Source of the DNA: Botryllus schlosseri | Taxonomy: Eukaryota | Assembly (NCBI GenBank): GCA_051294905.1 | Contig: CM119372.1 | Location: 9,860,001 to 9,924,000, forward strand | Reading direction: 5' to 3' | Length of the DNA: 64,000 nt | Shown here: piece after piece, positions 1 through 64,000 of the stretch | Numbering within the stretch: the stretch's first letter is position 1 | Layout of the letters: every line of letters begins with the position of its first letter | Program-made: the position numbers and the translations under genes | Notes under the pieces: generated by a model | Told to the model about the DNA's origin: nothing | The model's input: only the letters and a program-made list of their open reading frames with translations | Database searches by the model: none

Positions 1-1512
1 CTAAAACTGAATAAAAATTCTTCAAACTGCTGTGATAGCATATAATAACTTATTGCATGGAATACATCTTATTCGGACAGTGTCTAGGATGGACACATCA
101 TCACCTCTATATCATTATTATTGTCCGGCGTATCTAAACATTCAAATAACCCAACACCGGAATCGCATTAGTTCTTACTACAGAAATACCGAACGAACTC
201 TGCACACTTCCACCATCACTGTCAACCGAAATCAGTGGACGCGTGCTAACGAGAATCGACATGTTAACCATATTTTGTTAATCAATTTCGTTGGCAGAAA
301 CATGCCTTAAATTAACATAAAGCCTTCATTCCGTTATCACACACGGTTTGGATCACGTAAATTTCCAAAGTCATTGACACGTCATCATTCACGAAACAAA
401 ACTTATGATCTCGAGTAATATCCGCGACTGCCAGGAGCAAAATTGTTCGCGCTTTTGTAAAACGATTTATTTTCAGTAAATTAGCTTTGTAACAAATAAA
501 TTCCATAATTTTCCCCTCTCGATACTAAGTTAGGAAGCTATCGAAAGAAGTCGAAATGCCATGACGCAATGAAGCTAGCCTTTAAGAAAACTGAATTGGG
601 GCACCAAGGGCGTAAATCGTAAATTTTAGATGGATTAAAGAGTAGATCATCTGGTTCATCAGGTTTGAGGAAACCGGGTAATCGTGGCGCACATAGTGGA
701 TCGAGTTTCATTTTTAATCCCATGATTTAGCAAACCCGGACAAAGTGTACACTGCGTAAAATTTATACGCATAAATATTTCCGATAATGTCCGCGACGAT
801 TGTCTCATATATAGGTAATGGCTTCCCAAAAGACAATCGGATAATCAACGAATTATGCACGCACCACGCAGTATATCTTATCTATATCTTATCTATCTTA
901 TATATATATATATTTTAATCCGTTGCATCGCTGTACCGTACTAATAGCACACGACTTTCATTTAGCTATGATGATGATAATTCTACCTTTTACGATATCA
1001 GTATCTTTTATCAGCAGCCAGCCGTTTAATTCGACAACCTGACATCTGACAACGCACTCACCACTGGATTGACAACTCTGGACACTTTGGGTAATAATCT
1101 CGCGTAACCTTGTCCGATTTTCTGCACTCTGATCAACAGTTTTTTAATCAGACGATTAACATTCTCGCAGATCAACGAACTTTATTATCTCAACCCAATA
1201 TGCGCCAGACAAGCGTGGTGTATTACGTGAAATTCATTTGGAAGCAAGCATGAATCGACATTCCGACACCTTGTTTCTTATCTACGGGATAACACACCCC
1301 GAATTTTCACTGTCTTTATTACGCTGAGCTGAATTTATTAATCCCAACCATTTGCAATCCAATTTATAACTAATATAATATGTGAATGCACGGCGGGGTC
1401 GGATCAGTACATCCCTATACCCAGAGTCATGTCGATCACACCCTATCCTACTCCGTTAAATTCCTTTGTTATTATTTATATATTTCACGCCATAATACTA
1501 TATCGTGCACCT

Positions 1513-1851
1513 CACGACTCCACTGGTAGTGGTTCGAATCCCGGTTCGGACCAACTTCTATGTGTCGGAGGTTTATCTGGGCTCCTCATCGCCGACCTCG
1601 CTGTTAACGCAGCGTCTTGAAAAGGCCCAGAAGAAGAGTGAGCCGAGCTCGAAAGTCGGCAGCAAAGATCTGTAAAGTGGACGCACGAAACCGAGAGGGA
1701 ATGAAGAGTGGGAGTGAGCGTGGAAGTGAAAAGTCGTCCTCATTACGAAAAAGCAAAGACGCTGGACTTTAAAAATGTACTGTCGTGGCGCACAAGGCCT
1801 AAAACAGGCGATACGCGCCACTGTAAAAGTGTATTCATAATAATAATAATA
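1513..1851 (+). mobile_element. 5'-truncated tRNA-derived SINE (SINE-A) with (TAA)n tail
   Basis: B-box GGTTCGAATCC at ~1531; 13-bp TSD ATATCGTGCACCT at 1500-1512 and 1852-1864; 3' stem-loop GTGGCGC...GCGCCAC followed by (TAA)5; central region similar to the SINE at 10657-10937. Confidence 0.8.
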
Positions 1852-4429
1852 ATATCGTGCACCTAATGGCCGAGCTTTCAAAGTTGAATATCGTTGATAT
1901 TAGTACTTTCGTCGAACTCAATATTCAATTTCTAGAACATACTCCGATCCGCATTTTTTCTTGTACGATAATTGAATGTGACATCATTCGGGAAAATCGG
2001 TTTATGATCGCTGAAATACATCTGAAGTAAAAGTTTTAAGCATCATCATATGTATGAATTGGAACAATCAAATTCTTTAACAATTCCACTAAATTATTAT
2101 ATTTTACGTCACTTGCCAACAATATCGACGATGACTTGCAAGGGAATGTATACTTAAGCCTTAGCGGCCAAGGCTATATACCGGACAAGGCGTTAAGGGT
2201 TAGACTATTGCTACATTGTTATTGATAAGAGTGAAATACCGGTTTCTACACTTGCTACAGATATTACCTCAAAATTAAGTTTGTACAGTAGCCAACACCT
2301 CAATCGGGCGAATTTTTTTATGATAAAATAAACATATCAAATCAAGATAGATCCCGCAAGCCTGCTATATTTTTACATTCGACACATTCTTTCAATCAGT
2401 TTCGTTGATGTCAATAATTGATTGCGATTTTTATTGAAGGCCAACCTCACAGCAGATAGTCACTAAATATCCACAAACGGAATGCTGAGTGGTACGAAGT
2501 TTAATCGGAAAGAATTTATAATGGTGTAAAATATTGTCATACATGGACAAGGTACACAATGTTGAACCTACCAAGGTTCGCTTGTGAACGCGAACCTCCA
2601 AATGTCTGAGGTTCAGACACCGAACGCGAATGTGAACCTCACGTTCACACCATCCCTACCAACAATGTTCTTGCGATGCAAAGCACCCGATATGATTTAT
2701 CAGTAAGACGTATATAGGCTAGAGGTCATCCACATCGCAGTGTTTTCATGAAACCAATTCATGTAGTTGTCATCAACGTAATTTTATTAGCGGGATTCTA
2801 TTTATATCATATACCTACACGGTAAATTAGTGGGAAATTTGGTGCAGCATGCTATGCTTATATAGTACATCGACTATGCAGTGGTTCTACATTACACGTC
2901 TTTCCTTCTGCCAACACGATTAGGCGATTCATGAGTGCAGAATTGGAGATATGCGATGACAGCAATCGGTAACGGCACGTTGCAGCATAAAAGCGGAAGC
3001 CTTGAAACTGCCTGTAATTTCCATGTTCTTTTATTAATATCTGTAGACCTAGGTGGGGTTTTGATTGAATATACTAATCCAAGTCGTTTCGAAGCGTTCC
3101 ATCTATTCTCTGTATCGAAATATTGTGGTATCCATAAATGACGAAAACAATAACTAATTATGATGACGTACAAGAAATTGTAAGTCATCGAGTCGAGTCC
3201 TTTATCAGAATTAGATAGACAGAGGACACCGCAGAAGTTCCCACCACATCGCATCCCATTATATGAGTATATCACCAGCAGGGCCAAAAATGCAGCGTCC
3301 CAAATTGAAGCTCGAAGTAGACCGGAAAATAATTCGTAAATAAACAAAAATAAATACTATTTGGGATATTCATTCAACATGAAGATTTTCGTCGCGCCTC
3401 GCGCGTTTTGTGCCACTTGATTTCTCGATTTTTATGGGGCTACCATACCCAACAAAAAAATTCCATAATTTATAGAAATGACTCCCAATGTATTCGCAAT
3501 TATGAGAGAATGGCATATTCCTGATATCTTCTGAGGCCCTTGCCATGCGTGGCTCAGGGTTCGTTTTGGCGCCGACCATTACCGCGCCCCGGCACATTAA
3601 GAGGTATGAAGTTTAGGTCGGAGTGTGGCTAGGTGTATACTTCCAAAATGACCACCGCGTGTTCGTCGAACACGCTATATGTCCATTGTCCAATTGTCCA
3701 TTGTCGAATTGTCCATAGGCACCTGAATGACCGGAGCCGAGTGGTCCTGTCCTTGCAATCTCAGTCCCACAGTAGGCCTACAAATGGTACGCGCATATGA
3801 AAATGATGTGCCTCTGAAGAAATGCTAATTTCGAATGGTGTTCGTCTCACGAAATAAATTCTTGTTTTAGTTTGGTCTGATACATCTGAGCGATTCTGAT
3901 ATCTAGCGAAAATCCAGACGAGCGGTCACGAAATAACAACATCAAACAAATTATCGTATAATTAATAAAAATGAGCCAAGGAGAAAGTAGATAGACATGT
4001 CTTCCACAGCATCGGCGAGTTAATATAAAGCAAGCAATTTACTGATTGGTCTACCTACATATACCATGTATACTTCAATCATCGAGAGTGGCATAAAATC
4101 ATCCTACCATGCCGCGTGATGCTTCTGTGTCGTCTTGAACGTTGTTTGATTTCTGGGGTAGCCTACTTACATTGGATCAAATATATTTTCACATTAAAAA
4201 AAAAAGCACAAGGCAAGGCATCTCTCTGCCAACAATTTCCTGAATAGACTAAGATAAGAACGATTTAGCTTTCGAAGGTTTTGAATTTGGGACTTAAATC
4301 CAGCCGCACCCATATCGCGCGCACTGGTTTCTCTGACCACACATTCAACAAAAAATTTCTCCAATTTGATATATGAAATTGATCTATACCATTCACTAAC
4401 ATATATTGGAGTTGGTTTCCACGTGTGGC

Positions 4430-7400
4430 TTAAATTCCAGTCACAGTAACGCGTAGCACATCCGAGCTCCCCGTCTCTGAAGTAACCTGCTTCGTGCGAT
4501 CGTCACCAAGGCTGCAAGAACTGAAGAGACGACGGAGATAACGCCTCGTGTGGCTGCGCATTTTCGGCGAGCTGATGTTGTAAAAAATCGGGTTCATACA
4601 CTCCGACAAGCGCAGGCAAAAGTATTGAAGCAATCCGAACCAGTAGTCCGCCACGGGATCGCTCGCGGATAAAGACCATAGCTCGTATGCTGAAATACAA
4701 CATAGGAAGTACAATCGGCAAGAAATCGCACTAGATTAGAAAGAAGGACTTACTGACGAAAGGAAGATACCCGAACAGGAAGGACACGACGATAAGTGCC
4801 AGCTGTAATACGGCCTGCTTCTCTTTTTGCACCCTTTTGTTCATTGCGGTGTCGTTAATCCCACGTGACGACACGGTGTGTTTGTGCACCGACCGGCAGA
4901 TGAAGAGAGACACGATAGCGACCATCAACATGGGCAGCAGGATGAAGAGAATGTAGCTTGACATCGAATACTTTTTGTAGTGCTCGACTCTGTCACGTGA
5001 AAGAACCGAAGTCAATAGCGATGCGGATTATTTGATGTATAGAGGTGGTCTGTAACGAAGGACTTCAGCTTCCTGAAAATAGACCACTGACTCAAGTAAT
5101 TATGTTGTTAGGTTGGAGTCGATAGACTGTACGTCCATTTTCAGTTGATGGTTTCTAGAGAAAAACAACTGTCCGCTTTTTTACTTAGTCAAGAGGAAAG
5201 TAGTTTTTGTCAGGAGTGGTAATTAGTATACTTCTAGTTTTCTAAGTACTGAAGTGAATTTTGTCTAAGTTCACTGCTTATTCAAGTACTTGCGTTTCCA
5301 CACTACTTACGTGTCTACTTGAACTTTTTTGAAGCCAAACTACATACTGTTGCGTTGCAGATTATCTCAATTACATAGTAATAGTTAAATGGAGTTGCAT
5401 TGCATCACATTCATGACTGAAATCGCAATGACAACTGGGCGATGCAGACCCTGTATGAACTATGAAGGCCGCAAGAGGCTCGGCTGACGCTCGGCAGCGA
5501 CTACATGCGGAACAGAGGAACATTTATTCTCACTTTTCGTTCAGCGATGACGTAATCTCTCGTTTTGGCCAATTTAGTGAGAGAGTGAGAATCGTACGCG
5601 CGTACGATTTTACGCGAATGTGACCCAGCTTCAACAGATTGTAATTTCGAACATTTCGAAAACTGGAGCCCGCTACTGATTAAAAATGATCAGCGACGCC
5701 TCGATCCGATTTACTTGTTCAAACTCTTAACTTGATTATTTCTCGAAATAAATAATTTAAGTGGTCTTTCCATGCCTTGATATTCGATGATTCTTCTTGT
5801 CATGAATTTCTGGCATTACTTCTACTTGCTCTTGAGGGTCAGTGGACATTTGCATGTGACACTTCAGCATTCGACATTTGGGCATGCGACACGTTAGCAT
5901 GTGAGTAAGATTAGAGGTTAAAGTCGGGTATGGTATAGATCAGGGGTCACCAACCTGGTGCCCGCGGGCACCAGGTAGCCCGCGAGGACCAAATGTGGTG
6001 CCCGCAAGCCTGTTCTAAAAATAGATCGAATAGCAGCATTTGCCAATATTCATCAGATTATCACCAGTGAACTTTTAAATAGATAAATTGAGTGATTTAG
6101 CTATTGTTGTTTAAATCACACTATAACATGTGACTTAGAAATGACAATACATATGCATAAACACTTAAAATGATGATAGCAAATATCCCCAATTACAATT
6201 AGTAATATACCAACATGCAGTAGAATAACAAGATATCGAAGACGTAGAATAGCACTACTGCGTACTGCCCATACAGGCGATATGACGGCATGCCATCCAC
6301 AGTCTTCTTGAAAGGGCGGGGGGTTCCGTTATGGTAGCTCGATGTCCCGGACAATGCCAAAGTAGTAAACAACATTACTGTCCGGTAGCAAATGGCGGTG
6401 ACGACTAGAAGATGCAGTATGACTAATGTGTATTGCATATTTTGACACAGCTTGTCTCTCTTACACTCAACGCAATTTATAGTACCATGTTTCTAACTTT
6501 CTTTCATCGATGCTGCTGTCAGGTATAATGAAAAATGTCATGTCTGGATGATGAACAGTTGGAGTTTGAAATTGTAGCCTACTACTGCAAAATCACCTCC
6601 ACCTCAAAGCCCACAAGGCTGCAGCAAACTTTTGGTGCCTTGTTGACACGGAAAAGTACAATGGTGAATGATGGTTTCAAGCGTGTTTGGTTCAACTTAT
6701 CGTTGTGAATCAGCCTTTGCGGACACGACATTCATCAAATAACGAACACAGAACACGCCTCACTAATGCACATCTGGAACACTCACTCAGAGTTGCAGTG
6801 TAAGTTACATACCAGAGTACAGCGCACTAGTTGATAGCATGCAATGCCAGGCCTCCCACTGACTGGTTTAAAAACAGATAACACGATGTCCAGTATAACG
6901 TGTGACGAGATTTATTTTAAAATCTGAGCTTACAGTTGTTATTTAATTTATATAAACACGGTGCGAAGTAATTCGTGATTTCTTGAAAAGCCTTACTGGC
7001 TAGCTGGTTGAAATGAGATGTTTTTATTTAAAATAATCTCTTAGAAGTCTTACCGCTATGCGATACCTGCCCAATGCTATGAATATCAAAGCTGAAATTG
7101 TGTCTGACACGGATAAACGGCGGGAGTAAATGGTAGCCCGTCGCTTCAATCAGTACCCAAAAGTAGCCCTTGGTTGCAAAATGGTTGGTGACCCCTGGTA
7201 TAGATTAAGGATTGGTCAGGGTTAGGTTTTGGGTTAGAATATATATATACATGTTGATTTCGGGGTAAGGGCGGAGGTTTAGGTCAAGTTTTTGGGGTGA
7301 GAAACCACATGCCAAAGTGACACATGCCACCGTTCTTGAGTACTAAAAATGACTACTTTGACCAACTCTGTGTATGTCTATATCTGAGATTTTGCAGCTT

Positions 7401-10400
7401 TTCATTCACCCATCAGGATACGAATGGCGCGAGGGAACTATGAATTTTGAATTTCCAGTATCAGTTTGACTGCAGTGTAAATGACACGTGCAGAATGGAC
7501 ACTTCGATGATATTTTCGTATCCTTGAATATCTGCAATGTATGCCTCTCTAAAAACTGTATATACATTTGTTGCACGCCGATGCAGTATCTATAGTTGAC
7601 TTCACCAAGCCATTTCAATACCTTCCCGTCGCAATACAATGTTTCGATGTGATCGCGTCAACAAAAAAAAAACTCTACGATTTACTCACTGGTCTAACAG
7701 TACAGTGCACGCAGGCCACTTCGCATTCGTTTCCCCACTGGTTCTATTCCTTGGTACGCCAGGATCAGCTCCTGTAAATATGGCCATCGGCAGAAACCCA
7801 CATAGGAACGCCACCAACCATGTAATGCCGATCCATGCCTACGAACATCAAACTCCAGTACAAATTACAGGTTTCCAGACATCTGCAATCCGAATAATGG
7901 ATTGTGTGTGAAGATTTGCCACCTTCGGACATATTGCTGTCGTGATTCTGACCGGATTTCTGCTAAACATACCTCATACTTCAATTTGTGGTGAAAATAG
8001 GAATTTATTTCGCTATACTTTCCAACAAAGTCGACTTGCGTTGCGTTTGTACTAGGTATGTGCTTAATAATTTGGGATCTACAGGCCTAATATACAGCAT
8101 GATGTCAGATTAAGAGAATATCAAGTCTAACCCAGGTAACTGTACTTCATTCACCAAATGTAATTGTCTGAATTATCATCTCAGTTATGTTAAATAATAT
8201 ACGAAAAACTAATCACCGTTACAGAAGTAATCGAGAATGATCGCGGCTATCACCTTGCGTCATGACCTCAAATGACGTTAGATGACTTGGTATCGTACAT
8301 GGTGACGTGAATGTATACTGTATACAAATGTCATGTGACCGTGACTAATCCATTACCCAGCGTCAGGGCGATTCAAACCTATAAATGTTCAAAATTCCTA
8401 ATTTGTAAGTATAATCTATAATCCTGTGCTAGAGGCGAGATCTGGAAGCGATGATGCTAACCGTCGAGTCATTTTCAAGCTAGAAAGAATCCGAACTGTT
8501 TATATATCTAAAATCGTAACCACGCGTGTACTGGAATTGCCATAACATTTCAACCGATAAATATATTCATATCGAGAAATCGACTCATTGTTAACAAGGT
8601 ATACGTATACACCCGATCTTTCGATTCGACTAGGAGTAGCCGAAAAATATAGGTATATTATGCAATGTAAGCAATTCCTTCCAGCATCATGCGCTACTGT
8701 AGCTGTTACTAAACGCCCAGGGCAAGGTAATATTCCTTCTACCAACCACAGACCTTGGCGCGTCTGTCAGATATGCGACGAAAGACGACAGAATGACGGA
8801 TCGACAGAAGACGCAGAATTGCAAAATTCAAGATGTGCATCGCGGTTGAAAACGTTGTCATCAAATCGACGGACCAGTAAAGCTGAATAGAATACACTGT
8901 AAATAAATGGGAGGAAATAGGTGTATTTACAAGATTCGCATTATAGCGTAGAGCAGTGGTAGCCGATAGGACGATTCAGGAGTATCACACAAAAATGGGG
9001 TGAAGAGGGTTGCCGTCAAGATAAGGACTGTGAATTTATCGCTACGCCAACTCCTACTACGATGGCTACAAAGAGGTAATTCTCGGCTTGACCGAAAAGG
9101 ATAGCCTTCTTTAGAAACCACCACCAGAACCTTGGGATGAACAATGATATGACGTATATGTTGATGAACTATTTTAGTCATTCGCTCCCGGAGCGTTGCA
9201 CTTAGGGTACTCAAAGTTCTAGGGTGGCGTGAACTATGCTCTCTGTTGTAGGATGCAAATCAGGCCAGCGTCGCCTTTTCGTTCACAGTTTTGTTTCCAC
9301 GCCCATTCCCATGGATGGAAACGAGTGGAAAACACAAATGTTTATTGAATAGTATATTCATATTGAAATGTACCCGAATATTTTCGGCTGACACTCGTCA
9401 GGGGTAATCGTCAGCAACTAGTAGAGAATTCAGAAGAACATCGTATATCAACAATCGTATCACAAAATATGACGTCACCAGCATGAAATTTCGAATACGA
9501 GAGCTTTCAATGTAGCATTCACAGATGGTATACGAACTATTTTTGTTGACACAGCCTTGGCTGGTGTATTTTTTTTTATAAAAGTCGACTCCAAGGCACA
9601 CAAATGAAAGTGTGAACGGCCCCTCCAATTGTTGGATAATCCCGCTTGGGCGAAAAATTATCGAGACGACAGATTTTGTGTCGTTGGGAGGGGCCGTCGA
9701 CAAGACGTGAATATAGGACTAGTTTTCGCCGGGTGGAATGGGTAAGAAAGAACGTTTGCGTGACACCCTATGCTATGGTGGACATCCGGTGAACATATAC
9801 GATTTTCGTTTCCAGTCAACCCGCGTCTCATTCCGCTTATAACAAGTTTGTTGTTTTTGATTGGAATCCGACAGCTTACCTTGCAAAAGAATTCCGGTGG
9901 CACCCAAACGTCAAATCCCAATGTTCTACGATACCAGAACAGCGGACTTATAAGCGCCGACATCAGGTCGGAGACGCAAAGAGAAGTGATGAAAAACATG
10001 AAGATATTTCTGCGAAAAATCATACATACTTTTTTGATCTATTCTATGGTGTACATATCATGGTGTACTTCTACAAACCTGAGAGCTGCCGTACTCTGTA
10101 TCACTAAGATTGTGATGGTGTTCAGGACAACGCCGACGATAAGAAAGAAGAATATCACGACACCAGAGATTATTATGACGTCATCTTTAAATGGGCGGAC
10201 GTAGGGTCTGAATTAATACACATCGATAAATTTGGTGTCTTGTGGTATGGAACTATATGTAAAGTAGCCTGTCCAATGTCATAAACAAAGACACGCGAGT
10301 TTAATTTCGGCTCACGTTTGAATGTGACTGTGAAAGTACGAATATCGCCTAGTGCGAATCCGAGACAATTACATATCATAAATTACGGTATTTATTGGTA

Positions 10401-11829
10401 TATCAATACTTGACAATCAATACTACAAACAACATGGTTTGGTCAGTATCGGGTAATTCCTATGCTAAGTTACTAAGTACAAGTATAGGCTTATATATAT
10501 TGTAAGGTATTGCAATAACTGAACGACTAGGCAATGACAACGAAAATGAAACTTTTGCCCCCAATATTGCATCTGCCGGTAACTGAGATCCTAGCTTTGG
10601 CAACATCCGCTTAATGTCGATATAGGTACACAGGCAATACAAGCAGAAGATCAGTATGTTTGTTTGTTTTTGGGGTATTCATGGTGTTTGTCGACTACTA
10701 TGGTCATTAACACCAGGCCGATATTCTTATTATTTTCAGTAACTGCCGACTTATAGCACGGCCCACCTCTATAGGCTTTTGTAAGACACCGCTGACGCGG
10801 ATGAGGTAGCGAGGAGGGCCTAGGTAAACCTCCAACACTTAGGTATCGGAATTCGGAAGTCCAACTCGGTCGGACTCGAACCCGTACCCATTGGTGTCGC
10901 AGCCGCGGATTATACCACTGCGCTATCTCGCCACTGGAGAAGATCGGTAAAAAAATAAAATAAATTACTTTTCTAGCGCCCTCACCGGCTTCGTAGTGAC
11001 TTTATCTGTGGCGTCAATACAACTGCCATAGTACACACGTGAGTATTGTTTTGAATTTGAGATCGTAAAAGAAGGAATCAAAAATTACGGCCGGATTCGG
11101 ATAGAATTCGGCTCGCCGATGTCTGGCAAGCGTCGGATTAGAATGCGGCAGTTAAATGGATTTGAGCCAGTGCTACTACTTTACCATTACTACTAAATGA
11201 CGACTTGAATTTGATTGCTAAGTCCGTAACCAGGCTTGGGTTTGATAAATATATGAAGTGCCGCGCCTCTGCTTTACCCACGAGTAGGGTTGCATTTAAA
11301 ACAAGCGGTGTTTCAAAACACTTTGTTTAAAAACATGTTTTAAACAGTGTTTTAAGAAGAGGCCTTATAAAAAAATTGTGTTTTTCAAGTTGTAAAATCA
11401 TGGCATAATTGTGTAAATACTTTCCAAAAAACATGTTGTATGAGCCTACGGACAATTACCACCGGATATAGACGACGTATATCGATATGGGATGGTTGGA
11501 ACCCTCAAAATAGTCGGTACAACAACAATAGTACAGATATTCCGTCAAAGGATATATATTTATCCTATATTTTCAATTGTCAATGTCAATCCACTATGAA
11601 GTCACATTTGAATATCATGACGTCATGGCGTAAAAAATGTTTTAAAATAGGGCCTTGTTTTAAACATGTTCGTTTTAAATTGCTTTTTCTTTTAAATACA
11701 ACCCTACCCACGAGTTTATGACACGATGAAGCTTCTGCTCCATGACAGAATGGTGTCTCAAAGCTTTGGAAGGCAAACTTCTAATTACAGAACTACTGCC
11801 AGTACCAAGTCACGATATGTATTAACTAC

Positions 11830-11872
<43 letters not shown>

Positions 11873-12008
11873 GTACACACACATAGCATTCCTATATATA
11901 ATGTAGCCTGCGTATACTAGGAACTAAATAAAAGCGACTTGGGTAAAATAAATCATACTTGGATCCTGCATCGTTCGGAAACGACGATGAAGAGGTATTC
12001 TCATACAT
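4430..12008 (-). CDS. Rhodopsin-like (class A) 7TM GPCR, copy 1; complete 7-exon gene, 360 aa
   Basis: Manually spliced GT-AG exons 11959-12008 (MYENTSSSSFPNDAGS), 10079-10207 (TM1 GVVLN), 9880-10009 (TM2 SLCVSD, FCK), 8754-8882 (TM3 ILRLLSI), 7690-7838 (TM4, WPACT), 4754-4989 (TM5-6, FGYLP), 4430-4689 (TM7 ECMNPIFY). Total 1083 nt, open frame, phases compatible; N-terminal NTS glycosylation sequon. Confidence 0.9.
5040..7370. mobile_element. Degenerate MITE-like element (AAGTA/TACTT-rich ends) hosting nested insertions, in GPCR-1 intron 5
   Basis: Left end AGAGGTGGTCTGTAACGAAG and right end TTTGACCAACTCTG are imperfect inverted repeats; a related end occurs at ~29845-29867; TSD not convincing. 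Confidence 0.35.
5941..7197. mobile_element. Non-autonomous hAT (Charlie/Buster-like) element
   Basis: TIR CAGGGGTCACCAACC / GGTTGGTGACCCCTG; perfect 8-bp TSD GTATAGAT (5933-5940, 7198-7205). Confidence 0.9.
10657..10937 (-). mobile_element. Full-length tRNA-derived SINE (SINE-B) with LINE-derived 3' end, in GPCR-1 intron 1
   Basis: Minus strand: A-box TAGCGCAGTGG, B-box GGTTCGAGTCC; tail (AAAC)n; 12-bp TSD AGAAGATC(A/G)GTA at 10645-10656 and 10938-10949; 3' end matches the 3' UTR of the LINEs in this window. Confidence 0.85.
11285..11706. mobile_element. hAT-type MITE (TAGGGTTGCA family)
   Basis: TIR TAGGGTTGCATTTAAAA / TTTAAATACAACCCTA; perfect 8-bp TSD CCCACGAG; related copies at ~21453-22620, ~24460-24864 and 39930-40335. 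Confidence 0.88.
11835..11868. repeat. (TG)17 microsatellite
   Basis: Direct reading. Confidence 0.95.
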
Positions 12009-12993
12009 CTCGTGTCTTCGTCCGATGGAGAGACTTCGAGTGATCGTAATCTTATTTCTAGCCCCAATATTCTGGGGAGGTAAAGTGTGAAAAGTACGCA
12101 ACCTGTTTAGACCAATGATAATTTCTTCAACAGCAAACTATATCTCCATCATCAGCCCGTCACGCAACAGTCTCACTTTAACGGTGCAATACATTTGATT
12201 GGTCGATCAAGGATCATCTCCCAGAACTCAATCAAGTTCCTACAACTTCTCTCCCATCTCCCAATGAGGATGAAAGCAGTTTTAGATCACAAAAAGCTCT
12301 GCATGGCTTATACTTGAAACATCTTTATTTCATTTGAAGTAGACTACTGATGAGTCTCAAGCTGGTAATCTGACGACTTTGCTGCGCGTTTTTAGCGTTT
12401 TCGTACGAGCTTAATCCGCGAATATACTATCGAACCTATAGTATTAATTACCTTCATACCTGCGTGATATCAGTCGAGATATATTAGCGCTACGCTGTAC
12501 GAGTAGGCCTGCACGTGTTATATCACACTGGACTTCGAATAATTGTACCAATCAATTGCGTGAACCTTTAGGCCAAAAAACACCTCCATATCATATCTTC
12601 TCAGTGAGTCATGTCTGGTATATAGTCAGGCGTAGTTGACTTCACGAAGTACCTTGCGAAACAGCGTCTTCCTAGAAAGTGACGAGATCGCTAACTTTCG
12701 CATGATCGTCAGTATCTCCTATCCAGAATAGTGTGTAATGCCAAACTCAACGACGGCCATTCGTAAAGACAATGTTTGAATTTAAGCCGAAGTTCAAGAG
12801 ACACTCCAGGCGAGATCAACGGATTATGACAATATAGTGTTTTGTCCTAATGAACTTTGGAACTTATAGGGTACAGCAGTGCATAGTGACTCTTACAAAC
12901 ACGGTGGTAGCACTGGAAATTAATTTTTATCGCTATTACTGGAATATCCGGATTTGCTCAAAATATGAAACAACTCGAACTAAATATCAAGAC

Positions 12994-13962
12994 CAGGGGT
13001 GGGCAATTATTTTTCTCTGCTGGCAAAATGAGAAGCAGAAAATACGTCGGCGGGCTGAGACTAAAATTTTAGCTGCACTCCCCAGCGTATTAATTTTATT
13101 TCTAGGTTGAAAGCAGTGAATCACGCTGAGACGTCGGTAATAAATGCTGCTCTGGGGATGTCTTGATATTAGGAAATGAGAAAGTGACGAATAATTATCA
13201 AAAAAATATTATTTATTTGCCGTCATATTCCCAAACAATGGTAAACATGATACATTTTGAACTCTCTTTAACCCCTATCCGCGTTTTTCTATCAAGACAT
13301 TATAATGTATTTGGGATACCACAAAGTTTATTGTCATGGTCGCTGTCTTGGCGAAATAACCTTGTTGTGGAGCGAAGCTCGCAGTTCTTCTATTTCGCCC
13401 GCCATTGACCGAGTGTATGTCTTCGTGTTTTTGACATAAGACTGGCTCAAGGTATATTCTTTAAACACGGCGACACGGCATGACACTAACTACTAAAAAG
13501 ACAGGTTTACCCCTGACTCCAGTAAACGAATATTTAGTGGTCCAAACTTTCTTTGAATTCTGGCTTTCGGCGTTTTTGACGTGCCCGTTAATCGTTTATG
13601 AGTGATGATGACTCATAGCACTTACGGGCACTGATCGACTTGTTTTACGAATTAGGGATTTGGAAATGTATCACGAAACAATTTAAAGCACAGACGGTTA
13701 ATGCGTAATGTGACGATGGCAACAAAGAAGGTTTGGTGACTTCTTTAATTGTTACGGGATAATTTGCTACATTTACTTTATTTTGATTCTGGAATACGCA
13801 TGCGAGATACGTAGGCTGCGTAATCGCGGCATATTAATGAACACTGGACAGGATTGAAAGTAAACGAGTTTTCGGTTAAATTTATACAGCTGAAGGTTTT
13901 AGTCCACGCAGCGACATTGAATTTCGAACAATTTTTCGCGGGCCGCACTTTGCCCAGGTCTG
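12994..13962 (+). mobile_element. Non-autonomous hAT element (CAGGGGTGGGCAA family), older copy
   Basis: Ends CAGGGGTGGGCAA / TTGCCCAGGTCTG; homologous along its length to 15903-17154 and 41679-43020; degenerate TSD ATCAAGAC/GTCAAGGT. Confidence 0.8.
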
Positions 13963-14992
13963 GTCAAGGTGAATGATAAAAATTCGACAATGGCACCTTG
14001 GAAGTACTTTTGTTGTTGGTTATAGGTAACCTTAATAGAAATACGGGTGACGCGTATCTATCTGGACGCTGTGCCAGATTTTACTCAATTCTAAATTATA
14101 TAGCACGCAGCTACAATCTAGAAATATTTGGATTGATTTTGTTGCAACGCAAACCATGATTATCTGTAAAATCCTTTCAATAGGATTCGACTCAAGCAAT
14201 CTTGTGGGTGGTACTAGAGTTAACCGCGGCGCACGGTATGAATTTTGTTGACTGGACGATGTGATGTGACAGCCCATTTACTTAATATGGGGCGTCTTGG
14301 CTAAGGCGCGTGTTATATGAATGACACGTAATCGAGACAATCGAGCTGTTCCTGATCCACTGTGACAGAACTTTTTATCGTCCCCACAGTTAGCGTCCGC
14401 AGTGGCCCTGCGTATTATCTTGTGGTTAATTTATAGACACTAGTTATAGATCGTACACAACGCCAGGTAAATGGTGATGTATAGTCACCACCTTTTCCAA
14501 TAATAGTAATACGAATTGTAATCATAGCGTCAAGTAAGTTCTTGCCACAAAAATTACGCATATCCGTCGTGACTCTAGCTACCTTCTGATATTTTACTCG
14601 CCGAAAACATACATTTGTTACATAATATTTCTTCGAACCCAGAAGTAATCACATATGCTGTTGACTTATTTTCGCTTTGCGAGTGCAACGGGTGGCCTCG
14701 GCTACCCTAAATCTGAAATAGGTTTTGCGGTATACAAACAAGTGGATATACACCATAGAGGTAGAGGCTGATAAAGATCAAGGAGCGTATCACCATATGA
14801 ATCACACGTGACACATCTTAGCAACCATCACAAGTGCATTGTTTCTTGATTACTATTAGCTCGTATGCATGCGCAGCCCATGTTCCTATATCTATCGTGA
14901 TAAAGAATGACATGACGTATATTAGACGTATTTCATTTGACTTTCGCACGTCATAGAGCTGGGGTAGGCAACCTCCGGCCCATGAGTCACAC

Positions 14993-15566
14993 CATAGTGT
15001 CCTATAATGGTGTCGACACAAGCAAATCTCACAGCTCAGTGAAATTGTATCATGTCACAATTTCCATTTGGCTACAGGCAATTTGACAGTCATTTTTGAC
15101 CGGCTTGCCGAGCATTAAATTTGGTAAAACGGGTATCAATCGAAAGCTGACTCTGCACTATTACGAAAATATAAATTTTATTCTGCTCGCGGCCCTGGAA
15201 CCCCCACAATTTTTGATTGTTCTGGAGATTGGCATTGGGACGCAACAATGCTGTCTGACGAAACGAGAGAGTAGCTCAAGAGAAAAAGAGCGAACAGCAT
15301 TGTTGCGTTCCGATGCCAATCTCTATAACAATGAAAAATTCGAGGCTGATTGTGGGGGTTCCAGGGCCGCGAGCAGAATAAAATTTATATTTTCGTAATC
15401 AGTGCAGAGTCAGCTTTCGATTGATACCCATTTTACCAAATTTAATGCTCGGCAAGCCGGTCAATAATGACCGTCAAATTGCCTGTAGCCAAATGGAAAT
15501 TGTGATGTGATACAATTTCACTGAGCCGTGAGATTTGCTTGTGTCGACACCATATAGGACACTATG
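14993..15566. mobile_element. Foldback/MITE that is almost entirely a long inverted repeat; possibly P-element-derived
   Basis: ~260-bp near-perfect inverted arms, CATAG...CTATG termini, 7-bp TSD GTCACAC/GTTACAC; the superfamily call is an inference. Confidence 0.85.
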
Positions 15567-15902
15567 GTTACACCATCTGTTTTTATCCACCCGCGAACAC
15601 CTGTCTGCGCGCAATTCTGCCCGAAACTTAAATGTTTTGCGCTTGCGTATACCCGTTCCTTTGCAGTCTTCTATAACTCATAACATGTCATTTTATGAAA
15701 GCGCAGCGAACCACGGGTACTAACGTGCCAATAGCGAGAGTGTAGCGAATACGGCTTGTTCCACCGTTGCGAAACCAGTGGATTCGAGACTGGCGGCGGG
15801 CGATTCTGTACATTCTACACCGCCAGTGAGTGTCTGAAGTTTATCCATAGTTTCCTAATCCTCAGTTGATCCACGTCGACCGTGTTCTACTATAGCCTAA
15901 AG

Positions 15903-17154
15903 CAGGGGTGGGCAATTATTTTCCTCCGCGGGCCAAATGAGAAAAATAGATACGTTGGCGGGCCGAGTGAAAAAATTTAGCTATATTCTCCTGCGTACTT
16001 TAATTTTATTCCAAAATGACATTCTTAATAAATGTTGCTAAGTGAATGTGTTGATATTAGGTAATTTGAAAGTGACGGTGAATTAGAAAAATATCTATTA
16101 GCTGTGACGATAGGAAACAGTGTTACATTTTAGCTCTCTTTAAACCCCTATCAAAGTTCTTCTATTAAGACTCTAAAACAGTGGTTCTCCTTTTATGATA
16201 GTGAACAATTTCGCGCCCACTTATCATGATATCATAAAATATAGAAAAGTGCAACCAGAACGCTAGCAATACCAACGGATAGTTTGATGGCATGGAAGAT
16301 TATGGCTGTTGATGAGAGAATCGTGAAATATAAAAGGCGGAGCTGGGGGCATATCGCGCCGAGCGCGAAAAATGTTTTCAACTTTCATCTTCGGCTTTGC
16401 GCCACCCTTCTGATGCTTTCACGTTTCCCAGTTCGAGAACCACTGCACTTAAATGTATATCCAATAGTACAAAGCTTATTTTCATGTTCGCTGCCTTCCG
16501 AGCAGTGTGCAGGATAAATAGCATTTATGTTGAGCGAAGCTTGACGTTTTTCTAAACTTCGCCCACCCTTGACCGAGTGTTTCGTGCTTTTGTCGTAAGA
16601 CCGACTTTGAGTAAAATCCTATATCTCAGCGACATGATCGGCAAAAACTGAAAGGATCGATGGCTTTACCCCTGGCTCCAGTATGCGACTATATAGGCTT
16701 TCTTTTTTTTGGCATGCCCGTTAATCATTTATAAGAGATATATATGATGAGTCATATAGTAATCGCGAGCACTGATTGACTTGTTTTACGAATTAGGGAT
16801 TCGGAAACATATCACGTCACGAATTGAAACACATGCCGTATAATGCGTAATGTGACAATGTCAAGAAGGTTTTAACTAAACTATATGGAAAAAGTGATTT
16901 CTTGTGACTTCAATTGCTACTGACGCTTTGCCACATTGCTTTTATTTTGAATGTGGATTACGCATGCCAGGTACGTAGGCAGCGTATAATCGTGACATAT
17001 TAACGAATAGACTTCAAAGTAATAGAATTTCGTGTTCATATGATACAGCCTATGTGTTTAGTCATTCAAAAAGCAAGTTTTATGTTTTGAATGCCAAGCA
17101 ACCTTTCGCGGGTCGCACAAAATAGCTTCGCGGGCCGCACTTTGCCCAGGTCTG
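15903..17154 (+). mobile_element. Non-autonomous hAT element (CAGGGGTGGGCAA family) with nested ~270-bp CAGTGGTTCTC MITE
   Basis: Perfect 8-bp TSD GCCTAAAG (15895-15902, 17155-17162); nested element ~16179-16445 with CAGTGGTTCTC / GAGAACCACTG ends. Confidence 0.9.
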
Positions 17155-20100
17155 GCCTAAAGCGATAGTGGGTCATACTAGCTGTATGTTGCTTCGACAA
17201 GTCCGGAATATTTGTAATATTTGTAATTAATATTTGTAATTAACAATGTCTGTCTGTCCGTCTGTCTGTCTGTCAAATGGTCAATGATGTCGGAACACCA
17301 AGGACAGCCCGGCATTGAATAACTGATCCACATTTAATGACATTTTGCATGGTTCGACTATAGATAACCAGCCTAGAGGTGGAGGGGAAACACGTGACTG
17401 CACGATTGGACAACTGAAAACATCTAGCAATTTCTGGTCGCTTCGTAAACAGATATGGTAGCTGCACCAAAATTGCCCTCAAAAGTTAAAAATGAACATT
17501 TTCGGAACAATCGGAGCAATACAATAGTGTTCGGGAACCTATGGCTCGCGAGCCATATATGGCTCTTTGAGAAATTTTTAATTTTGTACTTAATTTATCA
17601 ACATTACAGCAACTTGTTGATAAATTTTCATGGCGGCGAGAATAATTATTCTCGTGGCTGCACAAACATGTCTTTGAGAGGCCAAGACAGTGGGGTATGC
17701 AGGGCTAGGGGCTCGCACCGCCCTCTTTTCCAAATCCAAAATTCAAGTTGCTGTCGCACTGGCGACTACCACCGTCCGCGAATTCGATCTATACCAACCA
17801 TCGGACGCTCAGCAATCTTGGATTGCACGATACCTTGATTGGCCAAAAAGAATAGCAGACATGGCGACACTTGTAGGACAATGCAGTTTTCAGATACACA
17901 ATGTCTTCCTGATGTACACCGAGAAATAAAATGCCTTTGAAGTGACCTTTACAAATTCAAATTCAAATTAAAAACAACGCTATGCCTATTTTTTTTCTTG
18001 GTTGGTTATTAGCTTTTAGCATCGCCGTAAAAAAATGTGAGTGTGTAACGCAGCGTTACGTTACGCCGAATATTTTAGGAGTCGATTAATGCTTCGATTA
18101 TTAGAATCAGTGCGATAATTACATTTGATTAATATCAGTGATTATAAATTCTAAGCTACTTTCGACGAGTTGCACTCTCGCAGGTGAGGCTTGACCCGCC
18201 TGTGCCTCATCTGAATCGTACCTCTCATTTCGCGCTTTATTTTCGAACAGTAAATATGAAAAGACCGTGTTTTGGGGAATAAAAAGGCTCAGAATCTAGT
18301 CATTCATAAAAATCGGTAGAAGATTCCAATAACCCTTGAAGGGTTCAAAATACTCCTTCACTCATCCCTGACGACATCTGAGGCACTGCCTCACTTGCCT
18401 CCCCTAACCCCACGTCACTGAAGTATCACACGGTGGGTATGTACTGTGGTTGGAACTATGTTTGGCTCCACCTACGCATGTTGGCAGAGAAATATGGCGA
18501 ACACTACGAATCCCATATAGTAGTGCTACCAATGCGTCTCGGATGTTCAATGGTGACGTAACAGTTTATTGACAGTCGAAAAAGGTTCCCGACCACTGTA
18601 ACAATGACCATAACACTGACCTATTGCAGCGTTCTGATTGTCCGGAACAATGCCGATTTCCGACTTTAACGGATTTTGGGGGTAGTTAAAGCGCCTTGAC
18701 CAGATTATCTTGTATATTTTCAGGATCAGTGCAACAGTAGCTTTCGTTAAGGGCCATTTTAAATAAAATTTGCACTCGTATCGTACGGAATAACATCAGC
18801 ATTACTTTACGAAGCAACCAGAAATTGCAAACCCTGGCCTAACCGGTGGCCCAACAGTGCAGTCAGGTATTTCGCAATTTCAACAGCCAGCCTCAATCTC
18901 ACAAAAGTATCCAAGCGACATCAATCATTGTGGCCGATCTGGTCCCATTAACGCGATGTATCTGATTCGAAGGAAATATAACACTTTCTTAGTAACAATT
19001 TACCGCGTGATCGGCCTACTACTCACCATATCACGGTAACTTACTTCGTACTTCGATGTTCTCTCATTATTGCATGAGACTCTTTTACGCTACCTACGAC
19101 AATGACGTATCTGAATAAACTGTGTTGAGTGTATCTGTGGATTGAGAATTTACTACCAGGACAGGAACGGATGCAGGTCAAGTTACTGGTACAGCGCTAA
19201 CCATAATATTTGGTTAGCTACCATTGTAGTTCGGGCATAGCAAATCCGCAAGCTGCTGCACCATCCCATTGGAGCCCCCCACACGTCGTGATATCATCAT
19301 AATTCGAAAATAGAAACATTTTATTTCTGATAGGCTATTGTGAAGAGCCTACGGTCACCTATCATGAAAATCTTCGCACCTTGGACGTAAATGTGCTATG
19401 ATTGATAGTCATATATGTGAGCGCCCAGCCAAACATGCTGTCAACGACCAATAGAGGGTCGCAGATTGACATTACTTCAAACACGCGAAAACAACACTGT
19501 TAAAATGCGATGCCATGTAAACCCCCTTGTTACGGCATGGCGATTCTATTAACACGGACTTGAATTCCATGTCGCAGCGTGCGGTGACGGTCCTCAGTCC
19601 TTGGTGAGTTATGGTTGAATTTTGAACAAGGAAGAATGTTTCCTTGCTCTGACTAATCAAACGTTGATGACACAACAAGGAAACGATGGTTCTGCAAAAA
19701 ATACCAAATGAGCTTCCGCGTACTCTTTGCAACTTGATGACTCGTATAAAACCTATCTTGATAGTCGCAACAAACCTGCTCGTATATCTTAAATCAAACA
19801 TTGTTTGGTTATACACGTGGTCAGTATCCATGTGATAGAAGGTTTCATCCCCAGGTCAATAGACATCTCCCTGGTTTTGCGCCATGCGTTCGCTAAAGAC
19901 GGAATGCAACACAATTTCGGAGTCTGGAATCCCAGTAAATGGCTCACGGCTCGCCATCCAAAAACAAACATGACCCGTCAAAGCTGTCATCGGTGGTTAT
20001 CGTATTTGCACAATTCAATCCATATTGCTTCGTAATATTGTAAAATTTTGGATGCCAATTTAGTCACTGTGTCGAACTTAAAAGCGACATTAAACAGAGG

Positions 20101-21452
20101 CTCGGACGATTTCGATGATGGTATGGAATAGGAGTGAGAACATGTCTCAATGTAGGAGTTCTGTCACCCACGGGAGTGCGTCAAAATAGTAGCCCTGCAG
20201 ACGCAGAGCATAATAAATTAAACGTGATGGCTATTTTTGCATTTACCTAACATCTCAACCAGTATAGTCATGACTGACTGTTGCGGCTTGATAACACGCC
20301 AGTTGATGCAAGCGTCGCGTTTCTTAAGTCTTGTACTTGAAACGTTTCAGATGGAGCAGGCGATACCCAAGGAGGAGACATGCGGCGTTGTTGCTGTTGC
20401 TGCTCTCAGGTCGTGATTTGTCATATGAAACGAGTTGTAGTACTCATATAGGTCAGTGCAAAATACTATTAGACGTCGAGCACCAAATGTCAACTCATCA
20501 ATGATGATCCGAATTTATTAGCCGCTCTACATCAGGCTGATATTATCTCTTGATATCTGAGCTGCTGACTTTTAGCATTGCCCGCTGGCCTTCCGAGATA
20601 TTTGACAGACATAGTTTACGCGGATCGGATGGCTGCAAGGAGCGTAGCTGGACTTCCAAGACGTGGGTCGTGAGCGGAAGTCCCATTTTGCGCGGCCAAG
20701 TTCAAAAGTTGAATGCAAGAAGCCCGTGACGCGCGACAGCCTTTTAAACTTTTCAGTGTGATGCAGTATGAGCACGATAACAAAAACCTATCAATAGCAC
20801 CTGCGCGAGAGATGAATTAAAGAATGGAATCGGTCTTGAAAACGTAATTGAATTGGGGATCTGATTTGTGGGGGAAAATATCTTTATATATAGACGATGT
20901 TGAACATAGTCCTGTTAAGGTTCCTACGCCGGTTAACTGCTACTACATTGTACATTCATTGTATTGCAGACATTGCCATGTAGCCTAACTGTACAAGACC
21001 AAAGTTAGGCACACCTCAAGTTGCGAGTCGGTGGACAAATTCTCCAGGAATCATGTCCAGTCCATCTATATCCGTACAATTTCCATCCCCGAACCGATTT
21101 CTCATTTCTCGACTTTTTGTTGTTTTTCTCGGCATTTGCGTATCCTTTGTTGAGTGCGTTCGCGCCGAACAATGGCACTGAAGGTAGAGCAAATGCTGCC
21201 CACGGCGCGAGCGTTGACCGGCAATGATGTTTCAAAAGGGAAGTAGTTTTTGCAACCCGGGTAAAGCTGAACCTATTTTTGAATATTTTTGCTGTCCAGA
21301 ACCTGGGTTTTGAATCAATGGCCACATGTTTTTTTCCACACTATAGACTAGATACTTTTCATTGTTACTGCTCGTCACAGCATCTACTGTATGTTTTCCT
21401 AAGCGAAAGAGCTGTTTGTTTCGTTCATTTCCTGCCCATATATTTGGTTCAG

Positions 21453-22620
21453 TAGGGTTGCATTTGAAACAAAAATCATTTTAAAACAAAATCTACTCAA
21501 GTACGAGTAAAAGTACTTTAAATCTACTGAAGTCATTAAGTAGTTGTGAAAACGATAGTAATTTGCTCGCATGGACTACCAAAAGCTGCAATTAGAGTTA
21601 TGCGGAAGGTGTAGAGGAGCTTGATTCATATTGATGCATCGCAGGAATTGTCAATTTTTGACAGAATAAGCAGTCGTCCACATCATGGGATGTAAATGAT
21701 AGTATTGATATGGAAATGCGATACTAATCCTTTGTTTACTCGAACACCCCGTTTTAGAGAATTTCATGGCATGGAGCCCTCTCCCATATTGTAAGGCCCC
21801 CAGTTCAGTCGAAGAGCAATACGGAGAAGTTTTGCCGGATACGGCTTTAAAACTTTGCGCAATTGGTATACGATACGGTAATTAAAAATATGGCAGATCG
21901 TAAAAATGCCATATAATGTATAGCTTTATTTTCGAAAAATATAAGGCATTACTACACTTGGTTTTATACTTCAACAGATAGGCGCCGAGTTACAGGGTGG
22001 CGGGGTGGCGCAGCCACCCCATGACACAATTATGGGGTGGCGGCCACCCCATAAAAAATGCTTAAAGGCCCGCCGTCTGCGCTGTCAATTAGCGAGTCTG
22101 TGATATTGTGTGGATGCCAACGTTTACCATTGATCGATGCGCGCGCTCGGCGACGACGAACTAGTGCTTAAAACACACCAATAAATTGTAATCCATGATT
22201 AGCAATCATACAATCGAAGCGACCTCGTTGACAACATCGATTTCTACACGCTTGCGCTGGGAAACACCATCTCCTTTCTCGACCAGACGAACGAATTCAC
22301 GTTCTACTTGTTTCAAACATGTTTTTATTGTTTTTTTAAGCCATGACGTCAGGAATATTCGATTATGACGACATAGTGGATTGGCATTGACAATCGAAAA
22401 TATAGGATAAATCGAAGAAGCGCAAAAATATCTACGTACTGTATCTATTTTGAGGTTTCCAACCATCCACTATCGTATACGTCGGCTATATCCGGTAATA
22501 GTCGTCCGTAGGCTCATACAATATGTTTTTTGGAAAGTATTTACACAATTATGGCATAATTATACAACTTGAAAAAGAAATTGTTTTTTTTAAAAAGCCC
22601 TTGGTATAAATGCAACCCTA
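21453..22620. mobile_element. Interrupted copy of the TAGGGTTGCA MITE family
   Basis: Termini TAGGGTTGCATTT and AAATGCAACCCTA; 22310-22620 is the reverse-complement homolog of 11285-11650; unrelated sequence lies between. Confidence 0.55.
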
Positions 22621-24459
22621 TAGGTAGCAGTATTTGACAAAGTAGCCTAAAAGTGGGCCTTTTCGCTGTTCGCCGTATTAAAAAAACGAAAACCGGGACA
22701 TAAATTAACGTAGCCATATGTTGTTATACATATTACTCAATATTGGGCTATGTATATTACTTAACGCACCTGCTATCGCCATTAACGTCTGAATTTACTG
22801 AATCAGTTGTTAAACCATAAAGTTTTGAAATTCATGTCACGAGTCATTCCAATGTGGGTCACGAAAAATTCCAAATTTACCACCTTCGATAAAAGATCAC
22901 TATATAATATAGTTTGGCCTTTTAGTATGATATATCGTCAGCCATTGTAGCTGTATTATAGGCTTGGATCTTGAGGAATGCTATATGGATGTTTCATAGC
23001 ATTATTTAGTCAAATGGAGGAATGAGAGTATAAAGCTAACAACCTCGTCTATGACGTGCATTCATGGGATATGCAGTATCAGCTTTTGTTATAGTTCAAT
23101 ATGGATAGTCTTCGCTTTTTCCTGCTTCAGTTAACTACTAATGGAACATACATCTATGTCATGTAGCTTAACATGAAACGTTTGGAGCAGCTGGTTCTGC
23201 GTTCTTTCCGAGTGCGCGAAGAATTGTTCTCTCGTCCAAAAACCACAAATGTATCCGAAAACTATGCCATCTGTATATATTGGAAATATATATATTGGAA
23301 ATTCCGAGATTTCCACAGAAGGCATCAATAATGCCCAGATTATACCTGATGCTTTCGTAGTTGGGACTTGAGATTCGTGAATAGTCTCAAATCGGATCGC
23401 ACTGTATAAGTGTATAGTTCTGTTGAAGGTCTGTCGTTTAACGAAGATTGGACTCCAATTTTACTACACCCTCTAGGAGTCTAGGTTATGTCTCTGCACA
23501 CACTTGAGCTTTATAAATTATTTGCAGCACCTGTAGCTGAATTTCAAATATCGTTTGGGTAGTACTGCATCTGAAATTTTTCAATTATAAGATTTAGCCC
23601 GTATCGATCAAAGTTTTGTGTGACTGAGCAGATCAATGGTGCTTCATTTCGGTATTTAGTTTTGTATGAGAGCTGGTGCAAACATATGATTGCAATCTGA
23701 ATCGTGTGTGCAGTTTCGTCGTGCCATTGTAGAGGATCGAAGTGGGCATGACGTATGCTTCTTGTTTTTCAGATCATATGGGCATTTGTTACGTTAATTT
23801 ATGCTATAAATGTGCGAACTCGTTGGAAATTGCATTGCACTCACGGTTCTCTTATCAATGGGCGAAGAGGAAAAGTGAGCTGATTAATCGCGCAGAAAAG
23901 CAAAGAACCAGGTAAAATCAATGTCGAGGTGCAATTTCGACATGAAATATGTCACAGTCGCATCGTTATTGCAGTCAGATCGCAAATCACTAACTGTGAC
24001 GATGACGAGAACTGCAGGGCCGAAACAGCACTTCGTCAGCCCCCCCCCCCCCAAAAAAAAAACGTTGGCTTTGCCCTCAGAGAGATTTATTATTATAATC
24101 ATCAGTGAGCCGTTTTCAATTGCCTCATTTTATTTGATTCATGATTGAATCGGTCAATAATATCAGGAATTGCATATATATTTTTATAAATTATTTGTCC
24201 TCTCTCTGCCCACGTATTCAGATTTACCGGTAGAACTGAGTGAGGTGTTGTCTTGGAATGTAGGACCCGTAAATATGAAGATTAAACACATTCGGGCGGG
24301 CCCGTTGGTATAATGACTTCGTTACATGATGTTATTTCGTGACCTCCTGTCTGCTATGTGAAAAGATATTGAAATCGCACAAACGTACTTAACTTAAAGA
24401 CGCACACAATGTCAAATTGGTATTTTTACACTGACACTGGCAAGGTCTTAAACAGTACT

Positions 24460-24864
24460 TAAAAATTGCCATTTTCAAAAGTTGTATAATTATGCCATAA
24501 TTGTGTAAATACTTTCGAGAAAGGAGAAACATGCAGTTCATGAGGCTACGTACGATCTGCACCGGTTACCGTCGACGTATACGATATGGAATGGTTGGAA
24601 CCCTCGAAATCGTCATCGGTTCAATAGTTATAGCACGTATATAGAGATGATTGGCACGGAATTGATGCTCGGATGCCGGAAGACGCCGCATAACGGTCAA
24701 AGATATTTGAAGCCATATTTACGTATATTTTCAACAGTCGATGCCAATCAACCCCGACGTCACGATTAAAGATCCGTGACCTATTGGGTAAAAAACAATA
24801 AAAACAACAACAACAACAAAAAGGTATTGAACATATTTTTTGTTTTCTTTTAAATGCAACCCTA
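24460..24864. mobile_element. Partial copy of the TAGGGTTGCA MITE family
   Basis: Shares CATAATTGTGTAAATACTTT, GGTTGGAACCCTC and the right TIR TTTAAATGCAACCCTA with 11285-11706. Confidence 0.65.
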
Positions 24865-26857
24865 CCTGTCACATTGTTTTGAGTTTCAGTATATAGACAC
24901 GGCTTATTTTCAACTGCCATGTTTTAAACATTAAAATTTAAATGTAACCTTGTGTGTCTGACATTACTGTTTGCTATTTCGCGTGATCCCTTAGTATTGG
25001 AACTTTCTCCATTCGTAGTGAAAACGCATGACCGGAATTGCAATAATAATCGGAGAAGATGCACCGGCGATTGTGTGATCTGTTGACCAACGGTGACGAT
25101 GGATGAATCTTTGTTATTGTAATTATTCATAGCGTTTATAAAACAATTTAATTCGGCAGCGCTTATGACGTGTATTCCCCGCCTTTGCACATCGCCACAG
25201 AAATAATATTGATCTAGTTTTCCGTAGGGCCTATATATTTGTGACTTATGGGTGTAGGTATTGTATTAGGTACAGGTGTGTGATTGCAGCGTAACTTTTC
25301 CAGGGCATCTGACACATATTGTCACGGAAGCCTGGCTTCAGTGTCATTGGAAAGTTCTCGAGAATCCCTGAAGTTTTCCATGATTGATCGGCTCATCTTC
25401 TGGAATTTAGTGACAATAAAGACGTGACGTTGGTAAATACATTTCTATCTAATGCAGTGGATTCTGTGAGACAAAGTAATCAGTCTAGCGATGATGCATT
25501 TTATCAACAAATCAGTCGAGGATCTTTTTCGTTTCAGCTACCAAACCGGTGTCGCCTAGAATTATGGACGTGGACGTTAATATCAATGCATCCTCAACGC
25601 CAAGTGTACTCAGCTCGACAACAATGGAGTGAGTGTGACTCAGTGACGTGCGGTCAGGGGAAGCTAGTGAGGCAGTGTCTCACGAGTCGTCAGGCTGAGA
25701 AAAAAGAAAATGTGACACCTTCAATGACTATAACAGTAATCGTTATGCTATTTTCCATTGGCGTTCATGAATGACTAATTTTGAAACATTTTGATACACG
25801 AAATCACGGAATTTATATATTTATTATTCAAAAGTACAGCGCGAAAGCAGTGGTAAGCACAGACTGACCAAGCCTAACCCGTGATAACGCAATTCCTCAT
25901 AAACAGCTCAGAATTTTTATTAATTGACAATAATCGAATGCTATCGTCGTACTGATTTCGAAAATCTAAATATTAATAATGTCAGAACACCAGAACCCCC
26001 TCAAAATCGCCGGGGAATGTGAAATTCAGGATTGTTACGTACAATGACAGCACATAGAAACAATGACCAGGTGAGGCACATATGGATTTGCCTCGCCTAC
26101 TGTTAGCTAGCATAATCGCACAATCACAGCGCAATGATAAAATGCGGTATCAGTATATGGATCGTGTAGTTGCGATGGCGACCATGTAGTGCAGAGCAAA
26201 TACATTATCTTACTGATCTATCTGTTAATGTATTTTCCGTCCACACCTATACCTCCCATTGTATTGTGGTTACCTATTCTACCTTCTTGCGCAGTCTGCG
26301 TGTAAATGGTACTAATGTGATAAGAGACAAATGAATCGGCCACCATTTTGATTATATATATTTGTAAACATGACTCCAAAGGTTCAGTATCTCAGCAGCC
26401 ATGAACCTCACCGCGCGTCACTGGTGTGACTGTATGTTTTTATATGTAATTGAATATATATTCCAAATGAAAATACATGACCGTGAACTTTTTTAATGTT
26501 TTCGAAATTGAAATGGGCGTCATCACTCATAGTGTGGCAACCGGCACTTCACAAATATTATTTAAAAAATAAAAATTACACAAAATCTTGATTTTAGTTT
26601 CAAATAAGTCGGACGCATTTCCTATTAGTAAATAGTACATACATTCCCGTGTATTCTATCTTCTTGTCAATTTCCCCGAAACGTTTTTGTTTCAAACTAG
26701 CTTTTTTCAGAAGTCTAATCGGGTCATTGTGTGCTATGTGTAATATTTTAAGGCTGCATGCGCCTGTCAAAAATTCCATAAGGGTTGGAAGACGATCTTC
26801 ATTAATCTGGGAGCTTGACTATTATCGCTTTGCAAACATTTTGTCGCGAGTTTATGG

Positions 26858-27280
26858 TGACTCGACTTGACTCGAGTCATTTTTCCAAATTCGTAAAATG
26901 ATTCGTCTCGACTCGAGTAAATTTTTGTATTGACTCGACTTGTACTCGAGTCACTGTGCACGACTCGAACGAAGTCATATGACTCGAGACTATGACGACC
27001 AAGGCAGACATTTCATTGTAAGTTCAAAGAATAGTAAGTCACCACATCATTGGTATTTCGTCTATCATTCATGATAACTGTTAAGAATGAGGTAAATTAT
27101 TATATTAAATTGTGAACATAATGACTTGGACTAGAGTCAAAATACTGTGACTCGGACTCGACCTTCTACTAGCTGACTTGAACTAGGACTTGACTCGGTG
27201 GTGAATTGAAAATGATTCGACTTGACTCGACTCAAAACTATAAAAGTGAGATTGACTTGTGACTTGGAACCTTGTGACCC
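26858..27280. mobile_element. Degenerate GACTC/GAGTC-repeat MITE
   Basis: Collinear homology to 30490-31040; many GACTCGA motifs; termini eroded. Confidence 0.7.
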
Positions 27281-27341
27281 TGCTTTCAAGTATACTTACT
27301 ATTGCCTGAATACCTCAATATTTCATCCTTCATTCCTTCAG

Positions 27342-28855
27342 GCCATACACAAGACCATTTAGCAGTACGGCAATTTGGGTGTCGGCAATATTTTTATTCA
27401 GCATGCTCGTCATCGGGATGGCTTTGAACATTTTGACAATGTGCGTGATCCTCAAGTACAAAAAATTGAGGTTTGTTCAGCCACACTTGTCATACTCGAA
27501 CATCAAGAATGAAACCGAATCACGTGTATTTTTCAGGAATTTGTTCGTTTATTTTATTTTCTCCCTCTGCGTATCGGATCTGGTATCTGCATTGATAAGC
27601 CCGTTGTTTTGGTATCGGCGCACTGTGGGATTTGATCATTGGGCAGCTCCTGGATTCTTTTGCAAGGTATGGGCAAAGTATGCTGTACGTTTACATTCAG
27701 TCCATTTGACGAAAGTAGCCTTACGCGAAGTAATTGTTGATTCAGCTTTATTGGGCAGCAGACCTCATGACTTCTTTCGCCACCGCTTTGCATATCGTTT
27801 CTTTCGGGACGTTCCGACTTATATCGATACGGTACCCGCATTTCTTCACAACCATTTCAAACAAGATTGGAGTTGTGGGTGATACGTTATGATGTCAATT
27901 CGATCACAAGCCGGTAATATGACATATTTCATACATGCAGGTTTTGGTGATTATAATTTGGATAGTAAGTTTCACCTGCGGCTTTATACCTTACTTCGTG
28001 TGGTTCGGCGCGAGGAAGAGAGACCGCTATAGCGACTCACCGGATGCGAGATGGCCCGCTTGCACTATAAACATGGAATGGTATGTCGCCAGCATTAAAA
28101 ACATTATTTTTTATCGTACGCCCCCACAGGCAATACCTAAATCGTCCTGTGCAATTTCCGTCTGTCTGTCTTTTAAGTAGCCTAAGCTTGCCTGATAATA
28201 TCGGTTATGATTAGTGTGAACCAGGCCAATGAAGTGCATACGTATAATGACAATGGGTTTGTATACAATTCGTATTGATAATTATTTTTCCTTCGACAGG
28301 TATGGCCAGTATACTCTCTTCCAAAAAATAGCCTTCCCATTGTTTTTATATGTTCCCCTGGTCCTCGTCGTGATCATATCTGTGATCACCTGCGCTCAAG
28401 TATTCGCGGCAATACGTTCAACTGTTGTCACTTCCAAAACGAACAGGCAGAGATTGAAAGAAAGGCAGGCTGTCCTTCAGCTATCACTGATTGTCCTGTC
28501 ATTTTTGTTCGGATACATACCTTTCACGGGTGAGTTAGTACAATTCGAGCAAGTTGATGCATTACTGTGTGCAAGTTACAATGACGCATCCTTTTCAGCA
28601 TATGAATTCTGGTCGGTACAGGACCACGAACACACGGACTATATTCGGTCGTTTGACTACTACTTCGGCCTGATCGAGTACATTCTACTTCGATTATCCG
28701 AATGCATGAACCCGATATTCTATAATCTTGGATCTTCAAAAATGCGAAGGTATACTAGAAGGTTTGTGCGTGACCTGCTAGACAAGTTAACTGGGACCAA
28801 TGGAATCCGTACCCGAGTGCCTTCTGAAAGCCGAACAGAATCGATCCGAACGTAA
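27342..28855 (+). CDS. Rhodopsin-like 7TM GPCR, copy 2; exons 2-7 intact, first coding exon uncertain
   Basis: Exons 27342-27470, 27537-27666, 27746-27874 (TM3 GTFRLISI), 27941-28080, 28300-28529, 28599-28855 splice in frame with the same phases as copy 1; motifs GMALN, SLCVSD, WPACT, FGYIP, ECMNPIFY; candidate exon 1 at 26401 (MNLT...). Confidence 0.88.
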
Positions 28856-30489
28856 GGAAAGGAAATTCGTCGCAGCAATCGTCCGCGAAACCTGCCAATG
28901 TATAGATATTAAATATTGTTTTCTATTTTACCAGTAATAATGACAATGCTAGCCTATGTATTATATGGTTTGAAGAGGGCAGTGAAGCAGGTTGAGAATC
29001 AATTGACCACACCCTGAAAAGCGACTGCTTTCTTACGATATCAACAAATGCGATACAAGTTCACGAGGAAAGCCTGACAGTAATACATTTGAAATACCAT
29101 TGCAAATTTTCCGTCGACGATCTGCGTCATATGCTATTCTTTAACCAGTAAATGCAGTAGTCAATTGCATGCACAGTTTTTGTAGTGAATACCTTATTAT
29201 GCAGATATATAGCAGTGGTTCTCAAAGTATATGGGCCGCGAAGGGTACAAATTTCTCTCGCAACCGCACCAAAGCGATCGTTGAATCACATGTATGTGTG
29301 TGTATATTGAGTATATTTGAGTATCAGAGATTATCAAAATAGTCAGACTTGCTACTCAAGTAGAGGTAGAGGTAGCGCCATAAATTTCTACTCAAGCGTA
29401 GGGAGAGGTATAAATTATCAAGATCTATCAAAACTAGTACAAGTCGAAGTAGAAAATAAAAAACTTGAACCGTTCTCAAAGGGCGGATTTTTTTCGAGGG
29501 GTCGCGTAACAGGTATAATTAATCTGAGGTAGCAACTTACGAATTTGCAAGGTGTGTATTCGCGACGAATGTCAAATGACTGGCGACAAGACACTTATAG
29601 CAAGGTATTATAAAATCTTCAAAAAAGTATTCAGTTACCGAGATGCAGGGGCTATTTCACCCGGTTCTTGTGACAGTTTCCTAATATAAGTTATAAAAAC
29701 TTATCCTCAAACAACTTTCTACTTTTCAAAATACAAATTATAAAAAGTAAGTAGTTTAGCCCAGAAAACTACTAAAGTAGAAGTGAAAGATGTCTGAAAA
29801 CATAAACACTTTATTGAGAGTGCATGAACGAAAAAAAGTAAAAGTACTTCGGTACTGATCACCTCTAGATACTAATAGCCAATAAGTAATGCACGAAGCG
29901 AATTTGTTACTACAATAAGGCTTAGTCACGAAAATGTGACGATCCCTGTATTACACGATTCGGTTTAATGTCGCTAGCGGGTGTAATGTGGTCGCAGAGA
30001 AAAGCTATAAAAGTCCTGATCAACATTATAACAACATTTCACATGTTAAGGTCGCGCATCGTTTCTCCGTGCTTGTTTTTGTAAATTCAATTGCCAATTT
30101 CCAGAATCTAGGGGTCCGTGAGCTTGAAAATTTCCAATTAGTTCGTGACTTGAAAACGAATGGAAGCCATTGATGAGTGCATTGCGCACAATACAAAAGA
30201 GTCACGGATTTAAATACAATGAAGGATAAATTTCAGAGAAATCAACCTCACTTACTAAATGACTTTTTGATAATGAATGATGTTTCGTAGAATTGCAGAG
30301 CGTCGAACTGTTTGTCTGTGGATTTTTTTATTCCATATGTGCCATGGCCGTAGAACGAATAGACGTAGACGTAGACGTAGAATATTAACATTAGAATTGC
30401 ATTTCATTAGAGGTGTGAGGATTGGGTTGAAAGATGTTAATAAAATCAGATTTGAGTCGCGCCCTAAAGAGTTGGAGAACCACTACAAT

Positions 30490-31040
30490 CAGGGTTGTAA
30501 TGACTCGAGACACGATTTTCTGATGACTCGAGAGTCATTTTCTCAAAATACGGAAGTGACTCGACTCGACTCGAGTAAATCTGTGTATTGACTCGACTTG
30601 GACTCGAGTCATTGCACGTGACTCGAACCAAGTCATATGAATCGAGACTCAGGAGGCCAAGACTGACATTTCAATGTAATTTCGAAGAATAGTAAAATAA
30701 CCACACCATTGGAATTTCGTCTATTGGTACTGGTACTTGAAAATGCGACCAGAAATTGCCAAATGTGAGGAAAATTAGTTTATTATAAATGCGAACCATC
30801 CGATATCAGTTATAAAAAGTGGGTTTAACAAGACTTAACTGGAAACTGGGCAGTCAACACAATGAGTTGGACTTGGACTCGAGTCATAACACCACGACTC
30901 GGAATCGACCCTCTACTCGCTGACTTGGACTCGGACTTGACTCGGTGGTGAATTGAAAATGACTTGACTCGACTCGAGTCAAAACTATAAAAGAGAGATT
31001 GATTTGTGACTCGCGCCTTTTTTACTTAGTTACAACCCTG
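30490..31040. mobile_element. hAT-type MITE with GACTC/GAGTC subterminal repeats
   Basis: TIR CAGGGTTGTAA / TTACAACCCTG; 8-bp TSD ACTACAAT/GCTACAAT; absent from the paralogous site at ~44855. Confidence 0.88.
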
Positions 31041-31839
31041 GCTACAATACTGTACTGCTACTATACTCTATAATACTCTACTATACTATGGGCTGTACGT
31101 GTACAGTGTAGGCTACAAAAGGTACAGGCTTTATTGCTTTCACGAGTGATAGGAAATATCTCTGTAAATAGTTTTACAAATAAATTCGTGATATACGACC
31201 AACAGAATATTTATTTGACATTCGGAGAATATTTTATTCCTTGATTTCTATGTTAAATATATAATTATATATATATGCAAATAGCCTATGCATATACCTC
31301 GTAAATTTTGTCTCGTTTTATACTGGTGAGTGAGAGAACTACGAGGGAGAGTCGTATGCGTTTGGAAAGAAGAGAGAAAGGAACACAGCAGTAACAGTAA
31401 CCCATCAGGCTGAGGCTATGAGGGGAGGGTATACTGAGGTATTAACACATTCAAAACACGGAATACGTAATCCGGTTCGTATAATTTCGAATGCGAAGTG
31501 AAAATCTAAAAAAAACGCGTGAGCGAGCAAGTCCAAGCACTCATATGCATCTTGTAAAGTAGATATAAGTCGAACTTCCGATCGTACTGTTTCATTGCGG
31601 CGAGCAGGACCTCGATGATCTTGACTAGAAAGCCTGGTTTGAACCATAGCTCTCATTCAAGGGGATGGTGCACGGACTGCCCATTGCGCAATTCCACAAA
31701 AAGCATTGGTCCTTGGCCCCCGTAATAGCATGATCAATCGAGCTTCTGGGGATCTCACCTCACAGACGCCCCTTTCTACTTTCAAAATCGCAATAAGTAA
31801 ATGGCTAGTTTCCGTCACGGTTATGAGCCGGATATACGG

Positions 31840-33095
31840 TAGGGTTGGATTATCCGGATAACGGTTAATCGCAGGGTTTTTTATTATCTGATATCCGAAT
31901 ATAATTCTGACGGTTAACCGGAGAAAAGAGTATCGTTGCTAATGCGTTTTACACTTTTTAGTAAGCTTCATTAAGTCGTATTATCGGTGATGCGCGCGAC
32001 CATTTAGCGAGAGGCATGTTGCCAATTAGCGAGACACCTCAGTACCTGCACAATGTAACGCGACACGATCTACCGCTGAGAAGATCACCAAATTAGGTCA
32101 TTGATTGCCGCATGCTCGGCTATCGTCACTGGCCTGATTATCGCGTCTTCAACAAGCTTATATAGTTCCGCTGGCTAGAAGAATCGCATCTCCAAAAGGC
32201 CCTGTGTAGCGTGCACACTATCCATTGCTGGCCTGCACAATCGCATCTGCATTGGCTTGCTGCCCATGATATTATCGCTGGCTTACACAATCGCATCCGC
32301 AATAGGCCTGGTACGAAAGATATCATCGCTGGCCTAACCATCGCGCCTCGGGCCTAGCATGCGTTGGCTCCTATCTCTCGATGGCTTGGAGACAATATGC
32401 CGTTAAGTGTATGTTGATTAGCGATTGTGATTAAAGAGTGGCATCGCAAAACTGAATGATATCGAATGTTCGCAAACATATGCGTGCGTGCAAGCGTAAT
32501 CGATTTCCGCTGATACTCAATGCGAAAAAAAATCGAAACCACCTCATTTCATTTCAAACATCCCCCTTATTTTTCGGCTGGCTACGCGCCTGATCACGTG
32601 AATTCCAGTATCAGCTACCCGTCCTTCCAGTACTCCAAACCTAAATAGAATGAAAGTAAAAAAGGAATGTCTTTGAAGCTTCCGCGAAACGACCTGCCAA
32701 CCTTTAGACTCTCTACGAAGCGCTGTTTACAATTCAGCCCACTCCTGTGAAAGCAGAAAGAGCATTCAATGCATGTGGACTCTTTGTTACAAAACTCTGG
32801 ACCCGGCTACAGGATGCCACAATTGATTCATTGTGCTTTATAAGTAAGGCATTGCAGAAGCAGTGATTATTAAATTTGCGTGATTTTTCTCTTGTTCGCT
32901 CGTACTGCGCGTGTACGTATAGATCTATAATGACACTATGTAATGATTTTGCGATCCATTTTTCATGCAAACCTCGTAAAATCGATTGTCTCATTTAGCA
33001 GTTATTATCCGGTTAACCGGTTAGATAAATTCCTAATATACGGATATATCCGTTATCCGGATAGTGAAGATTATTTATATCTGAACTAAACCCTA
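31840..33095. mobile_element. hAT-type non-autonomous element with TATCCGG/CCGGATA subterminal repeats
   Basis: Termini TAGGGTT / AACCCTA; TSD ATATACGG/GTGTACGG; absent from the paralogous site at ~45675. Confidence 0.75.
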
Positions 33096-33802
33096 GTGTA
33101 CGGGTTGGAGCAGCGGTTCTCAACTAGACTGCCACGAAAAAATGTTGTCATGATGGTTGTTGCCGATTTATCAAAATTTAGGCACATCCAAATCAGACAT
33201 GGGGTAATCGCGATTAGTAATCGTAATCGATTACGACGATTACAGCATTTTCAAGTAATCGTAATCGCAATCGATTACATTCGAAAAAATTCCGAAGTAA
33301 TCGTAATCGACTACTTCCCATATCTAATCGATTTCTTTGTGAAAGAACGATTACTTTTTATTTGTACAAGGACTATGACATAAACTGAACATTCGTGAAC
33401 AAGGAAGATGTATCATACCAGGTTCATGATAACACAAACGTCTGATTTTTAAATGCCATTGCTCATTATTACGTCAGAAGTGGCCTACTAGCTTTGCTAG
33501 TCATTGCGTATAAGAAGTATCCTCAGTAAATAGATATTCGATGTACGTCACGTACATTCGCGTGTTTGTAAGAACACCCGCCGTGCTGTATATCAGGTTA
33601 TCAACCCGTTCCACACGCCAGTACCCCGGAGCAACAATGCAGCGGTGAGCTTCGTCGAGGACGGACGTGCAGCAATCAAGGAGATTAGCATCCTCGCGAA
33701 CACGAAGGAGATTGGTCTGGGAGACTTCGTATCAGGTGTGGTCGTTCTATTTTTGTCTTGCTTGTATATGTATAGTAATACTGCAGTAGATAGGGAGCCT
33801 TA

Positions 33803-35125
33803 ATGTCAGGAAAAAACGGGGCGCATAAGCGCTCCGCTGAAGAGGAACTCTCTGGTCCTGCTTCTAAAGAGGCTGCATCTAGTAATTCGGTCGGTGGAAA
33901 TCAATCGGTCATAGTGACAGGTTTGACTAAACAGCTTCGCTCTTATAATCCTATTCTTGTCAACAAAGGCCTTCATCAAGTACTAGGTGGTGCATATAAG
34001 GAGGTCAGGATACTTCCATCCGGAGATTTGAGCGTATTGTGTAACAACTACGACCAGGTGACAAGACTTTTGGCTTGCAATAACCTTGGCACTGCGGCAA
34101 AACCAATAGAAGTCAAAACTGAATTATACAAGACGAAAACCCCAGAAGTACGTGCTGTCATAACTGATGTACCTCTAGACTTATCCGATAACGATATTAA
34201 AGAGGAACTATCTAACCAAAATGTTGTATTTGTTCGTCGGTTCTCATACAAATCAAATGGTGATACAGTACCGAGTCGATCCGTTTTGATCTGTTTCGCG
34301 TCAACAATCATTCCTACCGTGGTCAAAATCGGGTTCATGCTCTTTCGTACCAGGACATACAACCCGCCGCCTTTAAGATGTTTCAATTGTAATCGGTTTG
34401 GTCACAGATCAAAATTTTGCCGAAGTGCTTACAGATGTACCAAGTGTGGAGATCGTCATAATTACAAAGATTGTACTAATATACCTAGGTGCGTCAACTG
34501 TGGTGAACCTCATTCTGCGGGCTACGGAGGTTGTAAGCGATACAGACAGGAAAGTCAGATCAACGCGCTAGCAGCTAATCAAGGAATCAATTATTGGGAA
34601 GCCAGAAAACAGATCATGCAAAACTCGGCACCTCCTGATGTAAGGTCGTATAACGAATTCCCAGTCTTGGCACCTTCGCCGACATATATTCATCCGCAAA
34701 TGAACATTCCGACACGCAACGCTAACGTAACGCCGGACAGTAACACTTTCGTGTCCCAATTAGGACACAGCCAGGTCACGACAACTCCTTCACAATCCAA
34801 CAGCAATCCAGAACAAATCACAATAGCCACATCAGATTTCTTACTATTTATTGGAGAAGTTATAAAAAACGCATTGATGTGTGTGACGGAAAAGAGACAA
34901 ATCGACATCGAAGCAATCGTAACACAGTCTGCAAAATCAAAACTAGGCGTTTCCATACTCAACTCTTCCAATGCCGTCGCTGAACGACACGCGAACGAAG
35001 TTGACTCAGCAGTTACCACCATCACGACTGCAGTAGAAAATACTTCACCCATGAACCTAACACATCGTGAAATCGGGATGGACCTAACGCAACGAGACTT
35101 TACCCACCAAAATTCGAAAAGTTGA
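33803..35125 (+). CDS. LINE ORF1 gag-like nucleic-acid-binding protein with three CCHC zinc knuckles
   Basis: 440-aa ORF; CFNCNRFGHRSKFC, CTKCGDRHNYKDC, CVNCGEPHSAGYGGC. Confidence 0.92.
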   Translation: MSGKNGAHKRSAEEELSGPASKEAASSNSVGGNQSVIVTGLTKQLRSYNPILVNKGLHQVLGGAYKEVRILPSGDLSVLCNNYDQVTRLLACNNLGTAAKPIEVKTELYKTKTPEVRAVITDVPLDLSDNDIKEELSNQNVVFVRRFSYKSNGDTVPSRSVLICFASTIIPTVVKIGFMLFRTRTYNPPPLRCFNCNRFGHRSKFCRSAYRCTKCGDRHNYKDCTNIPRCVNCGEPHSAGYGGCKRYRQESQINALAANQGINYWEARKQIMQNSAPPDVRSYNEFPVLAPSPTYIHPQMNIPTRNANVTPDSNTFVSQLGHSQVTTTPSQSNSNPEQITIATSDFLLFIGEVIKNALMCVTEKRQIDIEAIVTQSAKSKLGVSILNSSNAVAERHANEVDSAVTTITTAVENTSPMNLTHREIGMDLTQRDFTHQNSKS

Positions 35126-35130
35126 AAATC

Positions 35131-38100
35131 ATGCAATGGAACTGCCGCGGGATTTACCGAAAATTGAACGAGCTGAAAAAATATGTTTTAGACATGCCTG
35201 CGAAACCAGATCTGATTGCCCTGCAGGAGACGCATCTTATCACTAAATATTCACCGAAAATTCACGGATACACCCTATTAAGAAAAGATCGAAACATACA
35301 CGGCGGTGGCATATGCTTTTTTATTAGAAACGGTATACCTTACGTTGAATTACCAATAGAACAGATAAGCCCAATGGAGGCACAAGCGCTCAACATCCAA
35401 GGTCTAACAATCATGAACGTCTATATCCCTCCGAATAGGAACATCTCTCGCTCGTTGATGCATAGATGCTTCAACTACCTCGGTTCCAAATTTATATTAG
35501 TCGGGGATTTCAATGCCCACCATCCTCTCTGGGGAAGCAACTCTATGAACACGTGTGGAAGACATCTCCATTACTTCATCGATATCAACGATATGGTCGT
35601 GTTAAACACAACGTCGCCAACTAGAATAGACCTATCTCTTCCGAACCCGGGTCGCACCTCAGTATTGGATCTAGTCATGACCTCAAAATGCCTGGCGGCG
35701 AAAGTAACTACCGAAGTCACGGAAAATCTATTTGGCAGCGACCATTACGTGATCTTGAGTCATCTTGATCACGCGATCAGCGTTGCAGATGATTTCCACA
35801 GGTCTTGGTCGCTGAAGAAAGCAAATTGGGACAATTTCAGTCAAATGTGTGAACAAATGTTGATCTCCGAAAGAGAAGAGCCCCCAACTTCGATTGAAGC
35901 ACTTTCGCGATCCATAATAGCAGCAGCAAACGCTAGCATCCCGCTAACCAAACCCTTTAGAAAACCAAGCGTTCCCTGGTGGAACTCGGAGTGCTGTAAA
36001 GCAGTCAGGCTAAAACGGGCAGCGTTCCTTAAAATGAAGCGTACATTCGATATTCACGATGTCGTAAACTTCAAACGTCGCCGCGCCGCCACTAGAAAGA
36101 CCATCCAAATCGCCAAAAGAAACTATTGGCAGTCGTTTTGCAGCTCACTCGATCGAACCGCTAGTGTATCAAAGATCTGGCACGTTATTCGAGCGATGTC
36201 AGGAAATCGGACTTGGAACAACATCAACTCACTCAAATGCGGTCGTGATGTAGCTACTGACAGGAAACAAATAGCTAACGAGCTCGCTAGTCACTTTGCC
36301 TCAGTTAGTGGAAATCGACATTTGGAAGAGTCGTTTAAGACCAGACGAGCAACGTTCGAATCTGAGAATCTACCATCGATTCTACAAGAAACTACGCATA
36401 ACAATGAATTTAATTCGCCCTTCTCAATGGAGGAACTAATGAGGGTTGTGCGTCAGCGAAAGGGTGCTGCACCCGGAAGTGATAAAATCTGTCACGCAAT
36501 GATAAAGCATCTTTCTCCACCGTGCATGCGTATACTGTTGCAAGCACTGAACAACATTTGGTCTGATGGAGAGTGTCCACCATCATGGAAGCACTCCTTA
36601 GTGGTCCCGATACTAAAAAAAGGCAAAATAGCGACCGAAGCAGCCTCGTATAGACCTATCTCACTTACAAGCGATATGTGCAAAATTATGGAACGCTTGA
36701 TATGCAATCGGTTATGGTGGTGGCTGGAAACTAACAACCTCCTGCACCCTGCCCAGTGCGGCTTTCGACCCCGCAGATCGACCAGAGACTGCATTATCTC
36801 TTTACATGATGAAGTTTATAAGGCCGTTTCGAACAAGAGATATACCCTAGCGGTATTTTTAGATTTGGAAAAAGCCTATGACAGGGTATGGCAGGGAGCA
36901 ATAGTGTATAAACTCCATAGTCTTGGTATTCGCGGTAGTTCGTTACGTTGGTTGAACTCCTTCCTTAAACATCGCTCATTTCAAGTCAGAAATTTAGGTC
37001 AGCTGTCTGATACTTTCCATACGACAAATGGCACACCACAAGGAAGTATTTTAAGCCCAGTTTTGTTTGCAATTATGATGAATGACTTACCCGTAGAAGC
37101 CACTTGTCATGTCAACCTATACGCAGACGATATATGTATTTACGATTCAAACTTGAATGCGTTGGACCTCCAGCAAAATATACAGCACTCCTTGAATAAG
37201 GTTGCTAATTGGTGTAAAAAGTGGGGATTGAAAATAAACTTGAGCAAATCGGCTGCCATGCTATTCACGAGACGGCGCAAGCCCGCAAATTTTGAGCTAT
37301 CTCTCGATGGGTCGCGGATCCCGTTCGAAAGAGAATTCCGGTATCTTGGCATCACGTTTGATTCTAGACTTACCTATCGGCAACACTCCCGTCAAGTAGC
37401 TGAAAAATGTAGCAAGCGCCTGAATATTCTACGGTGTCTGCGAGGCACATCCTGGGGTGCGTCTACGTCATGCATGATATTACTTTATAGAGCCATTATT
37501 CGCTCCATAATGGAATATGGATTCGAGGCATATTTTATAGCACCGAAGTATGTCAGTCAAACCATACAGAAGATACAAAACTCTGCCCTAAGGCTCTGTA
37601 GTGGGGCAATGATTAGCACCCCAACGATCGCGCTACAGACTTTTTGTAACGAATTACCGATACATCTCCGGCACCTGCAAGCATGCGCCGCATACCGGTG
37701 CACAATATTGTGCCAACCTAGACACCATTGCTTATCGGTAACACAACACTCCTGGCACGAAATTTTTCCAGACTCGGAAAATTTCAAGACTTTCAATATG
37801 ATATCTAATATAGACCCGCTCAGAAACATAAAACTCACCCGAATTCAACCCGCTTCTGTGCCCCCATGGATTCCTTTGAAAATTTCAGTAGACCTAAGTC
37901 TTGGCTCTAAGACCTTGAACATTGAACACCCCGATGCGATCAGAATTGAGTGCGAGGAGTATATGTCTACCCGCTACAATCATCATTTGGCTATATATAC
38001 TGACGGTTCAAAAACTGACCAGGGATGCGGTGCCAGTTACTACATCCCAACTCTTGGTGTCTCTTTCAATCTTTCCTTGAGTAGTTTAAAAAGTGTGTAC

Positions 38101-38835
38101 TCTGCAGAGCTTATCGCCATCAAGGAAAGCCTGTTGTGGGTATGCAATAACTGCCCATCAAACTCAAATATTGCCATTTTTACAGACAGTCAAAGTGCGA
38201 CCAAAGCCATCGAACAAAGACTCAACGAAGGCAACATGGTTATCGATGACATCATCCAGTGTATTGCTCGCCTCTCGTCAAGCGGCAGCCGCACAACAAT
38301 TATATGGATCCCGGCTCACAAAGGAATAGTAAACAACGAAGTGGCGGATAGGCTTGCTAAAGCTGCAGCGAACATTGTCAACAATGGGATGGAAGAGATT
38401 TCGCTGACGCTTAGCGAATGCAAATCCATGATATCAGACTTCTGTCGCACAAAATGGAAAAAGGAGATACGGGATCAGGAATCAAGCTCCAGATATGTTC
38501 GCCTGGTGAATTTGGTCGGTGCAACCTCCCAGCTACACGAACTGACTCAGCGTGAAAACTCTATCCTTATTCGGCTTCAAACAGGTCACTGTCGACTAAA
38601 TGCACACCTGCACCGAATTGGCCAGCATGACAGTGGTCTCTGTGAACGATGCCACGTGCCCGAAACGTTAGAACACTTCATATTTACATGCACGCGTTAC
38701 CGATCACAAAGAGGTTACCTACTCGGTAGGTGTAATCTACAACAACTTCCAACGGACCTTCACGTACTACTGAACAATCCTATAATGGTACATCCAATAA
38801 TAGATTATGTGATATTGACCGGAAGGGGAATATAA
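35131..38835 (+). CDS. LINE ORF2: AP endonuclease - reverse transcriptase - RNase H - C-terminal zinc finger
   Basis: APE motifs QWNCRG, LQETH, GDFNAHH, SDH; RT motifs YRPISL, FLDLEKAYD, GTPQGSILSP, YADD; RNase H YTDGS, FTDS, WIPAHKG..NEVAD; CERC..H....C. First ATG at 35131 (the ORF track starts at TTG 35122). Confidence 0.95.
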   Translation: MQWNCRGIYRKLNELKKYVLDMPAKPDLIALQETHLITKYSPKIHGYTLLRKDRNIHGGGICFFIRNGIPYVELPIEQISPMEAQALNIQGLTIMNVYIPPNRNISRSLMHRCFNYLGSKFILVGDFNAHHPLWGSNSMNTCGRHLHYFIDINDMVVLNTTSPTRIDLSLPNPGRTSVLDLVMTSKCLAAKVTTEVTENLFGSDHYVILSHLDHAISVADDFHRSWSLKKANWDNFSQMCEQMLISEREEPPTSIEALSRSIIAAANASIPLTKPFRKPSVPWWNSECCKAVRLKRAAFLKMKRTFDIHDVVNFKRRRAATRKTIQIAKRNYWQSFCSSLDRTASVSKIWHVIRAMSGNRTWNNINSLKCGRDVATDRKQIANELASHFASVSGNRHLEESFKTRRATFESENLPSILQETTHNNEFNSPFSMEELMRVVRQRKGAAPGSDKICHAMIKHLSPPCMRILLQALNNIWSDGECPPSWKHSLVVPILKKGKIATEAASYRPISLTSDMCKIMERLICNRLWWWLETNNLLHPAQCGFRPRRSTRDCIISLHDEVYKAVSNKRYTLAVFLDLEKAYDRVWQGAIVYKLHSLGIRGSSLRWLNSFLKHRSFQVRNLGQLSDTFHTTNGTPQGSILSPVLFAIMMNDLPVEATCHVNLYADDICIYDSNLNALDLQQNIQHSLNKVANWCKKWGLKINLSKSAAMLFTRRRKPANFELSLDGSRIPFEREFRYLGITFDSRLTYRQHSRQVAEKCSKRLNILRCLRGTSWGASTSCMILLYRAIIRSIMEYGFEAYFIAPKYVSQTIQKIQNSALRLCSGAMISTPTIALQTFCNELPIHLRHLQACAAYRCTILCQPRHHCLSVTQHSWHEIFPDSENFKTFNMISNIDPLRNIKLTRIQPASVPPWIPLKISVDLSLGSKTLNIEHPDAIRIECEEYMSTRYNHHLAIYTDGSKTDQGCGASYYIPTLGVSFNLSLSSLKSVYSAELIAIKESLLWVCNNCPSNSNIAIFTDSQSATKAIEQRLNEGNMVIDDIIQCIARLSSSGSRTTIIWIPAHKGIVNNEVADRLAKAAANIVNNGMEEISLTLSECKSMISDFCRTKWKKEIRDQESSSRYVRLVNLVGATSQLHELTQRENSILIRLQTGHCRLNAHLHRIGQHDSGLCERCHVPETLEHFIFTCTRYRSQRGYLLGRCNLQQLPTDLHVLLNNPIMVHPIIDYVILTGRGI

Positions 38836-39929
38836 CTCCCAATCAACCCTCCCACTCAGGCCTGGCGCACAAAGCCCTAGTTGCTGAGCGCCATAATAAC
38901 CCATACCCACCCACCCACCCCGGAGCAGGATAATTAATCACCACTCTATCAAGTAACTTGTGTATTGATGTTTGGTTATGCAAACGCAGTTTGACCGTTG
39001 CTGCTTGGCGAGCAGTAGGCCTATGTAGTACGCACGTACACCGGACAGAGATTTGAAATTTTGTACTCGTCAAATATAACATTACGGTTTCCACAACGAC
39101 GCAATAAAAATCAACGGTTGCTGATATATATCACAACCGAGCCGTTTTTGCCGTTTCTCGTAGCGGCAGCTTGCCGTACATTATCTGTATTAAGATGAAG
39201 GCAGAATATTATGTTCTCTTCATCTTATTCTCATATTACTCTACTTGAAACATGCGCTAATCGTTATTTCATAATTCTTTACTCAACATTGGGACCTGCC
39301 GCCATAGCCATGGGCTTATATATCAGGGCAAAAACAGCTATTCGTCCCCCAGTCCAAACGTTAGTCTTTGGCCCCCATAGGGTGATCATTTCAAGTTGAA
39401 GACTGAATTTCGTCAATACCATTGGTAATCGCATTACATTATTATTAATTTTTATTTCTCCCTCTCTCTCTTTCTCACTCTGTCTGCCCCCGATGGTCAG
39501 GTTTACCTGTAGAGCTGGGGGCACGTAATACATAATTATAACGTCTGTTATCTTGTCATAATTACTTTAGTGAATGTAGTTAATTCGTGATTTCCGGTAT
39601 GTTATCTAATCAAAAGATTTTGTTGTAACCCTAACGTAGCAGACTAAAAGAAAAACTTTCGTGAGACGCACACACAAATTGTCATGTCTTTAATGCTCTG
39701 TGGGTGTCCGGGTGGCATTTGCATTGTTGGCTCCGATTGGAAGGACTGGACTATAGTAGTCACGCCCACCCAGCGCGGCTATTGACAATGGCCACATACC
39801 CTCAGTTTCGGCTACGGTCTTTCTTTAGTAGCACACTTCGTGACGTCACGTGTTGGTCGAAATTGCATATGTCTTTTGGTGTGTCGTGGCACGGTATTGA
39901 CTGGAACCTAAATGCCTATTGCTATAAAT

Positions 39930-40335
39930 TAGAGTTGCATTTAAAACAAAAATAAATATAAAGCGAGCATGTTTACAACATACCCTTGTTGAAAACATGA
40001 TTTTTTTCATGTTATTTAATTTTTTTTCAAGCCTTGACGTCACCAATGTGGATTGACATTGACAATTGAAAATATAGGGTAAATATAGCTCCTTTGACGA
40101 AATATCTGTACTATAACTGTTTAACCGAATATTTTGAGGGGTTCCAACCATCTCATATCGATGTACGTCGGCCAAATCGGGTGGTAATTGTGGAAAGCTT
40201 TTACACAATTATGGCATAACTTTACAACTTAAAAAAAGACAATTTAGTTTTTTTAAAGCCTTTGTTTAAAACACTGTTTAAAACAAGTTTTAAACAATGT
40301 GTTTTAAACAACCATTTGTTTCAACTGCATGCCTA
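39930..40335. mobile_element. TAGGGTTGCA-family MITE
   Basis: Reverse homolog of 11285-11706; perfect 8-bp TSD CTATAAAT (39922-39929, 40336-40343). Confidence 0.82.
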
Positions 40336-41440
40336 CTATAAATTATATATGCTTTTTTGTTGAGGGGGGGACGTATGCATTCCAAAATCAAGCTTATCTA
40401 GAGAGAATTTTCAAGTAAATTAAATCTTTCGAGAATACTCTATAATTTTTGTTGGTTTACGAAATACTATTGAGTCCCCCCGAGCTCCCTCCCCACCCTA
40501 TTGGGAAATTTGGGGTGCGGCAGTCATGGACCCGGTGAGAATGCAATTGGTTGGGTGCGATAAATCGTCCTCTATAAAAATGGGCAATGGGTACATTATG
40601 ACGTAACAAGCAAATGACGCATCTTTTTTAAATGGGGTTTGTTATCTCATTAGGCCTTTTCAGCTTTCCAATATAACTTCCAAAATGCAAAATAAATGTA
40701 ATCGTGAGTAATCGTGATTACTTTTCCAATGTAATCGTAATCGTAATCGACTACTACCTGATTTTGCTGTAATCGTAATCGTAATCGCGTCATTCGGAAG
40801 TAATCGTAATCGCAATCGATTACATTCATGAAGTAATCACCCCATGTCTGATCCAAATTCTGAGAAGCATGTGGGAAGCTGATGACCATAAAAGGTCATC
40901 ATTGGCTGGGCCGAAGATGATAGCCTTTTTAGTCATGAGCATCATGTAGGTCCGTTTTATTGACCTCTTGTTTAGTCATCAACTTCCCAGATCCCGCACT
41001 CAGGGTGCTAGGATGCCACAAACTAATTATCAAGTTCAGAGGGTGACGCGAGGTCACAAAGCATGAGAACCACTGGATTAGAGAGATATCATGAGCCCAT
41101 CTTCTCGCGCAGTAGCGAAATAGAGTAAGTCTACTGCAACCGTAAATCATGTGTCTGATGATGCAAAATTGTTGCTGGTCTCCAAAGGGTCTTCTTCAGC
41201 CATACGCAATATACAGATGGGGATGAATAAAAGGGATTTGCCTGCCAGAGACTGACCTGAGTTATAATAGAATTAGACTAATCACCAGGTTGTTCTAGGA
41301 TCATCATAGGACATTTCGTTTCAGTCTCATCGTGGTGATTGATGTCTTACTGCTCAGTTGCAGTTTCGTAATTCATCGTTTTCGTCCTTGCCGATTTTTA
41401 GAAAACAGTTGAAACATTGCCTTATACTTTCTTTGCAACC

Positions 41441-44406
41441 ATGAACCGAACCATGACTTCATTCACTGATTCAACAGTATCATCAACAATCGCCAATGCA
41501 ACAGGAGATGTGACTATACCATCCCGTAAGAAATGTATATAATCTATATATTGTGTTTTGCAATGAATTATTGAATATAGAACGTCACATAACGAGATAG
41601 CCTGAATTTTACAGCCGATACAGCAGTCACTTTCTTTTATAGAAGCTCCGTAAAATTTTATAGAACATAGATTTAAGTCAGACCTGGGCAAAGTGCGGCC
41701 CGCGAAGCCATTCTGTGCGGCCAGCGAAACGTTGCTTGGAATTCAAGAGATAAAACATGCTTTTTGAATGACTAAAACCGTAGGCTGTATAAGGAAATTC
41801 GTTTACTTTGAAGCCTGTTCATTAATATGGCACGATGACGCTGCCTACGTACCTCGCATGCGTAATCCAAATTCCAAATAAAGGCAATATGGCAAAATAC
41901 GAGTAGCAATTGGAGTTACAAGAAATCACTCTTTCCCTGTAGTTTGATCCAAACCTTCTTTTTTTGCCATTGTCACATTACGCATCATACGGCATGTGTC
42001 TCAAATTGTTACGTGATACGTTTCCGAATCCCTAATTCGTAAAACAAGTCAATCAGTGCTCGCGATTACTATATGACTCATTATATCTATCGCCCATAAT
42101 GGATTAACGAGCATGCCAAAAAAGAAACCCGCAAACTGAAATTCAAAGAAGGTGTAAACTTCAAAGCACTAAATATTTTTTTGTTGGAGTCAGAGGTAAG
42201 ACCTTCCTTCTAGTGTTTGCAGAGCACGTCGCCAAGATTAAGGATTTTAATTAATGTCGGTCTTATGACAAAAAACACGAAACACTGGGTCAATGGAGGG
42301 CAGAGTTCAGAAAAACTGCAAGCTTCGCTCAACATCAAGGCTATCTGCACAGTGAACACTGCTAGGAAGGCAGCGACCAAGAAAATAAGCTTCGTACTCT
42401 ATTGCATATACAATTCAGTGTAGGGGTTCTCGAACTGGGGGGGGGGGCGTGAAATCATCAGTAGTGGGCGCGAAGCCGAGGTTTAATGATTTTTTTTTCG
42501 CGTTACGCGCGATTTACCCCCAGCTTACAGTTATATTGCTCTGTGTAATTGTCCGACTTTGATATTTCAGAATTAACTCATCAACAGCCATAAACTTCCA
42601 TGTCATCAAACTATCCGTTGGGATTGCTAGCATTCTGATTGCACTTTTAAAAATTTTGTGACATCATGATAAGGGGCACGAAATTTTCACTATCATAAAG
42701 GGAGGCTTGCCTAAAAAAGTTTGAGAACCTCTGTTTTAGAATCTTAATAGAAGAGCGTGGATAGGGGTTTAAAGAGAGTTAAAAGGTATCATGTTTAACA
42801 TTATTTCGAATCATGACGGCAAATATATATATTTTTTAATTAACCGTCCCCTTTTCGTTACCTGACCTGAACACATTCACTGAGCAGCATATATTAACAA
42901 TGTAATTTAGAAATGAAATTGAAATACGCTGGAGAATATAGCTAAAAAAATTTCACTCGGCCCGCCAACGTATTTTCTACTTCTCATTGGCCCGCGGAGG
43001 AAAATAATTGCTCACCCCTGGTTTAAGTGCATGTGAATCAGCGACCTGGAACCTGATGGTATTGAATATGAGCGTACTAAATCAATAATAGCTATGGCCA
43101 CATAAACATGTATGATAGTATTTAACCAGTCTTATATCGATAAGTTTTGTATACGCCTACATACTAATACAATCTGTGATTCGATCTGTTTTCAGGCCCT
43201 TCGAAAAGCCGTTCGACGAGACAGTAGCATTCGTGATTGGGTTTATTTTATTTACTTTCATGTTACTCGGAATAGTCTTTAACGCAATAACTGTTGCTGT
43301 GATCATAAAATACGAAAAATTGAGGTATACGATTCCTATCATGCAAGTTGGTTTCTACAGTTTTCCGACTATATATTTTGCTTTCCAGAAACATATTTTC
43401 CATTTTTATATTTTCCTTGTGTCTGTCGGACATGTTGTCAGCATTGATAAGTGCACTCTACTGGTATACGAGAACTCTTGGATTCGACGAGTGGAAATTG
43501 CCAGGTTTCTTATGCAAGGTAATTATTTCACGCATGACGTCTTTTTACTGACACTCATTTCGTTCTTTGTGATACACATCATCACAGTTCTACTGGGCAG
43601 CAGACATTACGACGCCTTTTGCAACGGCTATGCATATCATGGCATTCGGAGTATTCCGTTTGATCTCTGTGTCGTGTTCACACGTTACGATAAAGCTCCA
43701 AAACAAGTTTGCTGTTGTAAGTTACTGAATATTCATTCATTCAATAATTAATAACTCATAATTGGGGCGATTTTTTTTACTTAAAGACGGAAAATTTTGA
43801 CCTAAAAATGAAAATTTCGACATTTTTTACCTTAAAAAACTTAATTTTGACAATATGTAGCCCTGACATATGTAAATTAGGTGTTTTCGCGCATAATCTG
43901 AATTGCAGCTTATCGCCCTAATGATATGGATTGTGAGCTTAGGGTGTGGCTCATACGATCAAATTATGATGTTGTTTATTTTTCCAATCTGAAGACGGAT
44001 CCGAAAATATGCCATATCGGGAAAACTGATAAATAAAATAAGTGGTCTGATCATATTATGGAAGTACGAATCCCAATCACAAATTACACTGGTACTGGTA
44101 TTATTTATTCGAAATAAATCATTCGTTTACTAGCACAATAAAGTCAGTATACCTTATTGGATTATTATGTTGATTAACAGGTACGGACAGTACACGATGT
44201 TCAAGAAGATCCGGTTTTCTCTGTTCCTCTCTATACCCTTGATTCTTGTCTTATTTATATCTGTTCTTACTTGCCGTCAGGTGTAGGCTACTACTCTCGC
44301 CTCCATCACACCAGTACAAATAAAAAGCTGAAAAAAGAAAAACAAGCCATCCTTCAATTAACCCTAATCGTGGTATCGTTTATGCAGGGATACCTCCCGT
44401 CTACAG
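41441..44406 (+). pseudogene. GPCR copy 3, pseudogene
   Basis: Exon 1 41441-41525 has a 2-bp insertion relative to copy 4 (wrong phase); exons 43196-43324, 43389-43518 and 43588-43716 are open; exon 5 (from 43909) loses homology after LIALMIWIVSLGCG; exon 6 44181-44406 has an in-frame TAG; exon 7 not found before the duplication junction. Confidence 0.88.
41679..43020 (-). mobile_element. Non-autonomous hAT element (CAGGGGTGGGCAA family), inverted, in intron 1 of GPCR-3
   Basis: Reverse homolog of 15903-17154 including the nested MITE; TSD ATTTAAGT/GTTTAAGT; empty site in the paralog at ~46550. Confidence 0.88.
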
Positions 44407-46307
44407 GTAAATGTCAATTTGACTGAGTTGGTATGTGTATATATGGACTCCACTGAATGTTTAGTGCTTGTTGATTTTTAATTCAATCGCCAATTTCGAG
44501 GGTCCGTGAGCTTACAAGTAGTTCGTCACTTGAAGACGGGTAGATTGATGAAAGCATAGCGCACAATACAAAAGAGTCATGCACTAAAATACAAGGAAGG
44601 ATAAATTTCAGAGAAATCGACCTCACTATAAATGGCTTTTTGGTAATGAATCATGTTTCGTAGAACTCCATAGCGTCTAACTGGTTGCCTGTGGCTTCTC
44701 TCATTTCATATATGCCATAGACGTAGAACGAATACATAGACGTAGACGTAGAAGACTAGCATTAGAATTGCATTTCATTAGATGTGTGATGGTTGAGTCG
44801 AGCGATGTTAATAAACTCAGATTTGGGTCGCGCTCTAAAGAGTTGGAGAACCACAGCTATAGTACTGTACTACTATTACTACTACTACAACAACAAAACT
44901 ATACTATAGGCTGTGCAAGTGTGCATAACGTACATGCTTTATTGTTTTCACGAGTATAGTAGGACTGAAATATCGCTGTAAATAGTTTTGCAACTAAATT
45001 CGTGATTTACGACCAACGAAATATTGGTTCGACATTCAGAGAGTATTTTATTCCTAGATTGCTAAGTTAAACATATATTTATATATATGCAAATTGCCTA
45101 TGCATATAAGACGTAACTTTTGTCTCGTCTTTTACTGGTGAGTGAGAAAACTATGAGGGATAGTCGTATGCGTTTGGTAGGAAGAGAAAAAGGGAATATA
45201 GCAGTAACAGTAGCCCATCACGCTATGAGGGTAGGAAATACTGAGACATTAAACATATTCAAAATAAAGAATACAGAATCCGATTCATACAAGATCGAAT
45301 GGGAAGGGAAAATTAAAAACAAAACACGTAAGCGAGCAAGTCCAACCGCTCATATGCATTTTTTAAAGTAGATATAAAGGCGAACTTCCGATTATACCGA
45401 TTCATTGCGGCGAGCAGGACCTCGATGATTTTGACTAGAAAGCCTGCTTTGAACCATATAGTTCTCATTCAAGAGGATGGTGCACGGACTGTCCATTGCG
45501 CAATTCAGTCTTAGGAGGGTCGAAGCAGCACTTCGTAAGCCTCTCCTTCAAAAAGCATTGGTCCTGGCCCCCATAGCTTGATCAATCGAGTTTTGAGGGG
45601 TTTCACCTCACAGACGCCCCTTTCTACTTTCTCAGTTGCAATATGACTAGCTTCCGTCACGGTTATCAGACGGATACTGCTTGGCGCAGTGGTTCTAAAC
45701 GGGGCTGCCGCGAGAAAATGATGTTCTGATGGTTGCCGCCGATTTATCAGCAATTAGGCACATCCAAATTCTGAGCAGCATGTGGGAAGCTGATGACCAT
45801 AAAAGGCCATATTTGGCTGGGCCGAAAGTGATGATCTTTTTATAGATCATCATCATGTAGTTCCGTTTTAATGACCTTTTGTTTAGTCACCAAGCTCCCT
45901 TTCAGAAGGTGGCGCGAGGTCAGTAAGGATGAGAATCCATGGTTTAGAGAGATATCATGAGCGTATCTTCTCGCGCAGCAGTGAAGTTAAGTAAGCCTGT
46001 TGCAACCGTAAACCATATGATGGTGATGCAAAATTGTTGCTGGTCTCCCAAGGTTCTTCGATCAGCCACGAAATATACAGATGGGGATGAATAAAAGGGA
46101 TTTGCCGACGGAAGACTGGCCTGAGTTATAATAGAATTCGACCAACCACCAGGTTGTTGTAGGATCATCATGGGACATTTCGTTTCAGTCTCATCGCAGT
46201 GATTGATGTCTGGCTGTTCAGTTGCAGTTTCGTAATGCATCGTTTCCGTCCTAGCTAATTTCTAAAAGAAAACAGTTGAACCATTACCTTATACTTTCTT
46301 TGCAACC

Positions 46308-48848
46308 ATGAACAGAACCATGACTCTATTCACTGATTCATCAGTATCATCAACAATCGCCAATGTAACAGGAGATGTGACTACCATCACGTAAGAAATG
46401 TATATAATCTTTATATTGTGTTTTGCAATGAATTATTGAATATAGAACAACTTCACATAACGAGATAGCCTGAATTTTACTGCCTCAAACCCAATGATAC
46501 AGTAGTCTCTTTCTTTTATAGAAGCTCCGTAAATTCTATAGAACGTAGGTGTAAGTGCATGTGAATCAGCGACCTGGAATCTAATGGTATTGGATATGAG
46601 TGTACTAAATCAGTGCTCTTCAACCTTTTTCGTCGTAGTACACCCTTTTAACGTTTACTCGAAACTCGCACACCCCTAACCAGATAACTCACTGATTGCG
46701 TATGGTACGCCTAATCGAGGGGTGTTCACTGTTCAACCTCCTTGTTATTCACGGCCACGCTTCGATTCCAAATATAGCATACGGCAGCATTCCGGCGGAG
46801 ACTCGTCATGGCTAATCTCTAGGTCATTTACTCATGTTAAATTGGCTACTGGGAACTTCACACTGCGGAGGGACTTGTGGTGTACTGTGCCATCACTGAT
46901 TTTTTAAGATATACTTTACGTATAAAAGTATATATTTGTAGCAGAATAACAACTCCGCAGGCTTACTAAAATTGCGAGTATAAATGTTAGGAAAGTTTTT
47001 TGACTCCCTTTCGAGTCGCGCAAAGCGCGAAAATATTTTACATCTGGAAAATGTATTTCGTCGATAATATTGGTGGTTCCATATATTACTGCCAAATATT
47101 TGTTCATTTTTAGCCCAGGTGATCAGATTAAACGATAGAGCTGACTGATGTCTTCGGAAATTTTGGGCACAAAATGAATGATGATGCAAACTCAGGTTTT
47201 TATTAATCACGTTGTTGCATATTGTCATTTTTGACCTCCCATCAGGATTGTAGGCGTAATCAAAATATGTTATATTGCAATCGGGCAAACGTACAAGACA
47301 AAACCTTCATTCGTGAGATGCACACGATTTCACACGTTTTCTTTATGGGGTTCATCATTTTCCTCTTCGGTTCGCATTTGTACGGTGGACTCATAATACA
47401 TTATTATATTAAAAACGTATAATCCTAGTCACCCTGAATCGCGTCGAGCGTGAATAAAATTTTCAAGTTTAAATTCTCTCAAAGATTTGGAAACCAATCC
47501 GTCAATTATAATTGCATATTGACGTGCGCCAACACACACTAATTTGATTATGCGTTGAGGGTCGCATAATTATGTTTAACGTCGTACAACTGCAGGTTGT
47601 CCTCTTCTGGCATGTTGCAATATTGATGAACAAGGCTGCAACGTATTTGAAATGCTAACTACTAATCAGGGCTCGAGGTTACCGGACCACCATCTAGCAG
47701 AGAGGTTTCCAAACGCGACCCCTCGCCCCCCCCCCTTCCCCCCGAGACACCCTGGCTTCGCCCCTGCCACGATGTAAACTGCTCTATTTATAGGCTTCTC
47801 GCAGAAAGTACCAATTCAATATTATTGAGCTATCGCGATAGTTTCCTCGAGAATCATTATCGACAGATCTCGCAAGCGGAACACATGTGAACTCCATCCT
47901 GTTTTACTCCAAAAGAAACCAATAATAAATCCATTACCAAATTTTAAATGAGAATAAACATTTGCATATGATATCACAAGAGGAATGAAACTAAGAAGCT
48001 TACCCGCACGATTGTACGATATTGCACACCCGGTCAACATGTTTTGAAGCATAAACTTGCCTGTTTATTTTGATGGCTGTAGTCATCGGTCTATATTAAT
48101 TCGGAACTGGTACATCCCTGTACACCCCATCTAAGTGGTACACCCTTTTAAAATTTTGGTACACCCTAGGCTGTACGATACACCCGGTTGAAGAGCACTG
48201 CGTAGTAAATGAATAATGGCCATGCCAAACATAAACATGTACGATAGTATGTTACCTGTCTTATATCGATAAGTTTTGTATATGCTTACATATTAATACC
48301 ATCTAATTATGCGATCTGTTTTCAGGCCCTACGAAAAGCCGTTCGACGAGAGAGTAACATTCGTGATTGGATTTATATTATTTACCTTCATGTTCTTCGG
48401 AATAGTCCTTAACGCAATAACTGTTGCTGTAATCATAAAATACGAAAAATTGAGGTATACGATTCCTATATCCTGCACGTTGGTTTCTACAGTTGTCGGG
48501 CCATATATTTTGCATTCCAGAAACATATTTTCCATTTTTATATTTTCCTTGTGTCTGTCGGACATGTTGTCAGCATTGATAAGTCCTCTCTACTGGTATA
48601 TGAGAACTCTTGGATTCGACGAGTGGAAACTACCAGGTTTCTTATGCAAGGTAAATAATTCACACATGACGTCTTTTTACTGACACTTATTTCGTTCTAT
48701 ATGATACACATCATCACAGTTTTACTGGGCAGCAGACATCACGACGTCTTTTGCAACGGCAATGCATATCGTGGCATTCGGAGTATTCCGTTTGATCTCC
48801 GTGTCGTGTCCACACGTTACGGCAAAACTCCAAAACAAGGTTGCTGTT
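46308..48848 (+). CDS. GPCR copy 4, exons 1-4 open; 3' exons not in window (truncated, or a very long TE-filled intron 4)
   Basis: Exons 46308-46390 (MNRTMTLFTDSSVSSTIANVTGDVTTI), 48326-48454, 48521-48650 and 48720-48848 (GVFRLISV) splice in frame; homology to copy 3 stops at ~49022, just before the exon 5 acceptor. Confidence 0.75.
46611..48200. mobile_element. Non-autonomous hAT-type element in intron 1 of GPCR-4
   Basis: 15-bp perfect TIR CAGTGCTCTTCAACC / GGTTGAAGAGCACTG; flanks TGTACTAAAT / CGTAGTAAAT; empty site at ~43075. Confidence 0.85.
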
Positions 48849-49149
48849 GTAAGTTACTGAATAGTCATTCATTCAATAATTCATAACTCATAATTGGGGA
48901 GATTTTGGTGACCCAAAACGGAAGATTTTGACCTAACAAATGAATATTTTGATATTTTTTACCTTAAAAAACTTAATTTTGACAAAATTTTGCCCTGACG
49001 TATGTAAATTGGGTGTTTTCGCAATGTTATAATTGTAGCCTACTACTCATCTTTATTTCTGGTTGGAACTGAATTAAAAACTGACAAATTTTTACGTGAA
49101 AAAACTTTATTTTACCGAAATCTGGACTTATGAAGAATTCCAGTAGTTA

Positions 49150-49720
49150 CATCACTCATTATGGTAGAAATAATTAAAATTTGTTGTAGCACAACGAAAG
49201 ATACTTTCCTGCGTACTCGAGTAGAAATAAGTGCCTGTTCTTACTAAGTAGCTTGCCAGGAACTGGGAAAGAACGTTCAACACCAGCAGTTCTTGACTGG
49301 CAACACTGAAGTTGTGCGTACACTGCTGGTGACACAACGCGTTGCTTCATTATGACAATTTTGTCTACTTCGCAATTTTTCGTCATGCGCTTCTTAATAT
49401 AAGAACCAATGCCCACGCAGTCTTGCTTCAGTTAGGATATTGCGGTACATTGAGCATAACACCACATGTCATCCTTTTTGTTTCATTTGACCGTTTATTA
49501 TCCACAGTGAGCAGACAATGTGCCGTCTACAACGGCAGGCTTTCATGGTTGTCATCAACATGGACCCAGAAATAAGGACAGTCGAAAGATTAGATTAGCA
49601 TTAAAAAGCGATTTTGTACACACTTTGTATTTGTACCAGCCGTGGCATATCACGTTTCATACTTTTTGCAAGAAACAATCTGCTGCAGCAACTCCTTGTT
49701 AATAGAAAGTGCTTCATGGA
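49150..49720 (-). pseudogene. Degraded hAT-like transposase C-terminal fragment
   Basis: VSPAVYAQLQCCQSRTAGVERSF...KLLSKNRH resembles the hAT C-terminal dimerisation motif (xERxFS); stops upstream. Confidence 0.55.
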
Positions 49721-50456
49721 TCTCACGACAGATCAGATCCAGGTTTACCTTTAATTGTAGGTTGTAGCTGGGAGTGCACTAAGTTTGTTCATTTTCTTGG
49801 TCGACTGCGCCGAAACACTCTTCGCACACACGCGTTGCTGACAGGAAGGAAGATAATGATGCTAACTCGAGTCATTTCCGGTAAAGATGTTCATCCGTTT
49901 GGTCTCCGGTTCATTTTTGCAGAACACATCAGCTGGAATCTTCTTGAGCAGAGTGCTAACAGCCGATATGCCTCATCGAACAGCTCATCTTTCATTGTCA
50001 TTAGAGTATCAATTTGCTTCGCCAACCCCTTCACTTCCTCGTACTCGATTCCTTGATCTTTCAGCTGGGTCCAGTTGTATTCCAAGGTAATGGTGTAGAA
50101 CTCCTGGAAGCTCGCTTTGAGAACCTTACCAATATGTTAATCTTGACGAATCCAATTATCTCTGCCAGTTCTGGAAACAATGCATATGACTTTTGCAGGA
50201 ATAACAGTGGTTTATTAAAGAGCAAGAGAGCGATGTGGAGGAATCATACGATGATCAGTGACTCTGCTGATTTAAAGAAATCCTTCTATATTCTTGGTGG
50301 ATGTTTCAGCGTAGAATATGCGCTTTCAGTGGTCTCCAGAGATCGATCATTCGCCCAAGTACAGCATCAAGTGCGGCTCATCGAGTCGGCGTGTGAGTTG
50401 GCAGAGTCGAATAGTTGCTATCAAGTTCCTCACAAAAATGCTTGAGCGTCATCGCC

Positions 50457-50620
50457 TGTACTGAAAACGTACTACGACCTCAACGCAAGTTTGGTTTTTA
50501 TTAACTAAATGAAGACTCAAGCAACTAAACGCGGTAAACAAAACACTCAATATATAGGCAGGGTAAGATGCGGGTAATCAACACAATTGGTGTGATCACG
50601 AAGAAACAATAATCACCACA
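50457..50620 (-). repeat. 3' LTR
   Basis: Identical to 54546-54709. Confidence 0.95.
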
Positions 50621-50693
50621 ATCACCCCTCCTTAAAAATAAGACTACACTATAAATAATCGTGACAAATTTTTGAGCTACAAACAAAAACAAT

Positions 50694-53093
50694 TTAGGCC
50701 CAATCTCCGTATCTATCAGGAGGCCGACGGATGCGAGTAGATCGACGGAGAGATACTGCAGGCATCGGACTGCCATCGACGTCGTCTGAGCGATCTACGT
50801 GAGAATCGGTGTTCGTGCGTTCTTTCTCAACTGATCGAATCGATTCTTCAACCACTTGTTCAGGCTCGCGCTCCGGAATCTCCATATCTTCCTCAGTTTC
50901 GGACTTTGAACGCAAGGATTCTGTTCGTTCACGAGGAGGACACGGAGCAAGGTCTTTCACAGATACCGTACTTTCACGACCGTCTCGGCGCTTTACAAGA
51001 GCATACTTTGGATTTACTTCAATGAGTTCGACATATTCGCAGAGAGGATCGCTTTTATTTCGGACGAATTTCCTCAGGAGCGCATCTTTGCTGGATATCA
51101 TCCAATCTGGAATAGATTGACCGTGCATCGATCGACGACAAAATGAAAAGAAACGTTCATGCGGAGTGACTCCGGTGGCAGTACATAATAATGACCTTAC
51201 AGAGTGCAAGGCGTCTGCTAACACCACTTCCCAAGCGCTCTCTGGTAATTTGTGAGATGCGAGTAAAAGTTTAATTGACCTCCATATCGTCTGATTAGCC
51301 CGCTCACATTGACTGTTACCCGTAGGGTGATAAGGTGTGGTACGACTGGTCGCAACACCTTTTCGGATCAAAAACTCGTGGACATCTTTAGAGAGAAAAG
51401 ACTTTCCCCTGTCACTATGTACATAGCCAGGTAATCCAAACAAGGCGAACAACGACGATAAACAGCTAATAACAGTCTGCGACGTCATATCGGCGCATGG
51501 GAAGACGAAAGGGAAACGACTGAATTCGTCGATTACAACAAGCAAGTAAGGTCGCTTTCCAGCGACTGGTCCCTTGAAATCTATACTCACGCGATCCCAT
51601 GCCCTAATAGCTTTTACGAGAGTATAAGCTGCTGGTCTGAAAAATCGAGGTTTAATTTCAGCACATTCTGGGCAATCTCGGCACTCCTTCTTTATTTCTT
51701 CTGTGGAAAAAGGTAAACATTTAGCTCGAACGAAGTGCATCATCCGTCGCACTCCTGGGTGCGACAGTGTTACGTGAATATTCCGTAAGCTCGATCCTGT
51801 AAAGGCACAAACTCTCGACATCGAATCGGCGGCTACGTTGTCTTTACCTGGTCGATGTTTGATGCGGGATTTGAATGCACTTAATTCGAGTTTCCACAAG
51901 GACAATTTTGTATTCTTTATCTTACTGCGATGAGATTTCGCGAATATGAAGGAAAGTGCCTTTTGATCCGTGATCAAGGTAAACGGTTTTATATGAAGTA
52001 AATATCCCCACTTACGTACTGCCTCAATAATGGCAGCTGCTTCTTTTTCTACGGCAGCGTACCTCTTCTCATGCTTGTTCAGCGTTCTGTGCGCAAACGC
52101 TACCGGCCTCCCTCTTTGGCTGAGTATTGCAGCAATGGCGAATTCAGAAGCATCACACTCGATAGTAAATTCTTCATCCTCCAGAATACAGCCGAGACTT
52201 GACCGTAGGAGATCGTTCTTCAATTGCCGAAAAGCCATCAAGGCTTCGCTGCTTAAGGGAAATGTCAAATCGTTGTTACATAGCGGACCAATTTTACCGG
52301 AAAAATTCGATATCCACTTCGAGTAGTAAGAAAACATTCCCAGACAACGTTTCAAACTTTTTCCATCAGAAGGCGCAGGTAAGTCAACTAGAGGCTTCAG
52401 ATGAGCAGGATCGGGCTTTATGGAGTCGTGAGCGACGAGGTGTCCCAAAATGGACAATTCCTTAACACAGAACTTGCACTTGTTAACATTCAGAGTTAGA
52501 TCACAAACCTTCGCGGCGGTTATAAAAGCTTCCAAACGTTCATCATGCTGTTGCTTTGTATCGCCATAAATGGTTATGTCGTCTAGATAAGCGACAGTGC
52601 CTTTCAGTCCGTTGCCTTCTATAAATCTGTCAATAAAGCGTTGAAACGCAGCAACTCCATTAGTGACTCCGAAGGGAAGCCTGCAAAATTGATATAGACG
52701 ACCACAAGCTTCGAATGCAGTAAAAGGCTTATCATTACTTCCAAGAGGTACCTGATGGTAAGCGGACTTCAAATCTATCGCACTGTACCATTCACCTCGA
52801 GCTACTTCATTTACGACGTTTTCAATCTTAGGAAGCGGATACGCATCTAGCGGAGTATAGCGGTTGATTGTTTGAGAGTAATCAACGACCAATCTCTTCT
52901 TGTGTCTGGAGTCCTTTACCACCAATACCTGAGCTCTCCACGGAGACGAGGAAGGTTCAATCACTCCAGATTCCAAAAGTTTTGAGACTTCGTCACGTAT
53001 AAACACCTTGTCATCATTACTGTAGTTTCTGGACTTGGTAGCCAAGGGCTGCACGTTTCCATCTACAAACCGAAAAATACACGGGCGTCTCAT
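50694..53093 (-). CDS. pol: Gypsy pol: reverse transcriptase, RNase H, integrase
   Basis: SPWRAQV, DLKSAYHQ, LPFG, YLDD; CDAS RNase H; H..HPG..C..C zinc finger; DFKG / HSDRG / QCER DDE triad; probably translated fused to the upstream ORF. Confidence 0.93.
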   Translation of the reverse strand: MRRPCIFRFVDGNVQPLATKSRNYSNDDKVFIRDEVSKLLESGVIEPSSSPWRAQVLVVKDSRHKKRLVVDYSQTINRYTPLDAYPLPKIENVVNEVARGEWYSAIDLKSAYHQVPLGSNDKPFTAFEACGRLYQFCRLPFGVTNGVAAFQRFIDRFIEGNGLKGTVAYLDDITIYGDTKQQHDERLEAFITAAKVCDLTLNVNKCKFCVKELSILGHLVAHDSIKPDPAHLKPLVDLPAPSDGKSLKRCLGMFSYYSKWISNFSGKIGPLCNNDLTFPLSSEALMAFRQLKNDLLRSSLGCILEDEEFTIECDASEFAIAAILSQRGRPVAFAHRTLNKHEKRYAAVEKEAAAIIEAVRKWGYLLHIKPFTLITDQKALSFIFAKSHRSKIKNTKLSLWKLELSAFKSRIKHRPGKDNVAADSMSRVCAFTGSSLRNIHVTLSHPGVRRMMHFVRAKCLPFSTEEIKKECRDCPECAEIKPRFFRPAAYTLVKAIRAWDRVSIDFKGPVAGKRPYLLVVIDEFSRFPFVFPCADMTSQTVISCLSSLFALFGLPGYVHSDRGKSFLSKDVHEFLIRKGVATSRTTPYHPTGNSQCERANQTIWRSIKLLLASHKLPESAWEVVLADALHSVRSLLCTATGVTPHERFFSFCRRSMHGQSIPDWMISSKDALLRKFVRNKSDPLCEYVELIEVNPKYALVKRRDGRESTVSVKDLAPCPPRERTESLRSKSETEEDMEIPEREPEQVVEESIRSVEKERTNTDSHVDRSDDVDGSPMPAVSLRRSTRIRRPPDRYGDWA

Positions 53094-54501
53094 CCACTTT
53101 AGCAGCTATCACATTACAGGCATCAGTTGCTGCTGCTGTATCAGCGCTCCCGTCAACGCTTTCACTAGTGACCATCCCATCGCCACCGCCACTTGCTCTG
53201 CCGCTGTTGATGGTTAGATCTCCATCGCCACTGAATTCAAAAACAACTCTTTTATGCTTTTCGAAGAAATTATAGCCTAGAACCAAATCGCAACAAAGAT
53301 CGTCGAGAACGCCGAACCGAACAGACTTATATATTCGATCACCCAAATCCACAGGAACACAAACGAAACCGTTGACTTCGGCGGCGAATTGTCCTGAAGC
53401 GAGTTTGATCATGGTTTGCAGTCCTCTGCCTTTCAACCCAAGCGAAGCGGCTACTTTAGAATCCATGTAATTTTCCCAAGCTCCGGAATCCAGTAAGGCA
53501 CGCAACTTTGCTTTACGAATGTAAGCGGGCACAGTAGTGTTGGACAGCGAGGAACAGCCATTAGATGCAAGAATGGACGAGATTCGAGGTTCAGTGACAG
53601 ACGCAGCTGTTTTCACTACTTGGGATCGACACATTTTACTGAAATGTCCTTGCTTTTGGCACTTGAAACACCTCACGTACCGAGCAGGGCATAGGGCACG
53701 GTCTAAAACGTGACTGTTACCACAAAATATACACTTCGACGATTGACGACGGACTACCGCGACTTCACTTACGTCATTATTCGAAGATGTGGTACAATCC
53801 GTGCGAGCCACGCTATTCACATTAGCGATCTCGCTCGCACCATTATTCGCAGCAATGTGTGCGGATGCGCAATCTATGTGAGCCATGCTATTCACAGTAG
53901 CGGTGGTCTCATATGAACGAGAGAAGCACTCTGCTTTCTCCATAGTGTCTGCAACTTGAAGCGCTTTATCCAAAGATAGTTCCTCGTGTTCCAGAAGACG
54001 AAGACGTATATTTGCTGATCGCAATCCAGAAATGAACGCATCGCGTACAGATTCTTCCAAATGCGTTTCTGCGGTAACCTGCTTGAACTCGCATTTCTTG
54101 CCCAATGTTAACAATTCTTGTGCAAATTCAGATACGCTCTCACTCGTCATTTGTTTTCTGGCCGAGAGGTTATGACGAGCGTAAATAGTATTGTTCTTCT
54201 TGACATACATCTTCTTCAATTTCTCCATTGCTTCAAGGTAGTTCTCCTTATCTTCGATATACGAAAATATCTCAGCAGACATGTATCCACCCATAATAGC
54301 GATCTTATTGATGGCGGAAAGTGCGGGTGAATCCGACCCACTCCCAGACGATGCGGAGCCGGCATTTCTTGATTGCTCAACGGCTTCAATATAGCTCTCC
54401 AGCATACGCTTCCAATGGTTGAAAACCTTCTGCGAATCCACCGCACGTGGTAACACTTCCAACACTGGTACGCGGATGAGCTTCTCGTTGTAAGCAGCCA
54501 T
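53017..54501 (-). CDS. gag: Gypsy gag-protease ORF
   Basis: 494 aa; RDAFISGL capsid-like region, zinc knuckles CIFCGNSH and CFKCQKQGHFSKMC, aspartic protease LLDSGA ... LVLG. Confidence 0.9.
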   Translation of the reverse strand: MAAYNEKLIRVPVLEVLPRAVDSQKVFNHWKRMLESYIEAVEQSRNAGSASSGSGSDSPALSAINKIAIMGGYMSAEIFSYIEDKENYLEAMEKLKKMYVKKNNTIYARHNLSARKQMTSESVSEFAQELLTLGKKCEFKQVTAETHLEESVRDAFISGLRSANIRLRLLEHEELSLDKALQVADTMEKAECFSRSYETTATVNSMAHIDCASAHIAANNGASEIANVNSVARTDCTTSSNNDVSEVAVVRRQSSKCIFCGNSHVLDRALCPARYVRCFKCQKQGHFSKMCRSQVVKTAASVTEPRISSILASNGCSSLSNTTVPAYIRKAKLRALLDSGAWENYMDSKVAASLGLKGRGLQTMIKLASGQFAAEVNGFVCVPVDLGDRIYKSVRFGVLDDLCCDLVLGYNFFEKHKRVVFEFSGDGDLTINSGRASGGGDGMVTSESVDGSADTAAATDACNVIAAKVDETPVYFSVCRWKRAALGYQVQKLQ

Positions 54502-54545
54502 GTCTTTTACGGAAAAGACGACAACGTTCGTTTAGTTAATAAAAT

Positions 54546-54709
54546 TGTACTGAAAACGTACTACGACCTCAACGCAAGTTTGGTTTTTATTAACTAAATG
54601 AAGACTCAAGCAACTAAACGCGGTAAACAAAACACTCAATATATAGGCAGGGTAAGATGCGGGTAATCAACACAATTGGTGTGATCACGAAGAAACAATA
54701 ATCACCACA
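54546..54709 (-). repeat. 5' LTR with TATA-like and AATAAA motifs
   Basis: Identical to 50457-50620; minus-strand TATATA at ~54645 and AATAAA at ~54591. Confidence 0.95.
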
Positions 54710-55229
54710 TCGCCCTATCAGTTTTACTTTTGAAATGGCTAGCAATTTTCAATTCGATTGTTTATATGTCAAGTGTGAGGCGCTCTGATCCCTTCGCTGT
54801 TGCGTTATGCAAAATATGAGCAGGGCAGCCGACTGGGATCAGATGCAATATTTGCTCATTGAGGCGAGAGAAGACGTTGTTTTTTTCCACAATGCTGTGA
54901 TCCTGCAAAAATTCACTGGTGCATTATCGGCAGGATGACAGCTGCTTCATGTCTTGGCCATTCTCTTGAACAGAGGAGAGAATGAAGTTCGTGATCTGTG
55001 CCGAGGTCTCGCCTGGCATCGATCGCAGGTCAGGAAGACGCACTCCCACTCCAACTGATGACTAGGTAGGAAGGAAATCTTGGATTTTTCTACTTTTATA
55101 CAGCGCTTAAATAGATAATTGACAATGATGAACACTCATGTCGTTCTCAGTTATACTATGAATATTAACATGACCTGATGCGAGAACTTTGTTCGTTAAA
55201 AATCAGTTTGTCAAGCCTCCTACTTTTGC

Positions 55230-56060
55230 ACAGAGAGAGAGAGAGTATTTATTTTCATCCAACCAAAATACATAACAAACGGCAGTGACGGTGGTACAGA
55301 AAATATGCATGCACAGTATTCGGTAATAGACAGGAATGATCGATAAGACCGTGAAGGTCATCTAGTCTGATCACACCAGCATCAAACAGGTACATTGACT
55401 CTGAACAGTCTGGCTGTAAAAAATGTTTAGTTAAAAAAGGAAAATAGAAGAAATATTAAACGATGGTAGCAAATGATTAATGAAGCAATGTCTGGGCGAG
55501 GTAGGGCAACAGTGTTAGTAGTATAACGACAGGAGGTGATCAAATAGGTGTTTTTTGAATCTATTATAAGGCAATTCACGGATATGTGGTGGTAATACAT
55601 TCCAGATGATAGGTCCCGAGTAGTCGATAGATCTCTTAGTTATGTTGCCATTGGGTGGGGGTAAGTAGATATTTCCCTGTGACGAGGATCTCGTGTAATT
55701 GGAATGGACATTTTTAGCAGGTATGAAAAAGTCATCAAACACAGGAGGCAGACTATTGGAAAAATATTTGTGAACAACTTTTGATACTCCGAAGCGATAT
55801 AGTTCATCAACCCGCAAAATTCGATGCTTACGGTAGTAAGGCGATAAATTGGTACGTAAAGGTACAGATGAGATCAGCCGCATCTCACGGTTTTGCAGGG
55901 TTCGAATTCTGCACAAAAATGTTATGCATGCATTTCCCCATACTACATAAGGGAAATATATTTCCTCCTGCATCAATTAATCGTTCTACCAAGATGGAAG
56001 GGGAGTATAAAGCTATCAATTTTGTCCTCGGAAAGCTTGCTTAAAAACTCATATGCGTAT
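55230..56060 (-). mobile_element. 5'-truncated CR1/L2-group LINE fragment (RT C-terminus plus 3' UTR)
   Basis: ORF 55515-55976 with YVVWGNA, LQNREMRLI, HSNYTRSS, YSGPIIWNVLP, typical of the CR1/L2/Crack ORF2 C-terminus; 3' UTR ends AATAAA plus (TC)n. Confidence 0.75.
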
Positions 56061-56145
56061 CATCTCTTTTCACTTGTAAATGGATAATTTTCCGTGAAGC
56101 CAACAAAGTGGACATACCTAGTATCCAATTCATATCGATATAGAA

Positions 56146-57335
56146 CAGAGGTCTCAAACACGCGGCCCGCCAGAGCATTTTGTGCGGCCCGCGACGACAT
56201 GTCAGATTTTCAATAATTTTACAATATATAAGTGACACATATATCTTTCAAGTTTTGATGTGAAAATTCCTTTTTAAATTGCTCCGAAAGCCTGAAACTT
56301 TTCATCAAACTTCACTATCCACGACCATGCAGTAGAGATTCCACCACCTTTACAATTCATGATGATAAACCCTGACCCCTAGACGATTGTCGTTTACAGA
56401 ACTATGCTTAGACGATTCGTGACTGAAATTTGTGAGTTAGACTTGGACGCGACCTTTATTAGAATTACTCAGACTCGGGCTGACTTGATGGCCAAATGAA
56501 AATGACTAGAGTGGACTCGGAGTGACTCGGAAAGCCGTGAATTGGTTAGAACCATGGACGCATCAAACTATTCGCGCGTCATGAGAATAGTAATAGATCA
56601 GAAGGTCGCAGTTTGGCATTTCGCTAACTAAGCAAGTAGTTATGGCAACCATTGGCAATCTGTTAGGTTCATCTTGGGTCGCTAAACCATGTTATTAATG
56701 CCACTTAAGGTACCGAGTACCGTAGTGGTACGCTCCAACGATGTAACAACAATGGGTTCTTCGGCGTTCCGACATTTCTATAACTATGGCACATTCATTA
56801 ATACATTTATATTGTTATTTTTCTACTCCAATATTCGAAGGTATTTGACCATGAGCTTAATAACCCACTTATCAGGAGTATACCCGAATCCTGGATTGGG
56901 CTACACTGCTAAACCCCAAATGCTATGATATCAGATCAATCTCTATTATCAATCTGTTAAATTCAAAATATTCATAGTAGCTACAAAATTATAACGTGAT
57001 ACCTTTTATGATAACTTTATATATTTGTCCGCTCACATGGCGTCTATATCTTATAATTATTATATATCAAATACAACAACACTTCTCTTCAAATAGTTAT
57101 AAATGTGATAACTTTTTTCATGCCAGGCCTAAATTGATACAAGAGTAAATCACATTTTTATGATGAGTGTTGAATGTCAATCTGCTGGATTGGCTCACTT
57201 TCAATAGGACAATTTCATCCCGTTAAATAAGGCCTACTTGGAAAGACATGGAATACCCCTATTGATGCTGCGGCCCGCGGCGTCGGGAAAAACTGAAAAA
57301 TTGGCCCACGAGCACATTTGAGTTTGAGACCTCTG
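56146..57335. mobile_element. Non-autonomous hAT (Charlie/Buster-like) element
   Basis: TIR CAGAGGTCTCAAAC / GTTTGAGACCTCTG; TSD ATATAGAA/ATCTAGAA; GCGGCCCGC subterminal motifs. Confidence 0.87.
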
Positions 57336-57344
57336 ATCTAGAAT

Positions 57345-57670
57345 CCTAAATCTACAATCTTTGATGGATCTCAGATTCGAATACGGACTAAGGATAACAA
57401 TTTCATATTAAGAAAGGTGCTCATTGCATGGAATCCCTTCTAGGCTGTAGTAAATCAAACTTTTTGGAAGATCACAAAGCACCCAACTACAAACAGTTGG
57501 TCCGAGAATTGGTATCTGCATATGGAAACCTTGGAGCAAACATGAGCATTAAATCTTACTTCCTGCTCAGTCATCTTGATATATTTTCTGATAATATTGT
57601 TGATTAGAGGGAATAGAAAGGGGAAAGGTTACACCAATACTTCAAAACAACAAAAGAAAGCTATCAGTGC
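57345..57670 (+). pseudogene. Degraded DNA transposase fragment, probably CMC/Chapaev-type
   Basis: Translates with breaks to IFDGSQIR...NFLEDHKAPNYKQLVRELVSAYGNLGANMSIKSYFLLSHLD...GERLHQ; family assignment is from recalled motifs, not a search. Confidence 0.55.
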
Positions 57671-57735
57671 ACTAAATTGCTTACAACCGAAAATAGTACA
57701 AGAACCAATTTTTCTTTAAAATAAGTTATTTAGGT

Positions 57736-58876
57736 CAAGGGTCGGCAACCTACGGCCCGCGGGCCGGTCCGGCCCGCCAAGCGAAATCGTCCGGCCCGCG
57801 ACATAATAATTAGTTATCACAAGAATACGGCCCGCCGTTTCATAATGAGTTTCATCTGCAGTGCAGCACTGCAAGAAAAAAAAAATGCGGCATTTGTACG
57901 ATATAATAGTAGCCTACATCGTATTAGTCTATTGCTACGCCATAAAACGAAGGTGGTTGAAGTAGGAGATGGAGATAGAGTGGACTGGATCAGTGCTTAT
58001 CAATCGGGTGTATCTCGCAACCGAAGGTGTTCCATACTTTTTTTAAAGGGTTTACCACTCTAACGGGGTGTGACAATAATGGTGTTCTTCCTTTGCTTTG
58101 AAAACGCTTGGAACATCTCAGACGCAATGACGAATCTCAAACTGTTCAATCATAGATAACTAGCCTCCGTATGTTAGTTAGCCTATCTATAGTTTGATTT
58201 TCCAGAAGGCATTGTGTGTCAAGACAAAAAACCTGAATAGTGTTTTGGCCACAATGGTGAAAACTGTTAACATGATTTTTGTCTCAATAACTGAATCAGT
58301 TACGCCAGATATTACTAGAAGCAGAGAATCAATATGGCGATGTCATGCGAGCCTATATCTGTCATGTTCGCTCATTGAGTCGAGCAGCTATGCTGACACG
58401 AGTGTATGAACTGAGAAATGAAATAGCAACTTTCCTCGAAAACACAAGCATCGCCGACTCATAATCTTGTAATCGAAAATGGGTATCTTATCTTGCTTTC
58501 CTGGTACATTTAACGTCACATCAGAACAAATTGAATTTGCAACTCCAGGGGGAAAACAACTAAATACATGAGATGTTGAGGCACATTCAAAACAAATCTG
58601 TGACTCTGGAAATGTCAATAGCACAAAGAAAATTATGCTCACTTTCCTATACTGGAGGAGAGAAAACCTAGTACTAACACTACATTTGTAACTCTGATAC
58701 GAAATTTAACTACTGAATATTCACCCGCTTTTCCGATAATATACCGAAGTGAGCGTAAAATATAGCATAGCAATTTACAGCGTAGCTACAGCGTAGTACC
58801 AAGAAGAATTCCGGCCCGCCAAAAAGTTGTGCACCCGAGATTTGGCCCGCGACTAGCAAAAGGTTGCCGACCCCTG
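57736..58876 (+). mobile_element. Internally deleted hAT Charlie/Buster element with transposase remnants
   Basis: TIR CA(A/G)GGGTCGGCAACC / GGTTGCCGACCCCTG; perfect TSD ATTTAGGT; remnants QKALCVK..LNSVLATMVKTVN and LAFLVHLTSHQNKLNLQLQG. Confidence 0.88.
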
Positions 58877-58993
58877 ATTTAGGTAAATACTTGATTATAC
58901 ATGATTGAAGATGTACATGTATGTATAAGGGGTTTTATGGTGCTCGACTACTAGGGTCTTGTGCACCAGGCCTGAGAGGGAGCCATAGTTGAA

Positions 58994-61900
58994 TCAGATA
59001 TGTCTACTCAAAACTACAAATTCTACGACCGCAATAACCATGTGCGGATCAGTCAACAGACATTTCAAGGTAAATCTCACACTGCTACGTTCGGCTACGT
59101 TTTTTAAATATTGTCTCTGGTGATCGTATCGACGACACGTCAGTAGAAAATGTTCGACAGTTTCAGGTACGCTGCACGTTTCGCAGAGACCACTGTCGTG
59201 ACAACCCATGCGTTGGAGGTGTGAGTTTAATTTACAGTGTCCAGTTTGCAGTCGCAATATAATTGCTGATTCCCTCCGCGACAAATTTCGTGGACGGGTA
59301 ATGCATGAGAACGGTGCGTGCATACGAAGGTACGCAGAGTCTCGATCGATGCCATTTAATTCCGACATCCACTTCTCAGTACATAATCCATTAGTGTATG
59401 ACTTCATTTCGGGAAGTGACAGAATCGTTCCGTTTTCGTCGTTGGGTCCAGGTGTGCTAGCGGCCAGTTTTGCGAGTTTATCCGCCCTTTCATTGCCACG
59501 TATTCCTGTGTGAGCGGGAATCCAAGTAAACGTGACTTGTACTCCATTTGTTGCCAAGTCTCTGCAAAGTAAGATAATAGTTTCAATTAAACTATTCGAA
59601 TTGCCATTGTTTTTGATCGACGTCAATGCGCTTTTACTGTCGGAGAATATCGCCAACCGTTTGGACGGCATACATGCGCTGCTCGCCCAATTTAGACTTA
59701 ACATAATTGCGTATAATTCCGAGGAAAATATTGATTGATTGGCGTCACGTGAGGCCCAATGAGAATATTGAACTTCGTCGACCCAAAATGCTGCACCACC
59801 GCGCGTATTTGTTTTCGAACCGTCGGTGTATACTTTCGTATAAGTGCGATAACGCGTCGCTATGTAACGTTCGCATTCCTGACGTATGTATTCAGGATGG
59901 TGTGCCCCGGAGGTGATCAGCGTCAATTTAAAATCGACAACAAGCTGTTGATTCACCCAGGGCGGCCATGCACTCGGTATCCTAGACTGTAAAATAATAT
60001 TTTGAATAGAAGCGGATCTGGTTTTCATATGAAACGTCATAAACTGAGGCGAGTCGGGAAAAAATTCGTGCCAAGATTCTCGAGTTAATGATATGCAGGG
60101 GTGGTTTGGAGTTGCCAGAATCATACTGCGATACTTATAACACGCTTGAAGTTGTCTTATGTGAATTGGTGGTTCCCCGCAGGAATGCTGCAGGGCGTAG
60201 ACTGGCGTGCTCATCATAGCTCCACAACATATTCTCAGAGCTGTGTTCTGAATTTTCTGTATTGCTTGTATGATGTAGAGTGGCGAAAATAAATACGCTT
60301 CACAGCCATACTCAATGACGGATCTAATTAGTGCTCTATATACAGCTAGAAGGCAAGGCTTGCTCGCACCCCATGATGTCCCGCTTAATACCCTCAAAAT
60401 GTTCAATCTTTTAGTACATTTGTCCACGACCGCATCCTTGTGGAGTCGGTACGATAGGCGCGAATCAAATTTGATTCCAAGATATTTATGTTGCTTATTT
60501 ATTGAGAGTGGTGTACCTCCTATCTGAAGGTTCACTTGCGGTAGTTTCCTGCGCTTGGAGAATATGACTGCAGCTGATTTTTTCACATTGACACGAAGTC
60601 CCCATTTCGTTGTCCACTTTAGCACTTCATCCAAGGATTTTTGGATATTTTTCGCCAATGCTGTAATGTTGAGTCCTGTTTCCCATATACATGCATCGTC
60701 CGCAAATAGATTCATTGTGCTGTTGACTGCTGTGGGGAGATCATTAATCATTGCGCTAAACAAAGTCGGACTTAACACACTACCCTGGGGAGTGCCATTT
60801 TCTAGAATGTAGGTATTAGATAGACTCTGTCCTACGCGTACTTGGAAAGTGCGATTGCTGATAAATGAATATATCCATTTCAAGATGTTGCCGGATATTC
60901 CAAGCTTGTGAAGCTTGTAGATCACACCTTCTCGCCATACCAAGTCATACGCTTTCTGAAAATCAAGAAATACTGCTATTGTTGAGCGTTTGTTCCAAAT
61001 TCCTTTGTATATTTCATCATGGAGAGCCATTATGCAGTCTGTTGTCGATCTTCGAGCCCGGAAACCACTTTGCACGGGAGTTATCAGACCTTTGCTCTCC
61101 AGAAACCAATTCAGACGATTCGCTATCATTCTCTCCATTACTTTGCACGTGGTGTTCGTTAACGATATGGGTCGATATGACGCTGGGTCGGACGTGACTT
61201 TGCCCTCTTTTAGCAATGGAATGATTATCGCGTGCCGCCAGTGATCCGGGCACTGCCCATCTTCCCAATATCTATTGAAGATTGACAGCAGATAATTTCG
61301 GCTACATCGGTTAAGATTTCTTATCATCTGATAGCAAATTTCATCGGGTCCTGGAGATGTACTTTTCCCTCGACTTAATGCCCTTTCCCACTCATTCATG
61401 GTGAAAGGCTCATTAATACCGTCGTCTGCTGGATTTTCTGTTTGCATAATTGGTATGATGTATTCCTTTATGAACTCTTGTCGTCTGACCTTAAACTGCG
61501 GATCGAGATTTTGGTCGCTACTAACCGACGCAAATTGTCCAGCAAGCGCGTTTGCTTTATCAGTGTTGTCTGTTAATTTAATGCCTTGGGACTTGAGACT
61601 ATTTATGACGTTCCATGTACGGGTTCCCATCATCGATCGTACTGTTCGCCAAACCTTCGTTAATTTAGAATTGCTATTCAGTGATAGGCAGAAATTTTCC
61701 CAGTGTGATTTTTTGGCAGCTTGAATTGTTTTCCTTGTTTCTGCGCGTTGCTTCTTGAACGCAACCACTGAATCGATATGAAAGGATAGCTTCATTTTCG
61801 AAAACGCCGCTCGTTTACGACGAACTGCTCTGGAGCAGGATTCGTTCCACCAAGGAACACAGCTCTTTCTGTGAGGTTTTGATACAGGAATGCATGTTCT

Positions 61901-62694
61901 TGCCGCTTGTATGATTGCTTGGGAAGCATGTTCAATGGTATTATCACCCTTTTGAAGTCCAGACAATAATTCGTGTTCAGCAATTCGCCTATACCTGTCC
62001 CAATCTGCTTTGTGGAATGACCAAGACCGAAAGTGATTTTCTGGTATAGCGATTGGGATATTGATCGCGTTAAATATGACGAAGTGATCGCTACCAAGTA
62101 AGTGATCTGTGACCGTGGTTTCTATTTTGAGTGCGATATCTTTTGATGCAATGCATAGGTCTAATAGAGATGTGACACCAGAATCCGACGCGATGTTGAT
62201 GCGAGTGCCTGCCGTGACGTTGGTAATCACAAAATCATTGCCGTCTATCACTTCGTACAGGTTCCGCCCATATCTGTTTGTACTGCTGCTACCCCATAAT
62301 GGATGGTGCGCATTAAAATCGCCTACAATAATTGATTTCGAATACAGGGAGTTGAAGCATGCTTCTAGAGTGGTCTTAGAAAGTAATCGATTTGGTGGAG
62401 CGTACAGGTTCGTGATGTTGATCCCTTCAACCTTGATAACTGTGCTTCTATCGGGTCCGATCCGGTCAGTTCGCTTTCTTCGTACTGTAACATTTCCTTG
62501 ATAAATAAGCAGACCCCACCCCCATGGATATCTCGGTCTTTTCGAATAAGCTTATATCCACGGATTTTCGGCTTGTAACGGGACACCAAGTGTGACTCTT
62601 GAAGTGCTATAATCTGCGGCTCTTCCGCTAAGCCTTCTAAAAAATGTTTCAGCTCATTGATCTTTCTATATATGCCGCGGCAATTCCATTGCAT
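58994..62694 (-). CDS. LINE ORF2 (APE-RT-RNase H) with one frameshift near 62440
   Basis: N-terminus MQWNCRG...EAQ in ORF 62365-62694 continues in another frame as IKVEGINITNLYAPP...GDFNAHH into the 1085-aa ORF; FADD RT motif, YTDGS RNase H. Confidence 0.88.
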
Positions 62695-63989
62695 TATTGT
62701 GAAGAACGTCCTTTGTTCTTCCCCGACTTTTTCTGGACCTCTTGTACGTCTTTCGCGAGGGGTGGACCCCCACCCTCAGTCATATTCGTGATGCTGTAGT
62801 TGGGCATATTTTCGATTGTTGGCTGGCTCGTTTGTTGACTGTTATGTGACTCTAGGCACTCTAACTTATCCACCTCATTTCCTCCACTAAATGTTAGATC
62901 GATCGCACCTCCAATATCGACTTCAGGAGTCGCCATCATGGCATTGAGTTGGTCAACTTGGTTCCCGTTACTCTGACTGAATGCGTGATTTTTTGTCACC
63001 GGGATACCAAGATTTTCGCCCGCTGATTTTTCTATGATTGCTTCAATGTCGATGCTTCGTTTTTCTATAAAGCTTGTTAGCGTGTTTTTCATGACTTCGG
63101 CAATGAAATTAAAGATACCAGAAATTGGGATCGTGATATGATCCGCTCTCTCCTGCACTACTGAGCTCTGTTGCTGAGATACGTTTCGGCGATACTGGTT
63201 TTGGCCTGGTAGGCCTGGTACGGCGTTTTTATTCGACACGTCGGGAGTAATATCCGCAATTCTATACGAAGTAGCGCTCGGTTTCGGCAATGGTGGGAAT
63301 TCACTGAGAGGTGGCACTACCTGATCACTAATTTCGTTTTGCAACGTATTCCTTGCAGTCCAATAGTCTATGTTGGCGTTCGCCATTATTTTCTGAATCC
63401 TAACTTCCTGTTGATACCTTGGGCAACCAGTGTATCGAGCAGAGTGAGAATTGCCGCAGTTAACGCAGTGGAGAACAGTACTATCACACTTGTCATGCGT
63501 GTGGCGGTTTCCGCATTTAGAGCAACGCTGCGCGCTTCGACAATGCTTCGATTTATGACCGAAGCGATTGCAATTATAGCATCTAGTGGGTGGTTGATTG
63601 TATACGCGTGGCCTGAATCGTAAGAATCCTATCTTAACCACGGCTGGCAAGATTGTCGACGCGAAGCACAAAAGCACTGATTTACCCCGTATAGTTTCGC
63701 CGTCAGCGCGATAGGAGAATCTACGCGCGAACGTAACATGTTGGTTTGCCAACGAATGCAATATCTCCTCATCCGACATTTCTAGTGGAACGTTTGTAAT
63801 AACTCCTTTCACTTCTACTGGTCTGGTGTTGTATAATTCCGTTCGCACCTCTATTGGATTTGTGCTCGATCCGAGATCGGTGCACGACAGTAACTTAGAA
63901 ACTTGATCACTATTCGCACATTTTACACAGATATCCCCAGAAGGAAGGACTTTGACATCCTTGTAATTACCGCCTAGAACTGCGTACAA
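62694..63989 (-). CDS. LINE ORF1 gag-like protein, 5' partial
   Basis: Three CCHC knuckles (CYNCNRFGHKSKHC, CSKCGNRH, CVNCGNSH); homologous to 33803-35125; start lies beyond the window. Confidence 0.9.
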   Translation of the reverse strand: MYAVLGGNYKDVKVLPSGDICVKCANSDQVSKLLSCTDLGSSTNPIEVRTELYNTRPVEVKGVITNVPLEMSDEEILHSLANQHVTFARRFSYRADGETIRGKSVLLCFASTILPAVVKIGFLRFRPRVYNQPPTRCYNCNRFGHKSKHCRSAQRCSKCGNRHTHDKCDSTVLHCVNCGNSHSARYTGCPRYQQEVRIQKIMANANIDYWTARNTLQNEISDQVVPPLSEFPPLPKPSATSYRIADITPDVSNKNAVPGLPGQNQYRRNVSQQQSSVVQERADHITIPISGIFNFIAEVMKNTLTSFIEKRSIDIEAIIEKSAGENLGIPVTKNHAFSQSNGNQVDQLNAMMATPEVDIGGAIDLTFSGGNEVDKLECLESHNSQQTSQPTIENMPNYSITNMTEGGGPPLAKDVQEVQKKSGKNKGRSSQ

Positions 63990-64000
63990 CGACTTATTTA

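Follow-up and report, generated by a model that had tools for sequence, protein, structure and literature searches.

Self-priming, in which a retrotransposon begins minus-strand DNA on its own RNA, has so far been shown in fission-yeast Tf1 and is known mainly from Tf1 relatives. The Tf1 primer reportedly stays attached. Bases 1 to 11 of the Tf1 RNA anneal to the primer site, and RNase H cleaves between bases 11 and 12 (PMC7175516). The fold of the Tf1 leader comprises three duplexes and is presented as a mark of the Tf1/sushi group (PMC10085805, PMC4600332, PMC5341516). In the literature compared here, self-priming is treated as a feature of Tf1/sushi chromoviruses, and it is predicted for a single Copia lineage of plants. 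These predictions concern the Copia TAR lineage of plants and also moss Tcn1, and their criterion is a complementarity to the LTR of at least 10 nt that starts 0-5 nt after the LTR (PMC6317226). Skipper is described as having neither a tRNA site nor an LTR complement (PMC5006619). Cigr-1 is listed in molluscs, and the cited listing makes no mention of primers (PMC6238403). Further comparison literature comprises PMC10886601, PMC6934838, PMC2836005, and PMC3670739.

The element described here lies in Botryllus schlosseri contig CM119372.1, within a stretch of 64,000 nucleotides that was analysed as a whole (the window) and to which the coordinates below refer. It resembles Tf1, Tf2, Tj1, and the Tf1/sushi group in being a Ty3/Gypsy element with no tRNA site, a primer site that directly follows the 5' LTR and is complementary to an LTR segment, and an additional stem next to the predicted cut (PMC7175516, PMC10085805, PMC4600332). 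It probably works like Tf1.

The Botryllus element and its primer site

The element is on the minus strand from 54709 to 50457 and is 4,253 bp long. Both LTRs (54546..54709 and 50457..50620) are 164 bp, identical, and bounded by TG...CA, and they are enclosed by a 5-bp target-site duplication, GGCGA, with its 5' copy at 54710..54714 and its 3' copy at 50452..50456. A polypurine tract is present at 50621..50633. The direct TG...CA repeats, the polypurine tract, and a duplication within the 4-6 bp range are as expected for Ty3/Gypsy, and so is the domain order protease-RT-RNase H-integrase, which defines that group (Metaviridae). The gag-protease frame (53017..54501, minus strand) has 494 aa and two zinc knuckles, and the RT-RNase H-integrase frame (50694..53093, minus strand) has 799 aa. 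This copy has identical LTRs but an interruption of its reading frame between protease and RT (53017-53093), and other family copies have a single open frame of up to 1279 codons. The RNase H catalytic residues are invariant in the 46 sequences compared. No chromodomain was found in the element at E<=0.1, in agreement with an earlier sequence-only reading of this DNA.

The window also contains other repeats and gene pieces. The flanks of the element (54715-55200 and 49900-50450) read by eye like a decayed DNA transposase, possibly of the hAT type, with a CxxH-type motif near 54830. Two LINE-like elements (33803-38835 and 58994-63779) have a zinc-knuckle ORF1 and an RT frame with an RNase H-like end. 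Exon pieces that resemble seven-transmembrane receptors occur at 27403-28855 and 40851-48768, together with tandem duplications of about 5 kb.

A single unpaired A (54545), which is A in 24/25 elements, separates the 5' LTR from the primer-binding site (54531..54544). This 14-mer, read from 54544 to 54531, is the exact reverse complement of the LTR segment 54598-54585, which is the predicted 3' segment of the self-primer, with the cut predicted after 54585. TGG is absent from the first 12 nt after the 5' LTR, and no other primer site was found in the element sequence. Dinucleotide shuffling of the LTR gave a match of at least 14 nt in 1 of 20,000 trials, and after one mismatch the helix gains three further pairs. 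The sequence-only reading had pointed to this perfect LTR complement in place of a TGG, and its account is confirmed. The TATA-like box that it placed about 45 nt upstream of the LTR 14-mer is likewise present (54638..54645), has its first base, 54645, 47 nt ahead of the 14-mer, and is retained in family copies.

Folds from 4/4 candidate starts form the 14-nt helix, which closes a 40-nt loop. Two smaller proposals of the same reading fare less well in function than in sequence. A second, 9-nt partner of the primer site does exist (54612..54620), but a role for it is unsupported, and it was never used in the four folds, where the 14-mer wins each time. The hairpin ahead of the gag ATG (54502..54519) is also there, but it is not conserved across families, and a 20-nt deletion that removes it is common to 3/17 family 5' ends. 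Two of these three copies have both LTRs and target-site duplications; the hairpin is thus not needed in cis and is dispensable.

The genome search gave 63 matches to the family of the element. Among 17 distinct 5' ends compared by eye, the pairing is 14 perfect pairs in 10 and 13 in one. Uncompensated changes occur in six of the 17 and a compensated pair in none, and the variant primer site found in five would pair 18 nt perfectly with the usual LTR. In one family copy (L025, near 1165) the LTR is interrupted by a tRNA-like sequence, perhaps a SINE.

Complementarity and covariation in related families

The RT search of the genome found related families at 53-70% identity. Ten such elements were fetched, nine have an LTR pair, and all nine match their own LTR over 10-16 nt. 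Metagenome loci add to this set: 37 of 73 were analysed, of which four were too short and 33 long enough, the latter comprising 13 with an LTR pair, three placed by motif, and 17 without a usable LTR. Each of the 13 with an LTR pair matches its own LTR over 11-17 nt. No LTR pair was found at L138 or L139, and neither a single-protein scan of metagenomes nor an alignment scan of viral contigs gave a match.

The trait is lineage-wide. Over 25 elements the mean match is 13.9 nt to the own LTR versus 5.7 nt to the LTRs of other families, and the cross pairs that reach 10 nt (43/600) are among families with like primers. TGG occurs in the first 12 nt of none of the 25. Five recent Gypsy elements of other kinds from the same genome served as controls (L124-L128); all carry a TGG site 1-9 nt past the LTR, and their own-LTR match is only 3-5 nt. 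The lineage is like the plant Copia TAR elements and moss Tcn1 in that the same LTR-complementarity criterion predicts self-priming (PMC6317226), and unlike them in that those belong to another superfamily or to the chromoviruses and have plant hosts.

Covariation was assessed in 20 families. Left out were the sister copies L043, L062, L064, L076, L092, and L122, two of which have a point change within their A run, as well as L049, whose register differs. At positions 1-12 from the predicted primer end, 240/240 cells are paired (239 Watson-Crick and one G-U), in a register that was picked by best match yet always starts at a fixed base past the LTR end. By permutation, each of the 8 variable positions reaches P<=0.006 in the 20 families, and the variable positions reach P<=0.01 in the 15 pair-defined families, in tests that ignore relatedness. 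At positions 13-16 the values are 0.0002-0.05, relatedness again ignored, and past 16 the signal is gone. Complementarity is therefore present in the related families and is kept by matched changes, which supports the proposal of the sequence-only reading that the element primes without tRNA.

Across the lineage, 12-19 nt of the primer site are paired with a stretch of the LTR that lies 27-69 nt before its end. The helix starts 1-2 nt past the LTR end in every case and stops sharply, one base past that end. On the other side it ends abruptly before a conserved RCC (54582..54584 here), directly past the predicted cut. This RCC pairs with a later LTR GG in 15/20 families (here 54568-54566), and 5/20 have a weak stem within the loop (P<0.5). 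A WGY motif is conserved exactly 11 nt before the predicted cut. Compared with the three-duplex pretzel of Tf1, the lineage has one extra stem beside the cut, in those 15 families, and a third duplex of the Tf1 type was not seen in the folds. In a sister family (L049, L140) the paired segment differs, the spacer is 2 nt, and the RCC is missing, and self-complementarity still extends over 13 nt. L045/L046 are two tandem copies with one shared LTR.

The primer looks longer than the 11 nt of Tf1. Unlike that 5'-terminal 11-nt primer, covariation here extends to position 16 and copied stretches reach up to 28 nt. Covariation to position 16 suggests that the RNA starts at least 16 nt before the predicted cut. 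The TATA spacing points to a start perhaps at 54615, an initiator-like A inside the 9-nt second partner that lies 30 nt from the TATA box on the minus strand and would imply a 31-nt primer in this family; a TATA spacing common to the families was not found. A start at the A of 54595, which would give an 11-nt primer, agrees with the conserved WGY register and with the DPE-like GGTCG that this family has at +28 to +32. As the only start it is disfavoured by the covariation seen at positions 12-16. The 119 mapped reads, none of which cover 54320-54456, show no 5'-end pile-up.

RNA ends, fold-back insertions, and the primer

RNA reads locate the 3' end of the transcript. Untemplated poly(A) follows LTR position 141 (54569, or 50480 in the 3' LTR) in nine reads of run X21, among four runs mapped. 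This site is 17 nt after the AATAAA of the paired segment (54586..54591), and the mature 3' ends lie 16 nt past the segment itself. The junction of polypurine tract and LTR is spanned, in sense orientation, by 11 reads from two runs. The AATAAA in the paired segment is a working poly(A) signal in the 3' LTR of this family. By computation, a cut at the helix end would give a 40-nt strong-stop DNA with an overlap of 16 nt for the first strand transfer.

All of the sequence evidence fits any primer that has the sequence of the LTR segment. Such a primer could act in trans or be made by a host nuclease, from short 5'-LTR or solo-LTR transcripts trimmed to the helix end, and not by RNase H in cis; with a working poly(A) signal in the segment, such short LTR transcripts could exist. 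This origin is nevertheless improbable. Folding in cis is favoured, with a mean pair probability of 0.87-1.0 in 21 families, and the presence of a conserved RCC stem next to the cut hints at a junction that is recognised. Transcripts with the mature 3' end, 16 nt past the segment, could not prime uncut.

A helix that contains a poly(A) signal is also unlike Tf1/sushi elements, and it could be a regulatory hairpin that only hides the 5' signal, with some other, unrecognised primer at work. AATAAA or ATTAAA lies inside the helix in 12/21 families and functions in this one. The sequence-only reading had suggested such masking of the 5' AATAAA, and this part is plausible because the reads show that the hexamer works. 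As the whole story it fails, since masking is not the sole purpose of a helix that 9/21 families keep with the hexamer outside it (3/21) or absent (6/21). The start of the helix 1-2 nt past the LTR end in every family, at the point of necessary priming, and the lack of any other primer site in the element make a masking-only role very unlikely.

Priming by half of a host tRNA or by another small RNA, with the LTR match as a by-product, is extremely unlikely: half-tRNA priming does exist in Copia lineages (PMC6317226), and the tRNA check was a weak one, in which 73 genome matches of the 14-mer were compared by eye with the 63 tRNAs scored among 36,083 candidates, but no match overlaps a scored tRNA, Rfam gave nothing above threshold (one sub-threshold match is taken as chance), and the site differs among families, each time following the family's LTR, so that no single host tRNA can have it as its target.

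Aberrant insertions record contact between the two segments. An exact-pattern search found L142 (G000:C7, minus strand, bases 64-398 of the locus after reversal), which consists of the whole LTR, one A, and the LTR inverted from the paired segment to base 1. It is a 335-bp palindromic insertion with two U3 ends and a direct 5-bp target-site duplication. Its junction has five T, and the primer sites of the family have four. The same junction pattern was matched in 3/4 other families searched, and the fold-back search in family L035 found nothing. Two further insertions are internally deleted: L145 (G000:C11) has LTR and A, a perfect LTR-complement arm of 134 nt, and then a jump into RT, and L144 (G000:C3) has the same arrangement with a 28-nt arm. 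In all three, the LTR complement sets in at the cut register predicted above and goes on past the primer site. A fourth candidate, L146, was dropped as an LTR-overwritten primer site, being one base off the form in 7/10 family copies.

Plus-strand synthesis that ran onto an attached LTR-derived primer, or that snapped back on this helix, would leave such insertions. Plus-strand DNA that snaps back could also produce them with any primer. They show that the two segments come together in the predicted register while reverse transcription is under way; the identity of the primer does not follow from them alone.

Taken with the covariation, it is likely that this compact, chromodomain-less lineage of invertebrate Ty3/Gypsy elements primes minus-strand DNA with its own RNA, by way of a start site and a cleavage that we infer. 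Transcription would start upstream of the paired segment, with a distance to the segment's 3' end of at least 16 nt, and perhaps of 31 nt in this family. The 5' leader would fold back, and the same helix would hide the 5' AATAAA from the poly(A) machinery. The RNase H of the element would then cut at the junction of the helix and the conserved RCC stem, as that of Tf1 does. The 5' piece would prime the 40-nt strong-stop DNA, which would be transferred to the 3' end of the RNA by an overlap of only 16 nt. Plus-strand synthesis would copy the primer and in this way keep site and primer matched.

A lineage outside the chromoviruses

Homologs of the element are single-ORF proteins of about 1,200 aa, and those with names are proteins of Ciona, Trichinella, a psyllid, an isopod, and butterflies. 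Placed by protein alone, they nest among elements with self-complementary sites. The chromodomain PF00385 is found in 0/120 of the homologs listed and in 0/25 background proteins scanned. In the RT-RH tree the lineage is one branch (SH-aLRT 100), separate from the chromodomain-bearing elements (SH-aLRT 98) and also from the TGG-primed controls. The chromoviruses of this tree are algal, plant, and unnamed, a set without a named Tf1 or sushi sequence. One group of lineage plus chromoviruses is borderline rejected (p-AU 0.049). Unlike Tf1/sushi, the element has no chromodomain and invertebrate hosts, and its RT-RH is 27-34% identical to the chromodomain-bearing elements tested and stands outside their branch. 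By the tests made, it is not a Tf1/sushi member; the sequence-only reading had raised the placement of its RT in the Gypsy phylogeny.

Cigr-1 elements are about 4.2 kb long and have one long ORF. The lineage matches their marker set, which comprises two CCHC knuckles, a lost GPY/F, ILG, no chromodomain, and no env. Two knuckles are present in 89/98 homologs, and GPY/F is absent in 97/98 scorable ones. This is the combination given for the Cigr-1 clade of Ciona intestinalis and molluscs (PMC2774666; the Cigr-1 and CsRN1 rows are in the GyDB table of supplement 3). Ciona proteins nest in the lineage. The TANG protease flap of the Cigr-1 listing is not that of the Ciona homologs found; the flaps are xAS, xAT, or xAN, and TANG is absent from five Ciona homologs. 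In this comparison by marker table the lineage resembles Cigr-1 and is a candidate member of that clade.

Other clades do not fit. The single knuckle and the GPY/F of CsRN1 are not matched, and the LTR start TGTGGYG, listed for that clade (PMC3601003 table 3), occurs both in the lineage and in a TGG-primed outgroup. Troyka and the Kuafuorterviruses, described with a 3-bp target-site duplication, CG...CG ends, and xADD in RT (PMC12440569, PMC11673190), are excluded by the 5-bp duplication, the TG...CA ends, and YLDD. A PF24626 search of the genome gave no match anywhere, controls included.

What is new here is probable self-priming in a separate and widespread animal lineage. The literature searched, with subscription papers and Repbase Reports outside its scope, yielded no report of self-priming in this lineage. 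Repbase may have noted self-primed invertebrate Gypsy families; a prior note of this kind is rather unlikely. It is tentatively suggested, at somewhat less than even chances, that the trait arose independently of Tf1/sushi in a deep and widespread invertebrate lineage and with a different design. This design would comprise a capped primer of about 16-31 nt containing the poly(A) signal, one helix that serves for priming and for the silencing of 5' polyadenylation alike, transfer of a 40-nt strong-stop DNA by way of 16 nt, and the integration of palindromic mini-DNAs with two U3 ends as by-products.

If true, this is a second self-priming lineage of Ty3/Gypsy, present in tunicates, nematodes, insects, and crustaceans, and the switch away from tRNA has been made repeatedly. 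Such elements may be freed from the supply of tRNA and from silencing by tRNA fragments. It would also explain why LTR finders based on tRNA score them as being without a primer site. The very short leader would offer a simple system for the study of RNase H cleavage at an RNA-RNA junction and of the minimal homology for strand transfer.
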